Shown here in pieces: positions 1 to 64,000 of a stretch of DNA of 64,000 bases. Positions within the stretch are counted from its first letter, which is position 1; every line of letters starts with the position of its first letter. The notes beneath the pieces were generated by a model. The model worked only from the letters and a program-made list of their open reading frames with translations, did not search any database and had not been told where the DNA came from. Source of the stretch: Anthoceros angustus (taxonomy: Eukaryota > Plantae > Anthocerotophyta); contig MU008216.1 of assembly GCA_010909165.1 (NCBI GenBank), positions 62,001 to 126,000 of the forward strand, written 5' to 3'. The translations under genes were made by a program, and so were the position numbers.

Positions 1-1679
1 TCGGCTCACCCAAGTCCACTTGTTGTGGCGGCCCCGCCGACGCCATCCTCCGTCGAGAACTTTTCCTCCCGGCAAGGTCGCACCCTCACCAATTGGTTGC
101 ATCCACCTCTGTTGCCGGTGGAGTCCCCTTGAAAATCTCTTCCCATCTTTGAGGAGGGGTCCGCCTCGAGGTCACCTAAACCCTCGTTGATTCATCATCG
201 CATCCAGTCGGCTTGTCCTCGGATCGCGCCTCCTCTTACGCCACCTCCAGCCGTTTGGCTTCATTTTTAGCCTTGGCGCGTTTTCGACACAGTGGCCGCG
301 CCTTCACCTTTTTGATGCCGCCTTTCACCCCGGTCTTCCTCTTTTCTTTGGTGGGAATTTCCTTCTCCTCCTCCGCGCACTGTCGCCAAACTCCCAGCTA
401 TCGATTTTTCCTCCTTGGGCTCCTCCTTCCGCCCCTCCCTAAGCTTCCACATGTGGAGGAGGCTACAATCTCCACCTCTGGCGGTTAGCGTAAACATAAA
501 GATGGACGAAATGGTGAGATTAGAGAGGCGGGGGCGGGAAATCAAGTTCAACCTCTCTTCACACAACCGAAGAATTACTTAATCGATCTTCGCCCCTTGA
601 CCACTTCATGAAGGCAAGCAGTGGTCGACAAATAATCACACTTCTTGTCTGCGAAACATAGGAGCCACTGGCGGACCCATCAAGCTGCTGTTGCCAAATC
701 CCTCGTCAACGGCCGTTGGGTTCGCGTCGCCCGCTTTAACGCGGTTGCTGCTTGCCGTGCTTCTTTTCTGGGCGGCTCCATCACCAAACCGCCGCCTCCT
801 CCTTCTTCGCCCATACACCCTAACTAACTCCGGTCCCCAATCCTGCGGCTTCGCTCTAAATCCCCTTTGTTGTTTGTCCTTGGTGTGCGCACACTCTGCA
901 CAGTCCAGTTCATGTAATTCCACCGCTCTTCCATGAAACCCCGGCTCCTTCACAGCTCGAACTTTCCAATGATCCATGTTCGGCCATTGGGCAAGCACAA
1001 TTCGGTGGTGACCTTGGCGCCATCCTCTCACGGTCTTCACGGTCTCGCGCCTCCGCGCCACCTCGCTGCGAATTTCACGGAGGTCGGTCTCGAGGTTCCT
1101 ACCTCCTCGGCAAGGCGCGCTGTCGTCGCGCCTTCCTCCCTGCGTCGCGCCTCGCGATGGGGTTGGGCTCCTTCCCTTCCTTCGTGCCCTCGCGCCCTCC
1201 TGCGATCGCGCCCCAGTGCCCCGGCTCGACTTCGTCGCGCTTCCGTCGTCGGCGCTCCGCTCCGCTCCGGCCGTTGCGCTCCGTTGTTTGAGAGGATTAT
1301 CATTCCTAGGGTTAAGTTTCCCGGGTTCCCTACTCTGTTAAACCTCTCGGCTTCCCCCAATCCACAACCCCACACTCATTCACCGCTCTTGGCCGACCCC
1401 AAACTTATAGACCTATCACACTCTAATTATTCCAACCCCCTATCTCACATATATAGACTTTTTAGGGAACATTCCAAGTCCATGGGCCAAGGAACACCAA
1501 GTTCCCGGACCATTTATTTTCTAACTTAAAAATCAAAACAAGAAAAAAGAATCCATAGGCCAAGGACATTTCTTCTATAAATACCTCCGCCTACTAACCC
1601 GACTTATTTTCACACCACATCGCCAAACAAAAATTCACTTCCAGCATCGCCCCAACAGGGGTTTCTAAGTCTAGATCGC

Positions 1680-4600
1680 TTACATGTGCACACTTTGCCA
1701 AAGATCATCGTCAAGCTTAATCGAGTCCACGACAACCAACCTCCTATCGACGAATAGCCCTCCTATGTCGCTCAATTCTCGCACGCAATGCTCCAACTCC
1801 GCATCCGGCTTGGGCCGGAGGTTCCAGATCTCGACGCCAAAATCAACTCCTGCTGCCACCATCTCGCCCGCCTACCTTCCACCGCCTCGGCGAGGAGGCC
1901 GCCTGTGTCGCCGACATGGAATGAAGATCACTGCGCGGTGGATGAGCGACACCGAGGCCGCTTTGCCCCCATCCTCCCCACCCGTGACACGGTCCATCCA
2001 TCGGCCGACGCTGCCGGCGACGCCGCCCGACCGTGGTGTTCGCACCAGACGCCGACTCGCCAAGAAGCCTCACCATACTCCACTCAGAACCGCTTGTCCA
2101 CCGCCTGCTCCATGTCAAGGCAATGGCTTCCTCTCGGTGAAAGGCGCCAAATGAGTCCCTACTGTCGCATTCAAGACAGCCCATTTTGAAAAAGCTTGTT
2201 TGCAAAGGCCGGTGGTCATTTTATCGCTATCCGACCCGCGCGTGCACTTGCTACTTGCCCATAATCACAACAGCTCGACCACAACCTCGGCTGTGGAGCA
2301 ATTTCATGTCCCCATTGGTTACGTAGCGTTACTCGTGATGTATGATATTGCCCAAATGGCGCAGCCTCAATGCCCCCATTACTCCATTTTAACAATCATC
2401 GACTTCCTCTCACCATTCCACTTCCACACTCGCCACTTGGGTATTGGCACATTCCGCCATTGATCTGCTTGTTTGTTTGGAAATACTTTAATGCCCACTT
2501 GGCATGCCGGTTTTGCCCCCATCCGTCAGCTACTCAAACGACATGCCACAATCTATGTGCCACATGGGTTCCTCCTCTCCATCCCTCGCCGGAGTAGGCA
2601 CGGCCAAGGCCCACCTGTTTCCATCCAGCCTCCGGATGCATCATGCATCGAGTTACTGCGATGGCCACACACAAATGGACCATCGATGGAGTGCACCGCA
2701 CGGAAACCTTCTCGGTATTCACAAGGTCAAACCGCACGACTCAGCGATGGCCTTGTCCCTCTGGCCGACACTCGTACCATCCAACCTTCAACAATCGGAT
2801 TATACTCCTCGAGAATCGCATCCGCAGATTTGCTCTATGTGGCCGTAGAAGACGCGCGCTCCTCTTGAGCTCCCCGGCAGCCTGTCCCACCATGATAAAC
2901 TTTGCGACATGCACTATCTTTTGTGCTCCGCCGCCTCCGCCTCCACTGCTCGAGGTGGCTGCCTTTGTTCCACATGTGACTATGTGCCGTTGCAACGCAG
3001 GGCCATCCATTATAGCCCTCACTGTGGGTCATAGCAGGATGCCCCTCCCAAGCGCTCACCGCCTTCTGCACCACCCACCTCTTGAAACTTCGCCTCATGT
3101 GCACCGTACATCCTCACCTCTTCGTCAGACATGTCCAAAAGCGGCTGCATCACCTTCGTGATACAAAGACATAAGTATGGGCTGGCGCACCTCAAGCGCA
3201 TCCATTGTGTACGGCCGACACCCAGCCTTTTCTCCCACACCCTCGGGACTCCATGATCCACCGACGTGACCATAGTAACGTGGAGGAATGACATGCCGAA
3301 ATGCATACTCTCCTCTCATATACCCCACGGCTATCTGGACTCGGTTTGGCGCCGTCATCCGCTTCTGGATCCTAAGTATCTCTCCACCGGGTACATCCAC
3401 CGGTGTGCACTGGCCCAATGCACCACCTCGTCCACTAAATGTATTATGAGGTGGGTTGATATATCAAAGACCTTTGGAGGAATTGCTTTTCCAGAGCACA
3501 TCACCCGACCTCTTCGTTGTGCTTGAATTTCATGGCGGTATTGTCCATTGGCAAATCCATCTGTGATGACCCAATTTCACAACCGCCTTGTACACCTGGG
3601 TCTATGCACAAGGACGATGGGAAGATGATTTCCAGATGATGTGCGATCATGGCACTTCCGCCCACTTTGCCCCCTCTAATTTCGCTCCTATGTTAGACCC
3701 ATAGCTGTGGGCGCTTTATGCGTTTAATTCTCTCTATGACTTGACGGAGGTCGTCTTTCGACAAAACGTAAGACGCCTCGGGGCAATGGCCGTCCACTCC
3801 TACCGGCCACAACCACCTTTTCCCTCCATTGGCTTCCATGTCCATCCTTGATGCCATGTCGTCTCGATCTCCCGTCAAAGTGTGCCATATGGCCTCTGCA
3901 TTGTTCTTTTCCACGTGCATGACATCCTTTGGCGCCATCACAAGCAGGTGACGCCAATATGGGAGCACCCTAAACAGGGAAGACATCCGCCGAGTTCCAA
4001 AATTTCCTCGCTGCCAGATCTCGGCTGGTGGCGCACCTTCTCTGCGTACCATATCATCACCACATCATCAAGCGTTGGTGGCTGGGTGGGGACGGAGTTC
4101 CGTCCATCGTATCGATCCATGTCTTCCCACCGTCCGCTATCGCCTTGGGCAACCACCTCTTGCCAACATAAACTGCTTTTTAATTGATGAGAATAGCGGG
4201 AATCCAGTCCAGAATCCACACACGCCCGGGTCCCTTTCACTTGCAATCCGTGGTGCCCAACCACAGGTAGTCGGCAATGACGTTTCACCGCCGCACCTAA
4301 AATGCCTCCTAGGATCGTTCACGGTATTGAAAAGTCTTCCATGTCCACCCCTCTCCACAACTCTTCCGGTTCTTCTACCAGGCGCCATATAAACATCAAA
4401 ATTTTTACCATGCCCGGTCTGGTACAATGAGAGGCATGATGACATGGGCGTCCTTTGTGCAAGCCGAGGCATGTTGTGAGCGAATAGCATAACTGGCCAT
4501 ATGGACGTGTTGATGCACTGTGACCAAAGGGGTTGAAGCCGTCGCTTAATGCCAACCTCAAGTTGCGAGGTTCATCCCGAACCCTTCAAGCGCATCAAAT

Positions 4601-5540
4601 ACTCTCCATGTTGGGGTGTCTCGCCATCATGGACATGTCCCCATTCTCGCTTTGCCTCCCGTACCAAGTCATCATCATGCTATTTATTCGAACATGCGTT
4701 TCAATCGCGTCTTGAGGAAATGCGAGGACCTGCGGAACTCTCGCTCATCAAACCCTTCCTTGTACCGCTGCGTGCCACATCGAGGGCAATGGACGCCCGC
4801 GTCACCCCGAATAGAATACAATCTTTTCACAAGCATGGATTTTCACGTATCTTGGCCCAAACATGTGCAACGACTTTGCCTCGTACATGTCCTTGCCTTG
4901 TTCGAACCGGCAAAATATCCACACTTAAGAGCTTTAAAAGTGCGTCTGACGCCACGATGTCATACATCGTTTGCCACAGCAAACAATGTGTTGCTTAGCG
5001 CTTTCGATTGGACTTCCTCTTCAATGTGGTATAACGTTCCGTGGCAGAGCCGCCCGACTCCATCCTCGCCGCCCATCGCAACATCCGTGGCTTCCAAAGA
5101 ACTCGCCCACGTGTGCACTTCGCATATCATCACCTCCGAACCCTCATCCATACTTTCGTCGTCGGAACTACTAGTGTGGTCGGTAGGATGGCCGCTGCCT
5201 CGCTGACCCATCGAGCCGTATCCGAACTGGGTGCGGAGACGCCCAAGACCGCTCTTCTATGCCACCGTGTCTCCGACCGCAAAAAGCCACCTTAAAGCTA
5301 GAATTGGAGTGCATTTGCTGGCCATTGATGCGAGAGAACTCACGGCCACACGGTGCGGATGGCGCAGAAGCTTGAAATGTGGAATACGAGCTCGCGAGCT
5401 CGCGACGTGGCGGCGGGGACAATACATGTACACCGTGATCCGCATTTCGTGGCATCCTCCCTGTGGTCGTGATCCGTAGGCACGGCAACCACGACAAAGC
5501 AAAGGTGGTACATCCGTTATCCGAACGCCCGCCCCCACGG
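1680..5540 (-). pseudogene. CACTA/En-Spm (Transposase_21/TnpD-like) transposase relic, frameshifted
   Basis: Minus-strand fragments in the expected order: CPRCGTQRYK...LKRMF (~4690-4800), LALSDGFNPFG (~4525-4560), DVMHVEKNNAEAIWHTL (~3875-3925) and HLVDEVVHCGPVHTRWMYPVERY-like (~3375-3445; DUF4218). These are canonical CACTA transposase motifs. Outer boundaries are approximate. Confidence 0.85.
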
Positions 5541-8500
5541 TGCAATCATGACTTCATGACCCATAAACACAGACACGTAGGACTGGAACGTGCTTGCGAA
5601 ACCATGGACGGAAGCACAAACGCCACACCGCTTATGGAGATCCCGCCGTCCGTGATGACCTCGGTAAGTCGACCGATCGGGGCAAAGCGCACACCGATGC
5701 GATGCCGCAGAAGATCCGGGCCGGACAAGAACCTCGCGCCTGGACATGAGCAATGAATTTGCGCGACCAGGAGCCACCACCGTCTTCCAATCCCAACTCG
5801 GGCGGAGAGCACGGTTGGCGAGCACGCCAATCGGATGCACGCAATGTTCGCGGATGCACGCTAGCGGTGGAAGCTGCCGGCGTTATGTCAGCGTGGTAGC
5901 CGACTCTTCCGACGGGCCGGAGAGTGAGGGTGACACGCAATGGAAAGGGAGGATGTACCGGCTAGCTTGGTGGTCGGCACCAACGGTCGGGATGGTTGAC
6001 ACGCGTATCATCATTGCATTTGGGGATGCGTGTTTTGATTTAAAGTTGATTACACACAATCCAAGAAGTTCGACAACGGCCTTGATCGTCCTAAGCTTGC
6101 AAGCAAATGCAGAACAAAGCGTTCGGGAGGCGCCTTCCCCTTGGTGTAAACAACCTCCTTCATGTCCACTGCCTACGCAAGGAATAGTGTTGAGCTCATT
6201 GTCTCAAAGTCTCTGACAGCTCCCATGTTGCGTCGCCATTCTGTGAAAGGGCATCGAACCCGATCAGAGTGCTCCATGCTGTCTCCAACGCATCCCAATT
6301 CCATTCTGTGAAGTGTAGCACCACGGTGGCCGCTTGGACGTGAAGCCCCACATCGGCTTTGTTCTATCCAAACAGCGACTCAATTTAACCTCCTCCTTGG
6401 ATCGTGGCCTCTGCAAATTGTAGCTCCGAATGCGGTTCGCCTCTTCTTCCCATGGAGGAAATGTGGCTTGACGGGCACTCCGTCGAGCGCCCGGATGCCG
6501 CCGCGTGCGATTGCTCCTCCACTTTCCTCTTGCCCTTCGCATCACCCGGGGCGGATCGGTCCTCGGGGAGGGTGGCGTGTACATCCGCCTTACCCTTCTC
6601 TCTCAATCTCCCTTCGCCTTCAACTTCCGAGGCTTGCACGCGCAATCCTTGCCAATTCTCTCCATCGAGGTATGCAATGGACCGGAATCTAGAGAATGCC
6701 TTGTGCATCTAGGAGGAGGAGACAAAGAGCTATAGCACCAATCACCATACTTTGTTTATTACGCGTGACTCGGAAGGGACGTGCAAGCGGTGACTTGTCA
6801 TGTCCGGTCAACGCATGTACGGGCACAAACCATACCCATCCATTCCGCCATGAGAGGTCATCGAGTTTTATTGGGTGACGATGAGAAGTACACGTAGTGA
6901 TCAAAGAAGAAGGACTTTCCCATCCCAGCGTTTAATTACGGTAATCATATACCCCACATTGTGAGGTATAAACCGTCCCTAGTCACACGACGACTGCCGT
7001 GATCCAGAGACGGCAAGAGCCAAGGGCCGGCGGCACTCCATACCAGGTCCTTGATGGCCGACAAGAGGAGAGCAACCTCCGTCCATCATCCTTGATGGCC
7101 ATCGTCATGTGGAACCGCTCGCCCTGATGGGCATCGTCGGTTTCAGCACCGGCAACAACGATGTGCAAACACTTCGCAATGATCCACAAATGAGTGGGTG
7201 AGGGAGCGGAATGTTGCGGGTTCAAATGCGGATTCCACAACACTTCACACCGCAGCATGAACTTGCGGGTTGGAGAAAAGGGCCAAACAAAAGTGTTCAC
7301 ATGCGGCGCCTCGAGCACCAATCCATACCGCAGCGGTCACAACACCATGCCCGCACTGTAGAAGGGACCACCTCGCTAGAGAAGGAACCACCTCGCCACC
7401 GAACGGCAAGACGCCGTGAGGGATAGCAAAGGAGACATGCACACACGCCGTGAAGGGCGGGGACACCGCGCCCAACATTCCCATATGATCCTTGATGGCC
7501 ATCGGCGATTTCCGGGCGGCAAGATGGAGACATGCACACACGCCTCGTCTGCGAGCTACCGATGGATACCCACGGTGGTTTCGACTAAGCTCATGCATAC
7601 ACATGTCCGTCATAGACGGCACAAGGTAGAGCGAGCGAGGCGTGTCACTGGAAGACAAGCTCGCCTCGGATGCGAAGATGACCAAAACAAAGGTAGTAGC
7701 GTGAAGCGAGGGCAAGGTGGTGACATTTAAAGCGGAACACGACGACCTTAGGCAGCCTCTTGTCCTCCGTGCCACATCGGGTTGCGGATGAGAGGATCTT
7801 GAATTTCAGCCGTTCCTTACATGTGAGAAAGGAGACATGGCGGTGGCATGGCCCGCCAATCTGATTGGCGGTAAATTCATGGAGGGGGCAGGTGGCGCCG
7901 GGGCAAAGCGCGGAACACGAAGGTAGATGTCATGTCTCCCAAGGTCTGGATATCCTTTGCGACGGTGCGACGCCAGAGTGACGTCAGAGCCGTCACATTG
8001 GCGTCCTGCCAGAAGGTGTGAATACATGACACGTTCTGCCATGTGACGCGTTTGATTGGTGGATTGCACAACGGGAGTCTCGAACGATGCACATCATTAT
8101 ATGGGAGAACGCGAATTGGCATATATATGGCAAATTCACATACGGCCGGTCCTTCATTCATGGCATAATGAATGGGGGCATTTAGTTTGCTTGAATGGCT
8201 CTCACGTGCCACCTACCGTCCTTGCACAATGGTGTAGAAGAGACAATAAACAGAACGGCGCGTCACAATGCACACGACCGGACATGGCATGTTTTCTACC
8301 ATGCCCGGCTTTTCAAATATTAAAATGGCTTCACCACACCTTTCTTGGACAACGGTGGAGAAGACAAGTTTATGCGAGAGATAGGGAGCCATTGTCTTTG
8401 GTTCATAGTTGCGAAGGCCATGACATTGTCATGGCCTTCAACATAGGGACCATACATGGCATGCATGGAGGAATGGCATGTTGACACAAGGGGCACATAC

Positions 8501-8811
8501 AAGGGTGAAGGCGCCATGGCGGTGGCATGGCACGCCACGAAGTCTCCTCCTCTCCTCTTTCCTCCCTCCCCACCGCACCGCGCCGCCCCACGCCGCACCA
8601 CCACTCCCCACACACCATGGCCACCGCCACACCGTCCCACGGGTCGCGACATCTGGCCGGATCGGTAGGCAATGTGGTATGCGAACGGGCAAAGCATAAA
8701 AATAGCAAATTAACACATGCATGGTCCGTGGAGCATGGCGAGGTTCTAATTTGGTCTTGCCTTGAAATGGCATGCCACATCGTGGGCATTACCAACGAAA
8801 TGGCATTGAAC

Positions 8812-9342
8812 ACTTGTCCTTGGGTCCAATGGGGATGATTAAATGCAAAATTGTCTTATTGGAGGAAGGATGTCTACACAGTGTCCTTGTGTCACATGGT
8901 AATCCACAAAGGGCAAATTGTCCTTGGCTCTCCAAATGGTCATCCAGAATGGCCAAAAATTGACATGAGGCGAAGACATGGTCATGACGAATGAGGAACA
9001 TTTGTCCTTGGGTCACGAAATGATCATGCATGATGGGAATGTATTGTCCTTGGACCACGCAACGGTAATGAACAATGGCAAATTATTGTCCGTCGATCAG
9101 AAAATGATCTTCCATAATGGGAAACATTTGTCCTTGGCTTTGAAATGGTCATCGAATGGCCAAAATTGACTGAGGCCAAGGCATGGTCATGACAATGAGG
9201 AACATTTGTCCTTGGGTCACGAAATGACCATACATAACGGAATGTTTTGTCCTTGGACCACGAAATGCGCATGAGCAAAGGGAAATTATTTTCCTTCGAT
9301 GCGGATATGGTAATCCATAATGGGCTAAATTTGTCCTTGGAT
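8812..9342. repeat. Phased TTGTCCTTGG motif array (~42-bp period, ~204-bp higher-order unit)
   Basis: Motif or variant starts at 9002, 9044, 9086, 9128, 9206, 9247, 9289 and 9331, with looser copies at about 8815, 8881 and 8918. Confidence 0.9.
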
Positions 9343-9448
9343 GACGAAAATCGATAAAACACGGATGCCTATATATGCCAAACATGCATGGATGCCATAT
9401 GCAGTAATGGTGTGGTGGACAATCGCCGGTTGGTGTTTTAGGCATGTG

Positions 9449-12400
9449 AATGCCACATGTACACATATAGGTGGTGGGCGCAAACTCGAGTTTGTGCCCG
9501 CGAATCGGGTATGCATGCATTGAGCTCCTGTCAGATTCGTCAAGCCGGTTTGCCGCTTGGGAACAACGCCAATCCGGCCACGGATGCGCTCATAACGCCG
9601 CCCGGAAGGAGGATAGGCCCATCGACAGGCGCCACCGTGCGAGGGAGAGGCCGAAGCCGGAAAATGGTCCACAAGGGGACTTGGCGCGGAGCGACGGCGC
9701 CCACTGGATGGAAGCACGGGCGCGGATGGTGGAAGCGGCAAGTGAGGTGGGCGCGGAGAAAGCCGATTCCACAAGTGGAGGGTGGATGCCCATGGCGTGG
9801 AGCGGGAAGCGGCGAGAGAGGTGGAGGTGCCGGAGGAGAACCTTCAGAGTGGAGGCCGTCAAGAGGAGGCGATGCGTGGCGGCCGGAAGTGGAGTGGGTG
9901 TCTCCATGTGGGGAGCTAACGCCACAGCTTCTGCAGGAGAGATTCCAAAGTCGGAGGAGGGATGCCAGGCGGACATCCGGAGGGAACGAGGACATTGGCC
10001 TTAGTCTGGAGCTTGAGGGCTGTCCAACTTGAGGAGCATGGTGGTGGTGCACAAGAGGGTGACCGTGGCTGCCGAGAGATGGCATACGTTTGTGGACCTT
10101 CGCCGGTGGACGGACAACCCCAACAACGTGGCGGGAGGGAGCCTTTGGAGGGAGGAGACTCCTGCGGTGGGGAGTGGAGACCGGTCTGCCGGGTGGACGC
10201 GGTTGGAGGAGGAGGGCCAAGGAGCGCATGCCTATGATGGTGAGGAGGGCGGTGAGGAGGAGGACACCGCGCGAGGATGGGGAGGCGGGAGCGAGGAGGA
10301 AGATGTGGAGATGGCGGATCGAGGTCGAGGAAGACATGCCGACTACATTGCCACATGAAATTGGAGAATTGACGAGCACGGCCGGTAAGCCATTAGACGA
10401 TGTCATAGCCGTGTTGTGTGCTACATGGGCGTGGTGGCGTGTACATGGGCGTGAGCCGGTTATGCGATGGAGGGTGGATAGAGAATGAGGAGGAGGATGA
10501 AGAGTCGTCCGATGAGGAAGGACGAGTGAGGAAGGCCTTCCACCGGTGTGTTGGAGCTAGTGTGTGCAAAATGGAGTGATGCCATGGTCGAGCCACGACG
10601 AAAGTTTGCGAGAAAGGCGGTGAGGAAGGTAGAGTATGAGTTTGCAAGTATAGAGCGAGGATATTGTGGCCGGTTGCGGTGCATCGCGGACAAGGAACCA
10701 CAATGTGGGCAAGAAGGTGCGGCAAGTCGCACGCGGAGGGAGAAGGGAAGGATGCAAAATGGTTGCATCCGCCTAATGTGAGCACGAAGGCATGGAGAAA
10801 GGCGGTGAGGAGGGCCAAGGAGCATGGTGGTGGTGCGAAGCATGGGGTGTGTGTGGCCAACACCACAAAGAAGCCGCAACGCCGGCAAGAATTGCGAACG
10901 AGCATGGGACGAATCCCTTTGGTCCAGAGGAGCAAAGGAGTTCGAGAAACGGTATGTCCAACGCGGGGAGGGAGCGCAACTCGATGAGTTGAAGTGGGCA
11001 GCAAGGCATGGATTGGACAAAGATGCCGAGTCTTGGAGTGGTAAAATAGTCGTTGCTTAATGGAATGCTTGGTTGTGATATGTAGGTTTCGCTATGTAGG
11101 ACGTGAGTCAAGTGATGCGTGTGCATGATGCAGGGAAGAAGGGAAGGAAAAGCGGTGGAAGGTGAAGGCCGGTCGTGAAGGAAGGCAGAACCCGGTGGAG
11201 AGAAGGAAGATGGAGGAAGGTGCCAAGCAGGAGCGTCACAAGTGATGCCGGAGGCAACGTGGATGGTGGGGATCCCGGAGGTGTGATGGCGTGCACCGGC
11301 AAGGCGTATCACACGATCCGTGTCAAAAGCGTGAGTAGGGTGGCAACCCGACATCGAGAGATTGAATGCTATTCGCTTGCCGTCTGTAATTGTGGAAGTG
11401 GTGATTTGGCAGCCTATGGGGCCGGAGTGAAGGGCTAGCCATTGAGGCTAGTGGGTCGAATGCCACATGTACACATATAGGTGGTGGGCGCAAACTCGAG
11501 TTTGTGCCCGTGAGCATCAACATGCATGGCAGCGGTGGCATGCCCTAGGACTTCTTCTTCGCTTGCTTGGAACAACGCCAATCCGGGCCGCCCGGTTCGT
11601 GCCATAACGTCATTGCGGAAGGAGGGCGGTGAGGAGGGCCAAGGAGCGCATGCCTATGATGGTGAGGAGGCGGTGAGGAAGGATCTTGGGGCGGGAAAAT
11701 GGTCCACAAGGGGACTTGGCGCGAGGCAGGCCCATGGTGGATGGAAGCACGGCCCGGATGGTGGAAGCGGCAAGTGAGGTGGGCGCGGTCGTGGAAAGGC
11801 CACTTGAAGTGGAGGGTGGATGCCCATGGCGTGGAGGCGGGAAGCGGCGAGAGAGGAGGTGCCGGAGGCAACGTGGATGGTGGAAGCGGCAAGTGAGGTG
11901 GGCGCGGCCGTGGAGTGGGTGTCTCCAAGGTGGGGAGCTAACGCTTCATTCGAGAGATTCCAAAACTGTCGGAGGAGGGATCGCCAGGCGGACATCCGGA
12001 GGAGCAGGACATTGGCCTTAGTCTGGAGCTTGAGGGCATGTCCAACTTGAGGAGCATGGTGGTGGTGCACAAGAGGGTGACCACATGGGCTGAGAGAGAT
12101 GGCATACGTTTGTGGACCTTCGCCGGTGGCGACGGACAACCCCAACAACGTGGCGGGGAGGGAGCCTTTGGAGGAGAGACTCCTGCGGTGGGGAGTGAGG
12201 CGTCTGCTGGTGGGCGCGGTTGCGGAGGAGGGCCAAGGAGCGCATGCCTATGATGGTGAGGAGGCGGTGAGGAGGACACCGGCAGCGAGGATGGGGAGGC
12301 GGGAGGCGAGGAGGAAGATGTGGAGATGGCGGATCGAGGTCGAGGAAGACATGCCGACTACATTGCCACACATGAAATTGGAGAATTGGCGGAGCACTGG

Positions 12401-15060
12401 CCATTAGACGATGTCATAGCCGTGTTGCAGGCTACATGGGCGTGGTGGCGTGTACATGGGCGTGAGCCGGTTATGCGATGGAGGGTGGATAGAGAATGAG
12501 GAGGAGGATGAAGAGTCGTCCGATGAGGAAGGACGAGTGAGGAAGGCCTTCCACCAGTGTGTTGGAGCTAGTGTGTGCAAAATGGAGTGATGCCATGGTC
12601 GAGCCACGAAGTTTGCGAAAGGCGGTGAGGAAGGTAGAGTATGAGTTTGCAAGTATAGAGCGAGGATATTGTGGCCGGGTTTGCGGTGCATCGCGGACAA
12701 GGAACCACAATGTGGGCAAGAAGGTGCGGCAAGGCAGTTACATGGAGGGAGAAGGGAAGGATGCAAAATGGTTGCATCCGCCTAATGTGAGCACGAAGGC
12801 ATGGAGAAAGGCGTGGAGCAAGCCGTGGTGACGTTCTGAAGCATGGGGTGTGTGGCCAACACCACAAAGAAGCGCCGCTTGCACCGAGCATGGGACGAAT
12901 CCCTTTGGTCCAGAGGAGCAAAGGAGTTCGAGAAACGGTATGTCCAACGGGAGGGAGCGCAACCTGGATGAGTTGAAGTGGGCAGCAAGGCATGGATTGG
13001 ACATCTTAGAATCTTGGAGTGGTAAAATAGTCGTTGTGGTTAATGGAATGCTTGGTTGTGATATGTAGGTTTCGCTATGTAGGCGTGAGTGATGCGTGTG
13101 CATGATATGCGGGGAAGAAGGGAAGGAAAAGCGGTGGAAGGTGAAGGCCGGTCGTGAAGGAAGGCAGAACCCGGTGGAGAGAAGGAAGATGGAGGAAGGT
13201 GCCAAGCAGGGGGCGTCACCGTCAAGTGATGCCGGAGGCAACGTGGATGGTGGGGATCACGGAGGTGTGATGGCGTGCCACCGGCAAGGCGTATCACACG
13301 ATCCGTGTCAAAAGCGTGAGTAGGTGGTGGGGATCTTGAGAGATTGAATGCTATTCGTTTTGTCATGTAATTGTGGAAGTGGTGATTTGGCAGCCTATGG
13401 GGCCGGAGTGAAGGGCTAGCCATTGAGGCTAGTGGGTGGTCGAAGGTGGACCACACCAGACGAAACGAGGAGGTGCCGGAGGAGAACCTTCATGGAGGAG
13501 CTCAAGAGGATGGCGGGCTGGGAGTGGGTGTCTCCACAGTGGGGAGCTAACGCTTTCTCAGAGATTCGGAGGAGGGATGCCAGGGCGGCATCCGGAGGGA
13601 ACGAGGACATTGGCCTGAGTCTGGAGCTTGAGGGCTGTGTCCAACTTGAGGAGCATGGTGGTGGTGCACAAGAGGGTGACCACATGGCTGCCGAGAGATG
13701 GCATACGCTTTGTGGACCTTCGCCGGTGGCGACGGACAACCCCAACAACGTGGCGGGAGGGAGCCTTTGGAGGAGGAGACTCCTGCGGTGGGGAGTGGAG
13801 GCGTGGTGGGCGTTGCGGAGGAGGGCCAAGGAGCGCATGCCTATGATGGTGAGGAGGGCGGTGAGGAGGAGGACACCAGAGGATGGGGAGAGCGGGAGCG
13901 AGGAGGAAGATGTGGAGATGGCGGATGAGGTCGAGGAAGACATGCCGACTACATTGCCACATGAAATTGGAGAATTGACGGAGCACCGGCGGTAAGCCAT
14001 TAGACGATGTCATAGCCGTGTTGTCAGCTACATGGGCGTGGTGGCGTGTACATGGGCGTGAGCCGGTTATGCGATGGAGGGTGGATAGAGAATGAGGAGG
14101 AGGATGAAGAGTCGTCCGATGAGGAAGGACGAGTGAGGAAGGCCTTCCACCGGTGTGTTGGAGCTAGTGTGTGCAAAATGGAGTGATGCCATGGTCGAGC
14201 CACGACGAAAGTTTGCGAGAAAGGCGGTGAGGAAGGTAGAGTATGAGTTTGCAAGTATAGAGCGCGAGGATATTGTGGCCAGGTTTGCGGTGCATCGCGG
14301 ACAAGGAACCACAATGTGGGCAAGAAGGTGCGTGGCAAGTTACTGGAGGGAGAAGGGAAGGATGCAAAATGGTTGCATCCGCCTAATGTGAGCACGAAGG
14401 CATGGAGAAAGGCGTGGAGCAAGCCGTGGTGACGCGGAAGCATGGTGTGTGTGGCCAACACCACGAAGCCGCAACGCCGGCAAGAATTGCGAACGAGCAT
14501 GGGACGAATCCCTTTGGTCCAGAGGAGCAAAGGAGTTCGAGAAACGGTATGTCCAACGCGGGGAGGGAGCGCAACTCGATGAGTTGAAGTGGGCAGCAAG
14601 GCATGGATTGGACAAAGATGCCGAGTCTTGGAGTGGTAAAATAGTCGTTGCTTAATGGAATGCTTGGTTGTGATATGTAGGTTTCGCTATGTAGGACGTG
14701 AGTCAAGTGATGCGTGTGCATGATGCAGGGAAGAAGGGAAGGAAAAGCGGTGGAAGGTGAAGGCCGGTCGTGAAGGAAGGCAGAACCCGGTGGAGAGAAG
14801 GAAGATGGAGGAAGGTGCCAAGCAGGAGCGTCACAAGTGATGCCGGAGGCAACGTGGATGGTGGGGATCCCGGAGGTGTGATGGCGTACACCGACAAGGC
14901 GATCACACGATCCGTGTCAAAAGCGTGAGTAGGGTGGCAACCCGACATCGAGAGATTGAATGCTATTCGCTTGCCGTCTGTAATTGTGGAAGTGGTGATT
15001 TGGCAGCCTATGGGGCCGGAGTGAAGGGCTAGCCATTGAGGCTAGTGGGTCGAATGCCAC
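9449..15060 (+). repeat. Three tandem copies of a ~1.6-2.0-kb purine-rich unit (degenerate coding-like, probably a TE accessory ORF)
   Basis: The unit start AATGCCACATGTACACATATAGGTGGTGGGCGCAAACTCGAG occurs at 9449 and 11459. The unit end GGGCTAGCCATTGAGGCTAGTGGGT occurs at about 11432, 13413 and 15026. Near-identical ORF fragments recur (e.g. LELVCAKWSDAMVEPR at 10548, 12559, 14155). Confidence 0.95.
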
Positions 15061-15869
15061 CACGGAAGGTGGACCACACCAGACGAAACGAGGAGGTGGC
15101 CGAAAGAGGGTCAAGCAAAGACAACGGGTGTTGAAGCCGCAAGAGGAGTCGAGTCGGACGGTGGCGAAGGGGTGTAGGCGCAAGTGACATAGGAATGGTT
15201 GGTACGCCTATGGGTAGGGGGCCGTTTGTGGAGGGGAATGTAAATGGTCGAGATGTTTTCCTGCGGACGATGGAGTCGTGCATGGGTGGACGGTGATGGT
15301 CAATTAGCAACAAACAAGAGGGAATTGGTCGCCCACCTTTGTAGCCTAGCATTGACATGGGTCCTTTGTGAAAGTGGTTATAGAGGTCATTTGGATAGGT
15401 GTAGGAAGATGTGGAGGAACCACGAAACCATTGGTGTTGGTCTCAAGAGTCACCAAGTGACGCCGCTCCGCGCCTGAGGCACATGTTGGTGGTGCACGCG
15501 ACGCATATGCCCATATCACGTGGATTTCGTATTGCATCAGTGGAAACAAAGCTGCAAGGGATAGAGGACGATTGAAGTGTCCAAAAAATTTGATTTAAAT
15601 TGTCAATAAAATCAAACACTTAGATATGTAAGGTATGAGAGTGACGTAAGGGTTAGCACATATATATTATTATATAAACAAGTCTTGATGCCTATATACG
15701 CATTTATACGTATACAAAGAGGCATGTAAATACACTAATATAATAGAAGTATAACAGATGGATGTGTACATATAAGCACACATACTTATGTCTTGAAGCC
15801 TACAAACATATATATGTATATTGAGTATATGCAAAGGAGGTAAAAGGAAGGAAGGACAGCCCGGGCTAG

Positions 15870-16310
15870 AGAGGTCATTGTAACAAGCAAGTTGAAAGAG
15901 GAATAGTGGAAGAGTATAAAATGGTGTGATAGGGGAGGTCCTTCTCACGGTCATGAAGGAGGAGGAGAAGTGAAAGAGTATAAAAGGGTGTGATAAGGGG
16001 CAATAAATAGGAGGGTGAGGTGAGAGGAGAGAGACCAAGTATTGTGTTAAGATGGTGGGAGAAGGAAGAGAAAGAATGGACCAACTTAACACCAAGCCAC
16101 CATAAAGTGTTGCAATTTGAAGTGGTACATGAAGTGAGAGACCAAGCATTGTGTTAGGATGGTGGGAGAAGGAAGAGAAAGAATGGACCAACTTAACACC
16201 AAGCCATCAAACCATGCTGGAAGTTGGAAGTGGTACATAAAATTGCAACACGACTTGTGGAACGCCAAATTTTGGGTCCACGGTTAGAAGAGGGGCAGAT
16301 GCCTCCTAGT
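15870..16310 (+). mobile_element. Transposon right terminus (subterminal TGTTGCAAT/ATTGCAACA motifs, short hairpin, CTAG-T end)
   Basis: Homologous to 20995-21208 and shares motifs with 38600-38850. Contains an internal ~108-bp duplication (about 16030 and 16138). Ends in AGGGGCAGATGCCTC-CTAG|T. Confidence 0.6.
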
Positions 16311-18317
16311 TTTGTTCATATTAGTTAGGTTTTATTTTTCTTTTTTCACCAACAGGACACTGACGGGAAGACAGCAACAAGGAGTGACCAGTGGAGAAGC
16401 GGGCGGACAGGATTTACAGTCCCCCGACTGGATGGACAAAAAGGAGGAAAAATGGGATTCAAAACGTGTCCAACGGTCAGAAAGGACGGAGGTCCGGACA
16501 GGAGGTCCGGGAAAGTTTACGCGCGAGACAAAGGTTCGCGAAAGACCGAACCTGCAGAAAAGGAGGGCTGGTGCCGGGCCTAGTGGCGGCGGCGCCCGTC
16601 ATACCCGGACATGCAATGAGTAAAACTTACTCCACCGGAAGACGCGCGCGAAGGGTCGCGATAGGTCAGCGCCGCAAATTCCAGACAGGCGCGCGAGGTT
16701 GAAGGTGGTGCGCGAGCGACCGGGGCGGCGTGAGGAAGAGGCGCAAAGACTAAGGAGGAGCGATGCATGCATATATAGAGAAATCATCCTTGGCGCCGGA
16801 GGAGGAAATCGGCCGGCCTTCGAGGGTTTCGGACAAAAGGAAGACGAACCGGCGGGTTAGGGTCAGATCATCGACCTTTTGCATGTCTGCTGATTTTTGT
16901 TCCTTGGTCTTTGGCAAATTGGTGAACAGCGGAGAATTTCTTCCTTGGCCTTCGTGGTTGAGGAATTCCAAACGTCAAGGGGAAAGGTCCTTGGCCTTTG
17001 GACAGGGAAATTTCGTCCTTGGCCTTTGGGTGTGGAAAATCCTCCTCACCCTATATATGGTAGGGGAGTGTTTAGCTCATTTGAGTTGGTCGAGGACTAG
17101 CTGAGGACGGAGGCGGCTGAGGATGCACTGAGAACACTTAGAAGAATTGAGAGGAAAACTGACCGAGGAAGGATTTTTGGAGAAGATCGACCGCCCGTAA
17201 GGCAAAACGGAGATGAAGACGCAACAGCCCCGGAGGAGGAAGAGGCGCAAGGCCCAGCAAAGAAGGAGGGAGCCTCACGAAGGAGAAGAAGAAAGAAAAG
17301 CGAAGGAGAAGCCGAGAAGGATCGCCGAGAAGGAGGGGCCGGGATTTTTGTGTTTGATGCAAGTCTCCTCCAGAGACTTATGGGATTTTCGACAGCTGTC
17401 AATAAAATGTGCACCAAAGGTTTACGATAGGCATTGGGCCTATTCTAATGTGGAATTGGTTGAGTCTTGCTGACGGCTCGAGCGGAGGGAGAAACAGAGG
17501 ACTCGACGGAGGAACGCTGATGATCCAAAGGATGGACCGCCCAAAGACATTCGTAAGGTGTATGGGAGGCCGAAACCGAGAGTGATGGTGTGGCTCCCAC
17601 GAGAGGAATGAAGATGGAAGAGAGAGCGGTGGTCGACCTTCCCGAGGAAGCTCTCAAAGATGCTCATCGGAGGGATAGACGCCAAGAAGAAGAGCCGGAG
17701 GATGATAAGATTGCGACCTCAAGTGGAAGCTTTTACAAGGATAGTTTTTGACCACACCAACCACCTACTTGATGCATTCTTTCATTTCATGTGGAAGTCA
17801 AGCAAGGAGCTCACCGACTGGGGACAACCATGTCAAGGCCTATGAGCATCACCGAGACAAGTCCGAGGCCAAACATTGTGGATAATGAGGGGCGAGGCAC
17901 CCATTTGAGTACTTTGTGCGGTTGTGGGGGCACATGGGTTCTTGTGGAAGAAGAGCTGGAGGAGTCTTACCAGCTTGAAGTGGTCCCTCCGAGGGACTGA
18001 CAGGGTCCCTCTCCTAAGAAGGTGAAGAAGGCAGAGGAGGAACCCAAGGTGGAGCAAGGAGTGCTTCACCTCGGTGGTGATCTTGGATGATGAGACCACC
18101 CCTGGCCCCGACGCCAAGGAAGAAGAAGTGCCGTCTGTGGGGGCACAAGAGGAAGAGGTGGCGGTGCCACCATGTCTGAGGAGGCAACCCCATGGAGTGG
18201 TGGTGGAACTAACCCACCCCTGTGAGATGACCGAGTCAAGGTGAGTTCCACCCAACATCGATGGGGAGAGTGGAGAGACCGCCACCAAGAGAAAGGCGAG
18301 TCGACCCTGTGAGGGGA

Positions 18318-19040
18318 ATGAGAAGACAAAGGCTTTGAAGGATCTCACGACCATCCGCCGCCTAATTGATACTCCATTAGTGAAGCAAGCCTTACAGAAG
18401 TAGAGGAGTTGGAGGTGAGAGCCGCCGATGACCAAGCGATTGCCCTCACCGTGGGGAGAAGGATAGCAAGGCTATCAAGGAGATGGCGCGCAAAGGCGCC
18501 TAGTTGACCGAGAGAAGGTTGGGGCTCAAGATTGAAGAACAAAGGCGAGACAAGAAAGTAGGGGAGCGAATGAAGGAAGTGGCTACCTCAATCGTAAGAT
18601 TGAGGAGACCGTCCGATGGGAAGGAGCAAGAGGAGGAAGAAACCTAGAAAAGAGAAAGAGAATAGGGACGATCAAGACTGCCCGGGAGGAATGAGAAGAC
18701 AAAGGCTTTGAAGGATCTCGACCATCGGCCTAATTGATACTCCATTAGTGAAGCAAGCCTTACGAGTAGAGGAGTTGGAGGTGAGAGGCATCGTCGGGGC
18801 CGGCCAAGCGACCTGATCGGTGGGAGAAGGATAGCAAGGCTATCAAGGAGATGGCGTTAAAGGCGCCTAGTTGACTGGAGAGGTTGGGGCTCGGCAAGAT
18901 TGAAGAACAAAGGCGAGACAAGAAAGTAGGGGAGCGAATGAAGGAAGTGGCTACCCTCAACGAAGATTGAGGCTGTCCGATGTGGGAAGGAGCGGCGGCG
19001 GCCTCTGCCTTGGTGAGAAGAAAGAGAATAGGGACGGAGG
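18318..19040 (+). repeat. ~373-bp tandem duplication with many indels
   Basis: ATGAGAAGACAAAGGCTTTGAAGGATCTC at about 18318 and 18691, with collinear downstream sequence. Confidence 0.9.
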
Positions 19041-19908
19041 CATCTGAGGAGGTGCCAAGCCAAGAATGAAGAATCGAGGCCAAGCTCAAGGAGCCGGAGG
19101 AGGACAGCCACATGGAGCAAGGAGCGTGAGGAGCTCAAGCAAGCAACGGAGGTGACCAACGGTGGAAGGAAGAGGTAGCCCACCGGAGGAAAATGATGCA
19201 TCGATGTCGGTCGTCAGAAGCAACGCCCAGCCGATTATGCATGGCGCAAGGGATCTTGGAGGCATGGAAGAGAGATGCACGAGAATGTCACTCTGACCGT
19301 TTGAGTGAGGTGACGCTTGAGAGGGATGCTATGGTAAGATAGCCTCGGAGAGTGGCCCGAGGAATTTGATGAGATTTGTTTGAAGGGCCGTGGAGATGCA
19401 GTCCACTTACATGCTAGGGTCAACAAGTTTGCCAAGGAGATCGTTCCTTGTTGACAAGGAAGTTGTTGGGTCCCCACGATGACGGGAGATTTTGAAGAAT
19501 TGCGACCCTCAACCCGGAGATTCGGGACTTGGAGAGTGAAATGGATGCAAGGCTCAATGTGGGAGGAGCCAATGGAAGAGGAAGAGATTTCCAGCAGTAG
19601 AGTTGGTGGGGGTGTCTCAGGATGAGCGCACCAACACCCAACCGCCTGGAGGTAATTGCGCAAGACAGATGTTACAGAGAGGCCAAGGCCTCTACAAGAG
19701 CGCCTGCAAGAGGGGTGGCGCCCACCGCCTCATCACAAGATCGCCGAGACAGTGTGGAGGTTCCGCCGCGACGACGAGTGAAGAGATCCTGACAGGGAGC
19801 CCCAAGCCAAGAGGAGGAAGATGGTGGTTGGGCCAACGCCAAGAAGAAGTAGGCGATAGTTGGTAGGGGAGTGAATGGGTCATTAAGACCCCTAGGGGTT
19901 AGTGGGAT

Positions 19909-20991
19909 TGTTAGGAGGTAGGTTAAGAACCTTTTAAGAGGCCACCTACTTAAAACCGTAAGCAACCCCACCTACCCCACCGACTTAATTAATGCTAGGG
20001 GTTTGGGGAGCTCCTATAAGAGGGGAGGAGCTCCCATAATAAAATGTCATGCCTTGCCTCCCGACCAGGTGCTTGTCTTGCTACACAAGCGCGGCCGACC
20101 GTGAGGGTGCATGGTGTCCGTAGGGTCTTGAGGTGCGGTGACTGTGGTGAGGGGCGGGCCCAAACCTTTCTTTCCGGAGGTAGCACCGGGTAGTGTTCGA
20201 GCGGTGAGGGAGCGCATTGTGGTTGCGTGACGGCTGCATCGGGAAGACCCCTAGCAAAATCCAAAGACGCTGGGACGCCCAGCCAAATGTCCGCCTAGGT
20301 CCGTGAGGGCAATGCCCTATGATCTCGAGGCGCTGGCCGGGAGGCTGTGAGGGCGCCTATGATAGTTAGCTAGGAAGAGTGGAAGAGGTAGATTAGAGAA
20401 GAGAGGAGAAGAGAGGAGAAAAGAGAGAAAAGAGAAAAGAGAGAGAGAGAGAGAGAGGACGAGAGAGGAGCTAGAGAGGATAGGGAGCAAGAGAGGAGAA
20501 GGAAGGAGCAAGAGAGAAAAGAGAAAAGAGAGAAAAGAGAAGAGAGGAGGAAGAAACCTAGAAAAGAGAGGGAAGGTGAAATTTCAAGGGTCAGGACAAG
20601 AGCTTGAGGGGCGGCCCCAAATTTGTCACGAGAAGGGTCTTAGGGAGTGTAGGAACTGCTGGTGGGAGGATTGCCCATCAGACGGTGATTTGGGGTGGCC
20701 GCTGGCCGCATTGGGCGGTGCCTCTCGCGACGTAGGTCCGCGCCGACGGAGTCATCGCGGCGAGGGTAGTGTGACTTACCGAGGGTGGGTCACCGCGTGG
20801 CGCCTGTAGGAGGGGCGCTAGTCACGGCGCCTGTGACGGAGCCGGTGAGAGTCGAGAGGTCGTGAGGGCGCACCTCCATCCGCGGGAAGGGCTCCCCACT
20901 CCTTCGTGGGAACGAAACCCACTGCGAACCGTGATTAGGATAAGTGTGGCCTCTGGTCGAGGGTTCCGGGGTCCCGGAACCTCCCACCACA
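19909..20991 (+). repeat. Putative LTR (TG...CA) with internal GA-rich tract (about 20395-20575)
   Basis: TG/CA ends, preceding PPT-like tract and GA microsatellite. No partner LTR in the window. Confidence 0.4.
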
Positions 20992-20994
20992 TTT

Positions 20995-21208
20995 TGTAAC
21001 AAGGGCAGGTGGGAAATTATTAACAATGCTTGTGAGAGAGGGGTGTAAGGGGAGGTGGGAAGAGAGAGTGCCAGTTCGTGTTAAGATGGCTGCACCAAAC
21101 GGGGACAGAACTAACAAACTTAATACCAACCCTCCAAAACATGTTGCAATGTGGAAGTGTAACAAAAAATTGCAACATCCACTGTAACATAGGGTGCCCT
21201 TTTCTAGT
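20995..21208 (+). mobile_element. Second copy of the transposon right terminus (hairpin + CTAG-T)
   Basis: Aligns by eye to 15985-16310 (GTGTTAAGATGG...AACTTAA.ACCAA.CC...TGTTGCAAT...AAATTGCAACA). Ends AGGGTGCCCT-TTTCTAG|T. Confidence 0.6.
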
Positions 21209-22097
21209 AGGGTGGATCATCCGGTTCTTCTTCAGCAATAACGCTCCACTCCTTGTCTGTGTTGTACCGCTTCGGAAGAGAATCCTGGAGCTTTTTCACC
21301 GAAAGCTGCTCCACAAAGTTAAAAGCATGAGGAATCGCAGTAACTGCATTTCCACTGAGGTTGGTGCTCCCTCGCTCGCCATCAATGTCTTCATATCCTC
21401 TCCATTGACTACCCTTTGAGGTGGACGTCCGGACACTACCATGAGAGGATTCTCTCAATTGCATAATAGCGGGTGGGGTTAGTTACCACATTCGGGATCT
21501 CATCCCCTCATCGTACGCGCCTCAGCCGATCTCCGCCTTTCGCCATCGCATTTTTCCGCCGCTCGACAAGGCATGGCGCCCCAACGCAATGGGGGTCGAT
21601 CTCGCATGCTTATTGTCTGTAGCGCCCTCGCGATCACCATCCCGCAATCTTCAAAACCTCTGTGGAAGTTGGCGGGAGGAAGTAAGAGAATTCGTATCCG
21701 GACTCTCGAACTCTTGATGAAAAAGGAGAGGCTCGAGCTCGGGAAATGAAATATGGATGTTTGAACTGCATCAACGGGATTACGATAAAGCCTAAACACC
21801 TGCTAGTTACGCTAAAACGGCTCTGAAGTAGTAGCAACGGTAGGTTCACTGAACACGGTCATCATTCATTTAACCTCAAATGCCTAAAATAGGCCCATTA
21901 CAAATTCCGATGCATCCACCTCAACTTATGCCATCATTTTCTAAGCACAGTGGCTGCACTCTCATTCAAGGTCCATCAGTCGCAACCGTTACGCCTCAAA
22001 TATCCTATTCCCTGGGACTGGAATATGAAGCCACTGTGGTCCCATCATCAAGACACTTGCTTAGTTATCATGATTTGCCCCAACAAGTTCAAATTTC

Positions 22098-22204
22098 AAT
22101 TGTAAATCATCCAACACCACACGTTACCACTTTATGTCACATGTCTATAATTGTAAATCATCCAACACCACACGTTACCACTTTATGTCACATGTCTATA
22201 ATTG
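22098..22204. repeat. 51-bp tandem duplication
   Basis: AATTGTAAATCATCCAACACCACACGTTACCACTTTATGTCACATGTCTAT twice. Confidence 0.9.
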
Positions 22205-22720
22205 TGGGTGTGACTTTGATCCTGATTCAAAGTGCAGTTCTTCCCTCGCATGCACAGGTAGCTCTTGTAGATTTGCCGATGTTGAAGCATCGCTGATTCT
22301 CAGCAAGTGTTTGCTGAGTTGTACACGTTACAGAACTTTGCTTCAGCAGTTCCGTTGTTGCGCGGGACTTCTCATCAATTAGGTCTATTAGTCTAATCTG
22401 GGCACAAACCCTGGCGTAGAGAACTCCAAACTTTACAACGGCCCCAGTCGGTTACTTTCACCAGCGATCACAATTTTTCCCTGGAGGGGCCTTGAAGGGG
22501 AGAGGGCGTAAATCTTTTTCTCTAGCGGAGAAGCAGGCGTAAATCTTGCCTGTTTGCCGCGGCAGTCTATACATGTTTAAAGTAGCACTTATAGAAGCAC
22601 AACACTCGTGGCACATCCGGTCAAAGAGAGCACCGTAAACAAGTCAAAATACAAAGTTTGAAGAACTAATACGAGCCACTTTTCGAATATCAAGCTTACT
22701 TGGACAGTGAAAACGTGTGC

Positions 22721-23122
22721 TTAAGTCCAGAAACCGTACTGATCATCGTTGATCTTCAGCAGAGTGGTGTTGAGGATAACTTTCTCCCCAATCCACATTG
22801 CGTTCTTGGTATGATCATCCAAGGGATGCCCTGTATTGGGATGCACAAGCACAGACATGTTCCCCCTGTTCACTTGAAGCCAGGGGACAAATCGAGAAAA
22901 CTCTTCGGGGGTCTTCAGGTCCACCTCGAACATCCCTATCGGGTGCGGTCCAATTGGTTGGTCCCAGAACTTGAACACTTTCAGCTCTGGAAACTTCTGC
23001 TGAATTTCTTCTCTAAGCTTATATGCTTCATCCTTGTGCTTCTCCGAGGTGTGGAAAAAGTAGATATGCACATCGTATGACCTGATGGGAGGAGCGAACT
23101 TAACAGGACTTTCCGATGCCAT
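22721..23122 (-). CDS. DOPA 4,5-dioxygenase family protein (DOPA_dioxygen, fungal/bacterial DodA-type fold); possible upstream coding exon 23206-23336
   Basis: Intact 133-aa ORF from ATG 23122 with the family motifs YDVHIYF, IGPHPIGMFEV, FVPWLQVNRGNMSVLVHPNTG and DDH...W.G. An in-frame upstream exon is possible via a 70-nt GT-AG intron at 23136-23205. Confidence 0.9.
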   Translation of the reverse strand: MASESPVKFAPPIRSYDVHIYFFHTSEKHKDEAYKLREEIQQKFPELKVFKFWDQPIGPHPIGMFEVDLKTPEEFSRFVPWLQVNRGNMSVLVHPNTGHPLDDHTKNAMWIGEKVILNTTLLKINDDQYGFWT

Positions 23123-23970
23123 TTGCTGCACAGCCCTGCAAATGCAAGCCGGGCAAGACTGAAGTTAGAACTGACAGTGGTACGGTAACCCACTTGACAA
23201 ACAACCTGTGAGCAACCAGAGGAAATCTGTGCGCAACACCTAACAGCTGAAACCCCCATCCGACAGCTCCTGGGAAATCTTTGCCGATACTGTTTAGTCC
23301 GAAGTGACACAAATTGGGGGCGCAGCTGTTTGCCATCTTCAGGAAGGCATCAGAGCAGTCGTCATTCCGCTTCTCCAAGCACTCTACTAAGGGGGCACGC
23401 AATAACAATTCTACGACTCACAAATTTCATTCAGCTCCACAACGTGAAGGCTTTACGGAAGCATCAGCCATACATCAATTCATCAGACTAACATCCGCTG
23501 AAGCCTGCAACAGACGAGCTGACTCCGGCAGGGGTTCAACAACCAACCAGTCGCCAACAAAGACCGCGGAGAGTATGCCACCCATGCTAACACAAGTTCA
23601 ACACTGCGATAAGCAAACAGAGCTGGCCTACTTACAAGAAATCCCGAGGAATCCAGGCCCCCGTGTCAAGCCAATGCTCCAAACGAACAATCCTGCACCT
23701 TCATGCAACGGAAGTGTTGTCGCCTTCGCCTTAAAAGCAACAGCAGCTGGAGACGTCACGCAATATCTCAGAACCCCGGATGAAAGATTTCACACTCCGG
23801 AAGCTCAGAAGAAGGAGAGGCGGAAGGTTCGGCCAGCGGAGAACCACTGATGCAGTTGCAAAAGGAGTACTACTATACGACAAGTGTCTTTCGTCCCGGG
23901 TAAAGGAGACCGAAACTGGCAGCCCTAAACTGGGGCCAAAGCGACACGGTTTGGCCGGGAATCGCTAGTC

Positions 23971-24938
23971 ATGACTGTTGCCGAGATTCCGTGTCAACTG
24001 CCTACCGCGCTCGATCCCACCTCGCCTCTTGTGGAAGACCTGATTCAGTTACCCATCGCCTTCCACTTCTGCTTAGAGAAGGACAGCAACAGCCAACTTT
24101 GTTTTATGACAGCGCGTTGTGGTTCTGCAGCTTATCGTGTTTGTCTAACACTTACAGGGGGGCACGGTACGGTGATTTGGAAGATGTGGAGGCTGCGCTC
24201 TCTCAAGGTGCTCTGATAAGTTCGCAGAATGTGCAGGGCTGCACAGGTGAGCTAGATATTTGCCTGCTTGTTGATGTTTATACAATTTTCTGAACATGGA
24301 TCAATTGCTGACCATTGTTTTCCATTCCTCGTGTCTCAGCACTACACATGGCAGCTGCAAATGGACATGTAGATGTTGTCCAATACCTGATCAATCATGG
24401 AGCTGTATTACTCCTCCGATCCAGCTTGTGGTCACTACACATTTTACATACAACTTCAGCAAAACCTTCAATCTGACTTGCTCTCTTCCTCACGGATTCT
24501 CAGGATGTGGACGCGAGAAATGTTGAGCACAATACCCCTCTTCACTGGGCAGCTTTGAACGGACAAAAGAGGGTAAGTCTTTGCCCCCATTGGTTTCAAA
24601 CTCGGGGACTTTCCTATGTGATATTTGGGCATCATCCAAATCAACTTCCTAACAAGGACGATGATTTTAGGTTGTGGAGGAATTGATTGCAAGAGGCGCG
24701 TCTGCATCTGTCTTGAACAGGTCTGTTGCCCAAAATTTTCACTGGGTGCAGTGGCAAATACTTTTGCCTGCCGTGCAAGCAGATGTGGCGTTATGTGTAA
24801 CCTTGTTCTTTGAAAACGGATATTAGATATGACCGTACACCATTGGATGAAGCCCTGGGTAGAAGTCAGCAGGAGGTTGTGGATGCTATTCATGCTGCGG
24901 TCGCAGCGGCCTCTCTCAACTCGGCCCACGTTAGTTGA
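23971..24938 (+). CDS. Small ankyrin-repeat protein, Yar1-like (putative Rps3 chaperone); 6 exons
   Basis: Exons join across GT-AG introns: MTVAE...EDLIQ / GARYGDLEDV...QGCT / ALHMAAANGHVDVVQYLINHGA / DVDARNVEHNTPLHWAALNGQKR / VVEELIARGASASVLN / YDRTPLDEALGR...HVS*. Confidence 0.88.
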
Positions 24939-25194
24939 GCTCCGTAGGAATTGAGCTGTTGGATATGGACGCGACATCAGCAAGGTGTACAAGCACACGC
25001 AATTTTGATTAGGTACTTCCGAGATACTTCTCGTGCATCGGAATTATGGGAACTGCTGACAGCTCCTGCATTTCTGAGCAGTTCTCGAGCATTTCCCTCA
25101 AACTAAAACCTTCTAATCTTTTCAGCAGTAGGAATGGCCGAGTGGCTGTCTTAGCTGGTTCTGTTCTTGGCTACGCTGGCCAACTACCTCCAGA

Positions 25195-25448
25195 ATGTCA
25201 GCTATGGGGATTTCATTCATGTCACCTATGGGGATTTCATTCATGTCACCTTTGCATCACACTGAGTTGACTAAGAGCACACACTCGGCTTTGGCAAACG
25301 ATGCTGCTCGGGCTAAACCATAGGCTGACGATCAATAGGCATCGGACCAACGATGCCTATTTGTCCAATGCCTATCGTTTCTTTAGTCAGGTCGGTTCTA
25401 CCCATTCCTCCCGATTTTTTAGTCAGGTCGGTTCTACCCATTCCTCCT
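25195..25448. repeat. Two short tandem duplications (24-bp and 36-bp units) between convergent gene ends
   Basis: TGTCA(G/C)CTATGGGGATTTCATTCA about 2.3 times at ~25196; TTTAGTCAGGTCGGTTCTACCCATTCCTCC twice at ~25382. Confidence 0.85.
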
Positions 25449-25609
25449 GCTGGGTAGTGTACATATCCAACCCCCTCAAAAACGATTCGAGTACAGGGTG
25501 CAGACAAGTCGGAGGCATGAGCTTGCCTGAGGCCTGGAGGAGCCAAAACCAATATTAAAAACCGACCCATTTACAAGCCCTCTACTACTACTGTACATCG
25601 GTAATAGCC

Positions 25610-28600
25610 TTACTTATTCCAGACTCGCTCCCTCTGAGCAGCAGCAGCCGGTTTCAGTCCGACGCGAGAGGGCCTGGCCCCGCTCAATACCCGCTGGGCA
25701 CCAGAGCCTGCCACAGTCCTAAGTGGTCGGGTTAAGCTAACTCGCAGTGTTGGAGCCGGCTTCTTTCTGTCCGCGGCGGATGACAGAGAACTCATCCGGT
25801 GGCTGTTCTGGTCGTCCCGTCTCTTTCGCATGTCCTCCAACTTCTCCGGGACCTTGCGAGTTGAGGGGTCCAGAATTGGTGCAGTGAACTGCATTGTGGA
25901 CCGCCGCAGGCTCGGTCTGACCACCCTGCTAGCTGTTCCTGGAGCGCGGTGAACAGGGCTGGCAGGTTCGTTGGAGAGCTCCACTGTGGTGGGCAATGGC
26001 AAAGGAAGCTCCTCGTAGGCTGCGTGGGCCCCCGTTTTCAGCACGAAAGAGCTTGGCAACATGGAGGAGCGCCTCGGCACGCCTGCAAAAGAAGCCCGCC
26101 CTGTTCGCCTTGGCATCAGTTTCTGGGGAGTTGGAGACGCAACCCTCAGGGCCATCATTTTCAGCTTGTCACTGATGCGATGCTCCGGGTCCATGTTCTC
26201 GTTCCGGAAACCTGAAGAGTCGGTGGAGCATTTCAGGACATTCTCCATGTTGTCGGATTGCCGGAGGTCGTACCCGAGCGCTCTCTCTAGCAGCGGTCGC
26301 CTGGGTCCTGAAGGCTCAGCAGTGCCCGCAGTCTCGACAGAACCACCGTCCTTCTGACCAGTTCTGGAGTCGGGAATGCTCCTGTCCATACTTGATTGCG
26401 CACTGAGGGAGGCCTCTGCCAGGCGGGATCTTCTCTCCGAAGTAACCTGGAGCTCCAACTCAGTGATGGTCTTGTCCCTGTCCCTAACCTGCCAACCATC
26501 AAATTTGAGAACAAGTGTCAGAATGTGGGAACATGAAACAAAGCAAGAGAGCAAGACCAGGAGGCGTCCGTTACCTTCTCAGTAAGAGCCTGACACAGTT
26601 GTTCTTTCATTTTAAGTTTGGTTTCTGCTGCCCGCAAACCATCTTCCAACTTCTTCAAGTCCTGTTTAGCTTTCTCCGCCTACAACATTGCTTGTGTTTG
26701 TCAGCGTACACACTCTTTGGACGTCTACAGTGCTGATCATAAATTCAGAGAAATACCTGTTGTTTGTATTTTAACATTTCCCCAGCATCGAGCTGCTTCT
26801 TGGCAGGGCCCAATTCGATGCCCCGTACTCTACTGGCAAAGTTTAATGAACAAACTGTCTCTCCAGCATCCGCCTCGTTGGGGCTGATCTGTACAAACAT
26901 AAGTGCTTTCGAATCTCCACCTGCGAAACAGGGATACGTCCTTCAGTCTTGGATGAAAGGGTACACTTGCTTGTACCTCGATTGTGCCGTTGATGGAAAA
27001 CGTACCTAGGGAATCCTGCAAAAGATGAGTCAGTTTCGAATTCCTATAGGGGATGTGGCTGCTCTTGGTAGTCAGAGCATAAATCACATCTCCAAGGGAA
27101 GCAAGAGACTTGTTGATATTCTGAGCTTCCTTCAGACGCTCTCCTTGCACATCACTTTTTGTCACTCGCTCGCTCCCAGCAAGATCCACCAGCCAAAGCT
27201 TGCTTCTTGTGCACTCGCACGTAAGCAAATTTTCTCCTTTCACCATAATGCAGAGCATGCTGCACACAAGAGCCGGGTTGAGAATAGAGTGACTATCAAC
27301 AAACCAATCCTGCGTGCCGCAATCAGGTCAGAAGTCGTACAAGTGTGATCTGCTACTGTGCTCGTTCGAGTTCGTTGAGCCCACAGCTCTGGCGTTGCTG
27401 CCAGATTGCAATACCTCCCATACTTCAGACATGCAATGTACTTCAGCCTCAATGAGCCCGGGAACATGGTGCACGCCGTCAGACATCTGCTTGATTTCCA
27501 ACCTAAAATCCATAAAACAACACACAATTCAGCTAAGAGACGTGAGACGGCAAATGTTAATTACCCAGTCTCTCGAAGCTCACTTTTTTTGACCTTGACC
27601 CGGAAGGCTGGGTGAGGTGAGCAAGTCCCGAATTTGCTCGTTATAAACCTCCAGGACGCTGACAGAAATTTCGTATCGAAACTGTCCGCTCCTGTCTAAT
27701 GCAACACGAAATAACTCTTCGAGGGTCCGATAATTCACCCCCCTGTTGTCTGGGCTCCCAAGCATTGTAAAAGTTTTACCCGTCCCAGTCTGCCCATACG
27801 CAAAAATGCAAACATTGTAGCCATCCAACACTGATACAACTACAGGAGCAGTGTCGGCAAAAACGTCCTCTGCAGTCACAGACCTTTATATCAGAACACG
27901 TAAGAGATGATCTCCGCAAAAGCTGACGCAACAATGAACAAAAGTGTAACGGTGCAGTGCCTTGGCCATCCTGCGGACTGAACACTCGATCAAATTTGAA
28001 GACCTTTTTGCCACCAGGTCCAGTTCTCAAGGCAAGCTCATTATCTTTCTCAAAATCTACTATAGCAGATGAACCCACCGCCCGTTCCGCTAGACTGAGC
28101 GGACGGCATCGGCAGAAAACTCTGATATTCCCTGGAGCATGCAAGGTAAACGATATCAAATAAAACTCATGTCTTGAGACAACTGTCGCTAGTTTTCACA
28201 TGCACGATGAAATGTAGCCTGTCCCCCTGTACTCACCTTTCAGCTCCAGAACTTTGTTATATAGTCGTCGCCTCTCCTGACTTTCTTCCAAAAACTTGGC
28301 TTTCAGGACTTGATTCTCCTTGACTGCAATTGCTCCTGTCGCGTTAGCGCCTATCGGTAGCACAATCATCCTGGAGAGATACAGAATGGGCAACTGAAAC
28401 TTGCCTAGCTCTTGCACGGATCCTGACAAGCTCCCAATCTCGGGGAAAGAAGCCGTCCATTCTTTAGCCTCCTTGGACAGAGCAGCATGCCTCTCACGCA
28501 GGACCTGCACTTGCCAAATAAAAAATAGAGGACCACGTCAGACAAGACATGGTACTCCAAGCCAATGAGTGTCCATGTGAAGTCCCTTAGACAGCCATAC

Positions 28601-31600
28601 TGCGACAAACAAACAACAAACCTGTGCCTCTTGAAAGACATTCTGCAAAGACTTCCTCCATCTTGTCACGTCTGTTTCACATTTCTCCTTCAATTCCTTT
28701 AGTTCATCTTGTTGCGTCTCAACTACATTTGCTGTCAGACCAAGCGCACAGTGTAAACTGTACTGGCAAGTTGGAAGTTTTACAGATTCGGAGGGTCATG
28801 GGTCCAACTCACCTAAAGTGTCGATGTAGAAGGTCTTAGATGTGAGGTCATTTCGCAGCCTCTCATTTTCTGTCTGAGACTCCTCAAGTGAAATCCATGC
28901 TGCATGACATTCTTTCTTCAACTCCTCCAGCTTCAGCTCGTAGTCTTTAACACACTGCCTGGCCCTTGACCGCATCTGCACTTATCAGACTGTGAGAACA
29001 GCTTCTTTCAACATGAGCGGTATCAGAATCTATGACGAGAAGCTTCACAATCAAAGTTGCACCTGTTGCCGACGGACTTCATCTTCCTTCGATTGTAAAC
29101 GGCTCACATCCAACTGGCGAAGCTCAGTAACACAATGAGTCACAACATCTGAGATTTCCTCTGGTGCAGAATATGTTCCAGAACTGCAAACCTCGCCATG
29201 CTGGTCATTCAGATCTGCTCAAGGAAACAAACATTAACTCTGACAGCCTTATCGACAGAGGCCGGCACAATCAAGATGATTCTGAGATAGAAGCTATACC
29301 TGCCGCTGGAGGTCGCAGTAGGCATATTGCACTGATTGTGGGACTTCCACAGACACCTTCGAAAAATATGGAAAGAGCACCAGTTGAGACAGAAGTCTGA
29401 ACACTTAGTACCAGGGCTTTGTTGGAGCCAGCCAAGGAGTACACATCCAGCTCTGAAACCGCCTGTTGACACAGGCAACACTGGTTAGAGCAAAGTAAGG
29501 CAGCACACCCCGGAAATACAACCAGTGGCGTGAACAGTACCTTCTGCCCTTGGATGCTGATATCAAAAACTCGCATACCAGGAGGACCACTAGTGAAGAT
29601 GATCTCAGCGAAATGGAGGTTAACGATATACTCCCCCCTTGTGAGATTTGGGATAACATACGAGACATTTCCATATCTTGCGGTCTGGTAAAGTGAAGGC
29701 TCCTGTGTTTGGTAGATCCCTTCCTCTGTCCTGAAGACATCCCCCCCGTTGAAGTATCGGTCCTCAACAAAGTCAATTCCAAAAGTACGACTTGATAATT
29801 CACCCCCGCCCGCATTGATTGCTATAACCAGGTCTGCAAAGGTATAAAACCTTCACTGGTTAGCAATACCTTACAGAATCTGAGCAAAGAAACAAACAAG
29901 TGCCGCCAGACTACCTATCCCATAGATGAGTTGCCTCATATGTGACAACAGACATACCAGGTGCAAGGTTGAGAAGGTGCTCCTCCTTCAAAATCTGAAA
30001 ACTCATTATGCCACTAGTTGAGTTGGAGAATGAGGGAACTTGATATGCTACATCCCTTTCAGCAAGCTCTAGCTTGCCACTCATAAGCGATTGAGAATCC
30101 TGGCCTTTGGATGTAACCACCTGGCACTCCTCGACGTCAGCATGGCCACAAGGACCTTCACTCATCAGGGCTGCACCTTGTGAGAATGTGTGTTGCTGCT
30201 CCCACCCACGGATCCCTGCCGTTACTAAACTAGTTCTGTTCAGCGTATCAGCTGCTACATAATCTAGCATTGTTGTTGCATGGTTGACATCCTCCTCACA
30301 GCTCATGGCTCCTTCACCAGTTTGAGACGAATCCCAGCTGGAGCAGACCTTCTCACCACCTCTTTCTGTATCAGAAATCTCTACTGCATCCTGACCTACA
30401 TCTGAGCACTGGGCTTCAGAGCCAAATATTCTAGGAGTTCCCGTTTCCTCGAGCTGCACTGTAACAGCCTCAGGCACTGGTGAAGTTCCTAGGGGCCCCC
30501 CTTCTGGTAAACAGGAGCCATGGATGTCAGCACCACCAACAGCAGACGCTCTCTCGGTGCAGTCAAAAGCTATTGACTCAAACCTCGAAGCTGTTGAGTA
30601 TTGATTCCATTCAGAGGCCAGCAATTGCTTCAAACTGTTTTTTGAGTCACTACTGAACCTCTCTGCAAATTCAAATATGACAGTCAAGTAAAAGGAGGCA
30701 TGTCAAGCAAGCCACTCGGACACACGGGTGGTTCCTTCACAGGGTGGTTCCACGGGTTGCAAAAGATGGCACTCACCCCGCTTTGTTGAGCTCATAGGAC
30801 TCCAGGGGGAGGCTGCATCATCTACTGACGTCCGGCGTTTTACAATACTTCCTGCATAGGCCAAACAGTGGGTGAGAAATGAACAATACTGTAGAAAGCT
30901 AGAGAGTATGCAGAGTGTCAGACAGAAGCCGCCTCCTCAGCAAAATAAGCTGCCCTCAACTGATGCCTGGGACATCTCCAGCTGTCCACTGTCGACAAAG
31001 GCGTTACTCATGCAAAACTATGTGTTCTCCCATCTTATCATCTATGCCTTACAGATTGCAGAGCATGACCTGTATCCCAGGTTCTCTATTGTAAAATTGT
31101 TACTGCTGTGTTCTTTGCTTCGGGTGCAATTCAACAATTCTTACTGATTGGATAACAGCCACCGCCGTTTGACCAACAGCGTTTCCATACAGCGTGCCGT
31201 ATACTTTGGGCAGCACGAAGGGCCTGTGAAAATAAGGGCCACCTGACAAGTAAGATTGACTGCTCATACGGTTTTAGACAATTATCTCCCTCGGTTCAAG
31301 ATTTAGCACAGCTACAGCATCCTCATTCACAATTTCTTCCTCGGACCACACAGTCCAGTTCTTTAGACGACATTGTCCTGCAAAGACAAAGTCTTAAATC
31401 GGGAGATAGACGGCTACTTCATGCAGACGGTAGACTGTGGACTAGGTAGGGAAAAGGCCCTGTCAGCCCGCGTGCTAAAATGCCCCTAAGAAGGAAGAGT
31501 TGGCAGCACATACCCTTCTGTTCAGGGGAGACAATGTCATGGCGACCAGGCTCCGTTTGCAAAAACCCTGTCTCTTGCTCAGCCTCCGCTAGTCCCGCCT

Positions 31601-31613
31601 CCAATCGCACCAT
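25610..31613 (-). CDS. Malectin-domain kinesin-14 (KIN14Q/R-like, MDKIN type); multi-exon
   Basis: Malectin domain (INAG..., [22 protein letters not shown] at ~29540-29830), coiled coil, then motor motifs [22 protein letters not shown] (P-loop), [17 protein letters not shown] and [18 protein letters not shown]. Stop at 25610. The start (ATG 31613) is tentative. Confidence 0.93.
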
Positions 31614-32295
31614 CTGCCAATCCTCCGAGAAGCGCAGGCTGCGGGAAACCTCCTCGGCGCACGGAAAAGCAGCCGCTTGAGCTACAGGGACACCGCTTGT
31701 AAGCAGCCGAACACAGCATTAAGCACTACCAGTGCCTGGGCGGCGCTGCCTGAAATTCGGCAGTCGACGGAGAAACGAAGCCGCGCAGGGCGCAATCCCT
31801 GGAAACGCCTCACCAGCCAGCCAGGTTTGCACCAGGACAGGACAACCGAAATCGAGCGAGCGCAGGACCAGCAGCAGCAGGAAGGGAAGGCAGGAGGACA
31901 AGAATGGGTCGCCCGCGGGAGGCAGCAGGAAGACGAAGAAACGCAATGCCCCAGCCACCGGACTAGACGGGGACTATCGGCCTGACAGAATGTGGCTTCC
32001 CATGAGGAGCTGTAGGCCTGTCGGGACACGGGAGGCTGCCGTCCCAGGCACACGAGCGAGGCCCAACGGGCAAATTTGCACGATTCAAATGTGGCCGCGG
32101 ATTCGCATCGGACGCTCCACATCGTCCCACTAGCCGGGTTTAAACCGGGGGGTTTGGATAGCCGTTGGGACCGGACCGTCATGAAAGGAGACGGCAGGCA
32201 AGCACACATCCGGTATGGTGTTAACTTCGTATTACTGGATCTATCCGGGATCGGACAACGTCCAAATGTGCGCAGTTTCTCGCTCGTTCCCTAAG

Positions 32296-35200
32296 CTACC
32301 TTCCCTCCGGGAGGTTTTCCTTGAAACTCGGCTCAGGGCTCCTAGCAGGGCTGACTGTCCTGCTTTCGGACACGGCCAAGGCAGCTCTCAATTCCGTCAA
32401 AACCTGGGCAATATTGGGTCGGTTGGCTGGATGTCGATCAAGGCACCTCATAATCAGAGCTGCCAACATTTCTACGCCCAAGGATGAAGCAAAACCGATC
32501 AGACTAGGATCCAAGACATTGGATAGTAAGTTCGCCCGTAGGTGTGGAAGCGCCTGAGTGAGCAAGGGATAATCGTCAGGTATCGTAACATGCAATAGCG
32601 ATGCGCTAATCGCAGCTTGCAGATGGGTGCTGGACTGGAATGAAAAACTTACCCATGCTGCCAGGTTGTATTCATCTGGAGGAAGATGTGCAGCCAGGGG
32701 CTCCCGAGCGCAAAGCATCTCCAGGAGGACAATGCCAAAGCTGTAAACGTCACTCTTTTCTGTGAGCTGCTGGGTTGAGTAGTACCTGTGACACAACAAA
32801 AGTTTAGTCAGGTCCAAGCTTTCCGCAGGGAAGGTCCTTATTCCAATCACAACCGATGGGCATCGCTAGCAACACGTAGAAACACAGGAGGAACAAAGTT
32901 CCTGGCTTACTTACTCGGGGTCAAGGTAGCCCGCCGTACCCTTCACCAATGTTGTCACATGGGTTGCGTCTGCGTTTACAACCAGCCTAGACAAGCCAAA
33001 ATCACACACTCTTGCTCCCATATTGGCATCCAGGAGGATATTGTTGCTTTTGACGTCTCGGTGGATGATCCTGGGATCACAGTGGTTATGGAGGTAGTCG
33101 ATACCTGCATTCCCATGCGTGCTCCGTCACGTGCGTACAAAGGGTCTATCATACAGACTGACCAAAAAAACATTTAGCAGGAATACCTGTTGCCGCCCCA
33201 ATTGCTATTCTCAACCTTGCCTTGAAGTCCAGATGTTTTATCCCAGCTTGCGGCCCTACAATTTCAGTCTGCTCAAGCGAATCTTTTCACAGACCTGGAA
33301 TGCATGGTATATAACGTCGGAGTGGCTTAACACTCACCGTATAAGTGGTCTGCCAGCGTGCCGTTTGGGATATACTCATAGACAAGACCCTGCTTGCCAG
33401 CTTCTTCGCAATAGCCCAGAAGTGTCACAAGATTTGGGTGGTGGACGCCAGAGAGCAAACTCACCTTCAGACACAGAACGGGACAATGGGTATCATCAGA
33501 CTAAATAAAACTAGTTGAAGCCAAGCACAGAGTTGCACAGGTAGCACAAATGTAGATGATTTAAAGACAAGTACACTACCTCGTTGGCAAACGAAGTTTC
33601 CCCAAACCGAGATGAGTCTGCCCTTATCTTTACCGCGATTTCTTGTCCTCCTGGAAGTTGGCCGTAGAAGACAGATCCAAAACCTCCCTTCCCAAGGATG
33701 TCTTTAAAATGTTTGGTGGCAGCATTGAGTTCCTTCAAGGAGAATCGTTTGGCAGTGCCCCAGTGTCTAAGATCACGTTCTGGCACATCTGTGTCACCCT
33801 TCAAAAGATGAGGCAATTTGAAGCACCAGACTGAATGGACTACAAATGCACATCTCCAAATCAACCAACCATGCATAACGTGGGTAGGACTTCACTCACT
33901 TTCTATACTTTCCGGAGGAGGTTTTCGTTTCTTCCAACAAACTATTCCAGCGCAGGTTGCAGCTACGACGAGCAAAACAGCTCCTATGGAGACACCTGCA
34001 ATGACCATCGAGTTCAACTTCCGATTGCCGCTACCACTTGGAGCCCCTGAGGCGGGCGCTGTAGCACAATCCTTCTTACCCAAGCAGGGATTCCCAAGGA
34101 AACTGCACGGGGCTATAACAACTAGTTATTCACGAGCAGAAAAAGAGGAACACAACAACAAGAGGTGGAAGGAACGACAAGTTCTATTGCAGCAAATCAA
34201 AAGTATACAAGACTTACTTAAACATCAGATTTTGTCGATTAAAAATTGAGTCTGGTATGGTTCCTGAAAGATCATTGTTCGACACATCCCTGAAGCACGG
34301 CAAAGGGTCATCATTGACACGAAGCAAGCCAATCGAGTTCTTACTGCTCAAAAACACATTCATTAGCATAGTTTCTTACAGTCGCGAAAGCCTGGCAAGT
34401 TCACCCAAATTCTCTGGAATACTACCCCGAAGGCGATTGTTTGACATGTCCCTGAACATGAACAGGACTGTTAGAGAAGGAAAAAGCTGTGTTTGCAGGG
34501 TACACTCAAAGCACAGTGAAGGTGCATAGAAAACACCGATGCTTACAGAATTTGAAGTGCAACATCCGTGCTAAAATCTGGAATCGCGGTAAAAAGGTTA
34601 TGGCTCACATTCCTGGCATGCAACTTGTCGTGAGGAATACCCATACACCAGAGGTGCAGTAAAACATTGCAAACACATGGCTAGAATGTTGCACCGGCAT
34701 CAGCACCATTTCTCTAAGCATCACTCAAGCTGGCGGCGAATCTGTCAATATGTTAAAAGGAGGAGATAACTCACAACACTTGAAGCTGCGGAAGGCCCGT
34801 CACGTGAATAAGATCAAAATTCAGAGAATTGTTTTCGAGCTCTCTGCATGACGGCGCAACATAGCACAGTGTCAGACTCCCACCACATCCTGCAGACTTG
34901 TCCAACAGAGAGAAGAAACGACAAAACAGAGAGGACTTGTAGCATCCACTCGCATGTAAAACGCAGATTTCATACAATGTAAGTAGTGCAGACATGTCCG
35001 GGAGAGAGTACAGCAGAGCTGGGGCTGGGAGGTAACCAGACAAGTGCCTGAACATATAACCAGCATCACAAAGTCAGAGCACAGCACGTTGAAGGTCAGC
35101 GGCAGCATGCAAACGTATCAAAGAGAAAGAACATGTTCACCCACAATGCCGTGATCCTGGGTTGATCTTCAAAAGAGCATTCCACTCGTTGCCATGGAAT

Positions 35201-36710
35201 GGGAAGGCAAGGATCCCAGCTGTCCCAGTCTCCAATGGCTGAATAGTCACTTCTGACATGTTGCAGGGCATTTGCTGCCAAAAATAGAGAACGACAGACA
35301 AATTAGCTCTGGCTTCCTTGTGACCACGACAGCAAAATACAATATAACCGACATTAAAAGACTGGTTGTTGGTACCGACATACCATCCTGTGAGTTTGTC
35401 TGAGGAGCAGGAGAGATTTCTTCATAAACTTCAAGAGCATTCAGAAATGGAACGCCCCCCATTGCTACCACCGTGTAGTTTAACCAGTTGGATGTAAGAA
35501 TTCTGAAAGGGCTGGTTGTTGCCACAAAGTTCTGAGAGACATTGAAAGTTTCATTGAAATCGCCATTCGCTGTGATAAACAAAGCTCCAGAAGTCCCGTT
35601 CAGATTGGCGAAGTAGCCTATCACAGAATAGTTCTTAGCTTCGGATGTCAGTCGAAGGGAATACGTCAAACTATTCTGAGAGACCACCTCTGTAGCTGTT
35701 TGAAGAACCGAAAGGGGAGGAGAGTCGCTAGCAACCCCAGCTAAGTCAACTGACACATTGGTACTGATAGCAACAGAAGCATTAGGCTTGTAGCTCTGGT
35801 CTGATATCCACAGTCTGTCATAAGAATCAAGTGGGAACCTGTATCAAACAGGAAACAAAAGCTGGAATAAGAAGGGCGAGACTTGAACACATTGAGGCCC
35901 TGCCTGTAGGAGAAACTAAGTCCGGGATGGGACCATCAGGTCTTGCGAAAAGAAAGCGCGAGAGTGCCATGGTCAGGTTTTATACCTCACAACCTGAGCA
36001 CCCCCGCAATCGATGCGATAAACTGCTCGGAGAAGGACACCAGGAGCAGGAACTTTGTAGGAACCTGACGGCAGGGGGCGAACTTCGAGCAGAGAAATGA
36101 CAGGAGCCCCTCTATCCGGCTGAGGCAGCAAGCAAAACGGCACAGAATCGGCCTCTCCATCAATAATGAACTCTTCAACCACATTATCCGTGACGTTTAG
36201 GTCGACAGTGGCGACAGCTGTGGTCTTCACGAACACTTGAAAGGCCGGAGGTTGCTCATGCCTATCGTAGTTGCCATACCGAAAGGTTCCCCTGACCAAA
36301 TGCCGCCCGGCGGAGAGATTCAAGCTGTAGCAATTCAAGTTGCGGTTGTCATCCAGGATCGGAAAATATCGAAGAAACGCGCCGCTCCCGTCAACAACGC
36401 CACCTATCCTCGACGGAATCCCCGATCTAAGATTATCCGGCACGTACGTCAGGTTATTCCAAACAAAGCTAGCATCCGCTCCGCAAGCCAGGTTCACAAA
36501 GCCGGGCGCTGCAAACGCACAACACGCACAGACTGGAGCGGCTTAGGAAGGCAGTCGCACAAAAACGCACCAAACAAGTCCGGAACAAGAGAACCATAAA
36601 AGAATCACAATATGAGCTCCCGCACCATCTGGAGCAGCCGTTGCAGCTGGCCCGGTCCATTGCAGTACGAGCCACACCAAGAGGAAGTGCCGCAGGCTTA
36701 GTTCCATCAT
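32296..36710 (-). CDS. Malectin-like domain LRR receptor-like kinase (LRR-I, At5g48740-like); multi-exon
   Basis: Signal peptide [28 protein letters not shown] spliced to [10 protein letters not shown]. Then malectin-like ([16 protein letters not shown]), [12 protein letters not shown] exons, TM ([24 protein letters not shown]), and an RD kinase ([37 protein letters not shown]). Ends PEGR*. Confidence 0.93.
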
Positions 36711-37510
36711 TCCTGAGCCTCACGCAGCTCAATTCAGTAGGAGTCCTGGGGCCGGGAGCTGGAAGAATCCTTAAACTCCGCTACCCGGCGCGCCTTCTGA
36801 TCTTCAAGGACCTCGAGAATGCGAGAGCAGAACGTGGCTCTCCTGCCCACATTTCCTACCCTGCTAACCAAATCGGGTGCGCTTCACCTGGCCAACACGA
36901 GATCTGATGCTGCATCAACTGTACAGTTTTCTTGTTGTCTTAACAGAAACCAGACGCAAGAGCCTGGCTGATACAGGCGTGGACCTCGCGAGGGACCGAG
37001 AACCGAGCGGGCCGGACAGCAGGTCATGGAGAGAAAGGGGCTGATCAGGGCCGGTCCAGGTGGCGACAGGCATCACCTGGGCGCAGTTTTCTCTCATGCT
37101 TCGTAAGTGCGCGGCTCAGATGGGAAGCAACGGGATCTCACCGGGGCCCAGACGCGATATAGTCATTGTTTCAGTGCGTCTGCAGTCAGGTCGACACTGC
37201 AGTGTCCGTACATACTTTCTTTTCTTTGCCCGCATCCCTCGTGCGGTCTTTCGTAGATCCGCACTTGTTCATGTGACTTCGTCAAACTTGTCGATTTTTC
37301 CAATCCCTTGTGATGACCTGGTCCTTCTTTCCAGTTCTGGTCAAACGCGCAGCGTTAGTTTAGCACGTAGGGCCACCCACGTCACTCACTACATATGCCC
37401 TTGCCACGCACGTTTCCCTCGGGATCGCATTTATGGAATCAAAGGAAGGGCACAAATATGTACGTATGTATATATGTACCTATAAGGGTACATGGGTAGG
37501 TAGGTACATA

Positions 37511-38035
37511 CAGTCCACCCCCCTAATTGGGACTGGTTCGGAGTGCCTTTAGAGGTCCCATTAAGGGAGGTGTCCCGATTGTATTTTCCCTATTTAAAAA
37601 TAATAAAAATGTTATAAACTTTAAAAAAAATCAAAAAATACCCAAAAAAAGAAAATTTAAATTTTGATTGATAGGTTTCACTAAAAATAACTTTTACCAG
37701 TTCTTTATATAGTTGTTTGAAAACTAGCACTCTCTCTAAGCAGCATCAAAAAACCTCTACCTATCATAAAGGAAAAAGCTTAGCTTAAGAGTCTTCAATC
37801 ACACCTAAAAGTCTAATGGATTCTTTTTTCTTTTTTTTTAGATTTTTTTTGTAAAAAAAATGAGAAATCCCATTTAGGGAGGTGAAACTAACATGAATGT
37901 ATGCTTCAAAAGGTCCCAATTATCATTTAGGGAAAAGTCCCATTTGTTACATTATAAACTAAAGGGAGTAGGATGGGAGGTCCCATTTAGAGAGGAATCC
38001 CATTTATAGAATTCCCAATTAGGGGGGGCCGACTG
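37511..38035. mobile_element. Tc1/mariner-pogo-like MITE (525 bp)
   Basis: TA on both sides (37509-37510, 38036-38037). TIRs CAGTCCACCCCCCTAATTGGGA / TCCCAATTAGGGGGGGCCGACTG. AT-rich non-coding interior with repeated TCCCATTT motifs. Confidence 0.9.
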
Positions 38036-38254
38036 TATTGCGCAACTCTTTTATAGTGTATGAAAAATAAAATTCTACCTTATGCCTCTTCATTGCAATT
38101 TAATAACAAGGGAATATTTTTTCATAAAATTATATGTTGACTCTGATCTTAAACCTCTTCAATAGTATGTAGGTACATAGACACCCCGCGTACATAGGGA
38201 GGATGTAAGAGGTTTCGAGATGATTTAGTGTTGCGGTCAAATGCTACTACGGTG

Positions 38255-38532
38255 AGAGAGGAGGATATAGCAAACGCAGGAGGAGCGGCTATAGGTACGG
38301 GAGGATGTAGAAGGATGGAGGACAAGGATAAAGGAGGGAGCGATGGCAGGGAGGAGGATGTAAGCAGGAGGAGCGGCTATAGGTACGGGAGGATGTAGAA
38401 GGATGGAGGACAAGGATAAAGGAGGGAGCGATGGCAGGGAGGAGGATGTAGCAAACGCAGGAGGAGCGGCTGTAGATGTGGGAGGATGTAGAAGGATGGA
38501 GGACGAGGATGTAGGAGGGAGCGATGGCAGGT
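38255..38532. repeat. ~90-bp GA-rich tandem repeat x3
   Basis: GCAGGAGGAGCGGCT...GGGAGGATGTAGAAGGATGGAGGAC...GGAGGGAGCGATGGCAGG three times. Confidence 0.9.
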
Positions 38533-38599
38533 TGGAGAGAATGTAGGAGGTGCAAGAGGGAGCGCTGGTGATGCGGGAGTAGGCGAAAAGGTCAATGTA

Positions 38600-38850
38600 A
38601 CACTTTTTGTTAAGATTTGGACCCATGGATGTTATACTTATACTGCAATTTTGGGTTCATGTTACACTTTTTCAACCTCTTGTTCCAGTGAGGTTTGGAA
38701 ACTGTACCACGGCGTCGTTGCAATCGTGTTGCAATCTTGTTGCAATTATGTTGAGATGTAGTGAGAGGTGGTTTTGTCCCCCGTCTCAAAATTGCAACAA
38801 GTTGCAATATCCAAAGTGTTACTAAGAACTTCTTGTTACACTTTTCTAGT
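38600..38850 (+). mobile_element. Third hairpin + CTAG-T transposon terminus
   Basis: Cluster of TGTTGCAAT/ATTGCAACA motifs, an imperfect hairpin AAGTGTTACTAAGAA-C-TTCTTGTTACACTT, then TTCTAG|T. Confidence 0.55.
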
Positions 38851-39340
38851 CCTGGTACTAAACCTCCTCCCTATTTACGTTTTCTCTTGTTACTTGATTT
38901 TTAAGGATCACGTAGTTTGACTTTATACCTACTACCAATATGCCTACGGACAACTCTACAAATACATCACTTATGCCTATGTCCCCCTACGTATTATAAT
39001 ATTTGCCTAGACGGCTACCACTTTTCTCGTAATACATATGTTACATGGGTCATGTATGTATGTATATTGGCCCATACGTTTTGAGTGTATTATGTTTCAG
39101 TATCTATCGCGTGTACAAATACTCACGAACTCTGATTATCCAAAATTGCAAGACCGAAGTATTGTATACGTCACCTATATATTGTACGGCTGAATATGTT
39201 AGCAGTCTATATACATCTAAATATAAATCCATATATTTCAAAAATATGATATATTGATTATTTATTGTACTGTATACAAGTCGGCGCATCCGATCATTTA
39301 AAATTGTGTTTCCCATGCTCGTCTAAGCAAGATCCCGCCA

Positions 39341-39605
39341 TGCTGCCCATCACCTTCTTTAACATCACTAAACAGTGATGCATTAGCTTGGAAAATGCTG
39401 CCAATCACCTTTTCTAACGTCACTAAACAGAGCTTGAAAAAAGCAGCCCATCACCTTTCTCTAACGTCACTAAACAGAGCTTGAAAAAAGCAGCCCATCA
39501 CCTTTCTCTAACGTCACTAAACAGAGCTTGGAAAATGTTGCCCATCACCTTCTCTAATGTCACTAAACAGAGCTTGGAAAATGCTGCCCATTACCTTCTC
39601 TAACA
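39341..39605 (+). repeat. ~47-bp tandem monomers x6 upstream of LINE ORF1
   Basis: Unit GC(T/A)GCCCATCACCTT(T)CTCTAACGTCACTAAACAGAGCTTG(G/A)AAAA. Confidence 0.92.
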
Positions 39606-42600
39606 TCGCGCATTACCCTCACACGGTAGCAATTTGGCAGCACCGGTAACATCACTTTTTACCTTACGATCTCGTGAAACCTCAACCTTAGGGTCTGGTG
39701 GAGGGATAGCCCCGCCGATGGAGCGTTGAGCTCTATTTTAGGCGCAAATAAGTCGTTTTGCAGGCTGATATGGCTCCATTGGATGATGCATAAGCACCTA
39801 AAAAGTCTATAGTTAGAGTTGTGGAATCTTAAATGGCAACTTTGGACTCGAGGATTCACAGCCTCAAGGAGGGAGATTCTAGTATTGGGGAAAACTCATA
39901 CTTTGATGGAGACAATTGCTAGCTTGGAGGCAAAATTTGAAGATCTGTTTGCCAGACACTCGGATTTATCTAACAGGTTTGCCGCCCTCCAGACCGCCAA
40001 CGATTCCCTTCTCAGTGAATTGCAACAAACGCAAGAAGATGTTTTGAGCCTCAAAATGGGAACACCTTATCATAGACATCTCTTGACGCATTAAGAGGCA
40101 AAATGAATGTACAACAGGCTGATCTGAAGAAGTCTTTGGATGTGCTGACAGGGAAGATCTTTGAGCAGGCTATTATGATATCAAAGCATGCTGAGCTCAA
40201 GTCAATTCAAAATTCTAACGGGGCTCACACGGCTGACCTCCCTAGCCTTCTAGAGAAAGAGGAGATTATTATTGAAGACAAGTTGAGTACCTCAATCTGT
40301 GAAGGCATGTCCAAAAGTGATGAGGTCCTTTAAGAATTGTAGGATAGGCCCAATATTAATGCAATTCCCGTCCGTTCATTTGTCGCCGTCACGGCTGCAA
40401 CAAACTCCACCACTATTAGTGCTACTAGTTCAGAGTCTCTCGACCATGATAAGCAATCTTGGAACCTTGTATTACAAGAATTTCAAGAACTACTCCAGAG
40501 TCTAGTATAAGGGATTTTTTGAAAGATGTTATCAAGGTCAATGTTCGGTTTCAACATGCTTGGAGAGTCGGTAAGGACCACTCTCAGCCTCAAACTTATA
40601 TTGTCCGTTTTTTTACTTTGGAGAACAAATTGCTTGTGCTACATGCATGTACTAACTTGAAAGGCCATGATGTTTTTGTCAATCCTGACCTTACCACTCC
40701 CCAACGGGAATGCAAGAAGCAGTTGTTGATCGATTGTAAGAAGGCAAAGTCTGAGGGTATGGTGGCTGATTTCATTGATGATGAGTTGGTTATCTGGGAA
40801 CCTAAGTGTGCCGAGGCCCCCCCCCCTATAGGGATGCGAGGGCCGTGGCGGTGTCCTCCGCCTGGCTTCTTGGAACTACAATGGTTCTATCAATCTCCAT
40901 CCTGGCAGAGTGCTTCACCTGCTCACAGGCCGAGATAGCCGAGATTTTTTGTTTCTGTCTGAGACTCATGAGCATCATACTCGTCCTCTTTTAAATTAGC
41001 CCATTTCCAGATATAGGTGTCTCTCTACTTTGAGACATCATGTCTCCAACAACTCTTTTTAGGCTTTAGGGGGTATTGCTTGCTATTTTTGGGAGTCCTT
41101 GGCAACTTCTATTTCCCTTGTTCGGCATGACAAGCTTAGCTCCGTTCTTTGGATCTGAATTACTGCTATCCTTTTCTCCTCTCAACGTGACATTTATGTT
41201 GGCGCCTATTACTTCCCTCCAAGGTCCTCCTTATATGACCAGAGCGGCAACCCATATGCGGATCTCTCTGAGTCTATTTCTGAGTTTTCCTCTATTGCTA
41301 ACAATCTTCTCGTGGGGCACTTGAATGCTTAGGTCAGCAGGCTGCTATTTATGATTCCTCATGTTTTGATAGATTCTCTCCGCTCGACCCTATCGACCTT
41401 GGCCTCAATGAGTATTCCTCCGACATTCATCCATTAAACTCTCATGGTGCTACTCTTTTGCGCCTCGCTTAGTCGCACAACATGGTCCTTTTCGACAGAC
41501 TCCCCTGTTGCCGGACACAACAAGTAATTCTTTTTTCAACAGCGACGGTCTCTCTTCTAGCACGGTAGACTATGTTATCGGTGACGTCGGGCTTCTCTCG
41601 CCTATCTGTAAGCTGTGGACATATACACCATGCTGCTAACTATTTTGATCTCCGTACCTCTGCCTCCCCTCCCTCTCCTCCTACCCATGGTCTCACCACC
41701 GGATTCACCTTTTCCCTTGACCTTGCACCCCAATTCTTCCGCTGGCTCCATTCCTCCCTTACTTCCATCCTCCCCTACCTCTCCTTTCTTTGTTGGGCTA
41801 CCACTTCCTCTTTTGCTAACCTCTCCTCTGCTCGCTCCACTTTTCCTTTCAAATTTTGTCGCCCTTCTCGCAAAAACCAATTCCCTCGCCATCCTTGGTT
41901 TGACGCCAATTGTAAGCGTATGCGCTCTCAATTGCATCTCTCCTTGCGCCAGCTTCACCTCCCTCTTGAGTCTCATCATTCTCCTCTCTACAAAGCTACT
42001 ATTAAACCTTTACTCTCTATGAAAAAAGTCCCCATTCCTCCAACCTCCCTGCTTTGAACATTCCCAGGTGAATTTGCCTTCTAGAATGAATTCCATACCC
42101 ACTCCCCCATCCTTCTCAAAGCCCCTGAGCTCCTCTCCTATGTTGATGGTCTCTACCACTCTGCCCTCCCTGTCCCCGGTTCCTTTGACCCCGGCCTCAA
42201 GTTCTTCAATGCCAATCTCGTGGCCCGTGCTATCAAGAAGCTTAGAAGTGGTACTGTTTCGGACCCAACCGCTATCCCGAGAGATTTATTCCGTTTTGCT
42301 AACCCAGTCTTCCTTTCTTCTCATCACTTTGGACAATATTTTTACCCTTAGGACTATTGTTGATGAGGATTGAAATTTCTAAAGATGTTCTCACATCTGT
42401 GGCATGCTGTTAGCCTTCTCTACAAGAGTGTTTATGCTCAAATCCAAACTCTCCGTGGTTTGTCTACTCACGAGATTCTTATTCAGCTTAGCGTCCGTGA
42501 GGGTGACCCTTTGTTCCCAAATCTTTTTGGGTTGTATAATGACGAGCTCGAAGAGTGCCTAGTGGTCCTAGTGCTCGCCTCTTCCTCGAGAATATTCTTA

Positions 42601-42960
42601 TCCTCTTTGATGCTGATGATATTATTCTTTTCTCACATACCCCGAAGGGCTTGCAAAAGCAACTCCATGTTTTATCTAACTTTTGCAAAGCCAAGGGTCT
42701 CTTTGTCAATGTGTGCAAGACCAAGATCATGCGGTTCAAGTCATGGAATTACAAGGTAGAGTGCAAATCATGATGCTCAAGAGATGGAGATGGTCCACTC
42801 TTATATGTATCTCGGTGTCGCTATTTTTGGCCCCAAGTTCAACCAGACCTATTATGCCTCTTCTTGCGCTACTAAAGTGATGAGCTCTGTTTGTGCTTTA
42901 CACCATGCTTTCTACAAGATGAATATTCAGGATATCAACCTTTAGAAGCCGCTTTTAACA
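39341..42960 (+). mobile_element. Degenerate LINE, 5' part (ORF1 coiled-coil + RRM-like; ORF2 APE endonuclease + RT with an internal deletion)
   Basis: ORF1 fragments at 39906-40860 (AWRVGK...IVRF...VFVNPDLT). APE motifs SWNYNG (~40866), LSETH (~40956), G-LNA (~41317), STVDY (~41559). RT motifs VREGDPLFPNLFGLY (~42493), ADD (~42613), YMYLG (~42802). Confidence 0.88.
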
Positions 42961-44699
42961 ACGTCTATGTAGAAAGGGGTTTCTCCTGAAACCTCTTTTT
43001 GCACACGGACGTGGCGGACCCTTTTTTGCACTTGAAAAAATCCGCACTTTAATCAGCCTTTTTGGTATTTCTCTACAGACATGTCACCCGCAACATTTTG
43101 AATAATTGTTTTGATACACGTTATTTGAGATTGTAGATCGCAAGTACGTGGCAAAAACCTAAAGTCCCATTCTCGTTCGGCTTTTTCTTTCAAATTGGAC
43201 ATACTGCATGAAACTTATGCTTACATCTAAATGGTCTCAACACCGTATACACGTGTACGACGATACAAAGCGTTTAGAGTTTTTAGGGCTTGTTGCAGTG
43301 CAGTGCGCAAACTTGTTTGCGCACTTCATTCATACCAATCAATCCTAAGACTATACTCTCGCTTTGGGAATTTTACAGGACTGGGTTTTTTAGACATTGG
43401 GACAATAATATCTTCGTTGACCTGATGCTCTTGATCCGCGTGCAGTGCGAGAATGAGAGTGACATGCTCTACACTTGGAGCTGGGCCCACGCCAAACATC
43501 TCAAGATTCTAAAGATGCAAAAGGTTCTCACTACTAGTTCAAAGTTTTAACCACTAGAAAAAAGATGAGGGCTAAGTAAAGATAAGAACATATCTACGTT
43601 AGGGAGGTGCACAAAAAAGGTTGAAAACGTCGAAAGGAACCCTTTAAAATAAAATATATATATAAAAATACCAAAAAAATCACAAAAATATCAACATTTT
43701 AGGGCAAGTGTGCGCACTTGCCTCAAAGAATTTTAATATTTTTTAGGATTTTTTTGGGATTTTTTAGATTTTTTGCTCCTTTTTTCTTTGGATGAACCGT
43801 CTGTGAATGTACTAAGAGGCATGAACCATATGGGTTCATGCTCCTAGAACCTTCTTGACCTTGGGTGCATGCATTTGTGCGCGCACTTGGGCCCCTTGCC
43901 CCCTGATGCATGCACTTGTTCACAAAGCTGGGCCCCCCTGGCATGTTTGATGATAACCCGGTACTAGGTCACCGTCGAAAGAGACGGAAACACCGTAAAG
44001 GATAAAAAGGGGATTATAGGGTATTCTTCGTTGCATTAGGGTAGGATAGATATATGAGAGCGGTGTAGGTGTACCTCCGCCGATGTCTGCTACTTGTTAT
44101 TTTGTCGGGAGTTCTGGGGCACTAGCATGGTTTGGTGATACACTTTAGTACCATGTGGCTTGGGACACTTGGTTACTTTGCAAAGAATAGAGAGATGTGA
44201 GAGGGTGACTTTAAGTTTTCAGTAAAATAATATTTCACTATATTTTAGTTTCACTTTTATATACTTTTACGTTTGCTATTATTTACTTTAACTTACTTTA
44301 CTTTTACTTCAGATCTCTGTTTTTATCCGGTGGTAAGTCAACCCGCCGCTTACCCCAATTTCGACCTTACGCGTGGGCGCACTCTCTATTGCCATCCGGG
44401 CTCGGTGTTGAGTTGATCCTTCGCCACGAGCGGCTGGATGCAATCTCCTGCACTTGCTCGCCCACATCCGGCCGACAGTCGCACACACTCCGCGGGCTCA
44501 GAAGTTCGCGTGCTCGAGCTCTGGTTGTTGTAATCAACCCTTTGTGCTGCATTGTGAGCTATGTGGGGCTTCTTATAGGAGCCCTCCCTTCCCTTCTGTG
44601 CAGAACGCGGGCTCCCCACATGCAAGATCGAGCTGCGGCGGCTGGAATCAGCAGTTTTGTTTGTGCAGTTTTGAAGGTAATGTGCCTTGTGTGTGGCAA

Positions 44700-46320
44700 T
44701 CAGTGTTTTGCGGCTTCTGAGGCTTGCTTTACGCTCTTGTGTGCACATGTGCGAGTGCAGGGCTGTGAGATCTTTGTCGCGTGAGGTCTTGGCCTTGGAG
44801 TGGGTGCGTGCGGCTTCTCATTGTCTGTGGTGTCATCAAGAACTTGAGCCGGCTTAACGGTCTTGTGTGGACATGTGCATGCTCTAGGTCTTTGGGCGTG
44901 TGAGGGTGCTCCGATGGGTGCCAGTGCAGCTCCTTTGATCATTCCTTGTGTTCAATGTCACGGTGAAGGACTTGAGCACAGTAATGCTCTTGTGTGCACA
45001 TGTGCGAGTGCAGGGCTGTGAGATGTTGTGCGTGAGGGTGCTGGCCTTGGAGTGGGTGCCGGCGGCTCCTTGTCTATGGTGTCCTCGAAGAACTTGAGCC
45101 GGCTTAATGCAAATGTGTGCACATGTCTGCGGCTCAGCGTGTCTTTGGGCGTGTGAGGTGCTCTAGTGGGTGCAGTGCGGCTCATCATTCCTTGTGTGCA
45201 ATGTTACGGTGAAGGACTTGAGCTGAATAATGCTCTTGTGTGCACATGTGCAGTGCTAGGCTTGTGAGGTGGTGGCATTGTGATTTTGTTGGAGTGGGTG
45301 CCGATGTGCGGCTTCTCCTTGTGTCGATCTTGAGTGAAGAACTTGAGCACGCTGCGGTCTTGTGTGCACATGTGCGAGGTTACAGGTGGTCTTTGGGCGT
45401 GTGAGGTCTTGGCCTTGGAGTGGGTGCCGAGGTGCGGCTTCTCGATCACTCTGTGTGTGTCAGTGAAGAACTTGAGGCTTAATGCAAATGTGTGTGTGGC
45501 AATCGTGTTTTGCGAGGCTTGCTACGCTCTTGTGTGCACATGTGCGAGTGCAGGGCTGTGAGATCTTTGTGCGGCGTGAGGTCTTGGCCTTGGAGTGGGT
45601 GCAGTGCGGCTTCTCATTGTCTGTGGTGTCATCAAGAACTTGAGCACGGTCTTGTGTGGACATGTGCATGCTCTAGTGAGGTCTTTGGGCGTGTGAGGGT
45701 GCTCCGATGGGTGAGGTGCGGCTCCTTTGATCATTCCTTGTGTTCAATGTCACGGTGAAGGACTTGAGCGAGTAATGCTCTTGTGTGCACATGTGCGGGA
45801 TCGGGGCGTGAGATGTTGTGCGTGAGGTCTTGGCCTTGGAGTGGGTGTGCGGCTTCTCCTTGTCTATGGTGTCCAGAAGAACTTGAGCCGGCTTAACGGT
45901 CTTGTGTGGACATGTCAGCTCAGGGGGCGTGAGGTCTTGGGGCGTGTGAGGGTGCTCTAGTGGGTGCCGAGGTGCGGCTCCTTTGATCATTCCTTGTGTG
46001 CAATGTTACATGAAGGACTTGAGCTGAATAATGCTCTTGTGTGCACATGTGCACAGTGCTAGGCTTGTGAGGTGGTGGCATTGTGATTTTGTTGGAGTGG
46101 GTGCCGATGTCGCTTCTCCTTGTGTCTTGATGTGAGTGAAGAACTTGAGCACGCTGCGGTCTTGTGTGCACATGTCTGCGGGTTGGAGGTCTTTGGGCGT
46201 GTGAGGGTGCTGGCCTTGGAGTGGGTGCCGAGGTGCGGCTTCTCATTGTCTGTGGTGTCAAGAACTTGAGCGGCTTAATGCAAATGTGTGCACATTTGCA
46301 GGTATCTGGAGTGGGTGCTG
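44700..46320. repeat. Mosaic satellite built from shuffled modules (~125/250-bp periodicity)
   Basis: Recurrent modules GCTCTTGTGTGCACATGTGC, GGCCTTGGAGTGGGTG, CGGCTTCTC, AAGAACTTGAGC and GTCTTTGGGCGTGTGAGG. Confidence 0.92.
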
Positions 46321-46343
46321 AGGTGCTCAGGTGTTGGAGTGAC

Positions 46344-47039
46344 ATGGCTTCCTCTGATGAGGAGGAGACATTAGGCATCTCAAGGAATCAAAAGCGTGCC
46401 CTCAAAAACATGTTGAGCCGCTCACAGCGTGTGAGTCGAGCCTTGGAGGCAATGCCAAAGTGGAAGCGTTCCGCCTGGTCTTGGCATGAAGGAGACTACA
46501 ACTTGCGGGTGGAAGGAGTGGATGTTCGCCAAAGCAAGTTGCAGCAAGGTTTGAGGGAGGCAGTGGGCGGCCAGGACGTGCTTACCCTCTGGTTTGGGGT
46601 AACTGGAACAGGTAATGATGCTTATGGGTGGAAGGGATCGGATAAGTCGGACAAGGAGTGGAGAAACATCGGCGACTTGGTTTTCAAGATATAAAGCGAG
46701 TTAGTCTTGGGGCGGAAGATCCCTAGGTTGATGGCCATTGGCATCCTTGTTGAGAAAAAGCTGCACAGGTCTGTCAGTTGGCTGGCCTATGCACAGAAAA
46801 CTAATGAGGTAAAGGCCTCCAAGCACAAGAAATGTGAGGACATGGAGAAGGATAAGAAAGTGCACAAGGAGAAGGAGACCCCTGGATCACATGGCCCTAT
46901 GACGAGGTCACAGAGCAAGGGGAAGGGCAAGAAGGCTGTGTTGGGGCCAGTGTCCTCGGACTCTCGAGGACCAGTGATGAGGTTAGCAGTGGCCGTGGAG
47001 AGCAAGACCAAAGGAGGACTTGCATGCACGGGAGCGTGA
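46344..47039 (+). pseudogene. Transposon cargo ORF of unknown function, one in-frame stop (46692-46694)
   Basis: ORFs 46164-46694 and 46707-47039 share a frame and read as globular protein (MASSDEEE...GTGNDAYGW...VSWLAYAQKTN) followed by a Lys-rich tail. Confidence 0.55.
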
Positions 47040-47663
47040 GCAAGAATGTAATACCGAAGAGGAGGTTGATGTCATAGCTGCGGCTGAGGAGGACGGAAAC
47101 CATGCAGGTCCCGAAGCGGAGGATGTAGAAACGGAGACAGGTGCAATGTCAGGTGGGTTTTTCTTATAGTTTTAGATTCCCTGCGGTTTGTTCCCTGGTT
47201 TTCGCATCCATCACGTTTAACAGGTTTTGAGCTTGATTTATGTGAGCTTGCTCTTATTGATTGCATAGAGGGAGCAACAAGCTTGACAAGTTCTTTGCTG
47301 GTCTTGACTTAGCCTCAGTCTTGTAAAGTTCACTTACAAGCTTGCTAAGCGTATCTTTGTTTGTGTGAGCTTGGTGTTTTCGTGGATTCGAGATAGACTC
47401 TTGCGGTAGCTCAATTGTGAGGATTCTTCACGGAGGGAGGGAGGAGAGGGGCCTCATGGGCATTCCGACATCTATCCGTGCGGTTTGGCGGGGGGCCACT
47501 GGGCACATCAACACCTAGTGGTGTCTTGTCATGTCATGTTCGCATGTAGTGTGCTTGTCATGTCGTCATCCTTATGCGTCCGTCATGCATGGCGGGTGGT
47601 GATACGGTGGCGTCTTAGTGTGGGCGGTTTCTTGATCGTCGTGTATTCACGCGGTGGAAGTGA

Positions 47664-47938
47664 CATTTGTTCATCTTGTCATGTCACGTTACGTAAGCAT
47701 TTGTTCATCATCTCATCGTGTCACGTTGTGCACTGTGGGCATTTGTTCATCATCGTGTCACGTTGTACTGTAGGCATCTGCTTGTCATCATCTCACGTTG
47801 TGCACACTGGGCAATTGTTCATCTTGTCATCATGTCACTTTGTGCACTTGTGGGCATTTGTTCATCTGTCATCATGTCACGTTGTGCACTGGGCATTTGT
47901 TCATCATCATCATGTCACGTTGTGCACTGTGGGCATTT
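47664..47938. repeat. ~36-41-bp minisatellite x7
   Basis: Unit CATTTGTTCATC...TGTCACGTTGTGCACTGTGGG. Confidence 0.9.
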
Positions 47939-49779
47939 CTCCGCCGTCATGTTGTCATGGACATCTTAATGCTGATGCCATTGTTATTATGTGACATTGT
48001 GGACACATGTGCAGCTATTCATGCTGGCATTCTGTCACATTTTTGGACCTGTGGGCACTTTCTCATCTTGTCTTCTTGGGTGGCATGGTGGACATGTTAG
48101 CATTTCCTCAAGTTGTCGTGTGCACACTTGTTTTCGTGTGTAGGCTGGGATACGCTAGAGTTGCACACAAAGATCAAAACGCAACTGGTGGAAGACCTCA
48201 TCTCCTTGTCGAAGCAAGAGACCAGGCTGTCGGTGATTGCAAGCGAGGAGACAAGCAACCTTGCAGCAGCAAAAATTGCTCTAGGGAGCTCACAGCGCGC
48301 CCTTGGCGCAATCTGCTATAACAAGGAGGTGCGGTTATGTGGAGCGTCATCAACTTCATACTCACAGGCACCTAATTATGTCGTCCTTTGCGGTAGAAGA
48401 TGCACATGTTGCTCGTGTCCGTGTGCGTGCAACGGAGGCGGCGGACAATCGAGAGCCAACAACAAAAGCGTGACGCCCTCAGCACGTGTCAGCGGAGGAT
48501 TTACATGATGCCTTTGGCCGCATACATAGCTTGACGCTCAAGAAAGAAAGGACTCCTCAATGGATTCCAGCCCTTCTTACACTAGCGAATGTAGCCCTCC
48601 GGATCACGAAGTCTGCGTGTGCACAGTACTTCGTATATGCATGCCTTGTTTTGTGTCGAGATCTATTCCATGCATCTAAGCGCAATTGGTTTTGTGGTGC
48701 TATGTAGGGATTCGGATGCTATGACTTTGTTTTCCTCCCTTGTGGGCCTTTTTTCACGATGTATGCCTCTACCAACATGTCGGTCGGGTGACTGCCCCAA
48801 TCCTTGTTCTCTTCAAGTCCCCCGTGGTTGCAGGCCAAGGGTTGGCCATTCACTAGTGGAGTCCAACGGATGCACAGGAGCGTGACCCGAGCGAGTGGAC
48901 GAGCATTATCATGGTACTGCAGAATTCCACATCATGGAGCACCGTTTGGAAGAATTGTTGGGGGCGGTCGCAGATAGTGCCCTGGTGACTCACATAAGAA
49001 GGCGGTTCATGAGTCTCACAGTTAGTAGTGCTCTAAGGTTGTTGCTTTGCATGGAAAAGCTATATGGACCTTTGTGCTAGCAATTCGCTTGTCCCTAGGC
49101 ACATATAGTAGGCTGCCTGTCCTCGCTTGGCGGTGCGGCGTTGATCACACCACCACGTGGGCGGCCACCTATCCCAAAGCGATTCATTGCCCTGTTGGCC
49201 AATGCACAACTATGTCATGGAATCGCGGATCTGGTGGTCCCTGTGTCTCAAACCAGATTGAGTCCTGGTGAGGCACGCACTACAGTGCAATGTGGCCGCG
49301 TGTTGGCCCACTCATGTGGCGATCCAGTGATGTCATGTTTGGGGTTGGCTCCTTTGGTTGATGCAGATGCCTCTCACGTGGCGACTTCTTTGTTTTCAGC
49401 CCCGATTTTGATTCCACTCCATGGGTGGGTCAGTTGGTGGTGTGCCACAAGGTGGGCACCCATGTGTGGCCGTCGGTGAAGGAGGATACCGGTTTTTCTA
49501 CAGAGGATACCCGAGGATACCGTGCGGTGGACACCCACCTTGTGCATGATGATGAAACTAGGCATCAAGAATGACACACGGCTTGTGCGCAGACACGCAA
49601 CACTGTAGAACTTGTGCCGTCGTGTGGAAGTGACCACGGATGCAAGAAGATGAGGTGGAGGTGCCCGGCAAGGATGGGGAGGGCGTGACCACTATGGCGG
49701 TGGCTTTGCAGTGGTATGGATGTGGCCACTTGTCTTTGGTGTTCCAATGGCCGATTCTCTGCGGTGAAGCGGCCACTAT

Positions 49780-50271
49780 GTGTCGAGCCACCATGAAGTG
49801 GCTATTGTCATTCATAAGGATGCGGAGAAATCGCCACTTCAAGCATGCTACGAAGTGGTGGAGGTATCTGGTGGACGACGTCAGTCTTTGCGTAGAAAAG
49901 GCAAGCCGGAGCAGACTCCAGGAACTTTGAAACGGAAGGGTGCCTCCAAGTCCGGGAGACCAGGGCGTCCCAAGAAAGCTTCACAAAGTGCCATGGTGGA
50001 ACAACCGGCAGGTTTGGAATTTGGTGCAGCGTCCCCATGTGCAGGAGATAACTTCATGGTGCGTTCGAGGCCTGGTAATAAAGAGAAAGTCCTCTGGTAT
50101 GTATTGCGTTGCACAGAGCCCATGGTCACATTAGCTGTGCAAACTGAAGATCCAGCGTGGGGTGGTGAGATTTTTGCAGCAGGTGAAAAGGTTGTGAAAG
50201 GTTACTACTATGAGCGGTGCCCTCGACAAAGTGCCTACCGACTCGGATTCGAGCCACGTGGTGACCCATAA
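49780..50271 (+). pseudogene. Cargo gene fragment with a basic NLS/AT-hook-like stretch and a domain homologous to the transposase C-terminus
   Basis: KRKG...GRPGRPKK followed by GDNFMV...WYVLRCT...W...FAAGEKVVKGYYY, matching GDNFLV...FYLLTCT...W...FQAGEEVVVGQYY at 58370-58535 (-). Confidence 0.7.
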
Positions 50272-50479
50272 TGCTTGAGGCATCGACCACAAAGTTTCCA
50301 ATGGTAGCTATTCCGGGGCCAATGAGAAGAACAAGAACACTCCGACTTTGGCTCTCTGCTGGATATAGAACATGGTTGGATCAAGTTGTGGCGACATAGC
50401 GTAAAGGGAGGGGTCCTGCAAAATATACATGGGCTTGCTTTGTTCTTAGTCCACAGTGGTCACTTTTTGTCAAGGGTTG

Positions 50480-51030
50480 TAGACATGTGTAGGATGCTGT
50501 GGATGGACAGTATTAATGTGCAAGCATCCATAATTGGCATAGATGTGAATCCTTGCACTTTTGACAATCATGTTACTTGTGGGAGAATGCACTGGTTTTG
50601 TGGGTCCTGTGAAGCAATTCTCCGTTTGTAGTTCTTAGCGTTGGGAGGAAGCTACCGGTTGTAATTGCTCAATTACGAGCAAACCCGGACTTCGCGAGAA
50701 AGAGGGCCTCGGATGGTCTCTGAAACAATGCCTCGAGTCGATCCGTTCAATGCTCGTGGCGGACACATATACAATTCCAATGACACGATTAGTTTAATGA
50801 CACACGGCCATGTAGACATTTTGTGATGAACACACAACAAAGGCGGGCTCTGCAGAACCAGCTTTAACATGAAACCAAAGATCCAAAATATGCCACACCA
50901 CCGATTTCACATGCCACCCTCGTGGCCCAAAGTATGTAATGTACAATGCCACAAAACAAGCATCAAGGGATGCCTCCGCCATCCACCCATTGTCACACAA
51001 CCTATCTAGTGTCGTGGATGTGCGAGCCAG
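50480..51030 (-). pseudogene. Probable Ulp1/C48 SUMO-protease relic
   Basis: Ordered but frameshifted motifs: L..L...GWMAEASLDACFVAL (WLND..ID-like), HWNCICV, IERIDS and PQ...DC. Confidence 0.45.
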
Positions 51031-52725
51031 CCCGACGGAAGGAACTTGTTGCCCGACCTCGGGTGGCGCCCTCAATCTATCATCGCCATGATGTCCTCCT
51101 CGCTTGAGTCCCCGCGGCATGCGGATCGGTGCCTTCGCCGTCAACCCGACCACCTCCATGATGTGCGGCGTGCTGGCGGCGGTGGAAGGCACAGCATACA
51201 CACGATCTCGGACCTTCTTCCGATGGCTTGCGTGCCTTGGCGTTCCATTCGATGCAAGTAGTGTGCGCCAAGGTGACTAGTGACTTTCATCATTGACAAA
51301 TGGTGATACTCACCTCCGCCAAGAGGGTGCCACAGGCCAGCTTGCCTAATCCGGCTTGAAGATTCCATGTCCCTCCCCACACCAACCACTCCTCCCAAGT
51401 GCATGCTTCCATTGCATACAAGAGCGAAGTCCGCAACGTCGATCTCCACAAAGGACAAAGGCGGGCTAGCTTGCGTGGTCTCTGAGTGCTTGCCGGCTTT
51501 AAATTGCCAATGCCAGGAGGCCACTCGTGTGCATAAGGCCCGAAGGGTGGGTGACATGATTACTTTCGCTGAAACATGCCCAAGTGTAAGGAAAGCAAGG
51601 CCTGGATGGCCAATCACTGGCGATAGATTTTGAAAATTCGACCTCGATCCTTTCAACAGCTTGTCGAACCCGGCATAGGGGACCAAAGATTTGAGGCCAA
51701 CGTGACCAAGAGTCCGACATGACAAAGAGTGCATGGAGTCTGCTTTGTTTGCAATGATTGAAAATGGGAAAACTAGGGCCATTTACCCGGAGATAAAGAA
51801 TTTCACAAGCCGTGAGCAGTAGCGCGAAGCAATGTCTCAAACACATCCACAAAGTTCTTAACGCCGGCTTCATGCTTGCTATAGCCCACTACAACTTCTC
51901 GCAAGTTGCGGCTCTTCAAGGACAACACATGAACTTGAAACCACGGGGTATCGCCCACCACCGCTGGCGTCCTCTTTCGTGTTTTCAAACCTATTTGTTA
52001 TTGTGCCGTTAGAACCTTCAACATGTGGACAATCAACCTCTTGCTGGTCGGGGTTGCGCCAAGTCACCAGCCTCCCGAGTCATAAATGATTGTCTCAGTT
52101 TAGGTGATGCGCACCAATGTTTGAATTTTGTCCAGAACTCCTTTTGCACCTTGAACTCAAGCTAGTAACCTTGAATGTCATGCTCCAACTTGAATTTGCA
52201 CATAGGCGCAGTGCGGCTTATGCGTCCACGACACCCACCTCGGCTCTCGCTGCTCGGATCCTGCACCGGCGAGCCTTTCAGCAAATTCTAACGTGCCTTC
52301 ATTAGCATTCCTACACCCAATAGATACCCCAACTCCCAAGTCGGATCGGCTTTGAAAGATCCAAAGGATACAAGCTTGACATTCCAACCGGAGCGGAATC
52401 ACAACATGCAGCCCGTGCGGCCTTACAGAACCCATTGCGTTATCCTCATCAAGCACAAGCGTCATGATGAATCAAAGCATCCTCCTCACATTCAGCGTCT
52501 TGAGGGGCGGAAGGTGAGTAGACACTTCTGGCGGTCGCGGGCGCCTCCCTCCAACTCCCAGTTTGGTTTGCCATGGACCCTCCACGCCGGCCCCGGTGTG
52601 AATGAAGAGTCCCCCGTGCAACACCGCACTAACAACGCCGCACGCACTAACACTGTCCCGTCAAAATAAGCCGGTAAGAAGGATTGTGAGAAAGCGGCAC
52701 GTCTCGGGAGTAACCTAACAAGCGG

Positions 52726-52994
52726 CCCACATCACCACATCCCCACATCACCACATCCCCATCCCCACATCCCACATCCCCATCACATCCCACATCCCAC
52801 ATCCCCACATCCCCATCCCCATCCTCCCCACATCCCCACATCCCCACATCCCCACATCCCACATCCCACATCATCCCACATCATCCCACATCCCCACATC
52901 CCCCCATCATCCCCACATCCCACATCCCACATCCCCATCATCCCCACATCATCCCCACATCCCCACATACCCACATACCACATACCCACATACC
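52726..52994. repeat. (CCCCACAT/CCCACAT)n simple repeat
   Basis: About 270 bp of 7-8-mer units, grading to CCCACATAC at the right end. Confidence 0.95.
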
Positions 52995-53049
52995 CTGAGT
53001 TTTATCAAACTTGAGCTCCCACTCCCGACCGCATCTATTAGGGGCGAAG

Positions 53050-53596
53050 CAGGATATCGACAAAGCAGCGTTATAGCACGAATTTGGGTCACAAGTCTTG
53101 AGCCAAAAACATTTTGTAAGCGGTACCTGCAAAACTGTCTAGTGTGACAACATAGTCTAGTAAACTCAGAAGCAGGTGACAACATAGTGTGACAACATAG
53201 CGGCCCGGAGCAATGTGAAAATAGAAACCTGGGGCACGACACTTGCATTAATTCGTTGTCCTCCTCGCGATGCAGTGTTCATCCAATCGGGTTGTGCTCA
53301 TCTCAAGGCTGAGAATGAACATGATCTATCGAGAACAGCGAGATATTAGCAAAAGCAGCGCGTTATAGCACGAATTTGGGTCACAAGTCTTGAGCCAAAA
53401 ACATTTTGTGAAGCAGTGCCTGACCTTGCAAAGCTATAGTGTGACAACATAGTGTAGTAAACTCGGCGAAGCAGTGACAACATAGTAGATCGATACGCGG
53501 CCGAACAATGTGAAAATAGCAACCGGGCACGGCGGCTTGCATTAATTCGTTCTCCGCGATGCAGTGTTGATCGAATCGGGTTGTGCTCATCTCAAG
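53050..53596. repeat. ~292-bp tandem duplication with indels
   Basis: GCGTTATAGCACGAATTTGGGTCACAAGTCTTGAGCCAAAAACATTTTGT at about 53068 and 53360; both copies end AATCGGGTTGTGCTCATCTCAAG. Confidence 0.9.
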
Positions 53597-54256
53597 ACCA
53601 CCAGTTGATCATGAACCACGAACTGACTTCCACCGGTAGTACTCACCTTCCTCGGTTGCTTTCATAGACATAGGCGGTGACTTGTTCACAGGCTTGTGGT
53701 TAGCCTATATGGACTTCTCCATCGTGCCCATGTGGTGCCATTGTGAGCTTGCATGTCGAACAATTTGAGGGTGAAAATAGCATTCCTCCGGATCAGCCAA
53801 AGCTATACACAGACTGGGCAGACTGTGGCGCGACTTTCGCGATGCCCGGAGCGCGACAATCCGTGTCGTTGTAGGAAGAAGTCCGTTCCCAAGGAATGAT
53901 AGGCTCCGTTTGCGTTTGGTGATTCCTACCGCTTGCGCTCGTTCGGCCTCAACGCACATACTCTAACTACTCTAGCGTTCCGTCTGCCGGTATGGCCAAG
54001 CGTTTGAGACCCGTTCGCGTCGTATCGTTCATTAATCACTCACACATCATCCTTTCCTCTCTCCCCTCACGCTACACTCCTCGGTCTTAGAAAAAGCGGG
54101 TTACAGTCGGACCTCCTCCGTCGTTCGCCTCTCCGTCCGACTCTGCCGCCCTCCGGAGTTCCTCCGGCTCACCGTTCGATCCGTTCGGTCTTTGGGCGGC
54201 TCGGGCGAGCACGGGTCACCGATCACCTTCCACTGCACACACCACAACACGTTAGG

Positions 54257-57200
54257 TGTCACGGGACCACAGTCAATCTCCCGGGTGCCGTGCACCTTTC
54301 GGTGACTCGGGACTCACGTTAGCAAGAAGACACACAAAGGTGCAGAGCGGCATCAACACCAAGAAGATGATTTATTGGGGCCTTAGCCCTCTTATACTCG
54401 CCGAAGGTCGGCCTTTATTACACCTCTATTACGGTGAGGGCCATTTCGGGGTGCCTAACCAGCCGCCTACTACCCTATTCCGCCTATCGCCGTCGGTGGT
54501 GGGGGTGGGATAGCCCCTCATTCCTTCTTGGCACCGGCCCAAAGCGAGCCACTGCGGCGCCTGTCGGATGATCGCGGACCCCTTCCTCTTCAGTGCAGCC
54601 GAGGCGCCACGGCGCGGCGACAGCGGCGATCACCACCAAGTCTTCCTCGTCCTCCCTCTTCTCTCTCGGGCCCTGCGCGTGGGCCCTCAAGGGTTGGATC
54701 TGCTGGGGTTGGTGGTGTGGCTCTCCCCACTCCCAGTTTGGACCTCGGGACCTGTCTGACTCGGTCCGGACCTCTAGGTCAGTCTTCCCTCTGAGTCCGG
54801 TCTCACTGGGCCGGCCTTCTTTAGTCAGGTCCTCGGGGCCGGGGCCTGAGGTCCGGTCTTGGACCCAACCCCACAGGGTCGGACCTCGGGGTCGGACTCG
54901 TCACTGAGTCTGGATCCCTAAGTCGGACTTCCTTGAGGCGGACCTCGGGATCGGCCTTTCCTCAGTCCGGACAAAGTCAGGACCCTCGACTCTGGGCATG
55001 CCTCCTCGCCGGGCTCACGGGTTCATCCTGAGCCCTCCCTTGGTTCCCGAATGCCCGGTTGCACCTTTCCTTCCTCTCAAGATCCTCCTCGTCCTTCCAT
55101 GCGAGGTCTTCTTACCTCGGTGTGGCGCCTTCCTCCTCCCGGTTCCTCCAGCTGCTCTCCCGCGCTGCTGCTGCCGTCGTCAAGCAGGCTCCTAGGACTC
55201 CAGCGGTTGTCTTGTCCCGGGTCCGTCCTCTCGCTCCTCCTTCCATCCCGGAGTCCACCCTCACCTGGGGTGGCGCGGGACCTCGAGCCTTGAGGGCTCT
55301 GCGTGGTAGTAAGGCGGTCGGAATCGACTTGAATCGCCTCCTCTACATGAGCCGGGCACCGTACTCCCTCCTCAGGTGCTCGTGGCCCAGGATCGCCCAC
55401 TGCTTGGCTTTGTCTCGTGGCCAAGCTTACGGTAGGCGGACTCCCTTGAGGCCGTCAAGGCTGCCTCAGTTACCTCTTGCAACCTTGCTGCTCGGCGTTC
55501 TCCTCCTCCGTCGTTGTTCCGGCTCAGCCATTTGCGGGCCATGGGTGAGCTCCTTGCTTCCTGGCCGGACGAGCAAGCTGTACCTTTCCTCCGTGCTTTC
55601 CTCCCTTCTCTATTCTTTCCGGAGGTCCTCCACTTCCTTCTCCAGGCGGTATCCCGTCAGGCTCACGGCTTCCGCCACATCCTGCTGCAACCTTGCGGCG
55701 TCGAACTCCTTGCACGCCGCTTTATTCTCCTCCGTCTTCAAGCGGGCTGGGCGTTCCACCTCTCGCTCGAAGTCTTGGATTCTCGTTGAGAACCTGCTGC
55801 TCCGATGCATCTTGGGTTGCAACTCCAAAGTGTCCTGTTGTCCTCCGGCTCCTGCGCCCCCTTCTACCTCCTGCGTGCACAGGGTCCCCAATCTCCCGGG
55901 TCTGGCCTCAGCCTCCTCACGGCTCGGCCGTGCTTGCTCCATGACCACTTGCTCGGCCTTGATTGGCGGCTCTCGGCCGCCTCCTCCACGGTTCGATCAC
56001 GCATAGTGATCGCGATCGGCCCGTGGCCTCCGCCTCCTTGGCCACCTTCACGAGCCTCTCGGCTTGGCTCTGGTCGTCAGGCTGCCTCGCGAGATCCGCG
56101 CCCGTTCGCTTGGGCGTCCTCGCTTCTGCTGCGCTCGCCCCTCTGCTGCGGAGGTCCTCCCGCGCTTGGGCCTCCTTGGCTGCCCGGTATTCCTCGGTGA
56201 AGGAATTTAGTCCGGTCCTTGCGGATGGACGGACCTCCCTCTCCGCCTCCGGCGTTTTCCTTCCTCAATCCTGCCCGAGCTTGGCCTTCCTTCTCGCCTC
56301 ACTGGGCTCCCTCCAGCTCACGGAGGCACCATGCGCCTCGGGTGGCTTCCACCTCCAGGCCTTCTCGGCCATCCCAGACCCCGGCATACCGTCCATGGCG
56401 GTGGCAGGACCGCCGTGTTTCCTCCACGGCCTGAGTGAGGCTCCCACAAAGTCCGTGCGGGGCCGGCATCTCCAGTCCGTCAAGGACCTCCATACCGCAT
56501 CCGGAGCAAGTCGGGGGGGTTCTCGGACAATCGGGACCCTTGGGTCACGAGTCTTTGGCTCGGGCTTCCCCTCCTTGGCCCTTTTGGCGAGCTCCTTCTC
56601 GCCCTTTTCCTCCACAGGGCTCGGCGGAGGTGATGGAGTCAGGAGCCGCCCTTTGCCCCTTCACATCGGCGGGGCGGCTCTGGATCTGCTGCCGGTGTCC
56701 TCCTGCTCACAGGCGGCGTCCTTCGCCCTCCTTCTTTCCTTCCTCGCTTCTTGCCACTCGTCGGCGGGGAAGAAATCTTGCACCAGGGGTGCAGCGTTGG
56801 TAATAGTGGTCTTGCGTTTCTTGGCTCTCTCACAGTCGGCGGGGCTCCTCGGTAGGAGTGATGGCCGGTGGCTGCAGGGTCACTTCTCTTGGTGCACGGT
56901 TGGGGCACGGAAGGAGGGAGGCGGGGTGCTTCCATACTTCCACAGGTGGTGAGGGGTCCGTTCACGTATGGAGTCAGGAATCCTCGATCGTCCTCCTCCA
57001 GTCCGTTTGGTTTTCGGCCGGCCTCCTCCCTCGGCGCCCTTGCCGCTCCACTTCCGGGGCCTCAGTCCTTTCGGGCGCTCGCTCAAGCTCTCCTTCCTTG
57101 AGGAGTTGAAATGCCCCATACATGGATCGGGTATGGGGCGGCCAGAATGGCGAGGCTTCTCGCTCTGAGCTTGCGAGCCTCACAGCTAAAGGCGAAGATA

Positions 57201-58352
57201 ATCCTTCCCAGTCCGCCCTCTTCCCAGCTGCGTAGCGTGCGGGAACACCAATAGATTATCACCAAGGTGATCCACCTTGGTAGTAGGTTCGATGGGCGAT
57301 GATCCGGGCCACCACGACTCGGCCATCCAGCAGGTCGGATATCGACCAACCGTTGGTGGTCGTTGCGTCGAGCCTTAGCATCGGCTGCTGGCCTATCTTC
57401 CCTTCGCCTTGAGGGGCTCGGCACCCTCCCCTCTTCCTCCTTGGGGCGGTTGTAGGCCGCCTTGACCTCAAGGTCCATCGCCTTGGGTCCTCTCGGAGGT
57501 TCTTGGACCGCACCTCCTTGTTGTGCCTTGACATCTTCCGGGCAAACTCCCGGACGGAGTGACCTCAAATGTCGGACCATTTGGAACACGTCCAAATGCC
57601 ACTCCTGCACCAATTCTCCGCTTCACGGGCGAGCCCAAAGTCCGGATAGCGCGGGTCACAATGTTGCGCTCCACAAGGTTCCATGGCTCCCAAACTTCCG
57701 GGCTTTTGGGTGCCATCGCCTTCTTCTCCCTTGGTTCTTGGCCGCTTGGGAGGCTGGCAGCACGTTGCGCCTTCTTCGCGCGTTGCGCTCCGAGCCTCAG
57801 CGGTGAGCAGCGGCGTCGAGTGTCCACGAGATACCGAGCGGTTGCGGGCGCAAGATCGCGAGGTCTCGGTGCCTTGACAGCTTCTTCGCGACCACGCCGA
57901 GTAATGCCGGGCGGGCGCCTCTTCCTGTCCGTGGCGAGTGCATGGCTTACTGCGGCCTCTGGCCAGCGCTACGGCCTTACTCCGCGTACTGCGGCCCCTC
58001 GCGCGCGCGGCCGCGGGCGTGAATACACCCTGCGGCCTGCAGGGTTACAGTCTGACCAGCTGCATGCCGTCCTCCACTCGGGGTCGTCCGTGGCGTCGCC
58101 TGGTCGTCCACGGCCCAACTTCTAAGTTACTTTCCTGGCGTACTGCACGGTCACAGGTGGGTCGGACTTGCACTTATGGCGCCTACCATAGTAGGTCAGA
58201 TGCGTTCCTCACTCCGGTCGGAGTATACTCGAGTGCCGTCCGAGTGCTGCTCCATCTTATTTCCCCTTTTCCGCCTCATTTTATCCTTCACTCCTACAAA
58301 AAAACAAAACCCTACCTATTTTCTAACCCCCAAGGGAAGTCCGTAGTCCACA
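54257..58352 (-). mobile_element. Nested gypsy (Tat-like) 3' fragment: LTR-like end, PPT-like GGGGCTA, tandem 3'-UTR motifs, broken coiled-coil ORF
   Basis: TGTCACGGG at 54257 and TAGCCCCTCA (minus strand TGAGGGGCTA) at 54511. GGACCTCGGG/GTCGGAC repeats at 54740-54990. Minus-strand E/R/A-rich fragments (QDFEREVER...LEKEVEDLRKE). GC-rich block ending abruptly at the transposase C-terminus. Confidence 0.55.
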
Positions 58353-61300
58353 CAAATGCTTTTCCAACATATAGTATTGTCCAACAACCACCTCCTCCCC
58401 AGCCTGGAATTCTCTTTTACTCCAAGGGCAATACCGAGACTCCAATAACGTGTGCTTAGCCTTAGTGCAAGTCAACAGGTAAAAATCCAGCCCTTCATCT
58501 GCAGGGTCTGCCAAGACAAGGAAGTTATCTCCAACTTCCAAGATATCTGCCATCTCTGAGACATCAACAACATCATCATCCTCAGCTGCTTCAATTGTTG
58601 GAAGTGCATGATCAGCAATCATCAGTGCAGGGACTTGCTGGTCAACCGCTTGTCGTGTTTGTCTGGGGCCAGCAGCCTGTCCATGAGGTGTGATTCGCAC
58701 TAACCTCCAAAAGCCAGCATGAGGCACCATTTCACACGCTGAATGGTTGCTCTCCATACACTCTGCACAGAAACATGCAAGGCTCCGCATTCGCAATTGC
58801 GTGGGGTCATGCATGTCACAACCATACAGGCTGTGCATTTGCTTGGATCCAGGTATGGGGTCACAACCAAATTTGTTTCGGCGGTTTACCTCTGTCTTTC
58901 CAATGAGCCAAAAACTTCGGTGAACTGCATGATCAGCACTTGCATAAGAGCTGGCTGCACCAGCAGAGATGTTTTGCAGGTACTCCACCACATCTGCAGC
59001 ATTTTCCATCCTGCCAGCAGTAGGGGACGACTCTGCAGCTCGCAGAGCACGCTTCAAGATGGCACCTGCACCATCGTGCTCCCCCTTCCCGTGCCCACTT
59101 CCAAAATAAGACCAAAGCATGTTGCACCCACCTGTGATGCTAGGATACCGAGCAATGAAGTAGCTAGGCGACACGCTTTGAATTGGCTAGCCCCATCGAC
59201 CCGGCACCGGTGTTCTCGAGGTTGAGGAATCCGCATCCTGCATCCCACTTGCTTTTTGTAAGCATGTTGCACAAATAGAGTGTCATGGACCATGTCATCG
59301 CTAATATAAAAGTGATAGTACTTCTCAATTGATGCGCGGTCCTCTGCATCAACGGCCATTTGTAAAAACCAACACCAAAATAGTAACACAGTCGTTACGC
59401 GATTGCATGGATTGAATCTCATTCTGGACCCCAAATGCGTAGTTCTGAGCAAAATCGATCACTGAAACCACAACATCCTGTGGGAACCATTCGAGACAAT
59501 GTCTGAACTCTATCCCCTGCCACCGCTGGATGTAATCATGAAACAGAAACTCCTTCAGCCTTACCTTCAGATACTCCACAAACACGGAAGGATGTGTTTC
59601 CCTAAACACTAGTTTGATCCTTTTCTTGTCGTTGCCATCAGCCTCCTTTCCGACTACCTGATATTGAAAACAGCGCCACTTAAGAACATCATTTGCCTGA
59701 ATATCCAAACATGTCTCTGAAGGGCAGAAGGGAAGTGTGTTGACACCACACCTGTCACATGTTCCTAGCAAGCATGCGGGGAATGCGGGCAGCATCCTCA
59801 CCCTTTGCACAAAGAACACGCTCACATAGTGTCTGGTGAAGCCAAACAAGTGGAGGCGTTACAATGAAGCTCTTGAGCCAAAGGATGAGCACACACGGCA
59901 AGAACAACATGCCACGGGTGAACCACAGGCTGCCCGGAGGTTATTGAAGGCATCTTTAAGGAACGCCATTTCCACATGGTGCAAGCGGTGATTGCGCTCT
60001 TGCAAGCTCTTAACAAAGAACGGCTTCAACTTCTCGAATGACCGTTGCCCAACTTGTATTTCCGGGTGTTCTTGACAGAAGCGAAGGTAGAACTCTGTCT
60101 GCACATGTCATAGAAGAACACACTAATCAGCCTAAGAAACCCTGTTGGTAAAAGCAACGCCAAACCCACAATGGAGGCCACATGGAGTCGCCAGATCATA
60201 TGTGTGCATAGGACATTGGGGTCAAGCATGCAAGCTTGGGTCCCAGCTGACGTAACCACGAAGCAAAACAATAGCACAAACATGTAACACACTCAGTTCC
60301 AGCTGTCTCTGTTTGGCAGCATAGCAAGGTCACCACTTAGTTGCCCAACAAGAAGTCACCCTACGGTTGTATGAGGAAGGGAAACACAAGCAGGTTAGAA
60401 GGACCCAAGACACGTCCTTCAGATCAGCAACAACCTTCACACAAATCTCGAAACCTAGCAAGCCAAACTTCCACATTACGTCCTTGAGAAGAACAACAGC
60501 CTACAATCAACACTTCAAACTCAGCAAGTCAGACTTCCACACATACCTGTGACATGTCCAGAAAGTGCGTGATATGTTTGATGAACGTTTTCGGTGCTAT
60601 TCGCAACCGCTTGGTATCTTTTGTGTTGGATGAAGGACGGGAAGCTGATTCCCAAAAGTGGACGATGGTGGCCTTAACATGTGGCGAAAGGATGTCAGAT
60701 CTTGATCTCCTTCCATCACCCAACGGATCATCACGAGGCATGCCCTCCCGCCTTGTGCTTAGGGCTCGATGGATCGCCTCCTGCGACTCCAATGTGGTGG
60801 GAAAGCGTAGCAACAAGGTGATTGTCTTGGAGATCTTGAGATAAAATGACGTTGAGCAGGTGTTCCTTGCTGCAAATGGTCTCCAACTTGAAGCGCCTTC
60901 AAGTTTGTGCAAGCCTCACGCACATTCTTCAACAACAATGCTCCTAGTTGGATCTCTTTTGCATCCTTTGTAGCCCTTGGCCTATACAACTTGAGAAGTG
61001 GTAGGTGACTAAACACCTCCAAAATGTCTCTCGACATTCTGCTGTATATCGGTGGTAAGGCATAAAAGCGATTGGCTAGTGTCGAGCCACTTCTTGCTTG
61101 CGCCGAGCATTCCCTAATACGGTGGCTGCAGAGCCCTGCCGCTCTCTATGCTTCACGCATGTTGATGTTTTGGCCCTCTCCTTCAACTCTACGGAAGGAG
61201 CATCCTCCCCTACTCCTTGGCCTGGAGGACGTGTCTCCTCGTTTAACATGCTCTGTCCACCTCCAAGATGTATCCCTACCCTTCTTCCTCCACACCACGG

Positions 61301-61560
61301 ACACGACTTCACGTGAAGCACCTTGGTATTAGTGCTTCCACTTTGACGACGCGTTTGGGCTGCGCCCATCGACTCCGTTGTTGGGAAGGTGGCCGAACCA
61401 TAACACCGTCCCAAAACAAGAGTTTGAAGGCACCACCTCCAACGCCACGGCACTATCCACCGTATTTGAAGCAACACACCGCCCCGCACTATCCACCAAC
61501 CCGGTAGCGGACCTACTTGCAACTTGTAGCGCCGTCCGAACTGATCTCCTTCCACCATTC
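58353..61560 (-). pseudogene. Sola-like DDD (RNase H-fold) transposase with introns and frameshifts
   Basis: VSVIDFAQNY (~59440-59470), YISDDMVHD (~59285-59310), DGASQFK (~59178-59198), YFGSGHGKGEHDGAGAILKR (~59050-59110). Cys clusters CLLGTCDRCG and LACFCAEC. GT-AG intron at about 60099-60546. The C-terminus is cut by the LTR fragment and the 5' boundary is approximate. Confidence 0.8.
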
Positions 61561-62439
61561 ACATGTAGCCACGGAGCTTGTCACGATTACCTAGCCTCTG
61601 AGTTCAAGTTGAGTTCTATCTGATACCTAGGTCATTTGCGGCTAGCGGTATGCGTACTCCGATCCGCTTGCACCACATAATGATATTCAACCTAAACCAT
61701 AAATGATTTTTAAACTCGAGCATTTGAAGGCGGTAGCGTGGGCGGGCCCGTTCCCTGGCCACGGGTTCGTGAAATGAAGCGGCAAAAGGCCAGCTATGTG
61801 GGAACATTGTCCTTAAACAAGTTGAATTTTTTAAGCATATTTTAATATACCATTATTTATTAAATTTTAATCCTAGATAAAAATAGACATTACCATAACA
61901 TTTAAAAAAAATCAGACAAGTTGGAAAAGAAATGAATTTTTCAAAATTGTAGACATTGCGTGAGGACAAAATAAGAGCGTTTCAACCGTTTCTAACTAAA
62001 GTGAGCACCTAACCATGCACGCACCCTCGACACATCCTCGGACCTCCAAAAGGACATGTTTCCCCATTAGAAGATCATTTTTCGCATTCTTTTTGCAGTG
62101 CATGCACAAGTTTGCGCATAAGCGTTATTTAGGCGCACACTTATGCGCGCTAGGCCCCTGGTATACAAAACATACAAAACCACGCAAAATGCGAAACTAC
62201 GGACATGGCGAAATTATGGAACAATGAGGTCATTGACCCTTCATCACAACTAAATCGCCATGAACACAGTACAAGGCGCCACGGCGTGTAAATGACTCGA
62301 TAGGAAGTGGTCGGATGAGAATGCCGAAACGATGGATGAACACCTACAAAACCAACAAAACCAAACCAACTTTAGTTTCCGGCGAAATAGGGTTGGGATT
62401 TTTCCCAAACCCTTTTGATGGGAGAAACCCCTTTCTACA

Positions 62440-63480
62440 CGTATTTTTCTCCACGTTGTTATTCCCTCTTGCCTTGTATGGTATTTGGGTTTGAATCTCT
62501 CCCCATCCTCTTGGGGAAAAGGTTCAAGCTTCCTTTATTCGAGCTCACATCACTGTAAGTGCTCGACCCGCTTACCTAGCCTCCTTTACGAATTTGCCGC
62601 CTTTCACCTTGAACTTGAAAGCCTTTTTGCCTGCCCTCTTTCCTCTACCGCCTTTAGCTTCTTGACATTGTCAACCCCGATCTTTCCCCTTACCACCTCC
62701 TTCCCTGCAGGTCTTTCCGTTCGCTTTGGCTCAATACTGATTCCCAGGCTTCCTTTTGTTGGCTCTCTCAAGCTGCCGATTGGTTGAAAAGGCTCGAGTT
62801 TGAAACTTTAAGACTCCCAGCTTGGCCTACTCCCTACTCCCAGCTTGCCCTCTCTCATATCCCCTCAACCACCACATCCGAAGGGACCTTAAATTGAGAT
62901 ACCTTCGTCTCATCCGGTCTCCTCTCTATTCTATCCCTCCTCTCACACCCGGACTACGGTTATACAAGGAGGAGTTTCGTGTCAATCCCCTTTGGTTTTC
63001 TTGCCACCTTGCATCTTAGATCTCCTCTCTTCAAACTCCGTACACTCATTGGTCAGTGCATTAGCTCCCATCACCTCCGGATCGAAACTAAGCTAGTTCG
63101 GGCGCCTCCTTAAGAAAACGGATTTCTGAGCTTTGCTCCTTGGACCACGAATATGAATCACATTTTCTCTTCTATTGTCCGCCTATCTTTGATATTCGAG
63201 CTCATTACACTCTTCTTTTCGAGTGTCTTTGGTTTTCCTCATGTAGATTTTTCTTTTCACATTTTAAACTTTACGGACTCTCTCTAAGCTTTTGAACATC
63301 GACATGCTTTGTTGAACTTGTTATTGGTTTCACTTCCTTTTTTTTCCTTTTTCATCTCAAGCGATTCTTGTCTTTCTAGTTCAAACATACGTATGAATAC
63401 TCGATTTTTTCCCTCTTTCACGTTGTACTATCCCTGTCCTGTGATGGCCCTTTCATCTTTAGCGGATGTAAATAAAATTG
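62440..63480 (+). mobile_element. Degenerate LINE, 3' part (continuation of 39341-42960)
   Basis: FSTLLFPLALYG..W (post-RT motif), SHHLRIET (~63065) and a degenerate E.HFLF.C knuckle (~63155). 3' UTR ends TGTGATGGCC...GTAAATAAAATT. Confidence 0.82.
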
Positions 63481-63496
63481 TTTGTAAATAAACTTG

Positions 63497-64000
63497 GACG
63501 ACGTTTGGCTGCTGCCCATCGACTCCGTTGTTGGGAAGGTGACCGAACCATAGCACCGTCCCAAAAACAGCCAACAGTTTGAAGGCACCACCTCCAACGC
63601 CACGGCACTATCCACCGTATTTGAAGCAACACACCGCCCCGTGACTATCCACCAACCTGGGCATGGACCTACTTGCAACTTGTAGCGCCCGTCAACTGAT
63701 CCGCTCCTTCCACCATGTCACGCACATGTAGCCACAGAGCTTGTCACGATTAATGCCTAGCCTCGAGTTCAAGTTGAGTTCTGATTACCTAGGTCATTTG
63801 CCGGCTGGCGGTATGCACGCCCAGTCTCCGCTTGCACCTGTAAATGATATTCAACCCTAAACCATAAATCCGACCAGGATTTTTAAACCCGTAGCATTTC
63901 GAAGGCAGCGCGTGGGCGGGCCCGTTCCTTGGCCACGGGTTCGTGAAATGAAGCGGCAAAAGGCCAGCTATGTGGGGACATTGTCCTTAAACAAGTTGGA
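63497..64000 (+). repeat. Indel-rich duplicate of 61345-61826 (offset ~2152 bp), running off the window
   Basis: GCCCATCGACTCCGTTGTTGGGAAGGTG...GGCCACGGGTTCGTGAAATGAAGCGGCAAAAGGCCAGCTATGTGGG is collinear in both places. Confidence 0.92.

Follow-up and report, generated by a model that had tools for sequence, protein, structure and literature searches.

A stretch of about 19.5 kb in contig MU008216.1 of Anthoceros angustus is probably (at a chance of roughly 0.78) a Sola2 cut-and-paste DNA transposon that inserted into ORF2 of a LINE and is now dead. The window is the whole stretch of DNA that we analysed (64,000 nucleotides, positions 62,001 to 126,000 of the contig), and coordinates are counted from its first letter. 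The Sola2 superfamily was reportedly described in Repbase by Bao, Jurka and Kapitonov in 2009. Sola2 elements have a 4-bp target-site duplication. Our finding adds a new host to the record of Sola2, with no new kind of element involved: it puts Sola2 in the genome of a land plant and indicates that a size of about 20 kb is reachable there. It is also useful for repeat annotation, as the transposase matches no Pfam family and the whole 19.5 kb would stay unclassified in an annotation that relies on Pfam. This dead copy changes nothing that is known about transposition.

Inverted repeats and the interrupted LINE

The perfect 19-bp inverted repeat TGTAGAAAGGGGTTTCTCC that was reported in the first-pass annotation is present at 42968-42986 (plus strand) and at 62421-62439 (minus strand). 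Two matches to this repeat were found in 0 of 100 shuffles, and when the 21.5-kb region was simulated 300 times with a Markov-1 model, any perfect 19-bp inverted repeat appeared in just one run. No outward extension of the repeat past 19 bp was found. (The 19-mer has one match in metagenome contigs, which is GC-rich bacterial sequence and a chance match.) As had also been claimed, the stretch between the repeats interrupts a plus-strand LINE ORF2. To the left, the ORF has an FDADD box near 42600, followed by YLGV...; to the right, it continues with ..FPLALYG.., EKVQASFIRAHI, and a C-terminal Cys/His knuckle near 63150. A homologue search with the LINE piece at 42760-42942 gave zero matches. 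The features at the two ends are as follows.

40300-42964, plus strand: host LINE, 5' part, decayed by stops and frameshifts; it has an ORF1-like region, an endonuclease, and an RT that includes the FDADD box (from translations)
42961-42964: candidate target-site duplication ACGT, left copy, proposed from the codon phase that it shares with the right ACGT
42965-42967: CTA, three bases between the candidate left duplication and the perfect repeat
42968-42986, plus strand: terminal inverted repeat, left arm, perfect 19 bp (repeat search, shuffles, and simulation)
62421-62439, minus strand: terminal inverted repeat, right arm, perfect 19 bp (repeat search and shuffles)
62440-62452: CGTATTTTTCTCC, 13 bases between the repeat and the candidate right duplication
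62453-62456: candidate target-site duplication ACGT, right copy, from reconstruction of the target site
62457-63480, plus strand: 3' part of the same LINE ORF2, to the 3' end, with ..LLFPLALYG.., EKVQASFIRAHI, and the Cys/His knuckle (from translations)

If 42965-62456 is removed, then the LINE is back in frame (..MNIQDINL*KPLLTTLLFPLALYGIWV..) and the joined flanks again form a perfect 14-bp palindrome, which would imply a 4-bp duplication of ACGT. The target was likely the palindrome TAACA-ACGT-TGTTA, as reconstructed from the sequence, with ACGT duplicated, and we predict that an uninterrupted LINE would read ...CTTTTAACAACGTTGTTATTCCC... across the site. The flanks have a 9-bp inverted match, which only 3 of 2000 shuffles equalled. 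A longer direct duplication in the flanks, of ~13-16 bp, was not significant (it was reached in 1570 of 2000 shuffles). The ACGT copies stand 3 and 13 nt outside the left and right perfect repeats, respectively, and the most likely outer limits of the element are 42965-62452 (19,488 bp). These replace the limits first proposed (42968-62439, or 19,472 bp), at which the repeats do lie. With the ACGT reading, the extreme ends match neither each other nor the termini of dictyostelid Sola2 elements (GAG/GAA..CTC/TTC).

The bases that directly adjoin the perfect repeats differ (TCTA vs. CGTA) and provide no clean 4-bp duplication. If the repeat is instead taken as 18 bp, then the adjoining 8-mers (ACGTCTAT and ACGTATTT) match at 6 of 8 positions. 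This, together with the gaps between the repeats and the ACGT copies, would fit a chance repeat, or an element of another superfamily (such as hAT, with its 8-bp duplication) in which the Sola2 relic is an unrelated passenger. We consider either to be very improbable: inverted repeats of a perfect 19 bp are rare, the break in a single LINE ORF coincides with both arms, neither hAT nor any other transposase domain was found, and the Sola2 transposase is the only transposase inside, with its 5' end facing one terminus of the element.

A broken Sola2 transposase

The first-pass annotation described a Sola-like DDD transposase with the motifs DFAQNY, DGASQFK, and GHGKGEHDG. All three motifs are indeed present on the minus strand (at 59456-59439, 59197-59177, and 59096-59070, respectively), and they are spread over three overlapping ORFs. 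The first and third motifs are in the same frame and the second is in another, so two frameshifts must bracket the middle part. From ORFs, a profile search, and comparison with relatives, we delimited the relic.

58326-60915, minus strand: Sola2 transposase relic, in five open pieces
60532-60915, 59862-60107, 59352-59858, 59057-59458, and 58326-59186, minus strand: the open pieces of the transposase

The classification can be sharpened to Sola2, which is clade E.12 of Majorek et al. 2014, with Sola2-1_HM from Hydra as the reference (PMC3985635). The window transposase has the blocks VIDFAQNYAFGVQNEIQS, FYISDDMVHD, DGASQFK, and SYFGSGHGKG, and when compared by eye on the published alignment (not with a computed phylogeny or alignment), these are like the blocks of Sola2-1_HM, which are GDFAENYTFVVQDEIQSYHW, FISDDITHD, TDGCAGQYKN, and FFATSHG (Majorek et al. 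2014, PMC3985635 supplementary file 5). The blocks fit the Sola2 signature DFxENY..QxEIQSxHW / SDDxxHD / DGCxxQ[YF]K / F..[ST]HGKG..D, and the element has the short terminal inverted repeats of this superfamily (here, a perfect 19 bp) and possibly its 4-bp duplication (ACGT). Judging from its sequence, the transposase is a member of the Sola2 superfamily. In contrast to the superfamily as described, the window element has a land-plant host, is 19.5 kb instead of the typical few kb, has repeats that are not flush with the candidate duplication, and is broken.

We rejected Sola1, as the blocks of Sola1-1_AP (FDLEKV, SDNCGGQNRN, and ERGHTQS) are unlike the window motifs, and also Sola3, as those of Sola3-1_HM (KDYCQK, SDNASSYH, and NEPCRGKD) are unlike them too. 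Neither the transposase pieces nor the interior segments had a Pfam match to hAT, CACTA, MULE, or PIF-Harbinger.

A phmmer search found 690 relatives, among them sequences from Riccia sorocarpa, a Klebsormidium transcript, molluscs, and a nemertean. The family profile matches one core in the window and no other, in three pieces (E = 4e-58, 3e-23, and 2e-5). The fold model of a homologue (pLDDT 87) is similar to retroviral integrase cores (Z of ~10, with an rmsd of 2.9-3.4 Å over 143-149 residues). The enzyme would have an RNase H-like DDD core, with an Asp in each of DFAxNY, DGxxxQFK, and GHGKGxxDG, followed by a Cys-rich insert and then by a BAH-like C-terminal domain. By analogy to other DDD/E enzymes, it would bind to the terminal inverted repeats, cut the element out, and then integrate it via a 4-bp staggered cut. 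The earlier proposal that a transposase of this type acts on such repeats is supported, as is the splitting of the LINE, with the catalytic steps taken from that analogy.

This copy is likely dead because of two frameshifts in the catalytic core, substitutions of conserved residues, an interrupted N-terminal region, and a truncated C-terminal domain (the BAH-like domain at 58368-58583). One of the two frameshifts lies within a T5 run and is possibly an assembly error.

The Riccia sorocarpa loci L002, L004, and L005, which are annotated only as hypothetical proteins, encode a transposase that is colinear with the relic and has the same blocks and a BAH-like C-terminus (~25-50% protein identity to the window, by segment). 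The Riccia copies are near-identical (96-98%), are largely open, and share a unit of at least 11.5 kb. Unlike the window element, they have downstream ORFs for which we found no similarity in the window with tblastn and phmmer, and the 19-mer terminus was not found in L002, the one fetched locus that was searched.

Two copies of a BAH-like domain

The C-terminal domain of the transposase is predicted to have a BAH-like fold. For its model (pLDDT 89), BAH domains were at the top of both structure searches: Foldseek gave a probability of 0.95-1.0, yet with E of 0.015-0.1, and the second search gave a VIA-wide Z of 6.0-7.7 over ~90 residues. The domain has no sequence match to Pfam BAH. There is another copy on the opposite strand.

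50029-50238, plus strand: diverged second copy of the BAH-like domain that covers only the first two thirds and follows an AT-hook-like GRPGRPKK (from an HMM)

The plus-strand copy was significant (E = 8.5e-18) with an HMM that was built without any window sequences. It is ~28% identical to the minus-strand copy, which argues against a recent internal duplication. This 70-aa fragment is the sole candidate for a second gene and could be either what is left of an accessory gene or a stray piece; a homologue search with the plus-strand ORF at 49768-50268 gave zero matches. That a BAH-like domain belongs to this transposase family and is found here twice, on opposite strands, hints at chromatin-directed targeting.

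The element might be a relic of a two-gene Sola2 lineage, with a convergent plus-strand accessory gene whose product ends in a BAH-like paralogue after the AT-hook, and with a large size that is partly intrinsic. The significance of the plus-strand copy and its divergence from the other copy are in favor of this idea, as are the preceding GRPGRPKK, the lack of a transposase core upstream, and the shared unit in Riccia, whose 11.5 kb or more includes the downstream ORFs. However, the recognisable part is only ~70 aa, and we found neither a SWIM nor a RING-H2 motif, nor an upstream exon or a homologue. Furthermore, the downstream ORFs of Riccia are not similar to the window interior, and the second BAH-like copy is absent from the three Riccia loci and from L001. 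Overall, we think that a two-gene origin is unlikely. We are more doubtful still that plant Sola2 elements in general are a large multi-gene lineage, with a BAH-like chromatin-reader domain on the transposase and a convergent AT-hook gene that ends in a paralogue, and with the window element as a decayed member. If this were true, both proteins would be directed to the same chromatin feature, which could lead to chromatin-guided integration or to self-regulation.

Interior content and the size of the element

From the transposase stop to the left end, ~15 kb is made up of tandem arrays, a GC-rich block, and further sequence in which no gene is recognisable. The size of the element is due to the arrays and the GC-rich block. 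The features of the interior, including a repeated segment near the right end, are:

44688-46300: tandem array with ~125/250-bp sub-repeats
47697-47938: tandem array with a 42-bp unit
52726-53596: CCCACATC microsatellite-like array (52726-52995) and a ~290-bp two-copy tandem repeat (53062-53596)
53800-58200: GC-rich block, 58-70% GC (200-bp steps), pyrimidine-rich on the plus strand
61340-61824: segment with a second occurrence outside the element (63492-64000, 86% identity)

The first-pass annotation had read several further ORFs in the interior as genes, but none of the 139 stop-free interior segments of at least 70 aa matched any Pfam family, and neither did the transposase pieces or the ten largest interior ORFs. 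Two segments, an ORF in the GC-rich block and the ORF at 46149-46691, had no usable match in the ESM Atlas. The 4.4-kb GC-rich block has no domain matches, and its long ORFs are unsupported. Searches for the methyltransferase motif DPPY and for ParB, RING-H2, and SWIM motifs gave only chance matches in the repeat arrays, and Rfam and tRNA scans of 42000-64000 found nothing. A nested LTR fragment had also been described; we saw neither a pair of LTRs nor any RT, integrase, or gag domain inside the element. Apart from the one extra domain fragment, this copy has no recognisable cargo genes, though diverged or spliced genes could be hidden in the 15-kb interior.

The element was originally proposed to represent a large, uncharacterised, cargo-carrying family. 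Besides the lack of recognisable cargo, Sola2 is already described, and giant Sola elements have been published from Ectocarpus, such as Sola1-1_Ec32, at 21.5 kb (PMC12477816, 2025). Sola1-1_Ec32 is likewise a Sola-type element of over 19 kb, but it belongs to Sola1 and has a gene with ParB-like and N4C/N6A methyltransferase domains. We found no remnant of such an accessory gene in the window element, and neither ParB (PF02195) nor the methyltransferase (PF01555) matched any of the 139 open segments. The dictyostelid Sola2-Fanzor elements also combine a Sola2 transposase with extra sequence; they have terminal repeats of 12-21 bp and 4-bp duplications of the form A..T (AWWT), and PPa Sola2 copies have a 5' stretch of 7 kb in common (PMC3627910). 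AWWT in those elements compares with the candidate ACGT in the window. The window element differs in having no Fanzor/TnpB gene and in its termini (TGTAG, instead of GAA/GAG).

According to the Ectocarpus study, pseudogenised transposases, nested repeats, and accessory genes are common in the giant DNA transposons of that alga (PMC12477816). A small Sola2 element could have been enlarged by later nesting of unrelated repeats (the GC-rich block, 61340-61824, and a stray BAH fragment from another Sola2 copy), so that both size and content would be foreign to the family. We take this seriously, at somewhat less than even odds. Giant DNA transposons usually contain nested insertions (PMC12477816), base composition changes sharply at the ~58200 edge of the GC-rich block, the 61340-61824 segment is found again outside the element with a sharp edge, and the transposase is broken by ~425 extra bp between 60107 and 60532, relative to Riccia. 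On the other hand, the candidate inserts have no terminal repeat, duplication, or coding domain, and from one copy, nesting is not separable from original content.

The repeat of the 61340-61824 segment at 63492-64000 has a sharp left edge and continues past the end of the window; if it represents the 5' region of another copy, then the terminus GGAGAAACCCCTTTCTACA should be found ~615 bp past position 64000.

Terminal repeats, host LINE and target site

The element is a real Sola2 transposon nested in a LINE, and the copy is most likely dead. The first-pass annotation described perfect 19-bp inverted repeats at its ends, and both arms are present:

42968-42986, plus strand: left arm, 19-bp repeat TGTAGAAAGGGGTTTCTCC, exact match
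62421-62439, minus strand: right arm, reverse complement of TGTAGAAAGGGGTTTCTCC, exact match

These arms were the only matches to the 19-mer when the 64-kb window was searched with up to 3 mismatches, and no shuffled sequence contained two matches. A perfect 19-bp inverted repeat of any kind arose in 1 of 300 first-order Markov simulations of the 21.5-kb region. The two ends of the element resemble each other over 19 bp and no further. The right end (62421-62452) reads GGAGAAA...TTTCTCC: the last 7 nt of its 13 extra bases repeat, in inverted form, the inner end of the terminal repeat.

Translating the plus strand to the left of the element gives an ORF1-like region as well as an endonuclease and a reverse transcriptase; the last contains ..GDPLFPNLF.. 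and ..ILILFDADDIILFS.. Next comes ..YLGVAIFGPKF..KMNIQDINL*KPLLTTS. To the right of the element, the LINE reading resumes on the plus strand as VFFSTLLFPLALYGIWV*ISPHPLGEKVQASFIRAHI.. and extends as far as about 63150, where it reaches a Cys/His knuckle (CSLDHEYESHFLFYCP). Because the reading on the left is continued on the same strand on the right, we conclude from the translations that a single LINE ORF2 is split by the element, as had been claimed. The host LINE is itself decayed.

The limits first proposed (42968-62439) coincide with the perfect repeats, but the four adjoining bases are unequal (TCTA versus CGTA), and those positions thus lack a clean duplication. Between the flanks, TAACAACGT (42956-42964) and ACGTTGTTA (62453-62461) form an inverted match of 9 bp, and only 3 of 2000 shuffles scored as high. 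The best direct match in the flanks was not significant by the shuffle test. Removing 42965-62456 fuses the flanks into a perfect palindrome, TAACAACGTTGTTA, as the reconstructed site, and restores an unbroken reading, ..KPLLTTLLFPLALYGIWV.., with the ACG codon in the same phase on either side. From the inverted match and the restored palindrome and reading frame, we infer a 4-bp target duplication of ACGT, which would make the element 19,488 bp long (42965-62452). The size of this duplication agrees with the 4 bp reported for Sola2 (PMC3627910). The perfect repeats sit inside the ACGT copies by 3 nt (CTA) and 13 nt (CGTATTTTTCTCC), and once these bases are counted in, the outermost sequences no longer form an inverted repeat. 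The region is decayed, and an end may have acquired small indels later.

A decayed Sola2 transposase

The three transposase motifs quoted in the first-pass annotation all lie on the minus strand (59456-59439, 59197-59177, and 59096-59070). A Pfam search of every transposase piece matched no family, and an exhaustive phmmer search with a 283-amino-acid piece found 690 relatives, mostly fragments. Those with a named source belong to the liverwort Riccia sorocarpa, to molluscs, and to a nemertean, and one is a Klebsormidium transcript. Majorek et al. 2014 (PMC3985635) print Repbase Sola references in a supplementary alignment. There, Sola2-1_HM has the blocks GDFAENYTFVVQDEIQSYHW, FISDDITHD, FTDGCAGQYKN, and FFATSHG; the corresponding blocks in the window are VIDFAQNYAFGVQNEIQSMQS, FYISDDMVHD, VDGASQFKA, and SYFGSGHGKGEHDG. 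The blocks of Sola1-1_AP and Sola3-1_HM in that alignment are quite unlike those of the window, which speaks against Sola1 and Sola3. Judged by these shared blocks, the transposase, previously called "Sola-like", is a Sola2 enzyme. As this superfamily is already described, the suggestion of an undescribed system does not hold.

Searched with a profile of 21 family members, the window gave a single catalytic core, at 58326-59858 on the minus strand. Residues 1-197 of the AlphaFold model of a Klebsormidium homologue (P0011; pLDDT 87) superpose on retroviral integrase catalytic cores (Z about 10, rmsd 2.9-3.4 Å over 143-149 residues); the model thus has an RNase H-like fold, as expected.

Motif 2 is out of frame with motifs 1 and 3, which are in one frame; this implies two frameshifts around about 65 codons; the first is at a run of five T. 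Conserved residues are altered (HW to QS, and W.DG to RVDG), there are about 425 extra bp between 60107 and 60532 relative to the colinear Riccia gene, and the C-terminal domain ends two thirds of the way through. Assembly errors may account for some of these indels. As its sequence stands, this transposon copy is most likely dead.

A BAH-like domain and its second copy

The final ~140 residues of the transposase family are predicted to form a beta-barrel (pLDDT 89) whose top structural matches are BAH domains. Foldseek matched EBS, polybromo, BAHCC1, AIPP3, and SHL with probabilities of 0.95-1.0, yet with E values of just 0.015-0.1. In an independent search, which covered 48,161 chains, the leading matches were AIPP3 (Z 7.7), Rsc2 (7.3), EBS (7.0), DNMT1 BAH1 (6.8), and ORC1 (6.6). 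Because these Z scores are middling and a Pfam sequence search of the domain did not detect BAH, we call the modelled domain BAH-like rather than BAH. A domain with the same predicted shape occurs in mollusc and haptophyte clusters of the ESM Atlas (TM 0.73-0.77). An HMM of the domain, built with the window sequences left out, found two copies:

Transposase C-terminus, minus strand: BAH-like copy 1, E = 2e-21
50029-50238, plus strand: BAH-like copy 2, E = 8.5e-18

The two are ~28% identical, and both lack the last third of the domain. The plus-strand copy is preceded by an AT-hook-like GRPGRPKK, and the 21-member profile found no transposase core upstream of it. Either an accessory gene or another Sola2 element may have left this copy behind, as a remnant in the first case and as a stray fragment in the second. 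The minus-strand match ends at profile position 91 and the plus-strand match slightly further on, at position 100. In two Riccia copies (L004, 12049-12963; L005, 12121-13035), one in-frame stop splits the domain at HMM position ~92, the same site as the end of the minus-strand match, and the frame past the stop runs on through the remaining domain. Apart from the BAH-like domain and its second copy, nothing here seems likely to be worth more work, which would be on intact copies elsewhere.

Element interior and related elements

The element had been proposed to carry cargo, which fails for this copy. A Pfam scan of all 139 stop-free segments of at least 70 amino acids between the repeats gave only a spurious ribosomal match (E = 0.0044), and thus no reverse transcriptase, integrase, gag, ParB, or methyltransferase. 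Searching the interior for methyltransferase, SWIM, and RING-H2 motifs gave only chance matches in repeats. The "nested LTR fragment" is not borne out either, as no LTR pair was found in the element. The interior contains:

44688-46300: 1.6-kb array of 125/250-bp sub-repeats
47697-47938: 42-bp array
52726-52995: CCCACATC array
53062-53596: 290-bp repeat, two copies
~53800-58200: GC-rich block, with long ORFs that lack support

A 295-codon frame with one stop (46149-47036, plus strand) begins in the tandem array and has no match in Pfam or the ESM Atlas. Part of the element's 5' region (61340-61824) is repeated for at least 500 bp at 63492-64000, in the same orientation and at 86% identity. This repeat lies just past the 3' end of the LINE, has a sharp left edge, and continues beyond the end of the window; it may represent either a further partial copy of the element or a different repeat family.

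Large Sola elements are known. Dictyostelid Sola2 elements are large, with terminal repeats of 12-21 bp and 4-bp duplications (A..T), and the PPa copies have a 5' 7-kb stretch in common (PMC3627910). The giant elements of Ectocarpus (KDZ, EnSpm, and Sola-1; 10-30 kb) contain nested repeats, pseudogenised transposases, and accessory genes, and its 21.5-kb Sola1 family has a ParB/methyltransferase gene (PMC12477816). R. sorocarpa has three Sola2 copies (96-98% mutual identity), two of which (L004 and L005) have at least 11.5 kb in common at 96%, including downstream ORFs. The ORFs of this repeat unit are at 14459-16927 (plus strand) and 19385-20437 (minus strand) in L005, with equivalents in L004. 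One downstream ORF is a coiled coil; two had no Pfam match and are alike in pattern. These long ORFs may be accessory genes of the Riccia family. They have no counterpart in the window.

Elsewhere in the window, ORFs at 3693-4490 (minus strand) have CACTA/En-Spm-type transposase features (..VMHVEKNNAEAIWHTL..) and are unrelated to the element; they account for a stray GHGK match at 4415. A ~2-kb unit is present in three tandem copies at 9448-15108 (86-93% identity).

Follow-up and report, generated by a model that had tools for sequence, protein, structure and literature searches.

A predicted BAH-like module at the end of a putative Sola-like transposase and its second, opposite-strand copy in a decayed element of Anthoceros angustus

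Introduction

Sola transposons produce a 4-bp target-site duplication on insertion.

Giant, multi-gene Sola-1/Sola-2-like members, such as Ectocarpus Sola1-1_Ec32 (PMC12477816), are bounded by terminal inverted repeats (TIRs), are well over 10 kb long and carry a transposase without a Pfam family near one end, along with additional material and ORFs on the opposite strand. The element described here, which lies in a 64-kb stretch of the Anthoceros angustus genome (the window, analysed over its whole length), shares all of these features. The published accessory gene of a Sola giant is a ParB-methyltransferase (PMC12477816), whereas the additional ORF of our element carries a copy of part of the transposase tail.

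The second point of comparison is the chromatin reader. The chromodomain of Gypsy/MAGGY integrases and the Chromo and PHD domains on DNA transposases (bioRxiv 10.1101/2021.11.30.470311) resemble the module considered below in being small beta-barrel reader-type domains at the C-terminal end of an integrating enzyme. The portion of that survey covered here lists Chromo and PHD fusions to transposases and no BAH fusion. BAH domains sit on chromatin enzymes, while our module sits on a transposase.

Results

The resident element and its transposase

The features of the locus are collected in Table 1. Apart from the two TIRs, nothing in the window matches their sequence, against a chance expectation of 0.02; the pair encloses a decayed element of about 19.5 kb. 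Unlike what is typical of Sola, a clean 4-bp target duplication is not visible, and no matching 4-mer was found at the element ends (flanks ..GTCTA, element, CGTAT..); this is weak evidence, since the copy is old.

Table 1. Features of the element, in window coordinates
Feature	Position	Strand	Remarks
Left terminal inverted repeat	42968..42986	+	19 nt
ORF holding the + copy	49780-50271	+	163 codons; first 88 codons basic, without relatives
AT-hook-like GRPGRPKK, may be intronic	49954..49977	+	read from sequence
+ copy, first half of BAH-like module (predicted)	50038..50238	+	profile positions 13-78; hmmsearch 67.5 bits
Acceptor-like cag/GA in the Gly codon of GD	50041..50046	+	same place and phase as the L001 intron
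Candidate remnant of the missing half of the + copy	50265..50396	+	-1 frame; contains KFPM (50292-50303), spaced roughly as expected
GC-rich block, possibly a nested insertion	54000..58150	.	62-63% GC; between the copies, starts just past the end of the - copy
Minus-strand (-) copy, first half of module, end of resident transposase	58365..58559	-	profile positions 6-70; 70.8 bits
Resident transposase pseudogene	58323..60912	-	60912-60529, 60104-59859, in-frame stop, 59849-59349, frameshift, 59452-59054, frameshift, 59174-58323
Right terminal inverted repeat	62421..62439	-	19 nt, perfect complement of the left repeat

The transposase motifs VIDFAQNY, YISDD..HD and SGHGKGEHDG align with relatives, and the conserved acidic motifs of the core are DF.ENY, SDD..HD and GHGKGEHDG. 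A language-model search links the family to DUF7869. Partly on the basis of this link, we tentatively place the enzyme in a putative Sola-like cut-and-paste family; Pfam holds no Sola profile (PMC5751038). The ORFs of the GC-rich block gave no Pfam family.

One peptide, two strands

The original prediction that the same peptide is encoded twice in the element, on opposite strands, was confirmed, coordinates included: the shared peptide runs from GDNF at 50044 to YYY at about 50211 on the plus strand and from GDNF at 58532 to YY at 58371 on the minus strand. In BLASTP, the + ORF and the transposase tail ORF (58323-59174) are identical at 23/57 residues (40%), with 41.2 bits and an E-value of 2e-9, so that the pairwise alignment is significant. 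In tblastn searches of the whole window each ORF matches solely the other copy (E 1e-6 and 3e-7), and neither detects a third copy. A family profile built from unrelated members gives 70.8 bits for the - copy and 67.5 bits for the + copy. The segment is thus a real conserved unit, but it is not the complete domain of about 65 aa that had been proposed; it is the first half of a module whose full length is about 125-135 aa.

As predicted, the protein similarity persists without obvious DNA identity, which is 50% over 55 aligned codons (0.53, 0.64 and 0.35 at first, second and third codon positions); no DNA similarity is left in the flanks of the two copies. The codon-position identities, along with the open frame, show that the + copy changed under coding constraint rather than decaying neutrally. 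The earlier view of the shared segment as a real, old and selected protein module, shared with the transposase, is supported. Among the 67 rows of the alignment, the nearest to the + copy is the - copy (43% over 54 columns). A tree topology test (p-AU 0.53, 67 rows) does not reject grouping the two as a clade.

The module in the transposase family

An HMMER search returned 207 relatives at E <= 1e-3, among them proteins of the liverwort Riccia and of Klebsormidium. The profile models of the whole module span 128-151 positions, and both window copies correspond to its first half. In the long relatives (up to 549 aa; one Riccia cluster member has 799 aa), the module comes after the catalytic core, usually with an acidic linker in between, and the - copy likewise follows the core and acidic linker of a same-strand transposase. 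At the 62 outside loci that were fetched (2 Riccia and 60 metagenome, the metagenome scan having used the 10 closer alignment rows as query), every copy of the module is a transposase tail, intact or decayed, located behind a same-strand core or behind visible core debris. None of the 62 loci contains a separate non-transposase gene with the module, and a relaxed search of them yielded no further copies. Judged from these sequences, the module appears to be the C-terminus of transposases throughout the Sola-like family. Pfam scans of all window ORFs, of the relatives and of 83 module sequences gave no useful name.

Three apparent exceptions were rejected. A Riccia fluitans "small protein" (P0150) that resembled a stand-alone module gene is in fact a mis-modelled transposase tail, and two apparent orphan modules (L011 and L018) have transposase debris directly upstream.

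Predicted fold

AlphaFold predicts, at a pLDDT of 94.8, that the module folds into a beta-barrel and a closing helix. BAH domains top both independent structure searches. The top two Foldseek matches are BAH domains (probability 0.98-0.99, E 0.02-0.12); VIA returned about 15 BAH entries with Z-scores of 5.3-7.3 over 78-95 residues, and Z < 8 is the range where, according to the tool itself, perhaps only a common arrangement is shared. The TM-score to Pfam BAH clusters is 0.51-0.53. The best structural matches are the BAH domains (PF01426) of Arabidopsis AIPP3 and EBS, ORC1, DNMT1/MET1/ZMET2, Rsc2 and PBRM1, and the order of elements is also alike, with a GD.V-type first strand followed by an aromatic-rich strand. 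At the sequence level, BAH domains and the module do not match: PF01426 was not found among 83 members at E <= 10, and the module's profile, searched against the PDB, brought up nothing above noise and matched no solved BAH chain. The earlier guess of a BAH-like domain therefore agrees with the predicted fold, with BAH leading both searches, but has no counterpart in sequence; the module probably has a BAH-like fold, the likeness being at fold level only, with Z under 8 and Foldseek E >= 0.02.

The missing second half

The full-length module includes the SHLV..KF.M strands and the closing helix, which both window copies lack; neither has a recognisable second half. A profile of the C-terminal half of the module (about 50-55 positions) was searched in all six frames. 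Downstream of the - copy no second half was found in any frame. The candidate downstream of the + copy is weak (E 3.8 against all 2361 window pieces), and joining it to the + copy with an X at the break gave no gain in score; nor did read-throughs with X at the breaks raise the score of the window copies. As each copy now codes for part of the barrel only, it is unlikely that either of them functions in this element.

Surroundings of the + copy

The + ORF is convergent to the resident transposase and lies within the same TIR pair. Its basic, AT-hook-like upstream part has no parallel in the relatives: the 40 residues before the module carry a net charge of +6, whereas outside relatives, of which 58/150 have at least 30 residues upstream of the module, have a median charge of -4 and do not exceed +3. 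The AT-hook-like stretch has no Pfam match, and word searches found no relatives of the 163-aa + ORF or of the upstream ORF 46344-46691. Relatives have a short helix ahead of GD; the + ORF lacks this helix, and an acceptor-like site lies right at GD. Compared by eye, the intron of the relative L001 reads GAAG/gtatgc ... catacag/GTGAT, and the window reads tgtgcag/GAGAT. The + copy probably begins at this conserved intron position, and the basic AT-hook-like stretch is for this reason probably not coding. In this region, ORFs with a length of 160-213 codons are not unusual.

Upstream of the + copy, no transposase core or debris was found on the same strand and no SWIM finger on the plus strand; around the + ORF, neither a second TIR pair nor the borders of a nested element could be recognised, the short repeats there being at chance level.

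Discussion

Origin of the + copy

We incline, with some reserve, to regard the + copy as an orphan tail exon that stems from another transposase-type gene, and not as part of a partner protein. The - copy is the tail of the element's own, now broken, transposase; the second transposase-type gene would have diverged long ago, and its tail exon, starting probably at the conserved intron position, would have been left convergent in the same decayed element. Tail-to-tail pairs of diverged transposase pseudogenes are present elsewhere (L014-16, L063/64).

Several observations point against an orphan exon. The upstream core or debris, the second TIR pair and the nested-element boundary are all missing; the 88 upstream codons are open, with a good AT-hook core and a charge unlike that of any relative's linker; and the - copy is the best match of the + copy in the alignment, with a clade of the two compatible with the topology test. 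The original prediction had itself named a second nested transposase with its own TIR remnants as the competing explanation, and this holds in part: the + copy looks like a tail exon, but no TIR remnants of its own and no core upstream were found.

It is possible, though in our estimate unlikely, that the + copy is instead the last coding part of an accessory gene that joins a DNA-binding or AT-hook part to a duplicate of the module found on the transposase tail. Through this module the gene product would be directed to the chromatin mark or partner that the transposase also reaches, and would help, guide or inhibit transposition. The convergent layout inside one TIR pair, the 163 open codons with GRPGRPKK upstream, the absence of an upstream core, the divergence under coding constraint and a module half about as well kept as that of the transposase all fit such a gene, and giant Sola-1 elements with an opposite-strand accessory gene have been published (PMC12477816). 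Yet a non-transposase gene with the module occurs at 0/62 outside loci, the + ORF and the ORF upstream of it have no relatives, only half of the module is present while the other half survives at best as a frameshifted remnant, the pre-GD helix is missing and an acceptor-like site lies right at GD, and the region yields ORFs of this length by chance. The accessory protein of a two-component system, as originally proposed, was therefore not borne out, all 62 outside loci being transposase tails and the window holding half-modules only. A bolder form, which we regard as still more doubtful, is that a real accessory gene, reusing the BAH-like tail, ends in the + ORF, so that two proteins would read the same mark or partner, one to cut and paste and the other to guide, shield or repress, in a design recurring in several Sola-like families of this genome.

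If the tail of the resident transposase had been duplicated in inverted orientation within this copy of the element and had then drifted neutrally, this would explain why the copies are each other's best match in a clade that is not rejected, and why both stop near the same point of the module. We consider it highly improbable: third positions are near random while second positions are conserved, several stops would be expected after drifting neutrally as far as about 57% amino-acid difference and there are zero in 163 codons, the + copy keeps the family-conserved residues as well as the - copy does, and the flanks show no DNA similarity. A chance match of two aromatic-rich ORFs, which has only the short length of 57 residues in its favour, is excluded for practical purposes, because both copies score about 70 bits against a profile of unrelated members from other organisms and the pairwise E-value is low.

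Significance of the module

The window holds a dead element, and the doubled peptide is ordinary for that reason; the useful by-product is the module, an unannotated and confidently modelled domain, BAH-like in its predicted fold, that appears to end a whole family of plant transposases. From the fold alone, in intact members the module would most likely tether the transposase to chromatin or to a chromatin-bound partner, which would bias the landing site of the element. Chromatin tethering and insertion-site choice are also the likely role of the reader domains on other mobile elements. Should the module indeed read chromatin, DNA transposons would have in it an equivalent of the chromodomain by which some retrotransposons are steered, and insertion-site choice by these elements would become directly testable. 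Members of the family come from liverworts and Klebsormidium; predicted folds resembling the module also occur in mollusc and haptophyte proteins.

A Peptide Encoded Twice within One Element

The + ORF and the last ORF of the broken resident transposase (see the table) align over 57 residues, 40% of them identical (41.2 bits, E = 2e-9). When the + ORF and each piece of the transposase were compared with the whole window by tblastn, no other shared stretch emerged. Homology between the two copies, the + copy and the - copy, is real. As the original prediction held, one peptide is encoded on opposite strands and the likeness is of proteins without DNA identity: half of the nucleotides (50%) agree in 55 aligned codons, with identities of 0.53, 0.64, and 0.35 at codon positions 1, 2, and 3, indicating that the homology is old and retained at the protein level. 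Both copies lie inside one 19.5-kb unit, since its TIR pair is the only perfect 19-nt one in the window; they are convergent and 8 kb apart.

Features of the element and its surroundings
Feature	Position	Strand	Size or character
TIR pair	42968-42986 / 62421-62439		19 nt, perfect
TIRs with flanks	42960-42990 / 62415-62450
Inverted motif	43304-43328 / 62094-62118		25 nt, 80% complementary
Tandem arrays	44688-46300, 47650-48080, 52726-53000, 53062-53596
Putative ORF	46344-47039	+	~230 codons, one stop
+ ORF	49780-50271	+	163 codons
Probable exon start, + copy	50044	+
KFPM piece	50265-50396		-1 frame
GC block	54000-58150		4 kb, 62-63% GC
Coiled-coil-looking ORF	55610-55948	-
Last ORF of broken transposase	58323-59174	-	283 codons
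Direct repeat	61340-61824 (inside), 63492-63998 (outside right TIR)		~500 nt, 86% identical

The Shared Segment Is the Front Half of a Transposase Module

Four relatives emerged when the transposase tail was run as a word search; two of their contigs, L001 and L002, also encode the peptide, 3' of the catalytic part. With an alignment of four rows as query, a full HMMER search gave 207 proteins at E ≤ 1e-3; one hit, P0143 (481 aa, five matched stretches), is a tandem-repeat protein rich in Arg and Ala rather than a relative, and was excluded from all alignments. The relatives come from Riccia sorocarpa, Riccia fluitans, and a Klebsormidium subtile transcript, and otherwise from metagenome, ENA, or Logan contigs. 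The peptide is the extreme C-terminus in the long matches (432–549 aa) and in a 799-aa Riccia sorocarpa cluster member, where the order is core motifs (DF.ENY, SDD..HD, WSDGC..QFK, GHGKGEHDG), a Cys-rich stretch, typically an acidic linker, and then the peptide. The full module measures ~125–135 aa (GDNFAV .. FY.L.C .. WG..F..G..VV.G.YY .. Y.L .. SHLV.A.KF.M .. Y.L..E) and ends in a closing helix; Pfam has no model for it or for the core. The segment predicted to be a ~65-aa domain is thus the front half of the family's own C-terminal module: on the family profile of 151 positions, the - copy aligns to 6–70 and the + copy to 13–78.

Searched with a profile of the module's C-terminal half, the whole window gave no significant match. 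Just past the + ORF stop, KFPM occurs at about the expected spacing; this match is weak (E = 3.8 against 2361 pieces, roughly 0.02 counting just the dozen or so directly downstream), and joining the piece to the + ORF with X at the break gained no score. For the - copy nothing comparable was found, and because the GC block begins ~200 nt beyond its truncated end, the block may be a nested insertion that took this half away. With one in-frame stop and two frameshifts in the resident transposase, the element is dead as assembled.

The GC block has long ORFs on both strands, including a + ORF of 329 codons that is rich in Ser, Leu, and Ala and a - ORF resembling a coiled coil; none has a Pfam match.

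Predicted Fold of the Module

The AlphaFold2 model built from the 83-row alignment (pLDDT 94.8, pTM 0.87) shows seven strands, with a helix at the C-terminus. Foldseek against the PDB ranked BAH domains first (polybromo, EBS, Rsc2, AIPP3, ORC1, MET1); probability was mostly 0.63–0.99, but no E was better than 0.02, and TM was 0.34–0.41. In an independent VIA search, ~15 of the top 26 rows were BAH entries (Z 5.3–7.3, 78–95 residues aligned), followed by Tudor, chromo, and SH3-type barrels with only 55–60 residues aligned. In the ESM Atlas shape search, TM was 0.76–0.80 for unnamed proteins of molluscs and haptophytes, some of which carry DUF7869, and 0.51–0.53 for two 91–97% Pfam BAH clusters. 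A PDB profile search and a Pfam scan of module sequences found no BAH match, and structural Z stayed below 8. Among the folds first suggested (Tudor, SH3, or BAH), we therefore retain, with moderate confidence, BAH-like at the level of predicted fold, which does not imply family membership. In intact family members the module would tether the transposase to chromatin, a parallel to the chromodomains found in certain retrotransposon integrases and to the fusions with Chromo and PHD domains covered by a survey (bioRxiv 10.1101/2021.11.30.470311).

Origin of the + Copy

The + copy, like the - copy, keeps the conserved family residues, and its codon-position pattern and absence of stops suggest that it diverged as coding sequence; the open frame of the + ORF alone is weak coding evidence because ORFs of 160–213 codons occur elsewhere in the same 5.7-kb stretch. 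Among 67 rows the + copy matches the - copy best (43%). In the tree of these rows it has a long branch (1.23; median 0.57), and grouping the two copies as a clade is not rejected (p-AU 0.53), with placement saying little in a tree of 75 columns and no further Anthoceros angustus sequences.

The short helix (L.DLL..) found before GD in relatives is missing from the + copy, whose DNA reads tgtgcag/GAGAT with the break right at the glycine codon of GD; a phase-1 intron of the relative L001 lies at the same point (GAAG/gtatgc ... catacag/GTGAT). The exon probably starts here, in which case the 88 basic, AT-hook-like codons before it may be intron read-through.

Most likely, the + copy is an orphan tail exon left by a second transposase-type gene whose divergence is old; it lies in a giant, decayed element and would now have no function. 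Its convergent position is not unusual debris in this family: L014 (4688–8988), L015, and L016 carry two diverged transposase pseudogenes whose tails face each other across 570 bp; each has a module of its own, and their DNA is not similar. L063/64 is another tail-to-tail pair. A nested second transposase with its own TIRs, anticipated as a counter-explanation, probably holds as to the tail; no nested-element borders and no second 19-nt TIR pair were found, and tblastn with five outside transposases and a profile of the C-terminal half revealed no core or debris upstream of the + copy.

This missing core would also suit the end of a true accessory gene, as would the basic upstream ORF: the 40 residues before the module carry a net charge of +6, against at most +3 in 150 relatives (58 with at least 30 residues upstream). 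We consider this origin rather unlikely, however, since no accessory gene bearing the module, as postulated for a two-component system, appeared in 62 outside loci (two Riccia, 60 metagenome; ~650 kb), on each of which cores and modules were mapped. The module lies directly 3' of the core on the same strand in nearly all of them, and a relaxed search (E ≤ 5) added no copies. Apparent orphans at L011/12 and L018 have transposase debris (CFC..C..W motifs) just upstream, and P0150, a "small protein" of Riccia fluitans, is the tail of a transposase that was modelled wrongly; L033–35 and L040, at contig ends, do not count either way.

At L004 (Riccia sorocarpa CM100794.1), one transposase gene split by an ~8-kb insert is annotated as R1sor_020376 and R1sor_020377, and another copy begins 9 kb downstream.

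Other Features of the Element

Tandem arrays fill the interior: some have units of roughly 800 nt, subdivided into shorter periods, and others short units of 40 nt, while a microsatellite of the CACATCCC type and a 292-nt unit occurring twice complete the list. The putative ORF starts MASSDEEE and continues Lys/Glu-rich; neither relatives nor a Pfam match were found for its first part. The direct repeat probably represents another repeat family. No clean target-site duplication is visible beside the TIRs (..GTCTA / CGTAT..), and AACAACGT lies nearby in both flanks. The inverted motif, with a GCGCAAACTTGT core, lies 336 and 321 nt inside the TIRs and is a candidate subterminal transposase-binding site.
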